64,000 bases of DNA from Nitrospirales bacterium (GCA_965223295.1 CBDCWC010000002.1:352001-416000); one strand, 5' to 3'. Shown: positions 1-64,000, numbered from the stretch's first letter. The notes: generated from the sequence alone by a model not told the origin. A program made the numbers and translations.

Positions 1-1
1 G

Positions 2-1519
2 CATTCGGTTGATCAGGTGAGACTGGTAGAAACCCATATTTCTTGGGTGGTATTAACCGGACGGTATGCCTACAAAATTAAAAAACCCGTCGCGTTTTCG
101 TTTGTGGATTTTTTGACATTGGAAAAGCGTCGGTGGTTTTGTGAGGAAGAAATACGCCTGAATCGTCGATTGGCGCCTGATGTGTACCTGGGGACCGTTC
201 CTATTTCGGGATCGCCTACTCACCCTCACATTGATGGTCAAGGGCCGCCTTTTGAGTTCGCAGTCAAGATGAAACAATTCTCGTCCGAATCAGAGATGCA
301 CGAAATTTTGTTTGGTGGAAAAACGGCTGAAAGCACGATTATTCAATTGGCAGATAGGATAGCAATATTTCATGCAGAAATTGACAAGTCCAAAGAGGAC
401 TCATCCTATGGAAATCCCGATAGGGTTTGGCAAGCCATAAAAGAGTGTTTTGAGGAAATACCCCTCCATTTCCTGAGTCACACGACTCAGAAATGTATGA
501 CAACAATCAATAGTTGGTTACAGGAAGAATGGCATCGTGTGCACGATGTTTTCCTTCAGCGGAAAAAAACTGGCTTTGTCCGAGAATGTCATGGTGACCT
601 CCATTTAGGAAATCTTGCCATATTCGAAGGGAACGTATGCGTGTTTGATGCCTTGGAATTTGAGCCGCGTTTGCGCTGGATTGATGTCATGAGTGAGATA
701 GCCTTTTTAGTGATGGATTTACAAAAAAACGGGCGTTGGGATTTAGCCTTTGTGTTGTTGAATCGCTATGTGGAACAGACGGGGGACTATTATGGCTTGG
801 CTGTTTTCCGGTTGTATCAGGTCTATCGAGCATTGGTTCGAGCCAAGGTAACTGGTCTACGAATAATGCAGTTAGAAAATCAAAACAAGGACTCGAAACG
901 AGTTCGCCAAGAGATGGTGGCCTATCTTGATTTAGCGAATCAACTGATCAAGCCACCTGCACCCTTCTTGCTCCTGATGCATGGTGTCTCTGGAGCAGGC
1001 AAGACAACTCTATCGATAGAGGTCATTAAGAGCTTAGGCAGCATTCGCATTCGGTCTGATGTTGAACGAAAGAGGTTGGGTTCGGACAATAGAACTACAA
1101 ACTCAGAGGCAAAGGTGGAAGCGGATTTGTATACCTCAGGCATGACCCAGCGTACGTACGATCGGTTGCAGGAGTTAGCAGGAACGCTTTTGCAGAATGG
1201 GTATTCAGTGGTCGTTGATGCAGCCTTTCTTCGACAATATCAGCGACATCCATTCATACTATTAGCAAAAGAGCGAGGCTGGCCTTTTATCATTTTAGAC
1301 GTCGTTGCTCCCCAGACGGTTTTGGCACAGCGAATCAAGGGGCGTTTGCAAGAAGGGCAAGATGCGTCTGATGCCACGGTTGAAATAATGGAACATCAAC
1401 AGGAAGCCATGGAGTCTTTTATGCCAGCAGAACAATCACATGTAATTCGTGTGGATTCAACCGACCCAGAGTCAATTGTATTGGCCATCAAAAAACTGAA
1501 AAGAATACTTGAAGGTTGA
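2..1519 (+). CDS. Bifunctional aminoglycoside phosphotransferase-like / P-loop kinase (AAA_33) protein, 5'-partial
   Basis: ETHISWV start motif, ECHGDLHLGN phosphotransferase motif, C-terminal Walker A GVSGAGKT and RSDVERKRL. The frame is open from position 2 (HSVDQVRLVETH), so the true start probably lies before the window. Confidence 0.85.
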   Translation, partial: HSVDQVRLVETHISWVVLTGRYAYKIKKPVAFSFVDFLTLEKRRWFCEEEIRLNRRLAPDVYLGTVPISGSPTHPHIDGQGPPFEFAVKMKQFSSESEMHEILFGGKTAESTIIQLADRIAIFHAEIDKSKEDSSYGNPDRVWQAIKECFEEIPLHFLSHTTQKCMTTINSWLQEEWHRVHDVFLQRKKTGFVRECHGDLHLGNLAIFEGNVCVFDALEFEPRLRWIDVMSEIAFLVMDLQKNGRWDLAFVLLNRYVEQTGDYYGLAVFRLYQVYRALVRAKVTGLRIMQLENQNKDSKRVRQEMVAYLDLANQLIKPPAPFLLLMHGVSGAGKTTLSIEVIKSLGSIRIRSDVERKRLGSDNRTTNSEAKVEADLYTSGMTQRTYDRLQELAGTLLQNGYSVVVDAAFLRQYQRHPFILLAKERGWPFIILDVVAPQTVLAQRIKGRLQEGQDASDATVEIMEHQQEAMESFMPAEQSHVIRVDSTDPESIVLAIKKLKRILEG

Positions 1520-2224
1520 ATTGTCAAAAATCGGGAATCTCTTATGGCTAACAAGATCTTTTGCTTATTTTATGCCATTAGCGCGGATGTTGTGGAGCTA
1601 TCTAAAGGATGCCCAACCTTGTTATTGAGATGGATTGGTTGAGTGTGGGATGTAGAAAAGTATTGTGAGTTCTCTCATATGTCCGCAGCTCGTTAAATCA
1701 AATCTACGACCTTTCTTTTCACCAGGTCTCTTTCCTATCCGTCACATAGTCTTGTCGTGCGCCCGTTTCTTTGGCTCGAAGCGCAGAGTTATGAGACAAC
1801 AAGAGCAGGACGGGATCTGTTGCAATTCCTTCTAGCTTATGTGCCGGCGATGAACGGGTGGTCGTATACATAGTCTATGGGATTCCTTGGAATGGAGTGA
1901 CTGATTCTATTGTGCCTTGAGGAATTGAAAGAAACACGCTCAGTATTGAACTGGGTAAGAAAAGAAAGGGAGAGGTTGGAACTCTTAGATATTGAGGATT
2001 ATTCATGTGTGCCTACAGCTATGAGTATCGTGTCTTACAAGCCCACTATGCATCTAACCATTTTTTGAATGATTTCTGACTCGGGCCTGTCATGTCTGGA
2101 CGCTCCCTAGCGGTACTCTTCTTTCCCGGATAACCTCAAACATTTTCTTGTATAGAAGAGAGACATTATGGTTCACTGATGACAAGAGAAATACTTGCTT
2201 CATTCTTTCCTTTAAATTCACGAT

Positions 2225-4282
2225 ATGGAGGCGACTATTTCATCTGTTCTTTCAACTGACCGTTTGTACAAGACTTTGCTGAGTGTTGCCGAGGTTATTG
2301 CGGTTAATCGGGATCTTCCTGCATTGTTTGAGGCCCTTGCACGGCATATTCCGCAGGTGGTCCATGTGGATTTTCTTGCGTTGGCCCTTCATCACCCTGA
2401 ACGACAGATCATTCAAGATTATATTATCCAAGCAAATGTACCTGCTGATATTGAAGGAAAAAAGGAATGGAGTATAGATAGCCATCCGGCAGGCACCGTG
2501 GTGCAAAGTCAGGAGCCGGTTTTAGTCTCCGATCTCACGATCGATCAACGCTACCCTGACGTGTTTTCCTATATGCGAAAAGATAGGGTAAAGTCCCTGT
2601 GTGCGCTTCCGTTGACGACTGCCGTGAGGCCTTTGGGGGCCTTGATTTTTGCCAGTCGTGAAAAAGGAACTTACCGTGAATCAGATGTTGATTTTCTTTC
2701 ACAAATGGCAAAGCATATTGCGGTAGCCATCGATAATGTTCTTCACGTCCAGGAACTCACCAAAGAACGGGATTGCTCGCGCCTTTTGTTGGAAGTCAAT
2801 AATGCCGTGGTTTCTAATCTAGAGCTAGACGAACTCTTCTCGTCCATTTGCACGTCATTGCGTCGGGTTATCCCTCATCAAATTACCAGTTTGTATCGAT
2901 ATCTGCCTGAAACACATTCCTTCACAAGGCATGTCTTAGATGCGTCAAGTACAAAGGGTGTCCTTCAACCAGGAGAGAGTATTGGCTTTGATGAATTGCC
3001 AGCAGGCCAAGCGGTTTACAACCGTGCGGCTATCGTGATGAATGAGGCAGAGCTAAAAGACAATCAATCACCTACGGCGCAGCAATTGTTAGCTGAAGGT
3101 ATGAAAACCTGTTTTTATGCTCCTCTTGTTGTGCGAGATGAAGTAATCGGCACATTGAACATGGCGAGTTCTCAGGAAGGAGTGTTTAGTGAGGAAGCCT
3201 CCGAATTACTTATGCAAGTGGTCAAACAAATTGCTATTGCGTTCGATAACGCCTTGGCCTACGAAAAAATTCAGACATTAAAAGAAGAACTCGCACAAGA
3301 GAATGTGTATTTAAAAGAAGAGATTCGGACGGAGCAGAATTTTGAGGACATTATTGGAGAGAGTGCCGAACTGAAGGAGGTGCTCCAGCAATTGGAAATC
3401 GTAGCTCCTACGGACTCAACCGTATTGATTCAGGGGGAAACGGGAACAGGAAAGGAGTTGATTGCACGGGCTCTGCATCAACTGAGTTCTCGCAAAGAAC
3501 GGGCGTTTGTCAAGCTGAACTGTGCAGCGATTCCGACAGGTTTATTAGAAAGCGAATTATTTGGGCATGAAAAAGGAGCATTTACCGGAGCCATTGCGAC
3601 GAAAGTTGGCCGATTTGAGCTTGCCCATCGGGGGACAATTTTCCTGGACGAAGTCGGTGAAATTCCTTTGGAGCTGCAATCCAAGTTGTTACGCGTCCTG
3701 CAAGAGCAAGAGTTTGAACGTTTGGGAAGTACGCGCACGATTCAAGTGGATGTGCGCTTGGTGGCGGCGACTAATCGTGATTTGCCCAAAATGGTTGAGA
3801 CTGGACAATTTCGAAGCGATTTGTATTATCGGTTGAGTGTGTTTCCTTTAACGATTCCCGCTCTTCGTCAACGTGTGAAAGACATCCCTATCCTGGTTCG
3901 CTACTTTACCCAACGTTATGCCCAGCGCATGAATAAAACAATTAGCACCATTCCAAGCAAGGCGATGGAAATACTGTCACGCTATCATTGGCCTGGTAAC
4001 ATTCGTGAGTTAGAAAACCTGATCGAACGGGCTGTGATCCTGACGCAAGGTGAAGCACTTGTCATTCCTTTGGCAGAACTCAAAGCGGCACCGCAATTTA
4101 CGAAGCTATCTCCTCAGCCCACCGACACGTTGCAAAACGTCGAACATGATCATATCCTTCAAGCCCTTCGTGAAACGAAATGGGTTGTCGGCGGAGCGGC
4201 CGGGGCAGCCCATCGATTAGGTATGAAGCGAACGACCCTGATCTCAAAAATGAAAAAGCTGAATATCTCCCGCCCACAATAG
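2225..4282 (+). CDS. FhlA-like sigma54-dependent transcriptional activator (two GAF domains, AAA+, HTH)
   Basis: GETGTGKE Walker [16 protein letters not shown] loop, FLDEVGE Walker [12 protein letters not shown]-terminal HTH ([12 protein letters not shown]); two N-terminal GAF-like segments. Confidence 0.93.
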
Positions 4283-4287
4283 TTCTT

Positions 4288-4339
4288 GTGTCGTCGCATC
4301 ATCATTTGTCGATATATCGTCATTGATAGTTCGACATAC
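4288..4339 (+). promoter_or_regulatory. Putative upstream activator sequence, copy 1 (two 18-bp tandem units plus GTTCGACA)
   Basis: tgtcgtcgcatcatcatt / tgtcgatatatcgtcatt tandem units; near-identical copy at 6743-6795; starts 130 bp before a -24 GG. Confidence 0.75.
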
Positions 4340-4416
4340 TTCCTGTTTCTTGTTTTCTTCTGATTTAAAAGCCAGTAAAAACAAGTAGTTAGGAATGAGT
4401 GTGGGCTCTTAGGAGT

Positions 4417-4432
4417 TGGAATGGCCTTTGCG
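4417..4432 (+). promoter_or_regulatory. Sigma54 (-24/-12) promoter
   Basis: TGGAATGGCCTTTGCG: GG at 4418-4419 and GC at 4430-4431 with the canonical 10-nt spacer; lies downstream of a sigma54 activator gene. Confidence 0.75.
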
Positions 4433-4472
4433 ATGTTCTGGACAGAATATACATTCAAACCAGGAGGTCATC

Positions 4473-4730
4473 ATGAGAAAAGGCATTCATATCATCAGTC
4501 GGTTATTCGCAGTAGCGGGGCTTACTGTTTTGGGACTGAGTATTCCGGCTTGGGCTGTTGAAGAGCCAGCGAACGGCTTGAACCAACTCATCCAAGGATT
4601 CCAAACAGAATGGAGACAACCAGTCTCCTCGGTGATCGAAAAGAGTCCATCCGAGTTCACAGAGTTGAATGTGAATCTCTCAGACATTGGTGGCTCACAT
4701 TTTCATGCCCGAGGTGTTTTTGGTCAATAG
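4473..4730 (+). CDS. Small secreted hypothetical protein (85 aa)
   Basis: Strong RBS CAGGAGG before ATG 4473; signal-peptide-like N-terminus ending AWA; first gene after the sigma54 promoter. Confidence 0.6.
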   Translation: MRKGIHIISRLFAVAGLTVLGLSIPAWAVEEPANGLNQLIQGFQTEWRQPVSSVIEKSPSEFTELNVNLSDIGGSHFHARGVFGQ

Positions 4731-5056
4731 ATGCAAGAATCCGCAGAGGTGACAAGGCCGATGGATATCAACTTGATGAGGCCACCTGCCTTCTCCTCAT
4801 GGGTAGACAAAGCAGAAACGAAGTTCCCTGCCAGTCGTGTTGGTTCGAAGAAGTCCGTGCTTGGGAAATTGTTCTCCAAAGTAGAGTTTTTACCAAATCG
4901 CTTCACTGTGGCCAGATCAAACAATCCAGAGGGAATGGTGTTGTTTGCATTCTAAGGCCGCAAGTGGGTCTTTGAAAAAAATATTGTATTGCAACTGCAA
5001 CGATTCTACATTGAATGCACATTATTCAATCATCTATCCATGAGGGAGCTGTAGAC

Positions 5057-5740
5057 ATGAAGGAAATGACTATCATCGTGAGCCTCTTGGGGCTAGGACT
5101 TTTAGTGACTGTTCTGGCGTTTGGGAAACCTGGCCTTTCCCTGAGCGATCAAGAACACCGTTTGTTTGAGGCTGTCGCCAACAATGATGTACTCACGGTG
5201 CAGACCTTAGTGAAGAATGGCGTGAATATCAACACACAGGATGTTCGAGGGCGCACTGCTTTATTGGTCGCAGTCGAGAAGCATGATGTTGAGAGCGCGA
5301 AGGTTTTACTCGATGCAGGCGCGGATGTGAATATTCAAGATCAAAAACAAGATAGTCCGCTCTTATTAGCTGGAGCTGAAGGCATGGTCGACATCATGAA
5401 ACTCATGCTGAAAGCGAAACCAGACTTTACGCTGTATAATCGCTTCGGTGGCACCTCGCTCGTTCCGGCTGCTGAGCGGGGTCATGTGAAGATGGTGAAA
5501 TTGTTAGTGAATACAAAAGTCGATATCGACCATGTCAATCATCTGGGCTGGACAGCCTTGTTAGAGGCCATTGTCCTGAGTGATGGGGGGGCGCGTCATC
5601 AACAAATTGTCCAGATTCTGGTAGATGCCGGAGCGAATGTGAATATTGCTGATAAGGAAGGTGTCACTCCCTTGCAGCATGCCCGACAAAAAGGGTTTCA
5701 AGAGATTGTCAAGATTTTAGAATTGGCTGGAGCCAAATAG
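5057..5740 (+). CDS. Ankyrin repeat protein with N-terminal signal/anchor
   Basis: Repeated ankyrin motifs (GRTALLVAV, DSPLLLAG, GWTALLEAI, GVTPLQHA; LLDAGADVN). Start moved to ATG 5057 after GAGGGAG. Confidence 0.9.
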   Translation: MKEMTIIVSLLGLGLLVTVLAFGKPGLSLSDQEHRLFEAVANNDVLTVQTLVKNGVNINTQDVRGRTALLVAVEKHDVESAKVLLDAGADVNIQDQKQDSPLLLAGAEGMVDIMKLMLKAKPDFTLYNRFGGTSLVPAAERGHVKMVKLLVNTKVDIDHVNHLGWTALLEAIVLSDGGARHQQIVQILVDAGANVNIADKEGVTPLQHARQKGFQEIVKILELAGAK

Positions 5741-5791
5741 TCAGAACAGCACAGCATAACTTTTTATCTTACAAGGAGGATCAAACAAACG

Positions 5792-6319
5792 GTGAACACA
5801 CAACGAATCACTGCAAAACTTGGCTTGCTCACTTGTTGTTTCGCGGGACTGATGATTGGGCAGGCCCAAGCGGCGGACTTACCGAAAGAAAGTGTACTGC
5901 CGCTGGCCATGGCAACGAAGGCCGCGCATGCAACCGTCGATAAATGTTTAGCTGATGGCTACCGGGTTAGCGTGACGGTCGTAGACCAAGGTGGAAATAT
6001 TCGTGCCGTCTTACGACAGGATGGCACCGGGCCACACACGCTCGAAAGCAGCCGGAAGAAAGCCTATACCTCAGCCAGTATGAAACAGCCCACGGCGAAG
6101 CTCGCCGACTTAATAGCAAAGATGCCAGCGCTTCAAGGTTTGCAACGCATGAATGACCATATGCTGCTATTAGCTGGCGGGTTGCCGATTAAATTCGGTG
6201 ATGCCGTGGTTGGCGGGATTGGTGTGGGTGGCGCACCGGGCGGCCATCTAGATGCAGCTTGCGCACAGGCAGGTCTCGATAGTATCGGTGCCGCGCCACA
6301 GCTTGAGGCGAAAAAATAA
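5792..6319 (+). CDS. GlcG/HbpS family heme-binding protein, exported
   Basis: VSVTVVD..G, KAYTSAS, GGLPI....VVGGIGVGGAPGG.D..CA motifs; signal peptide AQA; RBS AGGAGG. Confidence 0.88.
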   Translation: MNTQRITAKLGLLTCCFAGLMIGQAQAADLPKESVLPLAMATKAAHATVDKCLADGYRVSVTVVDQGGNIRAVLRQDGTGPHTLESSRKKAYTSASMKQPTAKLADLIAKMPALQGLQRMNDHMLLLAGGLPIKFGDAVVGGIGVGGAPGGHLDAACAQAGLDSIGAAPQLEAKK

Positions 6320-6352
6320 ATTTCAGAAACTTTATAAGATCGTTAAATAAGG

Positions 6353-6389
6353 AAGAGGCGGCTCTATTGAGGCCGCCTCTTTTTTTTTT
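6353..6389 (+). terminator. Rho-independent terminator
   Basis: aagaggcggc...gccgcctctt stem followed by a long T run, right after the GlcG/HbpS gene. Confidence 0.85.
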
Positions 6390-6512
6390 GAGAACAAGTG
6401 TCGTAACACCATTTCTCACTCGGAGTGTTGAATAATGTGTGAAAACTTGTACTTCCGTTGACAGACAGTGTCAGGTTCATTGCTCTCTGACGTGTTAACG
6501 AGTTTTTCTCTG

Positions 6513-6588
6513 GTCATGCCCGCAGTACGAAGCGGGCATCCAGTCCTCTCTTGTCGTCAACCTGGATTCCCGCCTTCGCGGGAATGAC
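6513..6588. repeat. REP-like palindromic element
   Basis: gtcatgcccgc..gcgggcatccag ... ctggattcccgccttcgcgggaatgac: two internal hairpins inside an outer inverted repeat. Confidence 0.7.
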
Positions 6589-6742
6589 CTGGCTCCCAAA
6601 CTCCTATGGCTCCTGTCTTAAACCTTATTGAACATTGTCAGAGAGATGAAATATAAGTTTCTACAAATAATGAGGATATCAAAGGCTGCATTTCGCCATA
6701 ACACCCTTGCCGATCAACAGACCTTTGCTTGATTTATTTGCC

Positions 6743-6795
6743 GTGTCGTCTCATCATCATTCGTCGATATGTCGTCATGTCTTTGTTCGACACAC
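6743..6795 (+). promoter_or_regulatory. Putative upstream activator sequence, copy 2
   Basis: gtgtcgtctcatcatcattcgtcgatatgtcgtcat...gttcgacacac, aligns with 4288-4339; starts 131 bp before a -24 GG. Confidence 0.75.
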
Positions 6796-6872
6796 GCTTC
6801 TTGCCGTTTTGGCAATCTAGAAAAACCTCCATTCATTTAAGTGTTTGTAGATAATCTAGTACTCTGTGGCCT

Positions 6873-6888
6873 TGGCATGCCTTATGCG
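6873..6888 (+). promoter_or_regulatory. Sigma54 (-24/-12) promoter
   Basis: TGGCATGCCTTATGCG: GG at 6874-6875, GC at 6886-6887, 10-nt spacer; upstream of the DoxX gene. Confidence 0.8.
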
Positions 6889-6969
6889 TGGTTTAAACAT
6901 GAGAAGGGCAACAAGATCAAGAGTATGAAACCCACATCTTAGACACTTTTATCTACAGGAGGCAAAATC

Positions 6970-7467
6970 ATGAAAGCATTTTTTCAAACAGATGACAGAT
7001 GGACCGGGTTGATCTTACGAGTCATGTTGGCCGTGGTTATTTTCCCTCATGGTGCCCAAAAGCTGTTGGGATGGTTTGGTGGAAACGGGTTTGAGGGAAC
7101 TATGGGATTTTTCACACAGCAAGGGATGCCATGGTTAATCGCATTCTTAGTCATTATTGGTGAGGCGCTGGGAGCGGTGGCATTAGTGCTGGGGTTCCTG
7201 ACTCGATTTTCGGCAGGAAGTATTGGAATCATTATGCTGGGCGCTATTGCAATGGTGCATTGGCCACATGGATTCTTTATGAATTGGTTTGGTCAACAGG
7301 CAGGGGAGGGATTTGAATTTCATCTCTTAGTGATTGGCATGACTCTCGCTTTAATCGTCAATGGTGCTGGAAAGTGGTCAGTTGATGGCGTAATTGCACA
7401 AAAATTCAGTGCGTCTTCATTCGAAAACAATGATGTCGGTCAAAAATTGGCCACATCAGCGGCCTAA
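6970..7467 (+). CDS. DoxX family membrane protein
   Basis: [45 protein letters not shown] motifs; RBS CAGGAGG. Confidence 0.92.
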
Positions 7468-7489
7468 TTTATATGGGAAGAAAACGCAT

Positions 7490-7746
7490 ATGCTTCGCTT
7501 GACTCTCGAAAAACCTTCTTCTGGATCAACCCTTACACTCGAAGGACGATTGGTTGGTCCGTCCAGTCCGGCCCTGAGCTTGTCGAAGCGAAGGCCACGG
7601 CCATTGTGGGAGAGGTCACCGCGAGAGCATCGCAGGATTCGAAACAGAAACCTATGGCCTTGTCCCGACATAATCTCTATCGCAACTTCTGTACGCTTGA
7701 TCATGGTGAGTTTGTTTACGAAATCACCTGTGGAGAAAAGGAGTGA
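7490..7746 (+). pseudogene. Probable small STAS-like gene disrupted by a repeat fragment
   Basis: N-terminus MLRLTLEK...TLTLEGRLVGP resembles small STAS-like proteins. It is followed at 7560-7602 by a piece of the intergenic repeat family, after which a different frame reads AIVGEVT. Confidence 0.45.
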
Positions 7747-7751
7747 GTGGT

Positions 7752-7952
7752 ATGAAGCATTTTATTGCTATGCTTATACTGACCTTCTTCACATCCAGCA
7801 TGGCCGTCACCAAAGATCTTCCTCCCAACACGGCAAAGATCGTGTACGTTCATGCTGGTCCCGAAGTGATCAGGACACAACTAATGCGATCGCCTGTGCC
7901 GTATGCGGGCTTTAGCCAAAGTGACCTGCATGATGCCCTAGCTTCAAATTAG
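7752..7952 (+). CDS. Small hypothetical protein with signal-peptide-like N-terminus
   Basis: RBS AAGGAG, hydrophobic N-terminus; may be a remnant. Confidence 0.4.
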   Translation: MKHFIAMLILTFFTSSMAVTKDLPPNTAKIVYVHAGPEVIRTQLMRSPVPYAGFSQSDLHDALASN

Positions 7953-8004
7953 CGGGCGGCCACCACTCAAAAATAACGAACGCTCTGGAGAGAAAGGAGG
8001 CGTT

Positions 8005-8451
8005 ATGAAAACACAATATTTGGGACATGTCGTGTTTTATGTCAAAGATTTGGAACAGTCGCTCAAATTTTATCGAGACCTTTTAGGATTTCAAGAAGTT
8101 GGACGTGTGTTTGAGGGAAAGGCTGTGGCTTTAACCACGGGCCGGACTCACCAGGAGCTGCTCTTGATTCAAGTGGGTGATGTCCCAGGGCCTGCATCTG
8201 GTTTGCGTCGAGGCCTGTACCATATTGGGCTTAAGATTGGTGATAGCCTAGATGAACTCCGGTCTGCTAAAAAAGAAATTGAACAAGCTGGAATTTCAAT
8301 TTCTGGAATGAGCGATCATACGGTAAGTCAGAGTCTCTATCTTCATGATCCTGATAGAAATGAAGTCGAGTTGTATGTTGATGATCCGGCAAGCGATTGG
8401 CAGAGGAATCCCATGTTGGTCTTATCGCCTATTAAGCCTCTTGTGTTGTAA
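8005..8451 (+). CDS. VOC (glyoxalase/dioxygenase) family protein
   Basis: LGHVVFYVKDL, GLYHIG, SLYLHDPD.NEVEL metal-ligand pattern; RBS AGGAGG. Confidence 0.9.
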   Translation: MKTQYLGHVVFYVKDLEQSLKFYRDLLGFQEVGRVFEGKAVALTTGRTHQELLLIQVGDVPGPASGLRRGLYHIGLKIGDSLDELRSAKKEIEQAGISISGMSDHTVSQSLYLHDPDRNEVELYVDDPASDWQRNPMLVLSPIKPLVL

Positions 8452-8558
8452 GCAATCGTGTGATGATTCTAGACGCCGGATGGCGGTTGAAGGGTTTGAA
8501 TGAAAATTTCGGCAATAGAACACGCTCATCTAGTTCAATTTTTTACACAGGCCATCTT

Positions 8559-9791
8559 ATGATGAAACAGATCGCGACCTTTCCTTTACTCTTGGCCTTT
8601 TTGGCTACGGCTTTAGGTCTCACCGCGTGCGAACAAGAAGCCGGAACGGCACCAGCGCCTCCGCCACCGGAAGTGAAAGTGATTACTGTTGAGCCAAAGA
8701 CCATTCCTGATGAGGTAGAGTTTATTGGTCAAACGGATTCATTTCGGCCTGTCGAGATTCGAGCTCAAGTGACAGGAATTATTAAGAAAGTATTTTTTAC
8801 TGAAGGGCGAGATGTGCAAAAAGGCGATAAGCTCTATCTGATTGATCCCATCCCATTTAAAGCGGCAGCTGGAAGTGCTAAAGGGCAAGTGGGGCAGACA
8901 GTCGCACGTTTAGCAAAAGCCCGGGCAGAGTTAGCCCGCGTTCGGCCTCTGGTTGAAGAACAAGCCGTGAGTCAAAAAGATGTGGACGACGCAATAGCTG
9001 AAGAGTTAGCGGCCGAGTCGGCGCTTGTCTCGGCGAAAGCCGAATATGACAAAGCTCGCTTTGACTTGAAAAATACCCTGATTGTTGCGCCTGTGTCTGG
9101 GCGAATTGAAAGAAGTCAGCTTTACGAAGGCCGTCTCGTGTCAGCACAAACAGACCTTCTCACCAGTATTCATCAAATGGACCCGATGTACGTGAATGTC
9201 AATGTGCCAGAAAGTTATATCCTACGGCGGCAACGCGAGTTGTCTGAACAGCGTGTGGAACGTCCCGATCTCTTCCAGCTGCGGGGGCTTATGACGATGG
9301 CCGATGGCTCAACGTATCCCCATGAGGGGACATTGGATTTCGCGGGAACGGGGTTTCGTTCAGAAACCGGTTCGTTGCAGTCTCGTTTTGTGTTTCCCAA
9401 CATTCGTCAACGCTCAGTTCCTGGTGATCGGGATGATCGTCCAATTTATGCGCTGTTTCCAGGCCAGTTCGTCAAAATTCTGGTTAAAGGGTATATGCGA
9501 ACAAACGCGATGCTGGTGCCGCAGCGCGCGGTGCAGCAAGGGCCGCAAGGGACATTTCTGTTTGTTGTGGGAGAGAATGATGTCTGTGACCTTCGTCCAG
9601 TTAAAGCCAGCTTATGGAAAGGTGCTGAATGGGTCATTGAAGATGGGTTGCAACATGGAGACCGGGTAGTCGTTGAAGGATTTCATCGAGTTCGACCCGG
9701 CAATCAAGTCAAACCGATTCCCTATCAGGCTACGCTGTCCCCAACCCAAGAGCATACTGTAGACGAGTCGAAATCCGCAGAAGTGTCATGA
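8559..9791 (+). CDS. RND efflux periplasmic adaptor (membrane fusion lipoprotein)
   Basis: Lipobox LTAC, VEIRAQVTG, I.APVSGRI, VPQRAV; overlaps the permease start. Start trimmed to ATG 8559. Confidence 0.92.
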   Translation: MMKQIATFPLLLAFLATALGLTACEQEAGTAPAPPPPEVKVITVEPKTIPDEVEFIGQTDSFRPVEIRAQVTGIIKKVFFTEGRDVQKGDKLYLIDPIPFKAAAGSAKGQVGQTVARLAKARAELARVRPLVEEQAVSQKDVDDAIAEELAAESALVSAKAEYDKARFDLKNTLIVAPVSGRIERSQLYEGRLVSAQTDLLTSIHQMDPMYVNVNVPESYILRRQRELSEQRVERPDLFQLRGLMTMADGSTYPHEGTLDFAGTGFRSETGSLQSRFVFPNIRQRSVPGDRDDRPIYALFPGQFVKILVKGYMRTNAMLVPQRAVQQGPQGTFLFVVGENDVCDLRPVKASLWKGAEWVIEDGLQHGDRVVVEGFHRVRPGNQVKPIPYQATLSPTQEHTVDESKSAEVS

Positions 9792-12700
9792 GCCCTCAAT
9801 TCTTTATTGACCGTCCGATCTTTGCGTCAGTGGTCTCGATCATGATTATGGTTGTCGGTCTGGTGGCCATTCAAACGCTGCCTGTGGCGCAGTTTCCAGA
9901 AATTACTCCTCCCATGGTCCAGATTGATGCCGATTATCCCGGTGCGAGTGCTGAGGTTGTTGCCGAATCGGTCGCACGGCCCATAGAACTGCAGCTTCCT
10001 GGTATCGACAATTTACTCTATTACGACTCCACGAGCACGAACGATGGTCATATGACAATGCGGCTGACGTTCGAGATTGGGACAGATGTGGATATTGCTC
10101 AGGTCCAAACGCAAAATCGGCAGAAACTGGCCGAGCCTCAATTGCCTCCAGAAGTTGTGCGTCAAGGGATTTCGGTAAAAAAAACCTCTCCTAATCTGCT
10201 TGCGGTGATTGTGCTGGATTCCGATAACCCAAATCATGACGCGTTTTTTCTATCTAACTATGCCATTCTTCGTGTGCTCGACAATATTAAGCGATTGCCC
10301 GGCGTTGGCGATGCGTCGGTCTACGGTCAACAAAGTTACAGTATGCGCATTATTCTCGATCCTGTTCGAATGGCTCAGCTTCAGATCACTCCAACTGATA
10401 TTGCGACAGTGGTCCAAGAGCAAAACCGTAATTTTCCTGCTGGGACTCTCGGCCGGGAGCCTGCCTTGCCTGCGACTGAATTAACCATTCCAGTGATTAC
10501 GCAAGGTCGGTTGACGGAAGTCAAAGATTTTGAAGAGCTCATCGTCCGTGCCCTGCCTGATGGATCAATCGTCCGGCTGAGTGACGTGGCCCGGATTGAA
10601 CTTGGTGCTCAATCTTATAATCTCGAAGGCCAGTTTAATGGAGAGTCCACTGCATTACTGATTACGTTCTTATCTCCGGGGGCCAATGCGCTTGAAACGA
10701 TTGGACGTATTCGAACTGAATTAAAAGCCCTGACGCCAGCCTTTCCGCAGGGGATGACCTATGACATTCCCTATGACACGACTCGCTTTATCGAAGTGTC
10801 GATTAAGGAAGTTCTCCAGACCTTACTCGAGGCCATGGTCCTGGTCCTACTCGTGGTCTTTGTGTTTTTACAAAGCTGGCGTGCGACATTGATTCCAGCA
10901 CTTGCCGTGCCGGTTTCTTTAATTGGGACGTTTGCGGGAATGGAGGCTTTAGGGTTCTCGATTAATACATTAACCCTCTTTGGCATGGTCTTGGCAATCG
11001 GTATTGTCGTTGATGATGCGATTGTCGTAGTGGAAAATGTGGAACGGCACATGACCCAAGGGGGACTCTCGCCGAAAGCGGCGGCAAAGCAAGCGATGTT
11101 TGAGGTCACCGGACCTGTCATTGCCATTGTCTTGGTTTTGAGTTCTGTGTTTATTCCTGTCGCATTTTTAGGCGGGATTACGGGTGAACTCTACAAGCAA
11201 TTTGCGATCACGATCGCGTTGTCTGTTGCACTTTCTGGACTGGTGGCACTGACGTTAAGTCCAGCTCTCTGTGCACTGGTTTTGAAACCCCAACATGAAG
11301 CCCCCCAAGGCTATTGGCGACTCTTTAATAACAGCTTTGATTGGGTGCAACAACGATATTGTGCGATTGTTGCCGTGATGCTCAGGCACACCGCTCTGTC
11401 TACTCTGGTGTTTGCTGTTTTGCTATTGGGAACCTGGGGTCTATTGAAGGTTGTGCCTGGAAGTTTTTTGCCTGAAGAAGATCAAGGCTATTTTATCGTC
11501 GCGGCGCAGTTGCCTGACGGAGCTTCTAAACAACGAACAGATTCGGTGCTTCAAGAACTTGCAGATTTTTTTGGAGATGACTCTGCGGTGTACGGGACTC
11601 AAGCGCTCTCTGGACAAAATTTTATCTTTAATACCCGAGGAAGCAATAGCGCGACGATGTTTGTCCCTCTCAAGCCATGGGACGAGCGAACAGATCCAGC
11701 TTCGCATGTGAAAGCGCTGATCGGACGGGCCTACCAAAAGTTTGCGGAAATTACCGAAGGCCTTGTGTTGGCCTTCAATGCCCCGTCTATCCGCGGGTTA
11801 GGTGCGACAGGCGGCTTCTCTTTACAGGTGCAGGATCCGAGCAGTCGCGAGTTTTCTGAGTTTGCTGACGCGGTTCAAGCTTTTCTGGAAAAGGCCAAAG
11901 AAGATTCAGCTATCGGCAATGCCACGTCGAGTTTCCGCGTGACGGCTCCTCGTATGTATGCACGGGTGAATCGTGAACGCGCCAAGGCGTTAGGTATTCC
12001 TATTTCCGAAGTCTTTGATACGATGCAGGCCTACTTCGGGAATTTATACATCAATGATTTTGTGAAATTTGGCCGTGTGTACCGTGTCCAAACAGAAGCC
12101 GAGCCTGAGTATCGGTCCAGTCCTGAAGATATCAGCAAAATTTATGTGCGTGCGCAAAATGGACTCAGCGCCTCGATGGTTCCACTCAATACGGTTGTGA
12201 CCATGGAATTAGCCAGTGGGCCAGACCCCGTGACACATTTCAATGGTTTTAATACGGCTTTGGTGATGGGTTCGGCAGCGCCTGGATTCAGTTCAGGGCA
12301 GGCGTTGGATGCGTTGGAGCGAGTGGCGCAAGAGGTGTTGGTGCCCGAAGGGTATAGCATCGATTGGAGCGGGATTTCTTTTCAAGAACGAAAGGTTGGC
12401 GGGCAAACCACCATGATCTTACTCCTTGGACTCTTAATGGTCTTTCTGGTTCTTGCGGCTCAATACGAAAGTTGGTCCATTCCTTTTGCTGTTCTCTTTG
12501 CTGTGCCGTTTGGCATTTTGGGAGCCGTGACCGCTGTTTGGCTGAGAGGGTTGGACAATGATATTTACTTCCAGATTGGATTACTCACATTAATTGGATT
12601 GTCGGCCAAGAATGCCATCCTGATTATTGAGTTTGCCAATGAGCTCTATCATGAAGGCCGTTCTGCCGTGGAGGCAGCGCTGGAAGCCGCCCGACTCCGT

Positions 12701-12961
12701 TTCCGTCCTATTATTATGACATCAATGGCCTTTATCCTGGGCGTGATTCCTCTCGTGGTCGCCTCTGGAGCCGGTGCGGCGAGCCGCCATTCCATCGGTA
12801 CTGGAGTATTTGGAGGGATGTTAGCTGCCACATTTCTTGCGGTCTTTTTCGTTCCGTTCTTTTCTGTCGTGATCATGAAATTTCGGAAGGATACGCGAGA
12901 GGTTGATGAAGCACCTTATTTGACGGTCAAAGAAGCCCTTCAGCAACAAGAAGAATTGTAA
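9788..12961 (+). CDS. HAE1-type RND efflux permease (AcrB/MexB-like)
   Basis: FFIDRPIFA start, GIVVDDAIVVVENVER, SAKNAILIIEFA, RFRPIIMTS; 1057 aa. Confidence 0.96.
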   Translation: MSPQFFIDRPIFASVVSIMIMVVGLVAIQTLPVAQFPEITPPMVQIDADYPGASAEVVAESVARPIELQLPGIDNLLYYDSTSTNDGHMTMRLTFEIGTDVDIAQVQTQNRQKLAEPQLPPEVVRQGISVKKTSPNLLAVIVLDSDNPNHDAFFLSNYAILRVLDNIKRLPGVGDASVYGQQSYSMRIILDPVRMAQLQITPTDIATVVQEQNRNFPAGTLGREPALPATELTIPVITQGRLTEVKDFEELIVRALPDGSIVRLSDVARIELGAQSYNLEGQFNGESTALLITFLSPGANALETIGRIRTELKALTPAFPQGMTYDIPYDTTRFIEVSIKEVLQTLLEAMVLVLLVVFVFLQSWRATLIPALAVPVSLIGTFAGMEALGFSINTLTLFGMVLAIGIVVDDAIVVVENVERHMTQGGLSPKAAAKQAMFEVTGPVIAIVLVLSSVFIPVAFLGGITGELYKQFAITIALSVALSGLVALTLSPALCALVLKPQHEAPQGYWRLFNNSFDWVQQRYCAIVAVMLRHTALSTLVFAVLLLGTWGLLKVVPGSFLPEEDQGYFIVAAQLPDGASKQRTDSVLQELADFFGDDSAVYGTQALSGQNFIFNTRGSNSATMFVPLKPWDERTDPASHVKALIGRAYQKFAEITEGLVLAFNAPSIRGLGATGGFSLQVQDPSSREFSEFADAVQAFLEKAKEDSAIGNATSSFRVTAPRMYARVNRERAKALGIPISEVFDTMQAYFGNLYINDFVKFGRVYRVQTEAEPEYRSSPEDISKIYVRAQNGLSASMVPLNTVVTMELASGPDPVTHFNGFNTALVMGSAAPGFSSGQALDALERVAQEVLVPEGYSIDWSGISFQERKVGGQTTMILLLGLLMVFLVLAAQYESWSIPFAVLFAVPFGILGAVTAVWLRGLDNDIYFQIGLLTLIGLSAKNAILIIEFANELYHEGRSAVEAALEAARLRFRPIIMTSMAFILGVIPLVVASGAGAASRHSIGTGVFGGMLAATFLAVFFVPFFSVVIMKFRKDTREVDEAPYLTVKEALQQQEEL

Positions 12962-12962
12962 G

Positions 12963-14381
12963 ATGCCATTAATTTTCGTTTTTATGCTTATGGCTCTCAG
13001 TGGCTGTGCCGTTGGCCCTGATTATTCTCGGCCTGAGTTGTCAGTGCCTCAAGATTTCCAGCGAGCTGAAACGGCTAGCTCTGTCGAGTCACTAGCGAAT
13101 GTTCCCTGGTGGGAACTCCTAAAAGATTCGACTTTGCAAAAACTTGTTCATACGGCACTTGAAAAAAACAGGGATCTCCAGCAGGCGGTCGCAAGCATCG
13201 AAGAATTCGAAGCTCGTTTGTATGTGGCACGAACCGGTTTTGTGCCACAAGCCACAGGGAGCGCCAGATTTCCCGCTCTGGGGCGAACCAGTAACGGTGT
13301 CCGGTTTCCGGGTGCCCCTGGAACATTTAATTATTCCCTTCAGGGCGATTTATCCTGGGAACTGGATGTGTGGGGGCGCATTCGCCGATCAACAGGAGCG
13401 GCATTAGCTGATCTGTTAGCTCGTGAAGAGAATCAACGAGCGGTTGTGCTTAACTTGGTGAGTGGTGTGGCCCAATCTTATTTTGATTTATTGCAATTCG
13501 ATATGCAGCTCGATATTGCTAAAGAAACCCTTGAATCCTGGGAGGAATCGGTAAAGATTGCACAGGCGAGGCTGAAAAGCGGCGTCACCTCACGGCTTGA
13601 TGCCGATCAATTCGAAGGTGAGCGAGCGAATGCGGCGGCGCGAGTGGCACAGCTTGAACGTTCGACGATTCAGAAAGAAAATGAGCTGAGTGTTCTTCTT
13701 GGCCAGCACCCCACTCCCATTGCCAGAGGGACGCGTCTGACCGATCAAGTGGTCCCACCTGAAGTGCCCGCGGGGTTACCCTCAGAATTATTGCGTCGTC
13801 GTCCAGATATTGTGCGAACGGAACATGAGTTGGTGGCGGCCACGGAACGAATCGGAGTGGCGAAGGCTGACCGCTTTCCAAAGATTAGCCTCACAGGTAT
13901 TCTGGGCGTGGCGAGCCCCCGGCTTTCCAAACTAATTGGATCAGACACCAAATTTGGTGCGGCTGGGTTCGACATTTTGGGTCCGGTGTTGAATGCCCAA
14001 ACACTGGGTTTTCAGCAAGATGTGGCGGAAGCCCAAGCCAAGCAAGCTCTCGCGCAATACGAGCAAACAGTTCTTGTGGCATTCAAGGAAGTAGAGGATG
14101 CGTTAATTGCGGTGCAGACTGCCCGGCGGCAGCGTCAGGCTCAAGTTGAGCAGGTGGAGGCTCTGCGTTCAGCTCTGCGGCTTTCGAATCTTCGCTATAA
14201 GGGTGGAGTCACGAGTTACATTGATGTCCTCATTGCTAAGCGCAGTTTGTTTGAAGCCGAATTGTCTCTGGCCGAAACTCACCGTCTTCACCTGGTCTCG
14301 ATAGTCCAGTTGTACAAGGCCTTAGGTGGAGGCTGGCAAGTCGAAAACTCACCAAATATGACGGCAAAGAGTACACGCTAG
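12963..14381 (+). CDS. Efflux outer membrane lipoprotein (OprM/NodT family)
   Basis: Lipobox LSGC-AVGPDY, SWELDVWGRIRR, PSELLRRRPDI, LYKALGGGW. Confidence 0.95.
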   Translation: MPLIFVFMLMALSGCAVGPDYSRPELSVPQDFQRAETASSVESLANVPWWELLKDSTLQKLVHTALEKNRDLQQAVASIEEFEARLYVARTGFVPQATGSARFPALGRTSNGVRFPGAPGTFNYSLQGDLSWELDVWGRIRRSTGAALADLLAREENQRAVVLNLVSGVAQSYFDLLQFDMQLDIAKETLESWEESVKIAQARLKSGVTSRLDADQFEGERANAAARVAQLERSTIQKENELSVLLGQHPTPIARGTRLTDQVVPPEVPAGLPSELLRRRPDIVRTEHELVAATERIGVAKADRFPKISLTGILGVASPRLSKLIGSDTKFGAAGFDILGPVLNAQTLGFQQDVAEAQAKQALAQYEQTVLVAFKEVEDALIAVQTARRQRQAQVEQVEALRSALRLSNLRYKGGVTSYIDVLIAKRSLFEAELSLAETHRLHLVSIVQLYKALGGGWQVENSPNMTAKSTR

Positions 14382-14510
14382 AGGTTGTCTAAAAAATCGT
14401 TCACTGTCCTGGTCTTCTCGATGTTTCAGGAGCACGGCGAGAAGCTGTATGATTCTTATGGCTGCCTTTATTGAAAGGCCTATTGGCTAGTCCTCCTACT
14501 TGTATTAATT

Positions 14511-15326
14511 TCAGAGACCGAACTTCGACTTGATGCCTTTCAAAAAGGTGGTGTCATCGGCTACCTTGCGTTGGGCTATCATCTGAGCAGCATCGTCACC
14601 GGCTGTGTAGCGAAGCTGGTTGCTTCCGTCAGTTGCTGCTTTGTAAATCACTTCAGATACGACAACAGGTTCCGACCCCGCCTCACCAAGTGGTCCCATT
14701 GCCTCGGTTGCCTTGCCAACTAACGCTTGATACTCCTGTATGGTCTCATCATTCGAAAAATCGAATGACCGGCCACCAAAATCGGTTTTAACCATGCCTG
14801 GCTCGACAATCTTGACCTTCACTCCAATCGCTTCCATCTCAAAACTGAGTGCTTCTGACAATCCCTCCACTGCGAACTTTGACCCGTGATAAAGCGTGCC
14901 AAGAGGAAACCCTACTTTGCCTCCAACTGACGCAATGTTGATGATGATTCCCGAGTGGTTTCTTCGAAAGTGAGGTATGATGGCCTTCGTGGTTTCCAAA
15001 AGCCCGATTACGTTTACGTCGAATTGCCGTCGAATCTTCTCAACGGGTACTGCTTCTAGCACGCCATAGGCTCCGTACCCAGCGTTGTTGAGCAGCACGT
15101 CAATTTTTCTGAAACGCTCGATTCCTGCCGCAACGGCTTGGTTAATCGAGGCACTGTCTAGAACGTCCAGTCTTTCAACCAGAACGTTGTCGTACTTTTT
15201 GAGGTCTTGCTCAGCTTCGGGCTTCCGCATGGTCGCAATGACGTTCCACCCCTTTTTCTGAAAGTATTGTGCTGTCATGCGACCGATGCCGCTGCTTGCT
15301 CCGGTAATCAGAATAGTCTTGGCCAC
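14511..15326 (-). CDS. SDR family oxidoreductase
   Basis: TGASSGIG, NNAG and YHGSK catalytic motif. Confidence 0.93.
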   Translation of the reverse strand: MAKTILITGASSGIGRMTAQYFQKKGWNVIATMRKPEAEQDLKKYDNVLVERLDVLDSASINQAVAAGIERFRKIDVLLNNAGYGAYGVLEAVPVEKIRRQFDVNVIGLLETTKAIIPHFRRNHSGIIINIASVGGKVGFPLGTLYHGSKFAVEGLSEALSFEMEAIGVKVKIVEPGMVKTDFGGRSFDFSNDETIQEYQALVGKATEAMGPLGEAGSEPVVVSEVIYKAATDGSNQLRYTAGDDAAQMIAQRKVADDTTFLKGIKSKFGL

Positions 15327-15378
15327 GGTCTCTATCTCCTCACGTACAGGATTGATGTGTTTCTATTTAGTGCTGTTG

Positions 15379-16986
15379 TTAAAAGTCCTTGCGTTTCAAT
15401 TTGCCAACCAGTAAAACCCAAAGCATGGCCCCGATACGACTCCACGATGGCCGGATTGCATATTTAGTGGCCTGTTTGCAAAGGTCATAAAAGTTTCGCT
15501 TGTTGGTCAGCAGCATGTGGCCTGGCGACATGAAAGAGCAGGTAACAATTGACTTGTCCACGTTTTCGAAACTCATCAGATTTCCGAAGTTCCCGTGACC
15601 TGAAACAAACTCCTTACCTTCTTCGTTGCCGCCCCAGGTCAGATACGGATTCATGAAAACAAAGGGCGGCATGGTGTTCACCGCAATCCCGCCATATTCA
15701 AGGTTGGTAACTGCCTGGTCGACAATTCCCTGATGCTTTGTCTGGGTGTCATCATCGACCAGAATGCAGGCCCCAAGAGTTCCGAGCAGCTTGGAATTAC
15801 AGAAACCTACCGCTTGGGAAAGGAACGCTGAAGCATCTGCTGGGGTGTCTAAGGCAACCTCACCAAAGACCTGGCAGAACGCTTCATGGGTAACGCCAAA
15901 ACCGTTTTCGGGAATGTCCTCAATGAGCTGCACCTCAGAGTTGGCTATGGCGCCGTCTTCAGGACGAATGACCTTGCCGCTGGGATGTTGCATGCGAAAC
16001 TCGGCAAATATTTTCTCAGTTCCAGGATAGTAGGTAGTTGATCCAGGCGTTCCCTCACGTATAGCTTTCTCCATTGCATCTAGAAAGTTACGACGTTGTG
16101 GCCAATTGCGACACGTCACGAGCGTTTGGACCCGGCCGCAAACGGCTCCGCCGTTTAGTTTTCCCATCGTGACAATCTGCATCGCGTGATGCTCTATTTC
16201 TTTCTCGGTCCACGGTCGGTCTCCAGGAATAATGATGCAGGGATTGTTTCCCCCGCATTCTGAAATCAATTCCGCTGGTGAACTGGCCATGATAGCCTTC
16301 GCGGTGGAACTGCCGCCAGTGAAGTAAATCTGCTTGAGTCGGTTATCGCCAGTGAGATCTTGCCCTCCATCGTGATTGCAAAAACTGACCGCACGGTAAT
16401 CTACAAGTGGCTTGAGTATCTCTTCCCAAACGGCATCGCTTTCGGCGTTTAGATGATGCGGTTTGTGCACCACAGCACAGTTCTCAATAAATAAGGCTCG
16501 AATCATCTCGAATGATGACCCATAGTTGCCCGCACCAAGTACAGCGATAATGCCGCCTTCTTTATCCAACGGGTTTACTTGCTTGGGCTCACCTTTGACT
16601 CGCAAGATTCCCTTCTGGTCGGAATTGAGAAGCTTGTCCTTTGCCTGAATCGGAAAAACGACCAAGTCATACAGTCCATCCGCAACTTTGTGTGTTTCCT
16701 TCGGTTGCGGCATCTCCCCTTTCATCAATAGTTGATAGACGTCGATGCAAGCGCTAACATTGCTTGCCAGCGGGACGACGGTGGCCTGCATTGAGGTTCC
16801 CACCTGATGAATGTTGGATGATTCGTTCGGCGTGAGTTTCTTCATCCGGCAATCGGCCTCGACCAATTTGGGCCATTGGCGTTCAATGCTCTGCTGAACC
16901 TCTTTCAGCAGTCGCAGCTTCTCTTTGGCTGAAGTCTTCCTCCACTTCTCTGGTTCTACCCAATCGAGGGCTTCGTTTGCTTTCAT
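15379..16986 (-). CDS. Aldehyde dehydrogenase family protein
   Basis: GAGNY, YFTGG, SECGGNNP, catalytic Cys in GAVCG, EAFC. Start set at MKANEAL (16986), since the longer ORF overlaps the TetR gene. Confidence 0.85.
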   Translation of the reverse strand: MKANEALDWVEPEKWRKTSAKEKLRLLKEVQQSIERQWPKLVEADCRMKKLTPNESSNIHQVGTSMQATVVPLASNVSACIDVYQLLMKGEMPQPKETHKVADGLYDLVVFPIQAKDKLLNSDQKGILRVKGEPKQVNPLDKEGGIIAVLGAGNYGSSFEMIRALFIENCAVVHKPHHLNAESDAVWEEILKPLVDYRAVSFCNHDGGQDLTGDNRLKQIYFTGGSSTAKAIMASSPAELISECGGNNPCIIIPGDRPWTEKEIEHHAMQIVTMGKLNGGAVCGRVQTLVTCRNWPQRRNFLDAMEKAIREGTPGSTTYYPGTEKIFAEFRMQHPSGKVIRPEDGAIANSEVQLIEDIPENGFGVTHEAFCQVFGEVALDTPADASAFLSQAVGFCNSKLLGTLGACILVDDDTQTKHQGIVDQAVTNLEYGGIAVNTMPPFVFMNPYLTWGGNEEGKEFVSGHGNFGNLMSFENVDKSIVTCSFMSPGHMLLTNKRNFYDLCKQATKYAIRPSWSRIGAMLWVLLVGKLKRKDF

Positions 16987-17047
16987 GTTAGAACTCCCGA
17001 GGTTCACATGTTTCGCTGGACGGTCGATGCTGCTTGCGATTACACTG

Positions 17048-17087
17048 ATAGCCGACCGACGGTCTGGAGTATAGCCGACCGACGGTC
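17048..17087. promoter_or_regulatory. Tandem TetR operator sites
   Basis: Exact 17-bp direct repeat ATAGCCGACCGACGGTC at 17048 and 17071, each holding the palindrome GACCG-A-CGGTC, between divergent ALDH and TetR genes. Confidence 0.8.
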
Positions 17088-17120
17088 GAATATCAATGCC
17101 TCCATGGAAAACTGCTTTGC

Positions 17121-17750
17121 ATGAGCTGGGAACGAGCACGAAAACCCGAACAGAAGGCCGACAGGGTCGAACAAATACTGATGGGGGCAGCTGAGCTCTT
17201 CGATGCCGGTGAGTTTTCAGATATTTCGATGCGTGGCCTCGCCGAGAAGTCCCAAATGGGCAAGGCAAGCCTCTATCAATATTTCGAGACGAAAGAGGAG
17301 GTGTTTGCCTCGCTCTACTGCCGAGAACTCGAGTTGTGGCTTACATCCGTCGAACAACGGTTAGCAAGAATGCGAAAGCTTACTCCTGCCCGCCTGGCTC
17401 ACACTCTAGCAACTATTCTGAAGGAGCATCCGAGATTCTGTCGCCTGACAGTGTTGTTCTCCAGTGTCCTGGAACGCAATTTATCTGACCACGCGATAGT
17501 GACATTCAAATCATCTCTGGTGGAACCCATGAACCGCTTTGTCCAGGTATTGACCTCAGTTTATCCTGGGTTCTCGAAGAATGATGCGGCAGAGTTCTTA
17601 TTTCAGCATCATGCGGTTATCGCTGGATTATGGCCACTGGCGCATCCTTCGCCTCAGGTAGATGCTGTGCTCGATTATAAGGAATTCCAACACTTTCGCG
17701 TCGACTTCTTTCCGCTGATTGAACGGACCCTTCAGAGATTGCTGGTATGA
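17121..17750 (+). CDS. TetR/AcrR family transcriptional regulator
   Basis: N-terminal HTH ISMRGLAEKSQMGKASLYQYFETKEEVF. Confidence 0.92.
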   Translation: MSWERARKPEQKADRVEQILMGAAELFDAGEFSDISMRGLAEKSQMGKASLYQYFETKEEVFASLYCRELELWLTSVEQRLARMRKLTPARLAHTLATILKEHPRFCRLTVLFSSVLERNLSDHAIVTFKSSLVEPMNRFVQVLTSVYPGFSKNDAAEFLFQHHAVIAGLWPLAHPSPQVDAVLDYKEFQHFRVDFFPLIERTLQRLLV

Positions 17751-17866
17751 CTCTGTTGGCCAACACAACAGAAGCATCCCTCTTGGAAAACTTTGTTATG
17801 ATGCTTTGCTCAAGTAGAAATCTAGTCTAATAATGGTGCGCAAGTGGCCATAGACATTTCTCATCA

Positions 17867-18132
17867 GGGAATGTTGAAAAAAGTCGCCGCCTACTCCGCC
17901 GGAGTAACTCGATGGGCTACGAAGGCCGGGAGCGGCGTTCCCTGCCTTCGCCGGAGCGGTTTCGCGCAGGCAGGTCGCCCTTTTCCCGTGCTCACGTAAT
18001 ACCAGTACGCTCCATGCGGAACAATGGCTGCGGCCTTTCTGGACGGACTTTTTTGATCATTCCCGTCGCATCGAGGTCTCCACTGCACTGAAAGCGTTTT
18101 TGTAACTTGAAATTGAATTATTCAACAACCCC
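17867..18132 (+). repeat. MITE-like intergenic repeat, copy 1
   Basis: Starts GGGAATGTTGAAAAAA, has an inner inverted end TTTTTGATCATTCCC and an outer end TTATTCAACAACCCC; homologous to copies at 26616, 29811, 49479 and 54790. Confidence 0.8.
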
Positions 18133-18372
18133 CATCATTACGACACTAAGATCACTACGCATTGGTGAGAAATGTACTTTTTGCATGGAAAGTGAGAGCA
18201 TTGTGCTCTGATGCTGTTCGCCAAGGGACACGTATTAACAACAGGTGTAGACTGGGAGACGTGCCGGAAGGCTGACTGTGACTCAAGACATACAAATAAA
18301 AATTTTATGTGTAATAATCTTTCCTTCACTCTCCCAAGCATAGTAATTCTTTCATGAATTTAAGGGTTCTCC

Positions 18373-18756
18373 GTGATAGAAATTGATCACTTAGACCATT
18401 TGGTTCTCACGGTTACTGATATTGAAAAGACCGTAGACTTTTACGAAATGGTTTTAGGCATGAAGCAAGTTTCATATGGTGAAGGTCGCATAGCCTTATC
18501 ATTCGGGAATCAGAAAATTAACTGGCATCAACTTGGTCAAGAATTTGAGCCAAAAGCTGAGAATGTAGGTGTGGGTAATGTTGATCTATGTTTTATATTA
18601 AAAACGAACATTGAGGAAGCCCAAAGATATCTTGAGCAATGTGGGATTAAAATTATAGATGGGCCTGTAGCACGAACTGGAGCGGGCGGTAAAATGACAT
18701 CACTCTATTTTAGGGACCCGGATCTGAATCTGATCGAAGTCTCGAAATACGTGTGA
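18373..18756 (+). CDS. VOC family protein
   Basis: LDHLVLTVTDI, GPVARTGA, SLYFRDPDLNLIEV. Confidence 0.9.
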   Translation: MIEIDHLDHLVLTVTDIEKTVDFYEMVLGMKQVSYGEGRIALSFGNQKINWHQLGQEFEPKAENVGVGNVDLCFILKTNIEEAQRYLEQCGIKIIDGPVARTGAGGKMTSLYFRDPDLNLIEVSKYV

Positions 18757-18882
18757 GCAAATGACGACTATTGATCTCAAACGGGCCTTCGCGTTTTATT
18801 CGATATAGCTGCGTTCCGCTGAATTTTTGCGGGATAAATAGTTGTTTCCGGGCTAAGATTTGTTATCACTATCGGAGCAAGT

Positions 18883-19263
18883 ATGGCTCACTATATCGAC
18901 GGATTCGTTTTGCCTATTTCGCGAGATCGCCTAGACGAGTATAGGCGTCTTGCTGAAGCAGTTGCAGATATTTGGAAGGAACACGGTGCGCTCGATTACA
19001 GGGAATATGTCAGCGACGACTTGATATTGGAGGGAACGCGCTCATTCATTGATCTCGCAGCCGCAACCGAGGGTGAAGCCATCGTGTTTGGATGGGTGGT
19101 ATTTGAATCTCGTGAGGCACGTGATTTAGCAAATAAAAAGGTCGCGGCAGACCCAAGAATGGCGGATTTGATCAATTCATCGAATTCAGGTTTTGATGCT
19201 AAACGGATGGCATACGGCGGGTTCCGATCGTTTGTTCTATCATCTAACGCCAGCGCCGGATAA
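18883..19263 (+). CDS. DUF1428 (YbaA-like) family protein
   Basis: YIDGFVLP, WKEHGAL.Y.E, ADPRM, FDAKRM.YGGF motifs. Confidence 0.85.
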   Translation: MAHYIDGFVLPISRDRLDEYRRLAEAVADIWKEHGALDYREYVSDDLILEGTRSFIDLAAATEGEAIVFGWVVFESREARDLANKKVAADPRMADLINSSNSGFDAKRMAYGGFRSFVLSSNASAG

Positions 19264-19635
19264 CAAATCGCTCCAATTACCGCGCTGCAGCGGACGTTTT
19301 TGGCCAAGACTCTGTCGAACAGCTTAAAACGATCGCCAAAGAGTCTATCGTCAGACAGTAAACTTCCAAGTTCCACCCAAAGCGGATATTCATTTTATAA
19401 TCATTAACAGTTCTGCGAATTACCAGAAGAAAACGGTCAAACTCATTAGACCTTCTTTTCATTTCCAACACGGCCCTCAAAGAAGGAAGCTCTACCTTTT
19501 AAGAAAACTCGAGTAAGGGTGTCTTTTATGGGGCGAAGATTGATGCCAAAACTTTCTCATTAGATTTTTCACAATGGTGGGCACCGAGAAAATTCCCAAA
19601 TGTCCTCGACTCACGTTTATGTCAATTCCCTTAAC

Positions 19636-20920
19636 AGAGGTGGCCAGATTTTTTTGAACAGTTAATGGTGTTGCTATAAGTGGATCGCTCCTGGTTGAAA
19701 TTAGGCCGCTCGGGGCTACGGCTGTTGCTGAAAATACACTTGATCTGGTGTCTGCCCTCCAAGACTCGAATGCGGACGGCGACTATTGTAAAACTGGAAA
19801 TAGCGTGTAAGTCCTGCTCTTGCCACTGAGACTGACTCATAGGCCCGTCAGTACACTTCTTCGTATTTCACCGATCGCCAGAGGCGTTCAACGAAGATAT
19901 TGTCTCGCCAAGCTCCACACCCATCTATACTGAAGCAAATACCTTGGGCCTTGAGAAACCCTACAAAGACGAGACTGGTGAACTGACTCCCTTGATCAGT
20001 ATTCAAGATGTCCGGTGTCCCATATTGAGTGACGGCCTCTGCAACCACCTCATGACAGAACTGGACGTCCATGGTAATTGACCTGCGCCAGGCAAGGACG
20101 CGGCGCGTAGACCAATCGACCACGGCCACCAAGGAGACAAAGCCTTGGGCCAGCGGGATATACGTGATATCCATGGCCCAGACCTGGTTCACGCGAGTAA
20201 TTGCCAGAGATCCCGCAACCAATACGGATACACCTGATGGGTTGGATGGCGCCTGTGGTTCTGGGCTTGCGATACAGGGCTTCAAACCCCATTGGCTTTC
20301 ATTAGCTTGCCCACATGCTTAGGCCCAACTGTCAGACCTTCCTGTCGCAAGAGCGCTTGAAGCATCCGGGCTCTAGCAAATGGGAACTCAAGATGCAACT
20401 GATCAATCCGATTCATGAGGCACTGGTCCTCTTCGGAGATCGGCTTGGGCCGATAATGGAGACAACTGCGGCTGATCTCCAGGATCTTCGCCTGTTTGGT
20501 TAGTGAAATCTGCTGCGTGCGGGCAATCATCGTTTTGCGCTCAGCATGTCCGCTTTGGTAAGCGCGTTTTCTAAACAATCATTTTCCTAGGTCAACTCGC
20601 CAATCTTCGCATGAAGGTTTTTCACATCAACGGGGGCCGGAGTTGACTCGCTTCCTTCAAACACCCCTGAGGCGCGTTCCAGGAGCAAGGTCTTCCATTG
20701 GGTAATTGGATTCGGATGGACATCGAAACGTTGAGCGAGTTCCGCCACTGTCTGCTCGCCCTTGATGGCGGCCAGGGCCACTTTGGCCTTAAAGACGGGG
20801 GAATGGTTCCGCCTAGGTCGTCTGCTCATAACTACGCTCCTTTCATCAGTAGCCGGATCATGCCACCTTGTGCGGAGCCTATCCTCTTAAGCCCTTGTGC
20901 AGTTTCTTGGGACCACCTCT
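19636..20920 (-). mobile_element. IS3-family insertion sequence, full length but inactivated
   Basis: Imperfect 25-bp terminal inverted repeats (AGAGGTGG-N11-TG[A/C]ACA) at both ends; OrfA (SPVFKAKVALAA) and OrfB DDE motifs (WAMDITY, NTDQGSQF, DNIFVERLWRSVKYE). Confidence 0.88.
19713..20829 (-). pseudogene. IS3 transposase OrfAB pseudogene
   Basis: TAG inside OrfA (GELT*ENDC), frameshifts near 20285-20230, and an in-frame TGA at 19848-19850 (EEVY*RAYES...FYNSRRPHSSL). Confidence 0.85.
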
Positions 20921-21073
20921 ACAAAACTCAATCTATTACTTTAGTAGAGGCTTTAAGTGTTGTTATGATAAAACCAAACAATTGGATAAATTCCTCCTTC
21001 TCGCTACAGCGTGGGAGTTGATGAAACGTTAATTTCTGGGGTTCTCAGAGTTGGTTATTTTTTAGAGGTTGAG

Positions 21074-22273
21074 ATGTTTAATTTTAGGGATATGACGATA
21101 GGGAAGAAGGTTGGCATGGGTTTTGGGGCCATCACACTTATTTTAATGGGAGTGGTGTTACTCACCATTCAGCAAGTAAAAACGATGGAGGTCATTACTA
21201 AGAGAGTTGTCGACCTTCGAACTCCCACGGCTCATGCCAGCCTTATGATGTTAAACGGAATCAACCATTCCCTGGCTTCGCTGCGTGGGTGGATTCTCCT
21301 GGGAGATCCCAAATTCCAAACAGAACGAGCTCTTGCCTGGGCAGAACAAATCAACCCATCCCTGAAGCAGATGCATCAGCTTGCTCCCCACTGGACAGAT
21401 CCAGAAAATAAGGTCCGGTTAAAAACCATTGAAAAAGAAATCGATAATTTTCACAAGGCTCAACAGAAGATCGAAGATATAGCACAAACCCCGGAAAATT
21501 CTCCTGCGCAAAAAATTCTATTCGATCAAGCGGAACCGTTAGAAAAAACCATCGTGGCAACCGTTTCTAAAATGATCAAGCAGAATATGAAAGGCACAAA
21601 TACTCCCCAAAAGAAGCGATTGGTGGAAATTCTCGCTACGATAGAGACGACAACTAGTCTAGCTTTGGAAAGAGCCGACGAGTTTTTGCTATCTGGCAAA
21701 CAAGAATTTAAAAAGGAATCTCTGGAAAACTGGGGGAAAAGTGCTGCGTCTATGGAAGCATTAAAGGACAATGCAAACACCTTTAGTAAAGAGCAGTTGA
21801 AGAATTTTGCATCCCTGCAAGATGCACTCAATCAGTTCGATCCGTTACTGAAAGAAATTATCCGCATTCGGTCCGGAGAAGATTGGAATCGAGCTCATTA
21901 TTGGGTGAAAACTGAGGCTGCCCCTTTAGCCTTTCGAATCAAGGAACTCTTGAATGAAATGGCTGCGGTTCAGGAACAATTGCTGGAAAATGATGTTGAG
22001 ACGATTTCTAGCAGCACTCATTATTTAATTGTTCTGTTAGTGGCATTGTTTGTGACGGCGGCACTGATCAGCGGCCTTTTGGGAGCAAACATTACTCGTT
22101 CAATTAGCGAACCAATCCTGGATGTCTGCAATTTGGCAGATGAGCTGGCGCATGGAAATGACACAAGAAAACGCCTCCCAGTTCATTCCCGAAATGAATT
22201 GGGCACCCTGAGCCAAAGTTTCAACCAACTGTTGGATCGATTGCAAAAAGAGAAGTCACAAGACGAAGACTGA
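21074..22273 (+). CDS. Chemoreceptor-like sensor: TM, periplasmic helical bundle, TM, HAMP, no output domain
   Basis: MTIGKKVGMGF start with TM1, large helical periplasmic region, TM2, HAMP motif (SISEPI...NELGTLSQSFNQL), stop about 14 residues later. Confidence 0.75.
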   Translation: MFNFRDMTIGKKVGMGFGAITLILMGVVLLTIQQVKTMEVITKRVVDLRTPTAHASLMMLNGINHSLASLRGWILLGDPKFQTERALAWAEQINPSLKQMHQLAPHWTDPENKVRLKTIEKEIDNFHKAQQKIEDIAQTPENSPAQKILFDQAEPLEKTIVATVSKMIKQNMKGTNTPQKKRLVEILATIETTTSLALERADEFLLSGKQEFKKESLENWGKSAASMEALKDNANTFSKEQLKNFASLQDALNQFDPLLKEIIRIRSGEDWNRAHYWVKTEAAPLAFRIKELLNEMAAVQEQLLENDVETISSSTHYLIVLLVALFVTAALISGLLGANITRSISEPILDVCNLADELAHGNDTRKRLPVHSRNELGTLSQSFNQLLDRLQKEKSQDED

Positions 22274-22396
22274 CTTGTTGCCTTAAATTAAATGGCCCCA
22301 TGCGCGCAAGGCATGATGTCTTTTGCAATTGGAATTCCGAGTTCACTCCCCTCCCATCAGGGTGGTTTTACAGCACTACAGGCTACGATAGTAGAA

Positions 22397-23995
22397 TCAC
22401 TCATCGAATGATGTCATTTTAGCTCGCACGGACAACTCAAGACCGTTTTCTCTGAATTTCCTTTTCCACTCGTCAATCTTAGACCTGATCCTACGGTCCA
22501 CAAACTTCGTTTCTGTCATATCCAAGGTAACTCGCTTCCCTTCCAGAAAGAAACGATCAAGTTGTTTTCTCAGAGGAATCCAAGAACTGAAAATAATGGA
22601 ACCTCGTAAAAGAATCGTGACAGACTGATCCCTTTCATGAATGATCTTGGCATTCAATCGAAGCATGGATCCCCCACGAATAAAACGGATGACCAACATG
22701 ACTCCTATTCCAATGGCTAACCCTTTTAAGAGATCAGTCGCAAGTACACCTAATATGGTAGAGACAAAAATAATAAACTGGTCTGTTCCCTCACGATACA
22801 CAGCCACAAACTCGTTGGGAGAAGCCAGGCGAAATCCTGTGATGACCAATAACGCGGCCAAGGCAGCTAGAGGAATTTGATTAATGATCCCTGGGATCAA
22901 TGCCACACATATCAATAAAAACATTCCATGGTAAAAATTCGCAAACCGGGTTCTTGCCCCATTATCAATATTGGCTTTACTTCGAACAATTTCAGAAATC
23001 ATGGGCAACCCGCCAATAAAAGCAGACAGGGTGTTAGCGATACCGGTCGCCAACAAGTCTCGATCCAGATTTGTTTGTCGACCCCACGGATCGATCCCAT
23101 CAATAGCCTTTGCACTGAGAATCCCCTCCAAACTTCCAATGATCGCAAAAAGAACCGTATATTTAATTCCAGTCTCCGTGGTTATGCCTGAAAAATCCGG
23201 AAAGGTGATGGCATTTAGCAAATTACCTGGAACATTGACTAAAAACTTTTCGCCGAGTTCGTAGATGTGATTATTGAAGGTATATGACCCCTTCTCCCCA
23301 ATTCCTAAAAATATTGCTATTGGAACGGTGATCATTAACATCAACATGGGTGCAGGAATGACCTTTACTTTGGGATTTTGTATATAGTTATAAGCCATCA
23401 CAATCGTAAGACCTAGAATTCCGATTGGTGCAACTTTCGGGTTCATGTTCATGACAAAGGAAGGGATCCTAGCGAGTAACTCTAGAGGACCACCCTGTGG
23501 ATTCAGCCCCATCAAGACAGGAAATTGTTTGGCGATGATGATGACTCCAATGGAAGCCAGCAAACCGTGAATCGCCGCTTTCGGAAAAAGCTTGACTAGG
23601 ATTCCTACGCGAAAAAGTCCGAGGATAATTTGGTAGATGCCTGCCACAACCCCAACACCCAGCGCCAAACGATAGGCCTGAAAATCCTTGGCCGGGTCTT
23701 CTCCACCCGTAAAACCAAAATCCTGAACACAACCTAATGCAATAACAATCAAACCAGCAGCCGGTCCCTTAATCGTCAGTTCTGAATTGGTCAGGAAGGT
23801 GGCAACTAAACCGCCAACAATTGCTGTAAAGATGCCCGCTACCGCAGGATATCCTGAAGCCAGAGAAATTCCCAGACACAGCGGCAAAGCAATAAGAAAA
23901 ACTAAAAATCCAGAGAGGATATCGTTTTGCGCATGGGCTTTAAACCCATCAAAATTCCCCTTGGGAATTTCAGTAGATTTGGATGACAGACTCAT
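22397..23995 (-). CDS. SulP family inorganic anion transporter
   Basis: DILSGFLVFLIALPLCLGISLASG, GPAAGL, GGLPMISEIVRS, IPLAALAALL; STAS-like C-terminus. Confidence 0.92.
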   Translation of the reverse strand: MSLSSKSTEIPKGNFDGFKAHAQNDILSGFLVFLIALPLCLGISLASGYPAVAGIFTAIVGGLVATFLTNSELTIKGPAAGLIVIALGCVQDFGFTGGEDPAKDFQAYRLALGVGVVAGIYQIILGLFRVGILVKLFPKAAIHGLLASIGVIIIAKQFPVLMGLNPQGGPLELLARIPSFVMNMNPKVAPIGILGLTIVMAYNYIQNPKVKVIPAPMLMLMITVPIAIFLGIGEKGSYTFNNHIYELGEKFLVNVPGNLLNAITFPDFSGITTETGIKYTVLFAIIGSLEGILSAKAIDGIDPWGRQTNLDRDLLATGIANTLSAFIGGLPMISEIVRSKANIDNGARTRFANFYHGMFLLICVALIPGIINQIPLAALAALLVITGFRLASPNEFVAVYREGTDQFIIFVSTILGVLATDLLKGLAIGIGVMLVIRFIRGGSMLRLNAKIIHERDQSVTILLRGSIIFSSWIPLRKQLDRFFLEGKRVTLDMTETKFVDRRIRSKIDEWKRKFRENGLELSVRAKMTSFDE

Positions 23996-24464
23996 GGATA
24001 TGAGCTTCCCCTATTGTAGACTTTAAAGCTAATCCGTAATGCTGGTAATGCTTGATCTTCCCCTAGATATCGGACACCGAGTGACGAATTATATAATAAT
24101 TTGAAAGGAGATGTTGAATAAAGCGAGCACGGGCACATCGAGAAAGCCTGTTATGCTTCCGTATGAAATCTTCATGATAATTTTGATGCCATTGATATCG
24201 GAGGCGGTTTTTGATGTGGAAAACACACGTCAAATCTGTTGTTAACGAAACCTGAGATCTCACCTTTTCTGAGCAAGCACAGCCAAGAAAGAAGTGGTAG
24301 GAACCTTTTCTTTCAATTTGAGTTCTCCGCAAACAAAGTAATGAGTTACATTTCTGTTCAGTTTGTACTTTGAAAGATAATACGTGATTCATAAATGATG
24401 ACTCTAACCCAAAGCGGATATACACGGAGCCGAGTTATTCGGCAATTTGATAAAGGAAAAAAGG

Positions 24465-24941
24465 ATGGCTGGTAAAAAGATAAAATCCTGGGAAGGAAGT
24501 ACCTTTAAGGCCGCTGCTCTAGGTCTTTTCAAAGACTTGGACGAATATTCATACACACTTCCCGCTTTGTCGATGACGGTTAATGGGAAAGTCTTCTTGA
24601 ATGAATTGCTCGGATTGACTGGTAGTGAGATCTCGTTCAATAAGCTCCCGCCCAAGAAATCAATGCCGTTCTACCACAAACATCATAAGCACGAAGAAGT
24701 ATATATCTTTTTGTCTGGGAAGGGGCAATTTCAGATAGATGAAAAGATTTTTCCGGTCGAACAAGGAACGGTTGTGCGTGTTAACCCTGAAGGTGAACGA
24801 ACTTGGAGAAATGTATCCGATTTGGAAGACTTAATCTTTATTGTGATACAAAGTCCTGCGGGACAGATCGAAGCGACCAAAACCACTGACGGAGTTGCTG
24901 TTGAGAAAAGAGTCAGTTGGGTCAACAAAGAAAATACCTAG
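24465..24941 (+). CDS. Cupin domain protein
   Basis: PFYHKHHKHEEVYIFLSGKG cupin motif 1 and GTVVRVNPE motif 2. Confidence 0.85.
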   Translation: MAGKKIKSWEGSTFKAAALGLFKDLDEYSYTLPALSMTVNGKVFLNELLGLTGSEISFNKLPPKKSMPFYHKHHKHEEVYIFLSGKGQFQIDEKIFPVEQGTVVRVNPEGERTWRNVSDLEDLIFIVIQSPAGQIEATKTTDGVAVEKRVSWVNKENT

Positions 24942-25018
24942 TTGCAGCAGTGATGCTCAGCAAGAATGCATACGAATTCGACCCCAAGCGGTCATTATAT
25001 AGATTACGCCATATCACA

Positions 25019-25366
25019 ATGAGTAACAGAGAAGAAAACTATTGCTGCGAAGGAAATTCGCACAAAGATGTTTCAATCCGGTATGAAAAAATTGACGCAA
25101 TACAATGGTCATGGGTTCTTGAGAGTACGTGGCATGCCACAGAATCAAAAGTAAAGGATGATTTGGCTAGTGAAGAAGAAATAGTTATTCATTCTGATAC
25201 TTTGCTCATTTCATATTGCCCATTTTGTGGAGAAAATCTTACGCTAATACAAAAACACATGGTAATAGAATCTTCAGTTCCGGCCGAACATACGAAGGCT
25301 GAAAATCGGCAGAGCCTATCTTGTTCTATCCGTTCACATCTAAATCGAATCTTGGCAATTTCATAA
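25019..25366 (+). CDS. Hypothetical protein with CC and CPFCG cysteine motifs
   Basis: NYCCE...ISYCPFCG suggests a small Zn-binding fold; start uncertain. Confidence 0.45.
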   Translation: MSNREENYCCEGNSHKDVSIRYEKIDAIQWSWVLESTWHATESKVKDDLASEEEIVIHSDTLLISYCPFCGENLTLIQKHMVIESSVPAEHTKAENRQSLSCSIRSHLNRILAIS

Positions 25367-25473
25367 AAACGTCTAAGGTTCTGGCAATATGTATTTGAAA
25401 CCTCCAGCAAATATGGAGATACTTTTACAGTCATGAGTGCTCTGTGTTGTGACCTATTACGAGGAGGCTTTCA

Positions 25474-26430
25474 ATGGCGTTCAAGATCTCCAAATCTTTA
25501 TGGCTGAAAATTGGATTCCTGACATTCACGTTGACCGGGGTTTTTCTTGCTACCCTGGGACAAATTCCTCTTGCCGTCTCTCAACCGGTAACCATTCCGG
25601 TGGGCAAGATTTCTGGGCCAATTCCCATGGATGCCGCGAATCCTGTGTGGGAATCTGTGCCCGGTGTAGTGGCACCGCTGAGCGGTCAAACGATTACAAC
25701 CCCCATGCACCCGAACATTTCTGTCAAAACCGTCATGATCAAAATGGCCACGAATGGGAAAGAGATTGGAGTGTGGGCGAATTGGGGAGATCAAACACAA
25801 AACAATACCACGATTGGTCCTCAAGATTTTCGTGATCAAGTGGCGGTGCAATTCCCCGTGCAGACGGCTGGTGCTCCTCCGTTCCAATGTATGGGCCAAT
25901 CTGGAGGAACGGTCAACATTTGGCGGTGGAATGCTGAATGGCAAAAAGATTTAGGCCGAGGAGTAGCTGGCATGTGGGATGTCGATAATCAATATCCTTC
26001 CATTGCCTGGGACTATTACTATGAGGAACCTGCTGGGGGTGTGACGTATCCTGACCGAATTGGACGAAGCCTTGGACCATTTAATGAAGGGATTTGGTCT
26101 GGGAATATCATGTCTGATCCTGACATGCGCATTGGGTCTGTGGAAGATCTCAATGCTAATGGCTTTAGTACATTGACCACCCAAGCTTCACAGAATGTGG
26201 TAGGGAATGGATTATGGGAACCATATGGTTCGCTCAAAGGAGGTTGCTGTAGTGGGCCAACTTGGCGTGTGGTTATGAAACGGAGCCTGGCAACAGATGA
26301 TCCTAACGATGTCCAGTTTACGGCAGGCGGAAGCTTTCCCGTGGCATTTGCTGTATGGGATGGCTCGAATGTAGAGCGAAACGGGATGAAAGGTATTTCG
26401 ACTTGGTTTACGGCGCAGATGCCAAACTAG
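25474..26430 (+). CDS. nxrC: Ethylbenzene dehydrogenase gamma-like heme b protein, candidate nitrite oxidoreductase gamma subunit
   Basis: N-terminal TM/signal, FRDQVAVQFP, PFQCMG (Met ligand), VNIWRW, GFSTLT, WRVVMKRSL, AFAVWDGSNVERNGMK (Lys ligand); RBS GAGGAGG. The family call is firm; the nxrC role is inferred. Confidence 0.78.
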   Translation: MAFKISKSLWLKIGFLTFTLTGVFLATLGQIPLAVSQPVTIPVGKISGPIPMDAANPVWESVPGVVAPLSGQTITTPMHPNISVKTVMIKMATNGKEIGVWANWGDQTQNNTTIGPQDFRDQVAVQFPVQTAGAPPFQCMGQSGGTVNIWRWNAEWQKDLGRGVAGMWDVDNQYPSIAWDYYYEEPAGGVTYPDRIGRSLGPFNEGIWSGNIMSDPDMRIGSVEDLNANGFSTLTTQASQNVVGNGLWEPYGSLKGGCCSGPTWRVVMKRSLATDDPNDVQFTAGGSFPVAFAVWDGSNVERNGMKGISTWFTAQMPN

Positions 26431-26507
26431 CAATCTGAGAATTTCACGGGAACAGCCAAGAAAATTTCTTCTTGCGCAAGTATTTACCAGTCCAACACAC
26501 AAATCAT

Positions 26508-26535
26508 GTGGGGAAGCATGTCTCAGCTTCCCCAC
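26508..26535. terminator. Stem-loop downstream of the nxrC-like gene
   Basis: gtggggaagc-N8-gcttccccac perfect 10-bp stem; no clear U tract. Confidence 0.4.
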
Positions 26536-26615
26536 GGCCTAGATTACAAATCTGACTCCGCGATTTTTCAATCAGGTCTTCATTTTCCCTTCTCTTTAGG
26601 AGCGAGGTTTCTTGT

Positions 26616-26770
26616 GGAAATGTTGAAAAAAGCCGCCAGCGGCGTTCCCTGGCTTCGCCGAAGTGGCTTCGCGCAGGCGAGCGGGCTGTTTTGACCATTC
26701 CCATCGCATTAAAGTCACCATGACCCTTGAAGGCTTCTCGTACCTTGAAATTCAATTATTCAATAGTCCC
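26616..26770 (+). repeat. MITE-like intergenic repeat, copy 2 (internally deleted)
   Basis: GGAAATGTTGAAAAAAGCCGCCAGCGGCGTTC...TTTTGACCATTCCC...TTATTCAATAGTCCC. Confidence 0.8.
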
Positions 26771-26955
26771 TTTATCTCGATTTGAGACGCCTCCAAAGTT
26801 TAAGCAACTACAGATCCTCGCGTACTGTGCTTTGCAAAATTTCAGGAAAATTTTTTGCATTGAAATGATCGCGATCATTGTCTGTCTGTTCACCTCAGTG
26901 CGAACATCATCTAACTCTATGTGCTCATATGTTTGATCTTCTACAACAGAAGAAC

Positions 26956-28272
26956 ATGAACATTCACGTCTGGCTTACTGCATGGAAACGTCTGATCACC
27001 TTTTTCGTCGTACCTGTGCTTTGTTGGGGTGCTCTTTCCAGTTGCAGTCTCCTTGCTTTACAAAAAAATGTCGAAATTTATCAGCAATATGTTCGTGTCA
27101 GTGGTCGGCTGGAGAATCCGTCTTCAGAGAAGAAGCCAGTGATCGTATTTCTGTATCAAGTCCAGGGCAAACAAAAGCAAATCGTGAGCTATGGCATATA
27201 TCATAACCCGGACCGGTTTCAATTTATGGTCTTACCTGGACAGTATTTCATTGAAGCGTTTGAAGATGCGAATCAAGATCTCATGTATCAAGTTCATGAG
27301 TGGGCTGGGTATTATGGTTCTCCCTCTGTCATTACGATGCAGCCAGGCCAAGACCAACTGAATCTGGATGTCACACTTCAACCTCCGGGTGTCACTCGAT
27401 TAGAAGAGTTTCCCAATCTTTCTTCTCTTGCCAGTCAAAGCAGGTTGCGACCATCTCACCTGCGTTTTGGAGAAGTTGTGACACTGAACGATAGTCGTTT
27501 TGCAAAAGAAAAGGGACGTGTAGGTCTGTGGGAACCTTTGCGTTTTATGGATGAGGTCGCCAGTGGCCTTTTTCCTCTGAAACCGTTTGATTCAGAGAAA
27601 ATTCCCGTCATCTTTGTTCATGGGGGAGGGGGGACTCCACGGGAATGGGCCGCCATTATTGAAAGGATGGATAGAGAAATTTTTCAACCTTGGCTGTTTT
27701 ACTATCCGTCAGGAATACATCTGGATGATTCCACCGAGTTGTTTTGGCAGAGTATGTCCCAATTGTCGCTGACCTATAAATTTCCAAAGCTTATTATTGT
27801 GGCGCATAGTATGGGAGGGATGATTGCGCGGGCAGCTATCAACCGTACTATTCAAAAAGGTCGAGGACATGAATTCCCACTGCTTTTTGTGACGCTATCG
27901 ACGCCATGGGGAGGTCATCAAGGTGCGCAAATGGCTTTGGATTATTCTACAATAGGAGTGATTCCATCCTGGATTGATCTTGCCCCAGAAAGCCCTTTTC
28001 AACAAAAACTTTTCGAAACGCATCTGCCTCCGGCTATTCATCATTACCTGTTCTTCAGTTATAAAGGTCGTCGCAATTTTTTTACACAAGGAAATAATGA
28101 TGGAGCGGTTTCGCTGGCAAGCCAACTGCACGAGAAAGCTCAGAGTTCGGCGGTCAAAGTCTTGGGGTTCAATGAAGACCACGCCAGCATCCTGACATCT
28201 CGGACTATGATTGTTCGTTTAAATGAAATTATGAAAAACTTTGTCACAGTCAGATTGCAAACTAAGCCATAA
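26956..28272 (+). CDS. Alpha/beta hydrolase lipoprotein
   Basis: Lipobox-like ALSSC, VIFVHG, nucleophile elbow AHSMGG, NDGAV and EDH. Start uncertain (26929 or 26956). Confidence 0.8.
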   Translation: MNIHVWLTAWKRLITFFVVPVLCWGALSSCSLLALQKNVEIYQQYVRVSGRLENPSSEKKPVIVFLYQVQGKQKQIVSYGIYHNPDRFQFMVLPGQYFIEAFEDANQDLMYQVHEWAGYYGSPSVITMQPGQDQLNLDVTLQPPGVTRLEEFPNLSSLASQSRLRPSHLRFGEVVTLNDSRFAKEKGRVGLWEPLRFMDEVASGLFPLKPFDSEKIPVIFVHGGGGTPREWAAIIERMDREIFQPWLFYYPSGIHLDDSTELFWQSMSQLSLTYKFPKLIIVAHSMGGMIARAAINRTIQKGRGHEFPLLFVTLSTPWGGHQGAQMALDYSTIGVIPSWIDLAPESPFQQKLFETHLPPAIHHYLFFSYKGRRNFFTQGNNDGAVSLASQLHEKAQSSAVKVLGFNEDHASILTSRTMIVRLNEIMKNFVTVRLQTKP

Positions 28273-28371
28273 GATGAGTTTTTCTTGGTTTATTTTCTGT
28301 TCTCTTTTTTATGTGACAGGAGTCTAATTATAGTTTGGTCCAGGCTCTTGTCTGGGTGAAGGATTACCATT

Positions 28372-29550
28372 CTATTCAGGAGAAAGTGCTTTGCGAACTG
28401 CTGAAAAATTTTTATAAGCGATATGTTCCAGTACAGGCGTGGCCAGCATACTTAGCACCACGACGAGAAGAAGCTGCTGGAAGAGTTGTTCTTCTAGCAC
28501 GAACATTCCATGCGCCACCGCAAATAACACCAGTGCAAATTCTCCACTTTGAGCAAGGAGTAAGGCAACCGAAAAAGAAGTTTTTCCCCGAATGCCAAAT
28601 ATTCTCAACAATGGCCACAATGTCATAGTTTTAATCGCGAGTAATACCATTACAGCTAGGATTAAGAGTAACGGTGCTTCAATGAACGTGTTTAAGTGTA
28701 ATGACATACCCATAGACATAAAAAATAACCCAAGTAATAGGCCTCGAAAGGGTTTGACCTCTGCAATGATCTGATGGCGGTGTGAAGAATCTGCAAGCAA
28801 AAGCCCTGCGATAAAACCTCCCATGGCCTTAGATAAGCCAATGTGTTCCATGGCTTGAGCGCCTCCCAAGACCAAGAGCAATGCTGTTGCCGTAAATATT
28901 TCAGGTGATCCGACGCGTACAAGTGTATTGAGTAGAGGATTCAAAATATATCGGGCTGCGATGATGATGAGGGCAAGTATAAAGATGGCTTCGCCGATAG
29001 CCAGCAAGACATCTTCTGCAATCGTTAGGCTTGGCTCTGTTAGCAGTGAAACAAATGCTAGCAATGGGACAACAGCGAGATCTTGTAACAGCAACACGGC
29101 GAGGGCTGGCCTGCCATAGTCAGAAAATAACAGTTTCTTCTCGGTTAACAGTTGCAAGACAAACGCAGTAGAGGATAGAGCAAGGGCCAAGCCTATTAAC
29201 AGTGAAATTTTCCAAGAGGGTTGGAGCAAGTGGTGAATGACCAGAGTGATGGTTCCTCCTGTGATCAGGACTTGCAGTGATCCAAGACCTAACACCAGCC
29301 GTTTCATTTTCCACAGACGAAACGGATTAATTTCGATGCCAATAAAAAATAAGAGCAGGATGACCCCGAGTTCAGCTAAATGCTGAATTTCATCGTAATT
29401 CTCAATGTATGCGAGTCCTGATGGTCCAATGATCATTCCTGCCACTAAGAACCCAGGTATTGCGCCCAAGCCGAAGTATTGAAAGAGAGGCACCACAATG
29501 ACCGCAGCAGATAAGAGAATAATGGTATCGGTCAAATAGGCAGCATTCAT
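28372..29550 (-). CDS. CPA2 cation:proton antiporter (KefB/KefC-like membrane domain only)
   Basis: ELGVILLLFFIGIE, LALSSTA, LLLQDLAVVP, FRGLLLGLFFMSMG, QSGEFA; ends at 392 aa without a TrkA-N domain. Confidence 0.9.
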   Translation of the reverse strand: MNAAYLTDTIILLSAAVIVVPLFQYFGLGAIPGFLVAGMIIGPSGLAYIENYDEIQHLAELGVILLLFFIGIEINPFRLWKMKRLVLGLGSLQVLITGGTITLVIHHLLQPSWKISLLIGLALALSSTAFVLQLLTEKKLLFSDYGRPALAVLLLQDLAVVPLLAFVSLLTEPSLTIAEDVLLAIGEAIFILALIIIAARYILNPLLNTLVRVGSPEIFTATALLLVLGGAQAMEHIGLSKAMGGFIAGLLLADSSHRHQIIAEVKPFRGLLLGLFFMSMGMSLHLNTFIEAPLLLILAVMVLLAIKTMTLWPLLRIFGIRGKTSFSVALLLAQSGEFALVLFAVAHGMFVLEEQLFQQLLLVVVLSMLATPVLEHIAYKNFSAVRKALSPE

Positions 29551-29810
29551 GGAGGTATGGCTTTTGTTGTCGAAGGCTAGCGTTATGTGAACGGGCAGTC
29601 TGTTTTTTTAGGGTTAGTGCAAGAGAAGAACGATTAGATGGATAACCTAAAGGAGGGAGATGAAAGTTTCAAGAATGGGTAAGGTGCTTGGATTGGTCAT
29701 AAGTGTGAATGAGGTGTGTAGGACTCTTTGAGTCAGTGAGACTGTTTGTTAAATAATGATGATATTAAGGGCCACATGTAGTCTCTGAGACCTAATATGT
29801 CAGAGGCTTC

Positions 29811-29933
29811 GAGTCTGTTCAAAAAAGTGCGTTCAGCAAGGTCGCAGCTATTTTTCCGTGTGGAGCATACTTGGCACTACGTGAGTGTGGAAAAATAGCA
29901 AGAACGCTGCTGATGGCTTTTTTTAACAGACCC
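29811..29933 (-). repeat. MITE-like intergenic repeat, copy 3 (reverse orientation, short form)
   Basis: GTCTGTTCAAAAAA...TTTTTTTAACAGAC terminal inverted repeats; the reverse complement matches the core of the other copies. Confidence 0.7.
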
Positions 29934-29962
29934 TTAGTTGACCATGGTTGGTAAGTTATTGA

Positions 29963-30744
29963 TCATATGGTGCCAAGTAGAATAGTCATGCCCGTAAAAG
30001 CCGTCCACTCTTGTGAGGCTCCATTGAGACCGAATGCAGCACCGACATCCCCAACAAGCTTTGGCGTAAAAAAGTAACTGGTTGAAATGAGAAATTGCGA
30101 GAAGGGTGTCACGCCTTGTCTTATCGTGCCGGCGAGTTCTGCAGCCACCGACCAGGGCTGTGTCAAGTTGTATCCCGTGCTCATAGCCCAAAAGAACTGA
30201 TCCTTTCCTTCTGTTTCTTGCGCCGCACCTATACGGGTATCCTCGCATTGAGGTCGATGCTTATTGCCCCCATCGCGATGCTATAAAGACCCGTGATAAG
30301 ATAATCAGTCTTTTGGCTGCTAATTGTTTGAGGAGCAGTGGGCAGCGTGGCGCCCATTTCTACTCCTAAGGCGGACTCGCCATGAGTAGAGAGTGGGATA
30401 TGAAGTTTCAGGAGGGGCATGATATTTCCCAATCCAGCCAAGGACGTTCCTTGGTCAATATCATTGATGATGAGACCATCTCCTCCAACTAAGAGACCGA
30501 CATAATCTGAAAAGCCGAATTTGAATAAATAGGGAATAGAATGTTGATAATCGTCAGTTGCTTTATCTTTGAGCGTCTGCCAACCTGTTTCGACTTCGAG
30601 ATATCCCGGTATGGGAAGTTGAGCGGGATTGGATAGTGTCGGTCGATAGGGTCTGGCTCGAGGAAGTTCTTCAGAGTGACCGACATTTGGGGTTAGGAAG
30701 AATCCTAACGCCATAAGCAAGAAGAAATGCTGAAGCGTAAACAT
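29963..30744 (-). pseudogene. Outer-membrane beta-barrel 'transporter' (MetA-pathway-like) gene with a frameshift
   Basis: Signal peptide and RPTLSNPA...GYLEVETG start. After DLNA near 30240 the barrel pattern continues in another frame (TRIGAAQETEGKDQFFWAMSTGYNL...FTGMTILL). Could be a sequencing error. Confidence 0.65.
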
Positions 30745-31071
30745 AAAATGAGCCCAAAGGCCGTTTTCATTCCTTAATGTTCTGTATGGTATCTCCTAGT
30801 CTGGGAGACGTGTGTTTTGTGCTCGATCCTTTTGTCGGCAATGGCGGCTTCTATATGATCCAAATTGAGTGCCGCAAGAGGCTACAAGTTATTCACAACC
30901 TTCTGGAGACAGACTTGTCAGATCAGAGGGCTAATCGGGCTCCCCCAAAAGACAATTTTCTTTTTTGAATCGGTGTTCCCATAAACCTTGTAACACTTCA
31001 AAGCCGATTGGGTGAGACATGTACGTCTCTAACGAGGTGACCCGTGGCTGTGAGATAGTAGTTAGAGATAG

Positions 31072-31105
31072 TGCAAACCCCCTCAGTTTCCTGACGGGGT
31101 TTGCA
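31072..31105. terminator. GC-rich stem-loop, possible terminator
   Basis: tgcaaacccc-ctcag-tttc-ctga-cggggtttgca hairpin, about 175 bp downstream of the 31281-31691 gene. Confidence 0.45.
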
Positions 31106-31280
31106 TGAAACCTCAAGTGTAGGGGGCAAGTCTTCGGCAAAACTCAGGTATTATTGAAAAAACTACTACGTCTTTTTCTATAAGAGCTCGGTCAAAACTT
31201 CACCGTGTCGGATATAAGGTAAGATGCTTGGCGACGGTGTTTCGATGATAGAAAGAACGGAATAAACTCCTCCTTATTCC

Positions 31281-31691
31281 CTAGGATTGTTCACCCGTTT
31301 TTTTCTCAAGAGACATCACGTTGAATTGCTTTGCTTGCCCGTGATGCCAGGCAATTTGCTCCCGAAGCTCCTTAAGTTCGGCTCTGTGGGATCCCATGAG
31401 CAATTTCCACCCTTGTCGCTTCACTCCTTTCGGATCCAAATAGGGTCTTTCCGTGAACCTTGCTATTCGTTGTTCTAAGTGATTCACTTTAGAATCCAGG
31501 CGTGCAGCCGTTTCTTCAAATAGGTTGGCCGCCATCAAATGCTCTTCTGCCGTCCATTGGTTTGCGATCTGCTCAGGGGAGGGGGTGCCAGGCTTTTCGA
31601 CAGTTTCTGCCAGGCCAAACCCGACAAGACTTGCTACCCCAACAATTGCCAGAAAAACTACGATGCCTTTCCCAGTGTGTTTGGTATCCAT
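31281..31691 (-). CDS. Secreted helical hypothetical protein
   Basis: RBS AGGAGGAG, signal peptide, coiled-coil-like body with His residues. Confidence 0.7.
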   Translation of the reverse strand: MDTKHTGKGIVVFLAIVGVASLVGFGLAETVEKPGTPSPEQIANQWTAEEHLMAANLFEETAARLDSKVNHLEQRIARFTERPYLDPKGVKRQGWKLLMGSHRAELKELREQIAWHHGQAKQFNVMSLEKKTGEQS

Positions 31692-31961
31692 CAGTGCTCC
31701 TCCTATTAAATGTTTCTTTGCCCTATGGGCACTTTTTTGTCCCTTCTTGTTCAGGTAACAAAGCCTAACAGAGATGGAGACAATACGATTGGCATTGCAT
31801 TAAAGATAATAACAATATAACAGAAATCAAGAGCGTCGTTCTGCTTGTTGTGCCTGAGCATCCGTTATCAAGAGAGGGGGGTGCTAACACAGTGGGTTCG
31901 CGCATAGCAAGGAGTTTGCCCTTCATAGGCCAGTTGCTTCTTGCCCCCTTCCTTGATAGTG

Positions 31962-32291
31962 CTATGCAGCCCGTATCTCAAAGGTCTGGAGACTCTGGTA
32001 ACCCAGAGCCGCATGCAACCGCTGACCAATGTAAAGCGTGGTCGGGTGATCGATCACAGCTTCCGTCGCTTGAGTCCGTGTCTCCGGAGACGGTCTCAGA
32101 AAGCCTTCTTCTTTCAGGCAGCGGAACACCTGTTCCAGGACCGCATGACTATACGAACGTCCCTTGATAAGTTGGTGTTTCGTTTGAATTGTTGGATGCC
32201 TGAAAACAGGGGGCATCTTTCGGTCGAATAGTTGATACTGCGGCTCATACGATACGTAAAACCTACTAGGTGGTGTCAGGATGATATACAC
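31962..32291 (-). CDS. Hypothetical protein
   Basis: 109-aa ORF 40 bp downstream of the co-oriented lipoprotein gene. Confidence 0.55.
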   Translation of the reverse strand: MYIILTPPSRFYVSYEPQYQLFDRKMPPVFRHPTIQTKHQLIKGRSYSHAVLEQVFRCLKEEGFLRPSPETRTQATEAVIDHPTTLYIGQRLHAALGYQSLQTFEIRAA

Positions 32292-32330
32292 GAAACAATT
32301 GGCTAGGGCCTTGTTTTGATTGCTGTATAG

Positions 32331-33536
32331 TCATTTGGCAATCGTGATACTGGGAGGTGCGGCCTTTAGTTCTTCTGTCACGGTCATTTGATAGAGTTGA
32401 TAGAGCAGGCGAAAGGCTTCTTGATTCCAGGATTCATCCTCCTGGTCACTAAATGAATAATATTCTCCTTCATAAGTAGCCACTAAGATTGCATCTTCCG
32501 GTAGTGTCTTTGTTTCAATAATCTCAAACGTTCGAACTGGGTTTTCGGTCACATCTCCAGTGATAGGATCGGGGTCCACATGGTACTCGGGTTCTTCCTC
32601 CATCGTGCGACCAAGAAAATTCAGAATGGTATGAAAACTTCGAAGGCGAAAATCGCCATGGATTGGAAGCTCGCCACCAGGAAAGCCCGGTCGAATATCA
32701 ACCAATAAATCGTTTGGCGGCCAGCGCTCGGCTTTTTTTTGTAGAACAAAGCGTTCATCGGGAGAGAGCAGATCAGGGTCATAATTCGTAATGACGATGC
32801 GCCCCACGATGCGTTTTTGCAAGATATAGGTGTTTGTGGCTGTGTCATAGGACACCTGATATTCTTTTTCCAAGGTAGAGAAGTCTTCCCCAGACAATCC
32901 CGAGAAGGGAATGGTCCATTCACGTTCTAGGACTAACGGCTCCACGTATAATTGATTTGTGTCCTGTAATTGAGATAAATGCAGAACGGCTCGACGAAAG
33001 ATGGGGTACCCCATTTTGTCGGAGGGCCTATTGTAATAGGCAATTTCCCCTTCGCCATGAAAGATGCGCAGTTCTTCAGCCATTAATCGTAACAGTAAGT
33101 CAATGTCGACGCCTTGACGAAGAAGGAGCGTCAGTTTGTATTCTTGTAATGGGGTGAGGAGGCGTTTGGTAAAATCTTCTCCGTCAATTGGTGAAATGCT
33201 GATTGTGGGGTTTTCGGCAACACTCGTTCCAAAAAGAGGAGCGAGAGAAAATCCTCCATCGACTCCGCCGAGTGGAGGAGTGGCGCCCGCGTTCGCGCGA
33301 AAATCAAATGTTGCCGCAATATTGGATACGCCCGTAAAGTGAATGGGCTGATGGTGGTGGGCTCTTGCAATGTTGATTAGTAGTTGCTCCACCATTGTGT
33401 TTGTGACGGCATAGTCATAAGCCACGACAGCTTTTTCCATAGAATAAGGAGACAGGCATCCCGAAAGGCTGAGCAGCAGACAGCCAATGAACAGAACAAG
33501 TTTCAGGAGTGCTCTTAGGGTATTATTTGTGTCGAT
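32331..33536 (-). CDS. Conserved hypothetical lipoprotein with a probable non-canonical (ATC) start
   Basis: The frame extends upstream of ATG 33440 through a signal peptide and lipobox (LLLSLSGC) to ATC at 33536, 6 nt after TAAGGAGG. Confidence 0.7.
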   Translation of the reverse strand: MDTNNTLRALLKLVLFIGCLLLSLSGCLSPYSMEKAVVAYDYAVTNTMVEQLLINIARAHHHQPIHFTGVSNIAATFDFRANAGATPPLGGVDGGFSLAPLFGTSVAENPTISISPIDGEDFTKRLLTPLQEYKLTLLLRQGVDIDLLLRLMAEELRIFHGEGEIAYYNRPSDKMGYPIFRRAVLHLSQLQDTNQLYVEPLVLEREWTIPFSGLSGEDFSTLEKEYQVSYDTATNTYILQKRIVGRIVITNYDPDLLSPDERFVLQKKAERWPPNDLLVDIRPGFPGGELPIHGDFRLRSFHTILNFLGRTMEEEPEYHVDPDPITGDVTENPVRTFEIIETKTLPEDAILVATYEGEYYSFSDQEDESWNQEAFRLLYQLYQMTVTEELKAAPPSITIAK

Positions 33537-33607
33537 AATTTGCCTCCTTAATCCTGTTGTTGAAATGACGGAATGACGACCATCAGAAAAATCCTATGGT
33601 CACATAA

Positions 33608-36331
33608 CTATTCTTTAGTGGGATATTGTTCCATGAGTTTTGCTACCAGCGCTGTCCAGCCAGTTTGATGATTCGCGCCAAGACCTGCTCCGTTATCTCC
33701 ATGAAAATATTCATGGAATTGAATAAGCTCTTTCCAATTTGGATCGTTCTGAAACTGGTGAATGCCCCCATACACAGGCCTGCCATCATGTTCATCTCTG
33801 AGAAAAATCTCAATGAGACGGTGAGCCAATTCGCCTGCAACGTTCCAAAGTGATGCATAATGGCCGGATCCAGTGGGGCATTCAATCGTATAAGAGTTTC
33901 CGAAGAAATGATGGTATTTCTGAAGAGACTCAATCAAAAGATAATTCACGGGAAACCATATCGGACCACGCCAATTGGAGTTGCCACCAAAATCTGGCAC
34001 GGTTGATTCAGCTGGTTCATATTTGACTTGAAAGGTATTGTCATTCGCCTGCAACATAAAAGGCGCGTCGTGATGATATTTCGACAGTGAGCGAATGCCA
34101 TAAGGCGATAAGAACTCCTGTTCATTGAGAAGGGCACGAAGGACGCGTGGGAGGCGGTTCTCTCCTACGATGGATAGCATGCGCCGAACCTGTCCATCCC
34201 GATGCATGCTTGTGGCAACATGACGCTGAAATTCTGGCCGATTCTCTAAAAACCAAAACATGCGCCGCCTAAATTCAGGCAAGGCATCAACGATTTCGGA
34301 CTCAATCGTTTCGACAGCAAAGAGCGATATTAATCCGACGATGGATCGGATCTTCATTTTTTTGTGCTCGCCATTGGGAAGATGTAGGACATCGTAATAA
34401 AATCCATCCTGTTCATCCCATAAATCGAGGCACTCGTCTCCTTTCCCATTGATGGCATGGGTGATGTAGACGAAATGTTCGAAAAATTTACTCGCGGCTC
34501 CTTCATACACAGGATTCTCCTTGGCCAACTCCAACGCTATCGCAAGCATGTTGAGACAATACATTCCCATCCAGCTTGTCCCATCGGATTGATCAAAATG
34601 GCCTCCTGTCGGCAGTTCTTTTGAGCGATCGAAGACTCCAATGTTATCCAAACCGAGAAATCCACCTTGAAAAAGATTTTTTCCATCGAAATCCTTACGA
34701 TTAACCCACCAGGTAAAGTTCAGCAGCAGCTTGTGAAAGACCTGTTCCAGAAAACTTCGATCGGCTTTCCCTTTGATGCGTCTGTCGATCTTATAGACTC
34801 GCCAAGCCGCCCAGGCATGGACGGGAGGGTTGACATCATCGAAGGACCACTCATATGCCGGGAGCTGACCGTTAGGGTGCATGTACCATTCACGTAAAAA
34901 TAAGAGGAGTTGTTCCTTGGCAAAGTCTGGGTCAATGAGAGCCAGAGGAATGCAATGAAACGCTAGATCCCAGGTGGCGTACCAGGGGTATTCCCATTTG
35001 TCGGGCATGGAGATGACATCGGCGTTATACAAGTGTGTCCATCTGCCATTGCGGATCTGGTCTCGTCTGGGCGGGGGCGGGGGACTGCCTGTATCACCTT
35101 GGCTCCAAGTCCGGACATCATAGTGGTAAAACTGCTTTGACCAGAGCAGGCCTGCAAAGGCTTGCCGTTGGATACGCTCTTCGTCAAGAGACAAATCGTG
35201 TGAGCGTATGGCATAGAATTCATAGGCTTCTGCTTTTCGTTTGGCAAAGGTTGCATTGAACGTTGCCTTAAATAGCGCTGCTGTAGGAGACTGATTGGTG
35301 AGCCGAAGTTTGAGTGTAGCCTGTGAATGAGGTGAAATGTGTAGTTGATAGCAGGCAGCAGCTTTTGTGCCGATTTGATCAGGGTGAACAGCGTGAGGTT
35401 CCTTCTGGATGAGATAGCGATGAAATGCATCTTTGACGTAGGGGGTGGGATTAGGTGAGCCCCATAGGCGTTCTCGATTGGACTCGTTTTCAGTAAAGAG
35501 CAGTTCTGGGTCGCCGTCACACGCCAACCATCGTTTTCCGAAATAGCCATGTTCTGCCTCAATAGCGACGATGTCTTGCGAAGCGTCGTATGTTCGTAGA
35601 GCGGGTTTGTCCGTACCAGTCCCCCATGACCAGGTATTGCGAAACCACAGCGTTGGACAGAGGAATAAAGGGGAAAGCTCAGCTCCACGATTGAAGGCAG
35701 TGACTTTGATGAGAATATCTTCCGGGGTGGATTTAGCGTATTCGATAAACACGTCGAAATACCGATTCTCTTGAAAAATTCCCGTATCCAACAATTCGTA
35801 CTCATGGTCGTTTCGACTTCGTTTGTGATTTTCTTCAACAAGTTGTTGGTAGGGAAACGCCTGTTGTGGGTACTTATAAAGAAATTTCATGTAGGAGTGA
35901 GTCGGTGTGGAATCGAGATAGAAATAGTATTCTTTGACGTCTTCTCCATGATTGCCTTCCCGATTTGTCAGTCCGAAAAGACGTTCTTTGAGTATAGGAT
36001 CTTGGCCATTCCACAGGGTCAAGGCAAAACAGAGATATTGGTGGCGATCACAGAGGCCACCAAGGCCATCTTCCCCCCATCGATAGGCACGTGAGCGTGC
36101 ATGATCGTGAGAAAAATATTCCCAAGCTGAGCCATCCGCACTATAATCCTCGCGTACGGTTCCCCATTGTCGTTCACTCAAATAGGGGCCCCAGCGTTTC
36201 CAATGTTTCTTGTGGTTGTTTGATTCTCTCAACCGTCGTTCTTCCGAGGTCATTGGTGTCTTTCTGGATGAGTTTCTTTGTTGTTTCTTTTGTTTTGAAA
36301 CTCTTTGGGCCATACCTGAATTTCTTGCCAT
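33608..36331 (-). CDS. GH63 / MGH1-like glycoside hydrolase (glucosidase)
   Basis: [79 protein letters not shown]. Confidence 0.92.
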
Positions 36332-36672
36332 TGGGGTGTATCTCTTATTCTGTCAAAGAAATCAAGCTATGGAAACTGCTGGCTCATATTCCAATTTTCT
36401 ATCATGGTTCCATGAATAAGGAGGAAGACAGTTTGAATGGTTGAGAAGCAGACAAGCAATGAACATGACGAGATTGAAAAATATTCGTATATTTTTTCCT
36501 GTGTTGATAGATCGCTTCTTTTCTAAATCTACTCAACAAGAAACAGAAGAACCAGGAGAGGCTATCCTGCTCACGGTTGGTCGCTACGCAATGTGAACAG
36601 GATAGATCCATATAATACAATCTAGGGAAAAGCGTGATTAGTTCCCTAACCATGGGCTGAAGAATTTGCCAC

Positions 36673-37626
36673 TCAAGCGAATGGTTTTTTGAGGACGACT
36701 TTTACGCCGGCAATCGTTCCGGTGACGGCGTCGCGAACCTTTTCGCCTGCCGCTGAACTGATTTCACCAGCGGCAGTTAAGGCACTGGTCGCAGCTTCTG
36801 ATGCCGCTTCTGTGGTATTCACGCCGATTTCCTTGGCTCCTTCGATAGCGCCTTCGACGGCATGCTTGGCGGTCTCACCTACATCGCCTCCTACCTGGCC
36901 AACGGCTTTCACCATTGAACTTGCAGTATGACTCACAGTATCAAGAACTTTTCCGCCAACCTCCTGAGTGCCTTGTATGGCTCCTATCATGGAGTTTTTT
37001 ACTGTAGAGGCCAGATCTCCGCCAAGTTCAACGGTGGCTTTCACCAAACCTCCTGCCGTATGCCCAATGGTGTCAACTGCTGTTTCTCCGATTTCTTTTG
37101 CGGCATGTGCCGTCCCCACGAGGGTTTCTTTCACTGAGCCGCCTAATTCTCCACCTACCTCTGTGACTCCCTTGACAATAGCCGTAGATGTTTTGGTCAC
37201 GGCATCGACGACATTCTCCCCCATGTCTTTTGCGCCCACAATTGTCCCTTGAATAGCTCCCTTAGCTGTTTGGGCGATATCTCCTCCAAGATCCGAGGTG
37301 GTTTTAATCAACGTGGTCGTGCTGGTTCCGACTGCATCTAGGGTATTGGTTGCCACATCTTTTGTGCCTCCGACAACGCCTAAAATCACGCCTTTGGCGG
37401 CTGCCCCGACTTCTCCACCAACTTCCACTATTCCCTGAACTGAGCCGATGATCGTGTTTTTAATCAAGTCACCTGCCTCACTTCCAATGTCTTTCGTGCT
37501 TTTAAGCGCTGTGACTAAGGAGCCGCTCACCGTCTCTACGGTTGCATTGGTCACGTCTCCAACACCTTTAATTGCTTCAATAAGGCCATCTTTGGCTTTT
37601 GCAATGAATGATTGTTGGTCTGACAT
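36673..37626 (-). CDS. Uncharacterised 317-aa Gly/Ala/Val/Thr-rich protein of 22-residue amphipathic repeats (paralog A)
   Basis: RBS AGGGAGG; about ten tandem 22-mers such as VGGEVGAAAKGVILGVVGGTKD; colinear with 51877-52830. Confidence 0.85.
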   Translation of the reverse strand: MSDQQSFIAKAKDGLIEAIKGVGDVTNATVETVSGSLVTALKSTKDIGSEAGDLIKNTIIGSVQGIVEVGGEVGAAAKGVILGVVGGTKDVATNTLDAVGTSTTTLIKTTSDLGGDIAQTAKGAIQGTIVGAKDMGENVVDAVTKTSTAIVKGVTEVGGELGGSVKETLVGTAHAAKEIGETAVDTIGHTAGGLVKATVELGGDLASTVKNSMIGAIQGTQEVGGKVLDTVSHTASSMVKAVGQVGGDVGETAKHAVEGAIEGAKEIGVNTTEAASEAATSALTAAGEISSAAGEKVRDAVTGTIAGVKVVLKKPFA

Positions 37627-37806
37627 GGTATACCTCCCTTGTGGCTATGATGATAGGATGCTGAATGACGAAATGCTGAAAAGAATCTTTCGTGAGAATG
37701 ATATGTGGTTCATAATCTGTTTTTTTGTCTGTTTCACGTGTGTTCGATTGCTAGCATTTAAATATTAAATCATTACTTTATTTTTTAGGATTCAACGCAA
37801 TGTGTA

Positions 37807-40800
37807 CTAATTATTCGATTCCGGTGGTTGACCTTTTTCCTCCTTGGGTAGAGGAAGAGTGATAATGTTCTTTAACATGTCGATGGGGACTTGGGCTAAC
37901 CCTTTGATCCCTCCAGTGAACGAATCGATAGGTCGATAGGTCACTTCAGGTTTGGTTCTTGGACCTTTTACTTCAAACAAAGCTGTTAATAATCCCTTTC
38001 GCTCGCCTTTCATAAGAGAGCCAAACAGTGGGATATCTTTCAATAGATTAGAATAGGCTCCAAATGGACTGACCGCAATCATGCTTTCCAAATTTTCTGT
38101 GGGAATGTCATAGCTGCCGGCAGCCGTGAGTTTGATGACGGGGCTCTTTAAGGCCAAATTATCGGTCGTGAGAAGCCCTTGCTGAATGGAGAAATCTCCT
38201 GTGAGATCATCATAGGGAAGGCCTTCTTCTAAAAGGTTCACCTTGCCCATTAAGAGGCTTGGAATATTCAAGATCCCCAGAATTTTGGATAGCACCGGCC
38301 CGGTTTGAATTTTTCCTTTATGTAGTTGAACCTTACCTTTTCCCGTTAATGAACGTTGCATGTATTCCGGACTTTCCAAGTCCATCGACAGTGAAGTGGT
38401 CAATGAGGTTGTTCCAGTCAATTGTGGTGAAGAATCCGATTGAGCCATGAAAAGGCTTTCGATAGGAATTTCATTGAGGGTGATTTCTCCTTTCCCTTTC
38501 TGGTTTTTCTGGGCCCACTGGATTGAAGTTGATTGAAGGTTTATTGTTTCGTCTGACTTTATACTTTGTGCAGTACGGTTGCTTCCTTCTACTGATCCCT
38601 TCATCGTCCAAGTTTTCCAATCCCAGTTCTTTCCTTCTAGCCCCCACTTGACACCCAAACTGGTAAGGCGAAGGTTTCCATCTCCCAGGATGACTTTGGG
38701 AGGCAGGAGCGCTCCTGTTCCGCTTTCAGTTTGGAAAAACCCGCGAATAGATGGGGGGTCTGACCATACCAGTAGACCTTGGGCTTCTAGAGTATAAGGA
38801 AGGAGAGATAATGTCCCCTGAGTCATGCGGATGGACTGGTTATCTCGCACCGTGCCCTTTGCGTTGAATATTGCCGGGATCCCTGCAGGCTTATGTATGA
38901 TGCCTTTGACGGTCAGCGTCATTGGGGTGAGATCAACATTGGCCTGATACTTGGTGTGCTGTAGAGATCCTGAGAAGGACATAGTGCTGTCGATAGTTCC
39001 ATCGAGAGTCGAGAACGTTTCAGGAATAGAAGGGTAAAGAGCTTTAAGGTCAGATGAGGTAAGTTGACTTGTGATTGAGAGATCATTCGATTGAGAGTCT
39101 TTCCCAAATGACCATTGCCCTTTGATGTCTATCGGACTTTCGCCAAGTTGTCCTTTAAAATCTTGAATACGTAGGCCTTGGTTATCAAAGGATACGTGGC
39201 CATTGAGTTTTTGGAGTGCCAACCCATCTGACGCGGGAAAAAGATGAATGTCATCTAGCAATAATTTTGTCGCCAAAACTTGGAGTTGAGAGGGCTTGGC
39301 CAGAGAACCTTGTATATGTGTCGAGAACTGAAGGCTCCCCCGCGCATCATGATAAATGGTCAATGGTTCAAGGCTTGGTAGGTTACGAGGATCGCGCTGC
39401 AAGGCCTGGTAGACATCATGGGCTTTTAACGAGCCATTGCCATAGAGATCTAGCCAGATATCAGAACCGTTCCATTCAAGCGTGGCTTCTTTGACGAATA
39501 GCTGAGAAGCTGCGATGCTTCCTTTCACATCTACTAGCCGAACCAGATTAGATTCAAAGACAATTCCACCAGAAAGATTTTTCATCTGAGGGTGGTTTTG
39601 ATCGACCAAGACTTGCCCATCGGTGACTCGAAATACTCCCTCGGGCATAAGAGAGTTGGCGTCATCGTCTTTCCACGTCACTGATCCGGTGCGAAGTTCT
39701 ATTTCCCCGTCAATTTGTCGTTCGGCTAAAGTGGTACCAAGGGAAGCGGGGAGCCAGACATCGGGAAGTAAGGTCGAAAAACGTTGAATGGAGATTGGTG
39801 TGGATGATCCTGAAACAGTTAGCGTGGGCGGCATTGTCTGATTTGAGGTGAATTCTAGGATTCCGTGAAGTTTCCAGTCTTGTTCGGAAATCTGAAAATT
39901 GGGAATCTGAAGATCAAGAGCACCATGTTCTTGAAGTGTGAGTGATGCATGAGGAATAGAAATGTTGAATGGCGAGACCTTTCCCTGGACCTGTGAAAAT
40001 TGGAACGCAGAAGGAGTAAAGGTAATGGACCCTGAGATATTACGTATCAGGGGTTGCCCGACAGCAGGGAGATATTGACCGTTTTTCACCTGCAGAATTC
40101 CTTCAGCATTCGATGGGCCAATGGAAGCTAGAGGAATCTGAAAAGATCCCTGCTCAAGTTTTACAATTCCCCTGACTTGATGGTTATGAAGAATCGTCTT
40201 GACGTTTTCAGGTATCCAATCAGGTGGTAAGAGATTGGAGAGTTGTTCAAGAGCAAGAGGTGACGATGATCCTGAGATGTCTAGTTGCGGCGAATCCTGA
40301 AGCAAATCAGCCAGCAGACCCTGGCCGGATAATGTCCAATCGTTTAAGGAAATCTCAAACTCTGAGACTGTCAACAGATCAGTGTCATTTTGCAAGGCGT
40401 ATGAAACGTTTCCTAGAATGTTTGCAACGGTAGAAAGTGGTGGGTCCAATACCTGCTCATTCACAAACTCAACCAAGCGACCAAGGTTCAGTTGTGATCC
40501 TTCAATGTGTCCTTGGAATTCGAAGATGGGCGTCGTATCGTCCTCGATGAGGAGAGATTGATCTGATTCGAGAACTGTGAGCTTTCCATTAAGTGCAAGT
40601 GTGGAAGAATATTCTGGGTCTGCAATCTGTGCTGATAGGTGAATAAGAGAAGGCCCTTCGGTTGTTGTTTGCGTGATCGTGAGTTGTATCGGTTCGACAT
40701 CGAGCGCTGGTATTGTTTGGGCCTCAGACGAGGGAAGCAGGTGTAGGTGCCCGTTACGGACAGCCAATTCTTCTATGGCTGGCAAAGGTTCCGTGCTGGG

Positions 40801-41205
40801 TTCTTCGGAACTCTTGAGCAGCGAGATATCTATCGTCACATTGGGTTCATCGAGTGTGATGTGGTTGACTCTAAGAGTTTTCTGCCAGAATGATTGCCAG
40901 CCAATGCCTACGTTCAAGTGGTCGGCCTGGAAGGACACGTGCTTTGAGTCCTGTGTTTCAAATGTTACGCCTTTGGCGTCAACGGATGGAGAGGGAAAAA
41001 GGTCAAGGTTGAGAGATTGAATTTGAATGGGTCCACCGAGAGTCTGTTCAAGTTGGGACATCAGTGATGTTTTTATCCACTCCGTGTCAGACAAGACCGT
41101 AAGCGTGAAGATTATGATTCCTAGCACCAAGAAGCCACAGATGACGCTACCCCAGACGACACGGGGGAGCCAGGAAGAGAACGGGGCTGTGTGTGGTTGT
41201 TTCAA
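37807..41205 (-). CDS. AsmA-like (YhdP/TamB clan) large periplasmic protein
   Basis: N-terminal TM and AsmA-like start, long beta-rich internal repeats, C-terminal AsmA_2-like segment (LPYDDLTGDFSIQQG...FEVKGPRTKPEV). Confidence 0.82.
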   Translation of the reverse strand: MKQPHTAPFSSWLPRVVWGSVICGFLVLGIIIFTLTVLSDTEWIKTSLMSQLEQTLGGPIQIQSLNLDLFPSPSVDAKGVTFETQDSKHVSFQADHLNVGIGWQSFWQKTLRVNHITLDEPNVTIDISLLKSSEEPSTEPLPAIEELAVRNGHLHLLPSSEAQTIPALDVEPIQLTITQTTTEGPSLIHLSAQIADPEYSSTLALNGKLTVLESDQSLLIEDDTTPIFEFQGHIEGSQLNLGRLVEFVNEQVLDPPLSTVANILGNVSYALQNDTDLLTVSEFEISLNDWTLSGQGLLADLLQDSPQLDISGSSSPLALEQLSNLLPPDWIPENVKTILHNHQVRGIVKLEQGSFQIPLASIGPSNAEGILQVKNGQYLPAVGQPLIRNISGSITFTPSAFQFSQVQGKVSPFNISIPHASLTLQEHGALDLQIPNFQISEQDWKLHGILEFTSNQTMPPTLTVSGSSTPISIQRFSTLLPDVWLPASLGTTLAERQIDGEIELRTGSVTWKDDDANSLMPEGVFRVTDGQVLVDQNHPQMKNLSGGIVFESNLVRLVDVKGSIAASQLFVKEATLEWNGSDIWLDLYGNGSLKAHDVYQALQRDPRNLPSLEPLTIYHDARGSLQFSTHIQGSLAKPSQLQVLATKLLLDDIHLFPASDGLALQKLNGHVSFDNQGLRIQDFKGQLGESPIDIKGQWSFGKDSQSNDLSITSQLTSSDLKALYPSIPETFSTLDGTIDSTMSFSGSLQHTKYQANVDLTPMTLTVKGIIHKPAGIPAIFNAKGTVRDNQSIRMTQGTLSLLPYTLEAQGLLVWSDPPSIRGFFQTESGTGALLPPKVILGDGNLRLTSLGVKWGLEGKNWDWKTWTMKGSVEGSNRTAQSIKSDETINLQSTSIQWAQKNQKGKGEITLNEIPIESLFMAQSDSSPQLTGTTSLTTSLSMDLESPEYMQRSLTGKGKVQLHKGKIQTGPVLSKILGILNIPSLLMGKVNLLEEGLPYDDLTGDFSIQQGLLTTDNLALKSPVIKLTAAGSYDIPTENLESMIAVSPFGAYSNLLKDIPLFGSLMKGERKGLLTALFEVKGPRTKPEVTYRPIDSFTGGIKGLAQVPIDMLKNIITLPLPKEEKGQPPESNN

Positions 41206-41261
41206 AATATTGGCTGTGCCCTCTTTGTCAAAGAGCCACGGGAGGGTGGAGAACTCCAGAG

Positions 41262-41915
41262 TTACGGTACATCTTCGGTTTTTTCGTTATCTTGTAGTTT
41301 AGAAATGGGGTTCGGATCTTCAAACGGGCCAATTAAGTTGGTGCGGTGAAACTCAATGAAGAATAGGACCGTGTATTCGTTATAAAAAGTGAGAGCCTGT
41401 AGCCAGGGAGTTGAACGTAGAAATTGACCAGTGGCGGTTTCAAAGATATCCAACCGGAATCGACTGAACCCTGATTGATATTGAGCCGCATATAATGAAA
41501 TTTCTGGCAAGGAGAAGGGAATTAATACACTCTGAACGGGAGGCATGCCAAAGAATGATCGACTTTGTTCCGTGCCTAAACTTTGAACCAAGATTTGAAT
41601 GTGGTAGGAAGCCTCTTGACCATCCAGTGCAAGTCGCAATCCCTGTTCTCCTAACCAGCGGCCAACGGCGCCAATGAGAAAGCGGTGTTCGCTGGCTAGT
41701 CCAGTCGTCTCCAATTTGATCGTGGAGTCTACAGGAAGTGGAAGAGAGAACGCGTCCTTTCCCTCAAGGCTTTTTTCTATTGCCTGAGTGACGAGCAACT
41801 GCTCAATAGCCGTGGCCTGATCGGGTGTTGGCAGTTCTTTCATGACGGCGCAGCCTGTCGATGCGATGAGAAGAACGCAAAGGACTATGTGGGTTTTTAT
41901 AGCGTGGAGATTCAT
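41262..41915 (-). CDS. Hypothetical lipoprotein (DUF6655-like)
   Basis: Lipobox STGC, TAIEQLLVTQAIE, PEISLY. Start could also be 41984. Confidence 0.7.
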   Translation of the reverse strand: MNLHAIKTHIVLCVLLIASTGCAVMKELPTPDQATAIEQLLVTQAIEKSLEGKDAFSLPLPVDSTIKLETTGLASEHRFLIGAVGRWLGEQGLRLALDGQEASYHIQILVQSLGTEQSRSFFGMPPVQSVLIPFSLPEISLYAAQYQSGFSRFRLDIFETATGQFLRSTPWLQALTFYNEYTVLFFIEFHRTNLIGPFEDPNPISKLQDNEKTEDVP

Positions 41916-41976
41916 AGGTCGAGCGAGGAGATCCTGTGGCAGATTGTTGGACGATGCATCGGCACGTTGACACTTG

Positions 41977-43068
41977 TTACCCATGTTCCTCCTCATGAGA
42001 GAGAGTCTCGAGATCCATTTCTTCCTGTATTTCTTCGTGGAATTCGGCGACAACCTTTTCTGCCTTGGCTGTGTTATGCACCTTGGCGATATGAAATAGG
42101 GCATCGCCTTGATTCACGACTGGCAAGCTTGTTCGCCCAATGAGGATTCCAGCCGTTCCTGCTTCAATAAGTATTTCAGTGGTGCCCATCGGATCGGTCA
42201 CTCGGCCTACTTTGTCACCTTGTTTCACTTTAGCTCCCAGAGGTAATAACGACTGAAAAATTCCTCCTGTTGGAGTTCGCACCCAATACGAGGCTCGTGA
42301 AATGACGCTCTTGTTTTTTTTTGGTGGAAGGATTTTCCCAAGCATGCCCAGGGCTTGCATGACATGAATAATTCCTTTCACTCCAAGACGGATAGCCATT
42401 TCATCAAAACGTAAAGCTTCTCCGGCTTCATACAACATGGTTGGAATGTGTTTATCTGTCGCTGCCCTCCGTAGCGACCCGTCGCGAAGGTCAGAATGTA
42501 AAACCAAGGGCGCAGAAAACGAGCGAGCTAATTGTTCCATAACCGGATCTGTCAGGTCTGCTCTAATTTGCGGGAGGTTACTCCGATGAATGGCGCCCGT
42601 GTGGAGATCAATCCCATGTGTGCATCGTAAGACGACTTCTTGCATGAAGAGACGGGCCAATTGAGCCGCCAGAGAACCTTTTTCGCTGCCTGGAAAACTT
42701 CGATTCAAATCTCGACGATCAGGCAAGTATCGTGAGTGAGCCAAAAATCCAAATACATTGACGATGGGGACAGCAACGAGGGTGCCCCGTAATTTATTGA
42801 TGCGGCGTGTTTTGAGAATGCGGCTAATAATTTCCACTCCATTTAATTCATCTCCATGAATTGCTGCACTGATAAAAAGACGCGGTCCATCGTGTTTCCC
42901 ATGAATGATGTGGATAGGGATATCCATTGGAGTATGGTTGGAGAGTAAACTTACGGGTAAGTGTATGCTCCGCCGGGTACCGGGAGGAATGGCCGTGCCG
43001 CCAATTTCAAACGATTGGCGTGATGCCTTAGCCGCGACCGCGGGTCTTTGTTTTATTGGGTTTCGCAT
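41977..43068 (-). CDS. Succinylglutamate desuccinylase/aspartoacylase family protein
   Basis: [30 protein letters not shown] motifs. Start uncertain; ATG 43068 overlaps the end of rimK. Confidence 0.92.
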
Positions 43069-43933
43069 TCTTCTCGATAAATTTGATGATAGCTTTGGCG
43101 ACGTCAATTTGAGTGGCTTTTTCGATGCCTTCCAAGCCAGGAGAGGAATTAATTTCCATGACCACGGGGCCGTGTTTGGAGCGAAGCAAGTCCACTCCAC
43201 ACACATTGAGGCCCATGATACTGGCTGCCCGAGTGGCTGTGGACCGTTCTTCGGGCGTGATCTTGATCACTTGTGCGCTACCACCTCGATGAAGATTGGA
43301 TCGAAAGTCGCCCTTTGCGCCTTGACGCTTCATTGCAGCGATCACCCGATCCCCAATGACTAAACAACGGATGTCAGATCCCCCGGCTTCTTTGATAAAT
43401 TCTTGAACCATGATATTCACTTTTACGCCGCGAAATGCCTCAATCACGGATTTGGCAGAATTGTGAGTTTCGCCTAGTACCACTCCAATGCCTTGGGTGC
43501 CTTCAAGGAGTTTGATGACAACAGGAGCTCCTCCGGCAATCTCAATGACGTCATCTGCAAAATCATCAGAATGAGCAAAGGCGGTGACGGGTAGGCCGAT
43601 GCCCTTTCTGGCCAACAATTGCAAAGAACGCAGTTTATCTCGCGACCGTCCAATGGCTACCGATTCATTAAGAGGCCAGACTCCCATCATTTCAAATTGT
43701 CGTAACACGGCTAACCCGTAAAAAGTGATGGAGGCTCCAATTCTTGGAATAATGGCATCGTAACCTTCCAGTGAGGCTCCCTTATAGCGAAGTTCTGGAT
43801 GATGTGAGGTGATATTCACATACACTTTGGTCGTGTTAATAATATCAATTTCGTGTCCGGCTGCCTCTGCGGCTTCGACCAAGCGTTGATGCGAGTATAA
43901 CTTTGGATTTCGGGCCAACATTCCAATTTTCAT
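43028..43933 (-). CDS. rimK: RimK family ATP-grasp glutamate ligase
   Basis: [58 protein letters not shown]; 301 aa. Confidence 0.95.
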
Positions 43934-43996
43934 GAGGTGCTTCTCCTTTTCATGGTAATCATAGCATTATTATTTAAAGGGATTGAGAAAAATGGA

Positions 43997-44425
43997 CTAT
44001 TGATGTGTGAGGCAATAGGACTTCCCAGGATCAACGAGAAAATGGCCTTTTATGGCTGTTCGTCCCAGTAACATTCGGAATCCCATTTCATCTCGATTCG
44101 TGAGGGTTATTTCAATGGGCCAGGATTGGTTTCCCATGGCCAATTGGGTTTCAATGACGACGCGTTGTTCTCGTGACCCACCGGAATTGGTGATGATTCG
44201 AATATCCCTGACTGGGCAGGTACATGTTTTTATGTCGGAGTCATTTTTTTGATAGGGGTGTATGGCAAATCTGGCCCACTCTTGTCCGCCTTTTTTGTAT
44301 ACTTCAATATCAAAAGCATGAATAGCCGCCGTTCGAGCTCCGGTGTCGATTTTGGCCTTAATCCGCTCCACTCCCAAGTCGGGAAGAGCAATCCATTCCC
44401 TCCAGCCAATTATTGGTTTATCCAT
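43997..44425 (-). CDS. RimK-associated putative protease (ATP-dependent Zn protease family, RimB-like)
   Basis: IGWREW, KAKIDTGA, LTNRDEMGFRMLLGR motifs; directly upstream of rimK. Confidence 0.92.
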   Translation of the reverse strand: MDKPIIGWREWIALPDLGVERIKAKIDTGARTAAIHAFDIEVYKKGGQEWARFAIHPYQKNDSDIKTCTCPVRDIRIITNSGGSREQRVVIETQLAMGNQSWPIEITLTNRDEMGFRMLLGRTAIKGHFLVDPGKSYCLTHQ

Positions 44426-44500
44426 ACTAACGAAAGCTCTTCTGAAAGCAGTGGATAGTTAAGTATGTCAACGAGTAGTAACATTGCAACCTTTCAAGAG

Positions 44501-45535
44501 TTAATAAAAATTCACCAGTGGATTGCGCTTAACAATGCCACGTAGGAGACGTCCTAAAATATCGGCTCCAGTGATGATGCGTTTGTGTTCTGCGGTCCAA
44601 ATGAGAACCAAGTCGTGGTCAATCACGTCATCTTCGATATGTTCCGGATTAACTTTAAAGAGTTTCAGGAGTTCCCCGAGCGGGACTTCGGTGTGGTCGA
44701 GAACGATGGGACGATGACAATGACGGAGAGGTTTGTAGTGATTCTCCACTAACAGTTCCCGCAAAAATCCGTCGGCATCTAGAACAACTTGGGGATCATC
44801 TTGTTCATCCGTAATGACAACCCATTTCTCATTTGAGGCATGAATCTGTTGGACGAATGTATCTGAGACCAATGGAGCCGTAACCGGGAATTGAATTTTT
44901 CCCTCATTGAATGGAAGCTGAACAATGCTTTGCGGATGGAGTGGTGATCCTTCCTCAAAGACGGGAATATCATCAAGATGTAAAAAATTTGAGGCGCCGT
45001 GTCCTTCAACGTTGCTGATGTCTGTTTCAGGGGCCTTGGCATGAATCTCAATAAGCGTTTCGAGCTCATGTTCTTTGAACCAGGAGATCCCTTCTTTCCC
45101 AACTAGGCGGTCGAGGAGAAATGCGGATGGTTTAGCCACTGGATAAAACAAAAATTGTAACACAGAGACGATGGGCGAAAACTTGGCTCCCATCTTCAGC
45201 GCATTCCTGGAAAAATAGGCTTGAGGAAGAATCTCCCCAAAGATGGTGATTCCAAATAAAGAGAAAAGAAAAGCAAAAAGCCCCACCATTTGTTTCTCGG
45301 AAAGCAAAGTCAACAGTACATTGACTGCTACGTTACTCCAGAGAAGCGTTGCGAGCAGGAAATTGGAATCCTGGCGGATTTGTAAGACTTTGTTAGCAAA
45401 GACATCCCCTTGTTGAGCCATGAGTTCGAGGCGAACCCTGCCAAGGCTGAAGAATCCAAGTGTGAGCCCTGAGCAAATTGCAGATCCTGCCAAGCATGCG
45501 AAAATGCCAATCCAGAGTAATAGTGATTGGGTCAT
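44501..45535 (-). CDS. CNNM (DUF21) domain protein
   Basis: SGLTLGFFSL, LLATLLWSNVAVN, FGEILPQA; degenerate CBS-like C-terminus. Confidence 0.88.
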   Translation of the reverse strand: MTQSLLLWIGIFACLAGSAICSGLTLGFFSLGRVRLELMAQQGDVFANKVLQIRQDSNFLLATLLWSNVAVNVLLTLLSEKQMVGLFAFLFSLFGITIFGEILPQAYFSRNALKMGAKFSPIVSVLQFLFYPVAKPSAFLLDRLVGKEGISWFKEHELETLIEIHAKAPETDISNVEGHGASNFLHLDDIPVFEEGSPLHPQSIVQLPFNEGKIQFPVTAPLVSDTFVQQIHASNEKWVVITDEQDDPQVVLDADGFLRELLVENHYKPLRHCHRPIVLDHTEVPLGELLKLFKVNPEHIEDDVIDHDLVLIWTAEHKRIITGADILGRLLRGIVKRNPLVNFY

Positions 45536-45591
45536 GATGTCATGTCACGCGGTAGGAAAAATGGGGTGCATGTCATGGGTCCTCAAAAACA

Positions 45592-46896
45592 TTACTCCAA
45601 AAAACTGGAAAAGATCGTTGCCAGTCCTAAAAAACTGAAAAATCCTGCGACGTCCGTCACCGTTGTTAAAATGATCGATGATGATTGAGCAGGATCTTGT
45701 TTGAGGGATCGGAGAATAATGGGAATGATTGCCCCAGAAAGCCCTGCCATAAGCATGGAGATGATCATGGAGATTCCAATGACCATGGTCAATCCCCACG
45801 AACCGCTCCAGAAGAACACCGCAGTACAGGTGGTGGCTGCGACGGCCACGCCATTGCCGAGGGCAACATACGATTCTTTCAATGTCACTGGAAGCCATTG
45901 AGAGGGACGAATGTCCCGTAAAGCTAATCCCCTCATCACAACGGCAAGCGCTTGGGCCCCGGTATTGCCGGACTGGCCAGCCACGACGGGTAGCAATACG
46001 GCCAAGGCGGTAAATTTGGCAATCGTGTCTTCAAACATTCCCACGACAAACGCGGCTAAAAAAGCCGTGAGTAGATTGATTTGCAACCAGGGCAAGCGCT
46101 TGCGAATGGCAAACCATGGAGATGAAAGAGCGCGTTCATCTTTGCTCGCACCTACCATGGTTTGCATACTGATTGTAGCTTCTTCTTTTTCAACTTGGAT
46201 GATATCTTGGTTGCGAATAATACCAAGTAATCGGCCGTCTAAATCCGTCACGGGAATGGTAAGCACCTTCCATTCACTGGAAATTTCCACAACCTGCTCC
46301 TGATTTTCAAGAGGATGGATCGTTGGTAACTCGCGCTTCATCAATGCAGCAAGCGTTGTTTGTGGAGGTGCTAAAAAGAGGTCTGTTAGAGAGAGTACCC
46401 CAACAAGGACTTGGCGGCGATCAATAATATAGATCTCATTGGCACGGGGGGGAGTGTATATGCGAATTTGTTGGATTGCCTCCTCGACCGTCATATCCTC
46501 CAAAAGGGTAAAGAATTTCACGTCCATGATCATGCCGACTGAATCTTCTGGATACTCAAGAAATGGACGAATGTCAGCAGAAACCTGTTGAGGCAAAGCG
46601 ATCAGGATGTTTTCCCTGCTCTCGGTGGGTAATCGTTGAAGGAGGGAAGCTGTTAACGAAGGTGGCATATGTGGGGTAGAATTCAAAAGTAACGGTTCAG
46701 GTAATTTCCCAAGAAGGTCGGCAACCAATGATGGAGACATGGCCGACAGGATTTTTGCCATATCTTTGTGTGGCAAATTACACAGGGTATCGATGATTTC
46801 TTGTAGGGCATGGGCCTCAAACACATGAGCGGCTTCGTCGGGAAATTTGGCAATAAACGCCTGATGCATGAGTTCGGGGTTTGTGGTGGTTGTCAT
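45592..46896 (-). CDS. mgtE: Magnesium transporter MgtE
   Basis: N-domain, CBS pair, RLPWL, PVVAGQSGNTG, DPA..S...TTVTD. Start ATG 46896 overlaps the upstream stop (ATGA). Confidence 0.92.
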   Translation of the reverse strand: MTTTTNPELMHQAFIAKFPDEAAHVFEAHALQEIIDTLCNLPHKDMAKILSAMSPSLVADLLGKLPEPLLLNSTPHMPPSLTASLLQRLPTESRENILIALPQQVSADIRPFLEYPEDSVGMIMDVKFFTLLEDMTVEEAIQQIRIYTPPRANEIYIIDRRQVLVGVLSLTDLFLAPPQTTLAALMKRELPTIHPLENQEQVVEISSEWKVLTIPVTDLDGRLLGIIRNQDIIQVEKEEATISMQTMVGASKDERALSSPWFAIRKRLPWLQINLLTAFLAAFVVGMFEDTIAKFTALAVLLPVVAGQSGNTGAQALAVVMRGLALRDIRPSQWLPVTLKESYVALGNGVAVAATTCTAVFFWSGSWGLTMVIGISMIISMLMAGLSGAIIPIILRSLKQDPAQSSSIILTTVTDVAGFFSFLGLATIFSSFLE

Positions 46897-47759
46897 GAAG
46901 TTTCCTGTTCTTCCGGAGCTGGTGCGGAAGGTGTCATAGTGGTTAAGACATTTCCAATCGTCGTCATGAGTACCATCCCAGATAACGAATAGGCCTCCCA
47001 CAACTGCAGAAGACCATCTGAGAGAAAAGCTGGTTGATATTCGATGGATTTGGACTGGAGATATTGTCTCAGGGTACGGTGGCGAAGTGCGCCAATAAAC
47101 GTCTTGTCTTGAGCAATGACTGGAAGGCTATCGAAGCGTGCCCAAGCCGGATGCGCCACAATGTCCCTGGCATTGGCAGAAGAGGGAATCACTTTGACTT
47201 CCTGATTCATGATAGAAGTTAGCGTGCTAGCAGGTTCGGCCGCGAGAAGCTCTTTCATCAGCACCACTCCTATAAGGATGTTCCCACGGTCAATAATGTA
47301 TAAGTAGTAAATCGCTTGATGCGGAACGTGCACGATACGCTGCAGGGCATCTCCCACAGTGATATCAGGAGGCAGTGTCAGGACTAGAGGATCGGCTAGG
47401 CTCCCGGCTGTATGTTCCGACAAGTGAATGGTTCGGCGAAGTAAGCTCGCTGCACGAGGTTCGAGGTGCCCGAGCAACGTTTCCTGTGTGGAAGGATCAA
47501 CTTGCCGGAGAATGGCTCGAGAAAACCCGGGAGATAGTCGGCCAAGAATTTCAGCGCTGACTGCTGGTGGGCATTCTTTCAGGATTGTGGCAGCCGCACT
47601 TGGTGAGAAATATTCGAGGGTTTGAGCCACATGTGCGGGCTCCATGGTTAGGAATATGTCTCTCGTTTCCTGGGCCGGTCGTCCCTCGAGATATCTAGCG
47701 GCCTCCAATGGATGTTTCTCAAGAAACTTCTTTTGGAGATGGTGTTCCAACTTCATCAT
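46893..47759 (-). CDS. Stand-alone MgtE N-domain + CBS-pair protein lacking the MgtE pore domain
   Basis: FLEKHP.EAA, TAGSLADP, YYLYIID...LIGVV, LPVIA CBS motifs; no MgtE membrane domain. Confidence 0.82.
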   Translation of the reverse strand: MMKLEHHLQKKFLEKHPLEAARYLEGRPAQETRDIFLTMEPAHVAQTLEYFSPSAAATILKECPPAVSAEILGRLSPGFSRAILRQVDPSTQETLLGHLEPRAASLLRRTIHLSEHTAGSLADPLVLTLPPDITVGDALQRIVHVPHQAIYYLYIIDRGNILIGVVLMKELLAAEPASTLTSIMNQEVKVIPSSANARDIVAHPAWARFDSLPVIAQDKTFIGALRHRTLRQYLQSKSIEYQPAFLSDGLLQLWEAYSLSGMVLMTTIGNVLTTMTPSAPAPEEQETS

Positions 47760-47760
47760 G

Positions 47761-48594
47761 TTATGCCTCGACCGGTTCAATCACGCTGGTGACTTCGGTG
47801 AATTGTGCGGCTGGAATCACCACTCGCCCACGCTCTGTATCCAACACGACGATCATGGGCGTCACGGCAGTGACGGTGCCGGAGTAGTTCTCAATCTGAA
47901 TCTTTTCCCCAATACGAACAACGGGTTGAATGTAATGTGCGGCAATGAGATTTTTGACTGCTGATCGAGACCCAAAACCAAATGACAAGGCGGATCCGGC
48001 AATGAGACCCGCAATGACGAGCACGATAATTTGGTTTAAGAGTGAGGTGTCAATCCCGAGTTCATTAATGGCGGTCACGATAACCAGGAGGGTGGCGGCG
48101 ATGTACACAGTTTGGGCGATAATCGTACTCTGTTGGATCCCAGAAGAATCACATGCTACAGCGATAATGTCCCGTACAAAGTTGGTGGCTAGGAGTCCTA
48201 GGATCAAAATAAGTGTCGCCATTCCAATTTTTGGAAGATAATGCACGAGCATGGTCAAGGTTTCAGACAAGAGGGCGAGACTCAGCGCTTCGGTGGCAGA
48301 AATGAGAAAAAGAAGAAAGACGAGCCAAAATCCCAGGAGCCCGACAATTTGAGAAATAGATCTATTGCTTCCAGTTTTTTGAATCAGAGAGAGAAGTCCC
48401 GTGCCGCTGAGCCATCGATCGATACCGATCATATTCAAGATCCGGCTGGATCCGGCTTCAATGATTTTCCCCAAGAGAATCCCCAGTCCCAGCAACATCA
48501 ACGCGCCAAGAGTTTTAGGGAGATAGGTCATAAATAATGTAACACTTGATTCAAGTGATTCTTGCATAGCTTTTGTCCAAATCGCTATATCCAT
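47761..48594 (-). CDS. Small MscS-like mechanosensitive channel protein (TM-helix repeat type)
   Basis: Two YLPK-led TM repeats, ALSFGFGSR..KNLIA, then the MscS beta domain (IGEKIQI..YSGTV...IP). Confidence 0.85.
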   Translation of the reverse strand: MDIAIWTKAMQESLESSVTLFMTYLPKTLGALMLLGLGILLGKIIEAGSSRILNMIGIDRWLSGTGLLSLIQKTGSNRSISQIVGLLGFWLVFLLFLISATEALSLALLSETLTMLVHYLPKIGMATLILILGLLATNFVRDIIAVACDSSGIQQSTIIAQTVYIAATLLVIVTAINELGIDTSLLNQIIVLVIAGLIAGSALSFGFGSRSAVKNLIAAHYIQPVVRIGEKIQIENYSGTVTAVTPMIVVLDTERGRVVIPAAQFTEVTSVIEPVEA

Positions 48595-49447
48595 GAGAAA
48601 GACCTCCTAGGATTTTTTGAGAAAAAAGTGGAATGACGGAAAGATAACAATTGGAAGATGGCGGTTAAGATATCGAAAGTTGTTCTTTGTTCCTTAGATG
48701 GCCTGGCATAATTCTCTGCGGGAGCAACTGTTGAGACAATTTTTTCAGCATTTCTAAGTGGCCTTTCATTTGTAGTCATCTGCATGTGAGGAATCGAATT
48801 CTTGTGATGCCTATCTGCTAGTTTTTTGCCGATGATTTTTTCGTCTTCCCAATGTCCTCCCTTTTTGTACTCAATCATAAGTGGCTCATGAGAGGCCGAG
48901 TATCGTTATTCCGATAAACAAACCTATCAAAATCTTCATGTGCAACCTTACTGTTTTCTACCCGAGCTATGTGCCTTTTCGTTCCGATGGATGACTTTAT
49001 GAATTCTGGCTGCCATGGTTGAGGTTGTCTTCAAAATGTTGTGATTCATTTTTGTGATGTGTCTTGAAATTACAAGGCCGATATGTTTTTGGCGTGGCCT
49101 AAGTTTTTACTCCTGAAATTTAGATAAGTCATCTTTTGGCTTACATAAATAAACTATGGAGAATATTGATAGTGTGAAAATTTTAACTGTGCTAGATGGA
49201 GTCGGAATCTGAATGTCTTAAGCCAATGACGACGTAACAGACAAAAGGCTAGCAACAACCAAAGGAGCAAATGTTCAATTACTTTGGTGAATGAAAACGG
49301 CTCCTTTATCTTGGAAAGGTCAATGTGTAAGTTTTCCCGTCAAGCGAATCGGACAAAAGTAGAATTTTTGGTGATTTCATCAAGCAATAGAGGTGTCCTG
49401 ACTTCTTTAAGCTCTTTCTTTTGCGTGTCATTCCTTGGTGTGGTTAT

Positions 49448-49477
49448 TTAGACAATGAGAAACAACAATTCGTCACA
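49448..49477 (-). promoter_or_regulatory. Candidate ECF sigma promoter TGTGACG-N15-TTGTCTAA
   Basis: Reverse complement of ttagacaa-N15-cgtcaca; identical boxes and spacing to 51783-51812. Confidence 0.7.
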
Positions 49478-49478
49478 T

Positions 49479-49692
49479 GGGTCTGTTGAAAAAATCCGCC
49501 AGCGGCGTTCTAGCCATTTTTCCGTGCTCGCGTAGGACCAATACGCTCTGTGCGCAAGAATGGTTGTGGCCTTCCCTTCGACAAGCTCAGGACAGGACTG
49601 GATGGATTTTTTTCAACTGCCCCGAAGCTATTGGTATCCGACGTGATCATGAGCAAATTTGTCTCTCGTGTTTTGTATTATTCAACACTTCC
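49479..49692 (+). repeat. MITE-like intergenic repeat, copy 4
   Basis: GGGTCTGTTGAAAAAATCCGCCAGCGGCGTTC...CCCTTCGACAAGCTCAGG...TTTTTCAACTGCCCC...TTATTCAACACTTCC. Confidence 0.8.
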
Positions 49693-49876
49693 TCATATGG
49701 ACGTTTCAAAAGTAGGTGTCGAGAGAGATTTGAAGAAATTGGAAGAAGCCGTGTTGGGAATCACGAGGGTTGAGGATGGGGACTCGAGCCTCTACTTGGG
49801 AGTAGATAGCAAGCAGGAGAACTCAATGTGTAGAAAGGTTGAATAGTCGGTAGCTAAAGAGGGACTCTTAAAGATT

Positions 49877-50722
49877 TTACGATGGTCTTTGTTTGGAACC
49901 CTCCGTAATGATTCGTTCATTTGGAATGTGCAGTGTTTCCTCATCGGCCGTTTTGATGATAACCGAAACGGGAGTTATTTTGATGATCGTTCCCTTATAT
50001 CCGCCTAGAGACACGGAATCTCCGACATGGAAGAGTTGAGAGATGTAGTAGCGGGCAAGGACATTTGTCATAATGGACCGGCTTCCCAGGCCAAGAGATA
50101 GGGCTAAGGCTAACACGATTCCAGAAATAATGATCGTGATATTGGCACTAAAAATGGTCATATCCAATCCGAGTTCGGTTAAGGCCATGACAATACCAAA
50201 GCCCACAATCAAAATTTCCAGTACCGAACTTAAAGCCCCAGCATAGGCAATGTTGAGCGAGGTTGAGGCTGAAGCAAGTCCGTCTTTAATAACCTTGGTG
50301 AGATACAAGGCAATGATCAGAATTAAAAGGGCTCCGAAAACATGTGGAAGGTAGGCAATAAATCTATTCAATGTATCTAGGACAAGCTTGAAGCCTAAGA
50401 TTTCCGAGGCCGAAAGAAGAACAATGAAAAGCACCATGTAATAGACCAGACCTCCTAATATCTCGTCTAGCGTTTTCGTTATTCCCACCTTGGTTAACAT
50501 GGAATGGAATTTGATTTTTTTGCTTAATTCCACAATCCCACAGGCACGAAGGACTTTCACCGTCAAACTTCTAAGGATTTTGGCCCCCAGCCATCCAATT
50601 GCAAGAATGACAATTGCTCCAAGTACGTTTGGGAGATATCCACCAATTTTTTCGAAGATGCTTTGAAGAAATACCAGAACAACCTTTCCCCATTCCCAGA
50701 GTTCGTTCTGTGTGCCTACCAT
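49877..50722 (-). CDS. Small MscS-like mechanosensitive channel protein, paralog
   Basis: YLPN/YLPH TM repeats, ALSLGLGSR, VGDSVSL.GYKGTI...IPN. Confidence 0.85.
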   Translation of the reverse strand: MVGTQNELWEWGKVVLVFLQSIFEKIGGYLPNVLGAIVILAIGWLGAKILRSLTVKVLRACGIVELSKKIKFHSMLTKVGITKTLDEILGGLVYYMVLFIVLLSASEILGFKLVLDTLNRFIAYLPHVFGALLILIIALYLTKVIKDGLASASTSLNIAYAGALSSVLEILIVGFGIVMALTELGLDMTIFSANITIIISGIVLALALSLGLGSRSIMTNVLARYYISQLFHVGDSVSLGGYKGTIIKITPVSVIIKTADEETLHIPNERIITEGSKQRPS

Positions 50723-50734
50723 TTCTCTCTCCTC

Positions 50735-50917
50735 TCACTCATCTGTTGAATCGGTAAATAATGTGACGGGGATCGAGGCGTGAAATGCTCCAACTTCCTT
50801 CGCGACTGTGAGGAAATATACGGCTTTCATGATCTGTTTTTTCGTGGTTTTGTCAGGATCAGGAATGGCCAGTGAATCGAGAACATGTTCAAACAGCTGT
50901 TGTTCATCGCTATTCAT
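50735..50917 (-). CDS. Small 60-aa protein coupled to the ECF sigma (candidate anti-sigma/partner)
   Basis: ATG overlaps the sigma stop (ATGA), preceded by GGAGGAGG. Confidence 0.6.
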   Translation of the reverse strand: MNSDEQQLFEHVLDSLAIPDPDKTTKKQIMKAVYFLTVAKEVGAFHASIPVTLFTDSTDE

Positions 50918-51438
50918 GATTTGACCTCCTCCCGGAGCTTGGTGATCAATCGTGATACTCGCATTTTTGCGGCACTCACGCCAATGTTGCAACTTGCCGC
51001 AATTTCTTCATACGAATATTTCCCAAGAAATTTCATAGCCAGAATGGTCCTGTCTTCCAGGGAGAGTTTTTGCAGAAGATGATGAATTTCAATTGACGCG
51101 GCTGGGTTATCTTGGCTGGGTGCATCCAATGGTATATCCCCCGACAACACCTCAGAATGAGCCTTTGATTTGAGGTAGTTAAGGCAATGATTGGTGGATA
51201 GTCGATACAGCCAGGATGAAAATGCAGAGTGCTTCTTGAACGCATGGAGGTGCAGGAAAACTTTGACCCAGATTTCCTGCATTAAATCTCGAGCGACTTC
51301 AATGTTTAAACAGATAAAGTAGCAGCGCTTTAGAACTTTCTTGGCATATCGGTCATATAAAATTTCGAACGCCTGAAGGTCTCCTTGGTTAATGCTGTCA
51401 ATAAGTTCGTTGTCAGTGAAATGTTCGTATAAAGGCAT
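50914..51438 (-). CDS. ECF-subfamily RNA polymerase sigma-70 factor
   Basis: AFEILYDRY, DLMQEIWVK, FSSWLYRLSTN region 2; YSYEEIA...VSAAKMRVSR region 4. Confidence 0.92.
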   Translation of the reverse strand: MPLYEHFTDNELIDSINQGDLQAFEILYDRYAKKVLKRCYFICLNIEVARDLMQEIWVKVFLHLHAFKKHSAFSSWLYRLSTNHCLNYLKSKAHSEVLSGDIPLDAPSQDNPAASIEIHHLLQKLSLEDRTILAMKFLGKYSYEEIAASCNIGVSAAKMRVSRLITKLREEVKS

Positions 51439-51782
51439 AGAGAGATAGATCTGGAGGAAAGAGTATTATGGACTTAGCCGGCATTGATCTGAGCGGGTGT
51501 ATAGTCCTGAGCTGTCTTATGCATAGTCTATCCCTAACCATTTGGGCAGACCTAGGGCAGAGATTTAGAGCAGCCTGAGCTTTGGTCAATATCCCAAATT
51601 CTTCCGATTGTAAATAGATTGATTTCTTGCTTCTCTTTCCAAAGGTAGAGGAAGCGGTTTTCTACGTCTTCTATGAGAGTTCCCTTGGTTCGTCAAGTAT
51701 GGTGCCACATTTTTTGAACTGACCTGTTGTATCACATGACATAATTCTCAAGAAACAATTATGAAGAAATTATCCTACTATT

Positions 51783-51812
51783 TGTGACGTTTTTTCCTGT
51801 TACGTTGTCTAA
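51783..51812 (+). promoter_or_regulatory. Candidate ECF sigma promoter TGTGACG-N15-TTGTCTAA
   Basis: Ends 65 bp before the ATG of repeat-protein paralog B; twin at 49448-49477. Confidence 0.72.
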
Positions 51813-51876
51813 GAGTACATGAAGGGCAATTGCGTCAAATTCTTTCATTTTCATTTAAAAGTGGAGGGTAAAGATT

Positions 51877-52830
51877 ATGGCTGAAGAAAAATCCGTTATC
51901 GTCAAGACAAAAGAAGGTGTTGTTGAGGCTATTCAAGGTACAGGTGACGTGACAAGCGCACTTCTAAACCTGGTAAGCGGAACCCTTGTAACGGCATTAA
52001 AGGGAACGAAAGCAGTCGGGGGGGAAGCTGCAAGTTTGGTCAAGGATACAATTGTGGGCTCAGTCAGGGGAATTGCTGATGTAGGGCAAGAAGTGAGTTC
52101 TGCAGCAAAAGGCGTCATTGTGGGTGTTGTGACAGGTACAAAAGAAGTCACGGAAAGTACTCTGGATACAATTGGGAAAAGTGTTAGTACGTTAATTCAT
52201 ACAACTTCCGAAGTGGGTGGTGATCTTGCGCAAACAGCCAAAGGGGCGATGGAAGGGGCTATTGTTGTTGCGAAGGATCTAGGAGTCAGTGCCACCGAGG
52301 CAATTACCCAAACCAGTACATCAATTATTTTTGGTGGGAAGCAGGTTGGGGGTGAGTTGGCAAATACGGCCAAAGAAACTATGATTGGCGCGGCCCAAGG
52401 TGCGAAAGAAGTTGGAGTGCAAGCGATAGAAACCGTAAGTCATACGGCGGGAGCAGTCGTGAAGGCCACATCTGAACTTGGCGGGGATGTGGGTTCAACA
52501 GTCAAAGGAAGTATGGTTGGGGCCCTTCATGGAGCCAAAGAGGTTGGTGCAACCGTACTAGATGCCGTGGCAGGGACCGCAAGTTCCATGATTAAATCCA
52601 CGGGCCAAGTTGGAGGAGATCTCGCCATTACTGCAAAAAATGCTGTTGAGGGTGCAATTGAAGGGGCTAAGGAGATAGGTGTCGACACGGCCGAAGCCGC
52701 TTCAGCAGCTGCAAGTAGCGCGCTAAAGGCGGCGGGGGATATCAGTAGTGATGCTGGAAAAGCAGTCCGTGATGCGGTTTCTGGGACAATTGGCGGGGTG
52801 AAAGTTGTGCTCAAAGAGCCGTTCAAATAG
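51877..52830 (+). CDS. Uncharacterised 317-aa amphipathic 22-mer repeat protein (paralog B)
   Basis: RBS GGAGG; same length and gap-free alignment with 36673-37626; conserved C-terminus GVKVVLK.PF. Confidence 0.85.
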   Translation: MAEEKSVIVKTKEGVVEAIQGTGDVTSALLNLVSGTLVTALKGTKAVGGEAASLVKDTIVGSVRGIADVGQEVSSAAKGVIVGVVTGTKEVTESTLDTIGKSVSTLIHTTSEVGGDLAQTAKGAMEGAIVVAKDLGVSATEAITQTSTSIIFGGKQVGGELANTAKETMIGAAQGAKEVGVQAIETVSHTAGAVVKATSELGGDVGSTVKGSMVGALHGAKEVGATVLDAVAGTASSMIKSTGQVGGDLAITAKNAVEGAIEGAKEIGVDTAEAASAAASSALKAAGDISSDAGKAVRDAVSGTIGGVKVVLKEPFK

Positions 52831-53061
52831 AAATACAGGTTCTCGTGTTTACTAAGGAAATAGGAAATTAAAATAACCTTTTTCTATGGTGAAGGTTATT
52901 TGTTGGATAGCGGAGAAATTGTGCAGATAAATTTTGGTAAAGAAGAACGAGGGGAGGCCTATCAATAAAGTATAATACAAGTAAATATTGGAGTTTATGT
53001 GTTCCTTTTCCCTAACCAGTAGAGTCTTAGAAATCTTCTTGTTCCTCATCTGTTTGGTTTG

Positions 53062-54720
53062 ATGCGTTACATATCCCTTATTGGCCAACTTGCCGGAGGA
53101 ATAGGCCTCTTTCTTCTGGCCATGAAATTCATTACCGATGGCTTGAAACTGGCTGCCGGCAATGCCTTGCGAAATCTTCTGGGGCGTTGGACCCAAACAC
53201 CAATCAAGGGGATTGGTGCAGGTTGTCTCTTAACCGCCATAGTTCAATCGTCCAGTGCCGTGACGGTCGCCACGATCGGTTTTGTCAATGCTGGACTGCT
53301 CACGTTGTTCCAAGCCGTGGGGGTTATCTATGGAGCCAACATCGGGACCACTATGACGGCATGGCTAGTGGCAATTTTGGGATTCAACATAAAAGTTGAA
53401 CTCTTTGCCTTACCCATGATCGGGATCGGCGTTCCTCTGTGGTTTCTCGCTTCACATTCTCGAAAAGGAGCTTTTGGACAAGTATTTGCAGGGTTTGGCT
53501 TATTTTTTATAGGGATAGATACGCTGAAAAATGCATTTCAGACCGCTTCATCGTCATTTAATCTGGCGATGGTTACCGAATTCGGAGTGCTAGGTGTCTT
53601 TTTTCTTGTCGGGATTGGATTTCTCCTTACGGTTCTTACCCAGTCATCAAGTGCGGCCATTGCCATGACCTTGACGGCGGCCAGTGGGGGCGTGTTGGCC
53701 ATGCCAAGTGCCGCGGCCATGGTGATCGGCTCGAATCTTGGTACCACGTCGACGGCGTTTTTTGCTGCCATCGGGGCCACGTCAAATGCCAAACGTGTAG
53801 CGGGAGCCCACATTGTGTTTAACGCGGTGACCGGCCTGGTTGCGCTGTGCATTCTTCCGCTTCTCATCTGGGTTACGACTGAAACCGGAAAAATTTTAAA
53901 ACTTGAGGACACACCCATCATGGTGCTGGCCTTATTTCATACCGTGTTCAATGTGTTGGGGGTCCTGATCCTTTGGCCGTTTACAAAGCGATTGGTGGCT
54001 TGGCTTCAGCTGCAGTATCGGACAGAAGAGGAAGACGAGAGTAGACCCAAATATCTTGATGAAACGGTTACGGCAACTCCTGCATTAGCGATGAATGCGT
54101 TATTGATGGAGATTGATCGAATCGGAGTGCTGGCCAGGCACACCGTTGTGACGGTCTTGATGCATGGAAAAGAATATGGCCGACGAATTCAAAGCCGAGA
54201 AGAAGTTATTGCTCAATTGGTTGAAACGGTAGGCCAATTCATTATCAAAACACAGAAGCTTCCTTTAGTTGAAACGGACGCGTCTACTCTTTCTAAGACC
54301 CTCCGTATCATGCACTATTTAGCAGAAGGGACAAACTTGGTCATGGGGGTTGTTGGGCTACAAACAGCAGGGGAGGGGTTGGCAGATAAATCTCTCACAC
54401 CTGCTTTTATCGGGCATACGCGAGCCGTCACGAACTGGCTGGTTAAAATTGACTTGCGATCAAGCCAAATGAGCGTTGAACAAATAGAGGCAGGTTTTGC
54501 TTCATTGGAACAGAGTTACCAAGACCTTAAAGAAGGACTTTTGCGAAGTGGTGCAACTGGAAACATTGGCCCTCGTGACCTTGACCACCTTCTTGATCTA
54601 CTCAGTCTGTTACATCGCGTGCTGGAACGACATCTGAAGGCTTTGAGAATGCTGATTCCCCTTCTCGCAGAGCGAGAGCTTTTCATTCCTCGGAAAGTGA
54701 ATGCGCCAGCTTTGCAGTAA
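53062..54720 (+). CDS. Na/Pi cotransporter family protein
   Basis: GGIGLFLLAM, two QSSS repeats, GANIGTT and GSNLGTT, PKYLD, helical PhoU-like tail. Confidence 0.92.
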   Translation: MRYISLIGQLAGGIGLFLLAMKFITDGLKLAAGNALRNLLGRWTQTPIKGIGAGCLLTAIVQSSSAVTVATIGFVNAGLLTLFQAVGVIYGANIGTTMTAWLVAILGFNIKVELFALPMIGIGVPLWFLASHSRKGAFGQVFAGFGLFFIGIDTLKNAFQTASSSFNLAMVTEFGVLGVFFLVGIGFLLTVLTQSSSAAIAMTLTAASGGVLAMPSAAAMVIGSNLGTTSTAFFAAIGATSNAKRVAGAHIVFNAVTGLVALCILPLLIWVTTETGKILKLEDTPIMVLALFHTVFNVLGVLILWPFTKRLVAWLQLQYRTEEEDESRPKYLDETVTATPALAMNALLMEIDRIGVLARHTVVTVLMHGKEYGRRIQSREEVIAQLVETVGQFIIKTQKLPLVETDASTLSKTLRIMHYLAEGTNLVMGVVGLQTAGEGLADKSLTPAFIGHTRAVTNWLVKIDLRSSQMSVEQIEAGFASLEQSYQDLKEGLLRSGATGNIGPRDLDHLLDLLSLLHRVLERHLKALRMLIPLLAERELFIPRKVNAPALQ

Positions 54721-54789
54721 CGAGGTATATTCGTACTTAGTTTTTGTTGTTGCCAACATTCAGTCTGTGTCGAGGACTAATTCCATTCA

Positions 54790-55060
54790 GGGAATGTTGA
54801 AAAAATCGCTAGTAGCGTTCCCTGCCTTCGCCGTAGTGGTTTCGCGCAGACAGGTCGTCATTGTTCCGTGCTTACGTCGTACCAGTGCGCTCCGTAAGCA
54901 AAAATGGCTGTGGCCTTCCCTTCGACAAGCTTAGGGATGGCTCCTTCGAGAAGTCTTAGGACAGGACTGGATAAACTTTTTTAACCATTCTCGTTGAATT
55001 GAAGTCGCCATGGCTCTGAAGGCCTTTTTATAATTTAAAAGTGAATCCTTTAACTGTTCC
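54790..55060 (+). repeat. MITE-like intergenic repeat, copy 5
   Basis: GGGAATGTTGAAAAAA start; carries both the CCTGCCTTCGCC hairpin and CCCTTCGACAAGCT modules. Confidence 0.8.
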
Positions 55061-55182
55061 ATTCTACGAATATCTGAGGCGCAAGTCTTAGGTGCGAGCA
55101 GAGCGTGTTTCTTTGAGAGGCCAACGGATCTGCGAGTGATGTCGTTGAACGGTCTCCGCTCGTTTCCGTGCCCCGCTCTTTC

Positions 55183-56670
55183 TCATTGTGAACGCAGCTT
55201 TTCTATTTCTGCTGATTTTTTCTGCTTGTTTTCTTCACTTTGACGATAGGCCAAATAATATTTATATATATTGGCTACATAGCGAACCGGTTCTCTTCCG
55301 ACATAACGGAGGGCCACTTGTTCCATGTGGGAAAACCAGGCATGCGGGTTGAGTTGTAATTTTTTTGCACGGTGTTGGAGGGACTTCAATTTGGCGGGTC
55401 CCATGTTATAGGCCGCAAGAGAAAAATTGATTTGCTCCTGCGGTGTATATTGTTTGTGAGAAAAATAACGTTGACGTAAATAAGCTAAATATTTTACTCC
55501 TGCATGGACGTTATTCTCCGGTTGGTGAATATTGTGAATCTTAATCGGAGGGTTGTGTGCCGTTGAAGGTAAAATTTGCATGAGACCCACGGCGCCACGA
55601 GGGCTTTTCTTTGTGTGATCCAGTCGAGATTCTTGGTAGGCCTGTGCAGCCAACAGCTTCCAGTCGAAATGAAAAGCTTTTCCATATTTTTTGAACAGGC
55701 TCGTGTACAGGTCTAATTTTCGCTTCTCCCCTTTACTTAATGGATTGGTTATCCATTCTTCGTTTTTGTAGTACCGTTTAAACAAGATATTTCCCAGCAG
55801 CGTGCCTTTCTTATTCTTCTTTAGAAAAACATTGAGACTTTTTCGCAGCTCAGGATTGTTCGGTCGAATGGCCCAGGCAATTTTCCCGCCCTTATGGATT
55901 TCTAAATCCGGTCGCAGGGTAAGGTTCGGGAGAGAAGAAGTCCAGAGTTCAGCCAGGTGCTTGTCGGCAACCATTTGGTCAATCACGCCGCTGTTTGTGA
56001 GCTCTAAGAGATCTTCGGTCGTGAGATGTGCGCCAATTCTTGGGAATTGAATGGGTTGCAACTTCTTTCGACGAAAGCGTTGGTTGATGGCTTGCAAATG
56101 TGCCTTATAGCTAGTGCCCTTAGCTAAGTAGATTGACTTTCCTTGAAGATCTTGAAGCGAGCCTAATTTTTTGACTTGTTTGTTTGCCACGATGATTTCT
56201 TTCACGTTTGGGACGTAAGGCGTCGTAAACGTGACATGTTTTTGTCGTTCGGGCGTAATGGTCAATCCACTTGCGGCGATATCTCCTTTGCCTTGGGTTA
56301 AACCAGATAACAGTTGGTCAAAGGGAACAGGAATGTAGACAATTTGTGTGTGTAATTGTCCTTTCTTGATTCCTTTATTCAACCACTGAGCATAGGCTTG
56401 GAGAAGATCATACTCAAAGCCATGTGGCTGTCCTTTCACAATAAAAAAATTTGTTTTGCTATAGGTCACTAAGGCTCGAATCACATGGCGGCGTTTCATA
56501 GCCGGAAGGTCGCCAAGAAACACCTCTTGGATGTCGTGGTTTGGGTTGAGAGAGCTCTTGGCAAAGGCATTGGAAGAAGTGGAAAACATGACACACGTTA
56601 TCCAGATAAGTAGCGCGACCTTTAGTCGGTTGGGATATAGAAAGAACTTCGCGAAATTGCTGTGTTTCAT
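55183..56670 (-). CDS. MltF-like lytic transglycosylase (SBP family 3 + SLT domain)
   Basis: Signal peptide, GFEYDL, DIAASGLTITPER, AYQESRL, GAVGLMQI, AAYNMGP. Confidence 0.9.
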   Translation of the reverse strand: MKHSNFAKFFLYPNRLKVALLIWITCVMFSTSSNAFAKSSLNPNHDIQEVFLGDLPAMKRRHVIRALVTYSKTNFFIVKGQPHGFEYDLLQAYAQWLNKGIKKGQLHTQIVYIPVPFDQLLSGLTQGKGDIAASGLTITPERQKHVTFTTPYVPNVKEIIVANKQVKKLGSLQDLQGKSIYLAKGTSYKAHLQAINQRFRRKKLQPIQFPRIGAHLTTEDLLELTNSGVIDQMVADKHLAELWTSSLPNLTLRPDLEIHKGGKIAWAIRPNNPELRKSLNVFLKKNKKGTLLGNILFKRYYKNEEWITNPLSKGEKRKLDLYTSLFKKYGKAFHFDWKLLAAQAYQESRLDHTKKSPRGAVGLMQILPSTAHNPPIKIHNIHQPENNVHAGVKYLAYLRQRYFSHKQYTPQEQINFSLAAYNMGPAKLKSLQHRAKKLQLNPHAWFSHMEQVALRYVGREPVRYVANIYKYYLAYRQSEENKQKKSAEIEKLRSQ

Positions 56671-56833
56671 GTGGTGCTCATTTGGGGTACATGAATGTTG
56701 GTTTCATGTTGTCCGAACTTCTTCATAATAACTAGAGTAAGAACGGAGGTCCATGTTGATGGAGAAAGTGAGTTGATTTGTTTGATGTAGGAGGTAGTCA
56801 GATGAGTTTGCCTTAACACACTCGGGAGAAGCT

Positions 56834-57823
56834 TTAGGCGGATTGCGATTGCGAGGAAGAGGGTGATGAGGTCGAATAGCCAGAAGTTCGGAAAAATGCT
56901 TGGGCGACCATGTTTGAGATTTGATCGAATTGTTCCAAGACTTGTGCGAGGAAAGCAGATAAGCCAGTGGAGTAGACCTCTTCCAAGCTGCCGAATTCCA
57001 GGTCAGCGGCTAATGCCCCGGCTAACCGAATGGACTGGCGCGTTTCGGATCGGCGCGTACTGCCAGCAAGGAGTTCAATGAGTTCACTAGCTTGTGTGGT
57101 GGTAAAACGCACTGAACGGGGAAAGCGGTTATGAAAAAGGAGAAACCGCACTATTTTTTTGGGGACCAATTGTGCGGAATAAAACTTTCGATAGGCTTCA
57201 AAGGCACTGGCTGATTTTAAGGCTGCCAGACATTGATGATATTCCGAAATTCTTCTGGGTTCGGTTGTCGGGTCGCTTAGGACTGGGATATCCAGAAGAC
57301 GGGCTGTTCGGCTACCTCGTTCGATATTCTTTCCCAAACGATAAAAATTCCATCCTTCATCACGCACCATCGTTCCACCCATGACGCCATCGAAAGTGTA
57401 ACAAGTATTCCGTACATGTCGAAGGAGATCGTGGGTATCTGCCCACAGATCGACTTCTGTTTTCCCTTTTAGGCTAAAGTAAAAATCATTCATGAAATGC
57501 CACACTTCGCTAGATAACTGATCTTGAATGCCTCGCGCGTTGTTCCGTGCTGCCGCAATAAGATTGGTGAGGGAGTCCGGATTGTCTCGGCAGAGGGTGA
57601 CAAATTCAATGACTGTTTTGGTCAGAACTTCTTTGTAGAGGGTTTGGTAGGTTTCAAGTTCACCCGTATCCTCCAGATAGCGGGTCCAAATATTGGCTTG
57701 ATCTTCTCCTGTGCCGATTTCGGTCAACAGATGATAATGCACATTCACGAATCGGGCCGTATATTCCGCCCGTTCGATGTAGCGACCAATCCAAAAAAAA
57801 GATTCTGCTGTTCGGCTTAACAT
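56834..57823 (-). CDS. Alpha-E domain protein
   Basis: MLSRTAESFFWIGRYIERAE, LGKNIER, FPRSVRF. Confidence 0.92.
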   Translation of the reverse strand: MLSRTAESFFWIGRYIERAEYTARFVNVHYHLLTEIGTGEDQANIWTRYLEDTGELETYQTLYKEVLTKTVIEFVTLCRDNPDSLTNLIAAARNNARGIQDQLSSEVWHFMNDFYFSLKGKTEVDLWADTHDLLRHVRNTCYTFDGVMGGTMVRDEGWNFYRLGKNIERGSRTARLLDIPVLSDPTTEPRRISEYHQCLAALKSASAFEAYRKFYSAQLVPKKIVRFLLFHNRFPRSVRFTTTQASELIELLAGSTRRSETRQSIRLAGALAADLEFGSLEEVYSTGLSAFLAQVLEQFDQISNMVAQAFFRTSGYSTSSPSSSQSQSA

Positions 57824-57826
57824 GCG

Positions 57827-59284
57827 TTATTCATCACGATAAAGCACCCACGTGTCTTTACTGCCGCCACCCTGGGAGGAGTTCACGACCAACGAACCTT
57901 CCTTGAGTGCGACACGGGTGAGACCGCCGAGAGAAAGAGTAATCTCTCCTCCCCACAGGACGAATGGGCGCAGGTCAATATGTCGTCCCATTAAATTGAG
58001 CGTGTCTTCTCCATCAATGACGCATGGATGGTGAGATAATGTCACGACTGGTTGGGCAATATAACTACGAGGATTGGCCAGAATTTTTTTTCGAAATTCA
58101 TCTTGTTGTGATTTGGTCGAACTAGGACCCATCAGCATCCCGTATCCACCGGATTCTGCGACGGCTTTTACGACTAACTCTCCGAGATGTTCCAGTACAT
58201 ATTGGCGGTCTTCTGGAATTTCACACAAATATGTCGGCACATTCTGGAGTATCGGTTGTTCACTCAAATAATAGGCGATCATTTTGGGGACAAAGGTATA
58301 GACAGCTTTATCGTCAGCGATGCCATTTCCGATCCCATTCGCTAAGGCGACGTTGCCTGCATGATAGGCACGGACAAGGCCGGGGACACCAAGGACAGAA
58401 TCTTTGCGAAAAATTTCTGGGTCGAGAAAGGCATCATCTACACGCCGATAAATGACATCAACTTGTTCGAGTCCCTGTGTGGTTTTCATATAGACCTTGT
58501 CGGATTCTACAACCAGGTCACGGCCTTCTACCATTTGTATGCCCATTTGTAACGATAAAAAGCTATGTTCAAAATAAGCCGAGTTGAACACGCCTGGAGT
58601 CAAGAGCACAACAGTCGGGTTTTCTTTGCTGAGTGGGGCCAAACCTTTCAGGTTTTCAAGTAGCTGGGTAGGGTAGTGATCCACAGGACGGACTTGCATG
58701 TCGGCGAAGAGATTCGGAAACAATTGTTTCATGACTAGACGGTTTTCCAAAACATAAGAAATGCCTGAGGGTGTCCGAAGGTTATCTTCGAGGACGAAAT
58801 ACTGTCCTTCATGGTTGCGTACTAAATCGATGCCCGAGACGTGGATGAATACCTCGTTAGGAGGACAGAATCCTACCAAATCTTTTTGGAACTGATCGGA
58901 GCTTTCAATGAGTTCTCGAGGGACAATCTTATCTTGAAGAATCCGTTGTTCTCCGTACAGGTCGACAAGAAACATGTTTAAGGCGCGAACCCGCTGTTGA
59001 ATACCCTTCTCAATGATTTGCCATTCAGAATTCGGAATGATTCGAGGCAGCAGATCGAATGGAAATATTTTTTCGGTTTGTTGCGGATCCCCATAGACGG
59101 TAAAGGTGATACCCTGTCGCAAGAAAGCTTGATCGGCCTGTTTCCGCTTTAATGCCAAGTCTTTCAAAGGGAAGTTCCCGAGCCGTTGGACGAGACGGCG
59201 ATAATGTGGCCGAGGTACCCCAGAGGATTCAAAGATCTCATCGAATCCGGATTTCATCTGATAGCGTTCAAACAGAGATTTCAC
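57827..59284 (-). CDS. Circularly permuted type 2 ATP-grasp protein
   Basis: GITFTVY, PFDLLPR, VLEDNLRTPSG.SY, YRRVDD, GGLTRVAL....VVNSSQGGGSKDTWV. Start trimmed to GTG 59284. Confidence 0.93.
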   Translation of the reverse strand: MKSLFERYQMKSGFDEIFESSGVPRPHYRRLVQRLGNFPLKDLALKRKQADQAFLRQGITFTVYGDPQQTEKIFPFDLLPRIIPNSEWQIIEKGIQQRVRALNMFLVDLYGEQRILQDKIVPRELIESSDQFQKDLVGFCPPNEVFIHVSGIDLVRNHEGQYFVLEDNLRTPSGISYVLENRLVMKQLFPNLFADMQVRPVDHYPTQLLENLKGLAPLSKENPTVVLLTPGVFNSAYFEHSFLSLQMGIQMVEGRDLVVESDKVYMKTTQGLEQVDVIYRRVDDAFLDPEIFRKDSVLGVPGLVRAYHAGNVALANGIGNGIADDKAVYTFVPKMIAYYLSEQPILQNVPTYLCEIPEDRQYVLEHLGELVVKAVAESGGYGMLMGPSSTKSQQDEFRKKILANPRSYIAQPVVTLSHHPCVIDGEDTLNLMGRHIDLRPFVLWGGEITLSLGGLTRVALKEGSLVVNSSQGGGSKDTWVLYRDE

Positions 59285-59560
59285 AAGTGTATCCCTTGAA
59301 ATCTGGCAACCATAGCCTACTATTCCGTGACGAATGTGTTCAATTAAAAAAGTTAACAATATAACATAGCTGTCCAACAAAATAACAATTTCGAGAAAGA
59401 TCAATCGATGAATCATTACTCATAGCAGTCAATTCCGTACTTTAATCACAAGCCCATTAGCAAAGCTATTGAGAGAATGCTATGATTGCCACGCGTGCTG
59501 TATGACTGCTACGCAATTCTAAATTAGTCTTTCTTCCTATATCAGCTAGAGTAAATATCT

Positions 59561-62500
59561 ATGGCGCTCCACGTCGCACTGAATCATCAGACGCATTATC
59601 GCTACGACCGCCTGGTGCAGATGTCTCCTCATGTCATTCGTTTACGACCGGCCCCCCATAGTCGAACGCCTGTTCTGAGCTATGCTCTCAACATTGAGCC
59701 CAAAGGGTACTTTCTGAATTGGCAACAAGATCCTCACGGTAATTATTTGGCGAGGGTTGTCTTTCCAGAAAAGGTTCAGGAATTTCATGTTGAGGTGGAT
59801 TTAGTGGCCGATATGGTCATCTATAATCCTTTTGATTTTTTTCTTGAGCCGGAAGCTGAAACACTCCCCTTTCAATATGAGCGAATGGTCAAGCAGGACC
59901 TTCTTCCCTATTTAGAAGTGGAGCAGGCTGGGCCTCGCCTACAAGAATGGCTGAGAAACTTTAAAGCTCCCAGCGATGATCCCACGATTCCCTTTTTGAT
60001 GAATCTGAACGGGCAATTGCAACGACAAATCGACTATGTGGTTCGAATGGAACCTGGTGTCCATACTCCCGAAGAAACGTTAGAGTTTGGCCGCGGGTCT
60101 TGCCGCGATACCGGATGGCTCCTTGTTCAGATCTTCCGGCATTTAGGGATTGCCAGCCGTTTTGTTTCAGGGTATTTGATTCAACTGGTCGCTGACGTGA
60201 AATCGCAAGATGGACCTGCGGGAACCGATCGAGACTTTACGGATTTACATGCGTGGGTTGAGGCCTATCTTCCGGGAGCTGGGTGGGTGGGTTTTGATCC
60301 CACCTCCGGATTGCTGGCGGGGGAAGGCCATATTCCTTTGGCCTGTACGCCGCATCCACTTATGGCGGCGCCAATTAACGGTGTCATCGATGAATGTGAA
60401 ACGGAGTTTTCTCATGACATGTCCGTGACGCGGATTGCAGAATCGCCAAGGGTGACGAAACCCTATACTGAAAAACAGTGGCAGGCTATCGATCAATTTG
60501 GTCATCGGCTGAGTGCCGAGTTGTCGGCCAATGATGTTCGAGTCACGATTGGCGGTGAGCCCACCTTTGTCTCGCTTGACTATCCAGACTCTCCGGAATG
60601 GAACACGGAAGCAGTAGGTCCCACCAAACAAGAATTTGCGGCCAAGCTCATCAAACGTCTGCGTGATCGCTTTGCGCCTGGAGCCCTTCTGCACTTTGGG
60701 CAAGGGAAGTGGTACCCCGGCGAGCAATTGCCTCGATGGGCCTTTGGTATCTATTGGCGGGAAAATGGAGCTGCTATATGGGAGCAAGATCACCTGATTC
60801 TTGAGGACTCTCCCACAGAAGAAGTCTCTCATCAAGATGCACAACAATTTATTGAGGGTATTGCTCGACGTGTCGACGTGGGCTGTGAAACGATTTATCC
60901 AGTCTACGAAGATCCCTGGCATCTTATCGGGCAAGAACGCAAGTTGCCCGAACAACTTGATCCGGCTACAAATAATTTGGATGATCCTATGGCGCGAGCC
61001 AGGTTAGCGAAAGCATTTGAGAAAGGGTTGGACACTCCGGCAGGCTACGTGTTGCCGTTGCAACGATGGAATGCTCGTGATGGCCAGTGCCGATGGATGA
61101 GTGAGCCTTGGTCGACCCGCACCAAGCACTTGTTTCTGGTGCCAGGTGATTCTCCGGTTGGATTTCGATTGCCCCTGCCTTCCCTTCCTGTGTTAGCACC
61201 TGGCGAATACCCGTATATTGTTCCCGCTGATCCTTTTGAAGAACGCGGTCCTCTTCCTGATCCCGATCCCAACCGGCAGCCATTTCTTCGAAGGCAGGTG
61301 GGGCAAGAACACCAAGAAGAGCAACCTCAACTGATCCATGGGCAAGTCACAGGGACTGGTACGAAACGGGCCGTCCGCGCAGCGTTGGCTGTTGAAGCTC
61401 GGAACGGGCATCTGTGGGTTTTCATGCCTCCGGTCGAATCGGTCGAAGATTATCTTGATTTAGTTGCCGCCATCCAAGATACAGCCGCCGAACTACACCA
61501 GCCTATTCATATAGAAGGGTACACGCCTCCCTATGATCCCCGCGTCAATGTGTTGAAAATTACTCCAGATCCTGGTGTCTTGGAAGTCAATATCCATCCG
61601 GCCTCCAGTTGGATGGATATGGTGGTGATCACGACAGGTATCTATGAAGAAGCCCGGCTTTGCCGACTGGGAACCGAAAAATTCATGTTAGACGGACGTC
61701 ATGCTGGAACTGGTGGTGGCAATCACATGGTTGTGGGAGGGAAAACTCCTGCTGATAGCCCGTTTTTACGAAGGCCAGATCTTTTGCGGAGCCTCGTGGC
61801 ATTTTGGCAGCGCCATCCTTCTCTTTCATATGTTTTTTCTGGGCTTTTTATTGGTCCAACCAGCCAGGCTCCGCGCATCGACGAAGCCCGGCATGATTCT
61901 CTCTATGAATTAGAACTTGGATTTACGCAAGTTCCACTTCCGAATGGCGATTATTATCCACCGCCTTGGCTCGTGGATCGGATTTTTCGAAATTTGCTCA
62001 TTGATGTGAGCGGCAACACCCATCGCACGGAGATTTGCATCGATAAACTCTATTCCCCGGATGGTCCGACGGGACGCCTTGGTCTGGTAGAATTTCGGGC
62101 GTTTGAAATGCCGCCACATGAACGGATGAGTCTGGTACAGCAAGCGCTTCTTCTCGCGTTGATTGCGCGTTTCTGGAAAACTCCCGATTCGGGTAGGCTG
62201 GTCAGGTGGGGGACGCAACTGCATGATCGATTTATGCTGCCTCATTTTTTGAAACAAGATCTTGATGATGTAATTCAGGATATGAACCAGGCAGGCTACG
62301 AGATTCAACAAGAATGGTTTGCCCCTCATCTGGAATTCCGATTTCCTCTGTATGGTGCTATTCATCATCAGGATTTAGTGATGGAAGTGCGGCAAGCACT
62401 TGAGCCTTGGCATGTGATGGGAGAGGACGGCGCTCCCGGCGGGACAGTTCGCTATGTAGATTCTTCAGTCGAGCGGTTGCAAGTGAAGCTCTCTGGCTTG

Positions 62501-62884
62501 ACCGATACCCGGTATGTGGTAGCCTGCAATGGAAAGCATGTGCCATTGATTCCAACGGGACGAGAGGGCGAAGCTGTAGGAGGAGTGCGGTACCGCGCCT
62601 GGCAGCCTCCAAATAGTTTGCATCCGAACATTGGTGTGGATGCCCCGCTCATCTTCGATATTTACGACCGATGGTCCGAACGGGCGGTCGCGGGGTGTAC
62701 CTATCATGTTGCGCACCAAGGCGGACGAAATTTTGAACAATTTCCGGTCAACTCCTATGAAGCAGAAAGCCGTCGGCTGGCCCGGTTTACCCCGTTTGGT
62801 CACACGGCTGGGTCCTATGTAGAACCTGCTGATACTTCTCGTCCAGAATTCCCTTTTACGCTTGATCTTCGATGGCCGGTCTAA
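59561..62884 (+). CDS. Transglutaminase-like protein fused to a DUF2126 (putative amidoligase) domain
   Basis: H.T.YRY N-domain, GSCRD and DLHAWVE..GFDPT catalytic motifs, TIGGEPTFVS, TPDPGVLEVN, GTGGGNH, GLVEFRAFEMPPH. Confidence 0.93.
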   Translation: MALHVALNHQTHYRYDRLVQMSPHVIRLRPAPHSRTPVLSYALNIEPKGYFLNWQQDPHGNYLARVVFPEKVQEFHVEVDLVADMVIYNPFDFFLEPEAETLPFQYERMVKQDLLPYLEVEQAGPRLQEWLRNFKAPSDDPTIPFLMNLNGQLQRQIDYVVRMEPGVHTPEETLEFGRGSCRDTGWLLVQIFRHLGIASRFVSGYLIQLVADVKSQDGPAGTDRDFTDLHAWVEAYLPGAGWVGFDPTSGLLAGEGHIPLACTPHPLMAAPINGVIDECETEFSHDMSVTRIAESPRVTKPYTEKQWQAIDQFGHRLSAELSANDVRVTIGGEPTFVSLDYPDSPEWNTEAVGPTKQEFAAKLIKRLRDRFAPGALLHFGQGKWYPGEQLPRWAFGIYWRENGAAIWEQDHLILEDSPTEEVSHQDAQQFIEGIARRVDVGCETIYPVYEDPWHLIGQERKLPEQLDPATNNLDDPMARARLAKAFEKGLDTPAGYVLPLQRWNARDGQCRWMSEPWSTRTKHLFLVPGDSPVGFRLPLPSLPVLAPGEYPYIVPADPFEERGPLPDPDPNRQPFLRRQVGQEHQEEQPQLIHGQVTGTGTKRAVRAALAVEARNGHLWVFMPPVESVEDYLDLVAAIQDTAAELHQPIHIEGYTPPYDPRVNVLKITPDPGVLEVNIHPASSWMDMVVITTGIYEEARLCRLGTEKFMLDGRHAGTGGGNHMVVGGKTPADSPFLRRPDLLRSLVAFWQRHPSLSYVFSGLFIGPTSQAPRIDEARHDSLYELELGFTQVPLPNGDYYPPPWLVDRIFRNLLIDVSGNTHRTEICIDKLYSPDGPTGRLGLVEFRAFEMPPHERMSLVQQALLLALIARFWKTPDSGRLVRWGTQLHDRFMLPHFLKQDLDDVIQDMNQAGYEIQQEWFAPHLEFRFPLYGAIHHQDLVMEVRQALEPWHVMGEDGAPGGTVRYVDSSVERLQVKLSGLTDTRYVVACNGKHVPLIPTGREGEAVGGVRYRAWQPPNSLHPNIGVDAPLIFDIYDRWSERAVAGCTYHVAHQGGRNFEQFPVNSYEAESRRLARFTPFGHTAGSYVEPADTSRPEFPFTLDLRWPV

Positions 62885-62971
62885 TACCTCCACATTGTGA
62901 TGGGCGATGCTTTAATATGATGCTCAACTTAGTCTAGTTCTTTTCTTTGACACCTCACTATTGGATTCCTG

Positions 62972-64000
62972 ATGTCGCTCCCATCTTCTGACACACCTCA
63001 TTCTTTTTCAAATACTTCATTGTTCTATCCCCCCCAGGCCGACACGTTCGATGAGTTGATTGCTCAGGATGGATCAGTCCGTTCTCATTGGGAAGGTTTT
63101 CTGAAAGGGTTTTCGAGTCTGAATGCTACTGAAAAACAATTGGCCCAGGAAACGGCTCAACGACTGTTGAAATCTGGCGGTGTGACTCACAAGGTTGCTC
63201 AGGACGGTCGGGATTCAGATCGACCTTGGCAGTTGGATTTATTGCCCCTTCTTATTGATCAAGAAGAATGGCAACAGTTGGAAGCTGGACTTATCCAACG
63301 CGCCCGCTTGTTGAATCATATTCTGTGTGATTTATATGGTCCGCAACAGTTGTTGAAAAATGGCATCTTGCCTCCAGCCGTGGTCTTTGGCAATCCGCAG
63401 TTTCTTCAACCATGTCGAGAGGTTCAGGTTCACAGCGGAACATATTTGCATTTTTTAGCTTTTGATGTGGCTCGCGCACCTGACGGGAAATGGTGGGTGC
63501 TGAGGGATCGCACAGAGGCACCAACCGGAATAGGTTTTGCGTTGGAGAACCGTACGATTGTCTCGCGAGCATTGCCAGATCTTTTCGACGATATGCATGT
63601 GCAACGGCTTGCTCCATTTTTTCGATCGTTTAGCCAAAACTTTTTAGCCTATTCTCAGCGGGATGATCCTTTAGTTGTGGTCTTGTCTCCTGGTCCACAG
63701 AATGCGGCATATTTCGAACATGCCTATTTGTCCCGGTACTTAGGCTATCCAGTCGTGGAAGGGTCGGATATGACGGTTCGGGATGACCGGCTCTTTTTAA
63801 AAACCGTGGATGGGTTGAAACCTGTTGATCTCGTCCTGCGGCGTATTTATTCAGATTTGTGTGATCCGCTTGAACTTGCAACCGATTCCGCTTTAGGTAT
63901 TCCCGGTTTGCTGCAATCCATTCGGGCAGGACATGTCACGATGGGAAATGCGTTGGGGAGCGGACTCGTAGACAGCGAGGTGTTACTCAGTTTTCTGCCG
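62972..64000 (+). CDS. Second circularly permuted type 2 ATP-grasp protein, 3'-partial
   Basis: Absent from the ORF track because there is no stop in the window. Translated by hand: FDELIAQDGSVRSHW, RPWQLDLLP, GLIQRARLLN..L.DLYGPQ, DRTEAPTGIG, YFEHAYLSRYLG, GNALGSG. Confidence 0.9.
   Translation, partial: MSLPSSDTPHSFSNTSLFYPPQADTFDELIAQDGSVRSHWEGFLKGFSSLNATEKQLAQETAQRLLKSGGVTHKVAQDGRDSDRPWQLDLLPLLIDQEEWQQLEAGLIQRARLLNHILCDLYGPQQLLKNGILPPAVVFGNPQFLQPCREVQVHSGTYLHFLAFDVARAPDGKWWVLRDRTEAPTGIGFALENRTIVSRALPDLFDDMHVQRLAPFFRSFSQNFLAYSQRDDPLVVVLSPGPQNAAYFEHAYLSRYLGYPVVEGSDMTVRDDRLFLKTVDGLKPVDLVLRRIYSDLCDPLELATDSALGIPGLLQSIRAGHVTMGNALGSGLVDSEVLLSFLP

Follow-up and report, generated by a model that had tools for sequence, protein, structure and literature searches.

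Gene content of the locus

The analysed window is a 64,000-nucleotide stretch of a Nitrospirales genome (GCA_965223295.1, CBDCWC010000002.1:352001-416000). Two genes for paralogous 317-residue proteins, here called RepA and RepB, bracket a block predicted to encode ECF, MscS, MgtE, CNNM, RimB-like, RimK, AstE-like, lipoprotein and AsmA-like products. Searches with Pfam and NCBIfam bore out this gene list, with the lipoprotein graded as probable, and both Rep reading frames were found at the ends of the block. The original prediction had the two Rep genes pointing outward. This holds for RepB, which is divergent from the ECF gene, but RepA is co-oriented with the block. The features are as follows.

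36673..37626, minus strand: RepA, 317 aa; seven 44-residue helical-hairpin repeats and a C-terminal beta-hairpin; the fast-evolving paralog and last gene of the block
37807..41205, minus strand: AsmA/YhdP-like protein, 1132 aa, with N-terminal membrane anchor; PF13116 (120.6 bits, cut-off 46), PF05359, DUF748
41262..42104, minus strand: probable lipoprotein (longest ORF); likely start near 41915, signal peptide ending ...STGC
41977..43206, minus strand: AstE/AspA-type zinc peptidase-like protein (longest ORF); PF24827, 135 bits
43028..43933, minus strand: RimK alpha-L-glutamate ligase; NF007764, 431.9 bits (cut-off 331), an equivalog-level match
43997..44425, minus strand: RimB-like retropepsin-type aspartic peptidase; PF05618, 139.8 bits; NF052261, 131.9 bits, below the cut-off of 200
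44501..45535, minus strand: CNNM/CorC-type membrane protein; PF01595, 117 bits
45592..47001, minus strand: full MgtE Mg2+ channel; TIGR00400, 258.3 bits (cut-off 232.75)
46893..47780, minus strand: soluble MgtE_N plus CBS protein without the membrane domain (Pfam)
47761..48594, minus strand: MscS2, truncated MscS-like protein, 277 aa; two PF05552 matches and partial PF00924
48595..49447, minus strand: leader of about 850 nt between MscS2 and its promoter motif
49448..49477, minus strand: ECF-type promoter motif TGTGACG-N17-GTCTAA, upstream of the MscS2 operon
49877..50722, minus strand: MscS1, truncated MscS-like protein, 281 aa; two PF05552 matches and partial PF00924; the CmpX position in Pseudomonas
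50735..50917, minus strand: orf60, acidic soluble protein of 60 aa, putative anti-sigma factor; start codon overlapping the stop of the ECF gene (ATGA)
50914..51438, minus strand: ECF sigma factor of 174 aa; domains sigma2 (PF04542, Sigma70_r2) and sigma4 (PF08281, r4_2)
51783..51812, plus strand: ECF-type promoter motif TGTGACG-N17-GTCTAA, 64 nt 5' of the RepB ATG
51877..52830, plus strand: RepB, 317 aa; strong Shine-Dalgarno sequence
53059..54720, plus strand: Na+/Pi cotransporter (PF02690), behind RepB

Neither MscS1 nor MscS2 matched PF21082, the MscS C-terminal alpha/beta domain, and both stop inside the beta-domain, which rules them out as full-length MscS proteins. The AsmA-like protein carries a hydrophobic segment at residues 12-44 and shows the features of the AsmA-like clan. 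Its lipoprotein neighbor is conserved beside AsmA in loci L017, L018 and L035, and lies beside a RepB remnant in L016. The true start of the AstE/AspA-like gene is probably downstream of the RimK stop codon, and the Na+/Pi cotransporter gene is possibly co-transcribed with RepB. We found no conserved ORF or Rfam match within the leader at 48595..49447. A terminator-like hairpin is present at 49498-49514, just upstream of the MscS2-operon motif. Two further ORFs, at 48585-48878 (97 aa) and 36402-36653 (83 aa), belong to no family, show weak or no conservation and are probably not genes.

The Rim genes resemble the RimABK system for S6 glutamylation in Pseudomonas in that a RimB-like retropepsin gene precedes an equivalog of RimK. 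The block differs in having no RimA and in carrying an AstE-like peptidase gene after RimK. In addition, the C-terminal Glu-Glu of S6 is the RimK acceptor, whereas the S6 homolog of this genome ends ...SGDGGIQ.

RepA and RepB are helical-repeat proteins

RepA and RepB align by BLASTP without gaps, with 199/316 identities (63%, E=1e-122); an earlier hand count of 33 identities over 60 residues at the N-terminal end agrees with the BLASTP midline. Autocorrelation gave its highest peak at a lag of 44 residues (BLOSUM mean 1.51), followed by lags of 22 (0.71/0.63) and 66, and a lag of 11 by itself was weak (-0.24 in RepA). This makes the Rep unit a hairpin of 44 residues, composed of 11/22-residue sub-periods. 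Thus the predicted 11/22-mer amphipathic repeat is real at the level of sub-periods, but the dominant unit is 44 residues and the helices are only moderately amphipathic: hydrophobic moments range from 0.18 to 0.51, most of them 1-3 SD above shuffled sequences. Both proteins are rich in Gly, Ala, Val, Thr and Lys, with a small-residue, Lys/Glu-rich character and GRAVY values of +0.21/+0.29. No signal peptide or membrane segment was found in either, and the genes are preceded by AAGGAGG-type ribosome-binding sites.

AlphaFold2 modeled Rep as a compact solenoid of helical hairpins ending in a beta-hairpin (pLDDT 86.8, pTM 0.87, 7 sequences). A 200-residue homolog gave the same hairpins and C-terminal beta-hairpin (pLDDT 91.9, pTM 0.86, 62 sequences), and hydrophobic faces are buried in both models. 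AlphaFold can give over-confident models for regular repeats. Among solved structures, the closest are helical repeat proteins designed de novo (DHRs; e.g. 8cwy, 7mwr and 5cwb), with a Foldseek TM of 0.80 and VIA Z scores of 20.7, 16.2 and 12.8, compared with Z values of at most 8.1 for natural solved repeat proteins. DHRs were also the top PDB sequence-profile matches. Because these are artificial proteins, the likeness reflects geometry and composition rather than ancestry. Rep is an uncharacterised helical-repeat protein, and we propose that RepA and RepB are cytoplasmic, strongly translated and folded as helical-hairpin solenoids.

Proteins with 11-mer amphipathic repeats include LEA group 3 proteins, alpha-synuclein, perilipin 4 and apolipoproteins, and we compared phasins alongside them. 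Rep resembles these in its sub-period of 11/22 residues and in a composition rich in small residues and Lys/Glu, but differs in being predicted to form a stably folded 44-residue hairpin solenoid and in being non-hydrophilic. We rejected assignment to LEA group 3 or the hydrophilins on the basis of the GRAVY values and the absence of any LEA (LEA_4) match in Pfam. A lipid-induced 11-mer helix of the synuclein/perilipin type was likewise set aside, given the dominant period of 44 and the compact fold predicted with pLDDT of 87-92.

The original prediction held that Rep coats or remodels membranes. In its phasin-, perilipin- or apolipoprotein-like form, the bundle would open, coat membranes or hydrophobic inclusions and buffer lipid packing defects. 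The sub-periodicity and composition fit such a protein, as do hydrophobic moments above those of shuffled sequences, the AsmA-like lipid-transport homolog in the operon and weak matches to Phasin_2, BMFP and Chlorosome_CsmC. However, RepA exceeds the Phasin_2 (PF09361) cut-off of 24.9 bits only in total (30.9 bits), with no single stretch above it, and Pfam gave no Phasin_2 match for RepB. The moments are unremarkable in absolute terms, and the two confident models are compact solenoids without an extended amphipathic helix. Fusions of Rep to receiver and SpoIIAA-like signaling domains also better suit a protein-binding module. In homologs, Rep domains are joined to BrkB, to a double SpoIIAA-like domain (P0014) and to receiver domains, the last scoring above the Pfam cut-off in P0005 and P0122 and below it in P0025. 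We therefore consider membrane coating fairly unlikely.

The receiver and SpoIIAA-like fusions raise the possibility that Rep acts in the sigma pathway as a signaling scaffold or feedback regulator, such as a partner-switching or adaptor protein, rather than as a protective effector. Alpha-solenoids are typically protein-binding scaffolds, and RepB is the gene nearest to the sigma factor. Nevertheless, strong ribosome-binding sites and two gene copies suggest a bulk protein, Rep is widespread without a nearby ECF gene, and the sigma module persists without Rep. On balance, this role is unlikely.

The sigma module resembles the Pseudomonas SigX locus

From its overlap with the ECF gene, orf60 is judged to be translationally coupled to the sigma factor. 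The 25 codons 5' of its ATG contain a stop in L026, and the gene callers of public collections give precisely the 60-residue product. A model of the sigma/orf60 complex reached an ipSAE of 0.74 (0.70-0.74 in three runs; best of 3 controls, 0.00), with partner pLDDT of at least 69 and contact agreement of at least 82%. The same mark is reached by 116/157 solved complexes and 2/215 mismatched pairs. The modeled contacts fall on sigma2 (residues 19-62) and sigma4 (residues 108-172), and the model supports binding of orf60 to the ECF sigma factor. MscS1 follows orf60 in all nine loci that carry the module.

The P. aeruginosa locus cmaX-cfrX-cmpX-sigX(-oprF) is described as group ECF102, a "mechanosensing" ECF (PMC7641640, PMC7826278). 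This locus encodes SigX, the small soluble putative anti-sigma factor CfrX (84 aa), CmpX, which is MscS-like, and a transporter of Mg2+ that resembles CorA; it acts in membrane/envelope stress (PMC7826278, PMC8999054, PMC7641640). ECF102 is reported from Bacteroidetes and Gammaproteobacteria, its target motifs reportedly lack conservation and the SigX regulon is large. The block presents a similar set: an ECF sigma gene lies beside genes for a small (60 aa) soluble putative anti-sigma factor, a small membrane protein of the MscS-like type and a transporter for Mg2+. The likeness of orf60 to CfrX is one of layout, small size and modeled binding. Several differences from the Pseudomonas locus are apparent. 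The lineage here is Nitrospirales, the sigma gene comes first in the block and the gene order differs. Subgroup s1 of ECF102 has a CorA-like transporter and OprF, whereas the block has MgtE/CNNM and, by Pfam, no OmpA/OprF-type gene. In the block, a sharply conserved motif goes with a very small, local regulon. Finally, Rep as effector, RimBK and the AsmA-like protein do not belong to the Pseudomonas locus. The top NCBIfam model for the sigma factor is one named SigX, although at 87.6 bits it falls below the cut-off of 194 and other ECF models score barely less. By analogy, the block appears to be a counterpart in Nitrospirales of the SigX switch for membrane stress in Pseudomonas. The view that no named system has this composition is not supported for the core, which parallels cmaX-cfrX-cmpX-sigX as described for ECF102 (PMC7641640, PMC7826278).

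A promoter motif is common to RepB and the MscS2 operon

The 13 specified bases of TGTGACG-N17-GTCTAA occur exactly twice in the 3.78-Mb genome, against 0.34 copies expected. Both copies have the N17 spacer, lie within the block, are intergenic and are correctly oriented. With up to one mismatch there are 11 matches genome-wide, which is not above chance (13.5). In the ECF-RepB intergenic region, the motif is the only strongly conserved sequence besides the ribosome-binding-site stretch. Each of nine ECF-orf60-MscS1 loci (the window, L025, L026, L028, L032 and L125-L128) carries the motif with no more than one mismatch, compared with 0/12 scanned Rep loci that lack the sigma module; in L028 and L032 it separates MscS1 from a co-oriented Rep gene. 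No copy with up to two mismatches was found upstream of the ECF gene or RepA. The common motif argues that RepB and the MscS2-MgtE operon are co-regulated, and we infer from co-occurrence that the ECF factor of the block would be the one to read it.

In G001, where RepB is missing, the motif faces the Na+/Pi cotransporter gene directly. In G002 and G023, three genes of the Asp23 family (PF03780) form an operon behind the same motif, and Rep therefore occupies an equivalent position in the regulon. Asp23 is an abundant cytoplasmic, membrane-tethered envelope-stress protein. Rep has no sequence similarity to this alkaline shock protein family (no Pfam match) and a different predicted fold, and no Asp23 match was found in the window's genome.

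Rep is repeatedly linked to block genes in relatives

Orthologs of block genes lie within 10 kb of 10/16 Nitrospirales loci encoding 317-residue Rep proteins, in five different arrangements. Linkage of Rep homologs to ECF, MscS, MgtE, RimK and AsmA genes is thus recurrent, and the outcome named beforehand as refuting the original prediction, homologs with no such recurring link, did not occur. L035 has Rep-lipoprotein-AsmA, a different order, BrkB or MscS genes adjoin Rep in L011/L013, L035 and L038, and the MscS genes flanking Rep in L011/L013 and L038 are full-length. The bracketing could be an accident of local duplication and rearrangement, with Rep functionally untied to the block. RepA has no motif, and partial deletions or rearrangements of the block are frequent in relatives; in L017, for example, the RepB-to-RimK stretch is deleted. 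But the linkage is kept across five independent arrangements, and RepB and the MscS2 operon have a motif in common. We disfavor this explanation as very improbable. The sigma module is also retained after loss or unlinking of Rep: RepB is missing in G001 and a pseudogene in G006, and in G002 Rep is located elsewhere, without the motif.

In the wider family of Rep proteins of about 190 residues, neighborhoods are heterogeneous. MscS adjoins 2/43 loci with scanned neighbors, and no ECF, MgtE or RimK link was seen among these 43. Neighbors include OmpA/Gly-zipper, BON, PRC-barrel, trehalose-6-P synthase, SOD, MsrA and HtrA genes, and those of Nitrospirales Rep genes include TreS/GlgE, Usp and DnaJ/MerR. 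Such typical stress-island genes would suit a general cytoplasmic protectant of a dormancy or general-stress regulon, linked to the block through shared regulation only and having no specific membrane partner. Yet Rep is non-hydrophilic (GRAVY +0.2 to +0.3), unlike LEA proteins and hydrophilins, and the BrkB fusion and repeated MscS/BrkB/AsmA adjacency point to the membrane. A general protectant role is distinctly unlikely.

A proposed envelope-stress regulon

The original prediction of an undescribed envelope/osmotic stress system stands as far as a linked envelope/ion-homeostasis unit is concerned, given the recurring linkage and the motif; the core of the block has a described parallel in ECF102. 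Our preferred reading, which has about an even chance of being correct, is a compact, locally acting regulon for envelope/ion-homeostasis stress around a module of the SigX-CfrX-CmpX kind, in which Rep would be the chief effector in the cytoplasm. The sensing unit would consist of the ECF sigma factor, orf60 as candidate anti-sigma factor and MscS1. Once released, sigma would read the two TGTGACG-N17-GTCTAA promoters. From one, RepB would be expressed, perhaps together with the Na/Pi transporter that follows it; from the other, MscS2, MgtE_N/CBS, MgtE, CNNM, RimB, RimK, the AstE-like peptidase, the lipoprotein and the AsmA-like protein, with transcription possibly reading on to RepA. We infer the inducing signal and the role of Rep: most likely, Rep would act as the main effector of the regulon at the cytoplasmic face of the membrane, where it may bind or stabilise membrane proteins (MscS-like channels, for instance, or BrkB/YihY) in osmotic or mechanical stress.

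Two gapless paralogs flank a block of envelope and ion genes

The window's genome (3.78 Mb, three contigs) encodes two members of a helical-repeat protein family (Rep), one at either side of the gene block, and no third copy:

36673-37626, minus strand: RepA, 317 aa
51877-52830, plus strand: RepB, 317 aa

The original observation of two paralogs that align without gaps was borne out, with 63% identity between them (E = 1e-122). All genes between the pair are on the minus strand; RepB alone is divergent relative to the ECF sigma gene, and RepA has the orientation of the block and lies at its end. The proposed gene content was confirmed by Pfam and NCBIfam matches: an ECF sigma factor, two truncated MscS-like proteins (MscS1 and MscS2), a soluble MgtE_N/CBS protein, an MgtE that scores over its NCBIfam equivalog cut-off, a CNNM membrane domain, a RimB-like retropepsin, a RimK that is also over its NCBIfam cut-off, an AstE/AspA-like peptidase, a probable lipoprotein and a YhdP/AsmA-like protein of 1132 aa. 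A further reading frame, orf83 (36402-36653), showed no conservation in seven loci and is not counted as a gene here. Just past RepA on the same strand lies a gene for a GH63/MGH1-like glycoside hydrolase of 907 aa (33608-36331), which may be a compatible-solute hydrolase; no such gene was found beside Rep in other loci.

Rep is predicted to resemble designed helical repeat proteins

Autocorrelation of the Rep sequence gave a main period of 44 residues in seven units. Periods of 22 and 66 were seen more weakly, and the bare 11-residue lag was not enriched. Seven Rep orthologs and paralogs are all 317 aa long with zero indels and a mean column identity of 79%, and AlphaFold2 modeled their alignment (pLDDT 86.8, pTM 0.87) as 14 helices of about 18 residues each, followed by a terminal beta-hairpin. 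The model of a 200-aa homolog, built from 62 diverse sequences, had the same architecture (pLDDT 91.9, pTM 0.86). The best structural matches to the Rep model were de novo designed helical repeat proteins (Foldseek TM 0.80), which had VIA Z scores of 20.7, 16.2 and 12.8 compared to at most 8.1 for natural chains. A sequence-profile search of the PDB returned designed proteins only, and neither sequence nor fold search found a natural relative there. No signal peptide or membrane segment was detected in Rep, which has GRAVY values of +0.21/+0.29, a pI of about 5 and helical hydrophobic moments of 0.18-0.51.

Family models matched Rep weakly and by composition only (Phasin_2, 30.9 bits, RepA only; BMFP; an Ag473 lipoprotein model). 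DUF6781 was considered as a relative and rejected as too weak to use (0.76 in the ESM Atlas, where the nearest clusters are unnamed). A Rep profile search retrieved 752 cluster representatives at E ≤ 0.001 and 306 at ≤ 1e-10; the members are mostly about 190 aa and unnamed, and share a C-terminal ...GVKVVLKEPF module. In metagenomic proteins (P0135, P0009, P0005, P0122 and P0014), Rep repeats are fused to BrkB/YihY membrane, receiver or double SpoIIAA-like domains. When longer fused forms were sought by word-indexed homolog search, a single 362-aa match was obtained, and it carried no domains. The protein tree placed RepA in a long-branch clade of four rows within the 317-aa group.

Rep is linked to the block within the Nitrospirales

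We examined 16 public-genome loci encoding 317/318-aa Nitrospirales Rep proteins, seeking block orthologs within 10 kb. Ten of the 16 have them, in five layouts.

Layouts of Rep and block genes
Rep directly 3' of the AstE-like gene: L020, L023, L024, L027
Rep and ECF-orf60-MscS1 in divergent orientation: L025, L026
Rep after ECF-orf60-MscS1, co-oriented: L028, L032
AsmA, then RepA: L017, L018
Both Rep forms together: the window itself

The six loci without block orthologs include one short contig (L019). In three (L029-L031) Rep adjoins two full-length MscS genes, BrkB and trehalose/glucan genes, and in two (L021, L022) it adjoins DnaJ/MerR-type genes. A distant Nitrospiraceae locus carries Rep-lipoprotein-AsmA with BrkB and a K+ channel, and in a Dehalococcoidia locus Rep adjoins MscS.

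For the wider family, a first metagenome query alignment was too diverse, and a six-sequence subset was used; its 377 relatives gave 80 retained and 50 non-redundant loci, and 136 of 156 selected neighboring ORFs, from 43 loci, were scanned. The neighbors are heterogeneous stress and envelope genes, with OmpA domains at six loci, MlaC-OmpA and Gly-zipper at three each, PRC-barrel and MscS at two each and BON at one; no ECF, MgtE or RimK gene was found among these 136 ORFs. Therefore, tight linkage to the block is a Nitrospirales feature.

Rep had been proposed as an amphipathic repeat protein that coats or remodels membranes. YhjD/BrkB and YdbH-YnbE have lipid links. The predicted fold, the domain fusions and the MscS, BrkB and AsmA genes that recur beside Rep count against a lipid-coating amphipathic helix, and because of these same features we favor Rep as a folded cytoplasmic protein-binding module that would act at the membrane.

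Decay of the block recurs in relatives (L017 4387-10951; L016 7839-11270; L127 1-1277). L017 retains a partial Na+/Pi cotransporter gene (NaPi), an AstE fragment, the lipoprotein gene, AsmA and RepA, and the RepB-to-RimK stretch is deleted. In another genome (G006), RepB lies between NaPi and the lipoprotein gene as a pseudogene interrupted by stop codons. In L028 (10990-14123), the genes after Rep encode a Zn_protease/retropepsin-like protein, a 7TM protein of the inactive-transglutaminase type and an ATPgrasp_ST ligase, a peptide-ligase trio that differs from RimB-RimK-AstE.

A candidate anti-sigma factor and a putative local promoter motif

For the 85-aa ORF annotated after the ECF gene, the true start is an ATG overlapping the stop codon of the ECF gene. 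The resulting product, orf60, is a conserved, acidic, soluble protein of 60 aa, and the exact 60-aa sequence is present in a public collection. A model of the sigma/orf60 complex scored 0.74, compared to 0.00 for the best of three controls, with partner pLDDT of at least 69 and contact agreement of at least 82%; among solved complexes, 116 of 157 attain the mark used for this score, and among mismatched pairs, 2 of 215 do. The modeled contacts involve both sigma2 and sigma4. The model supports binding of orf60 to the sigma factor, and its pass may be due in part to similarity with sigma/anti-sigma complexes already solved.

By gene layout, the system resembles P. aeruginosa cmaX-cfrX-cmpX-sigX, which also combines a sigma factor, a small soluble protein and a small MscS with Mg2+ transporters nearby. 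In PMC7641640, PMC7826278 and PMC8999054, that cluster is classed as ECF102 and described as a "mechanosensing" ECF. The promoter consensus of this pathway is reported to be undefined or to lack conservation, and its Pseudomonas regulon is large.

Upstream of RepB in the window, L025 and L026, we found a common TTTGTGACGT-N14-GTTGTCTAA, corresponding to boxes TGTGACG and GTCTAA at 17-nt spacing. The exact motif occurs twice in the whole genome (0.34 sites expected):

51783-51812, plus strand: motif copy 1, 64 nt 5' of the RepB ATG
49477-49448, minus strand: motif copy 2, ahead of the MscS2-MgtE operon, just past a terminator-like hairpin that follows MscS1

With up to one mismatch there are 11 genome matches versus 13.5 by chance; with no excess, the regulon appears local. 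The motif is present in 9/9 loci with the ECF-orf60-MscS1 module and in 0/12 Rep loci without it, and from this co-occurrence we infer that the ECF sigma factor reads the motif. At the thresholds used, no copy was found 5' of RepA or the ECF gene, nor 5' of Rep in module-less loci. Scans for sigma-70 promoters and terminators gave no excess over shuffles.

In relatives, what lies 3' of the motif includes a gene for a 488-502-aa 4xPF05552 protein, the MscS2-to-AstE operon, a receiver-PHO4-Usp-NaPi/PhoU set and three-gene operons of the Asp23 family. In G001, RepB is missing and the motif faces a Na/Pi transporter; in G002 and G023 (L126 667-2756; L128 4733-6819), it precedes three Asp23-family genes and a 194-aa unknown. 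No Asp23 match was found in the window's complete genome.

Some 850 nt separate the second motif from the MscS2 start (48595-49447). This leader holds no conserved ORF, and its alignment over seven loci gave no convincing conserved core. An Rfam scan of 36000-53500 found no match at E up to 1, and therefore no Mg2+ riboswitch in the leader. The 488-502-aa 4xPF05552 gene occupies the leader position in L026, L125 and L028, with a second motif copy also present in L026 and L125. The window seems to have lost this gene, of which no remnant was found in its leader gap.

A possible non-ribosomal RimK acceptor

RimK requires Glu-Glu on its acceptor. RimK here is a full equivalog, and ribosomal protein S6 (G000:C3:1822065-1822331) ends in ...SGDGGIQ, without a C-terminal Glu. 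The C-terminal Glu of orf60 (50738-50917) is invariant in 4/4 orthologs, and orf60 could be an alternative acceptor.

Discussion

These results fit a compact regulon for envelope and ion stress that is under ECF control and has Rep as one of its main outputs. A much bolder scenario, which we consider improbable, would place Rep in a new class of near-idealized helical-repeat proteins of natural origin and make it the dedicated effector of a mechanosensing pathway run by an ECF factor. Its conserved C-terminal beta-hairpin would dock on truncated MscS-like channels or BrkB/YihY, where Rep would provide a cytoplasmic vestibule that is otherwise missing or serve as a brace by which gating is tuned or the membrane is protected when under tension. 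In this scenario, RimK, RimB and the AstE-like peptidase would add and remove poly-Glu tails on a target outside the ribosome, such as the invariant C-terminal Glu of orf60.

Little is understood of the SigX/ECF102 "mechanosensing" pathway. The putative Nitrospirales variant is a simpler, minimal case, with a crisp motif at only two exact genome sites, a tiny soluble anti-sigma candidate and clearly identifiable cargo. With these features, sigma release, channel involvement and output are directly testable in a heterologous host. The block also provides a first functional context for Rep, a widespread family without annotated function whose predicted fold is nearest to de novo designed repeat proteins.
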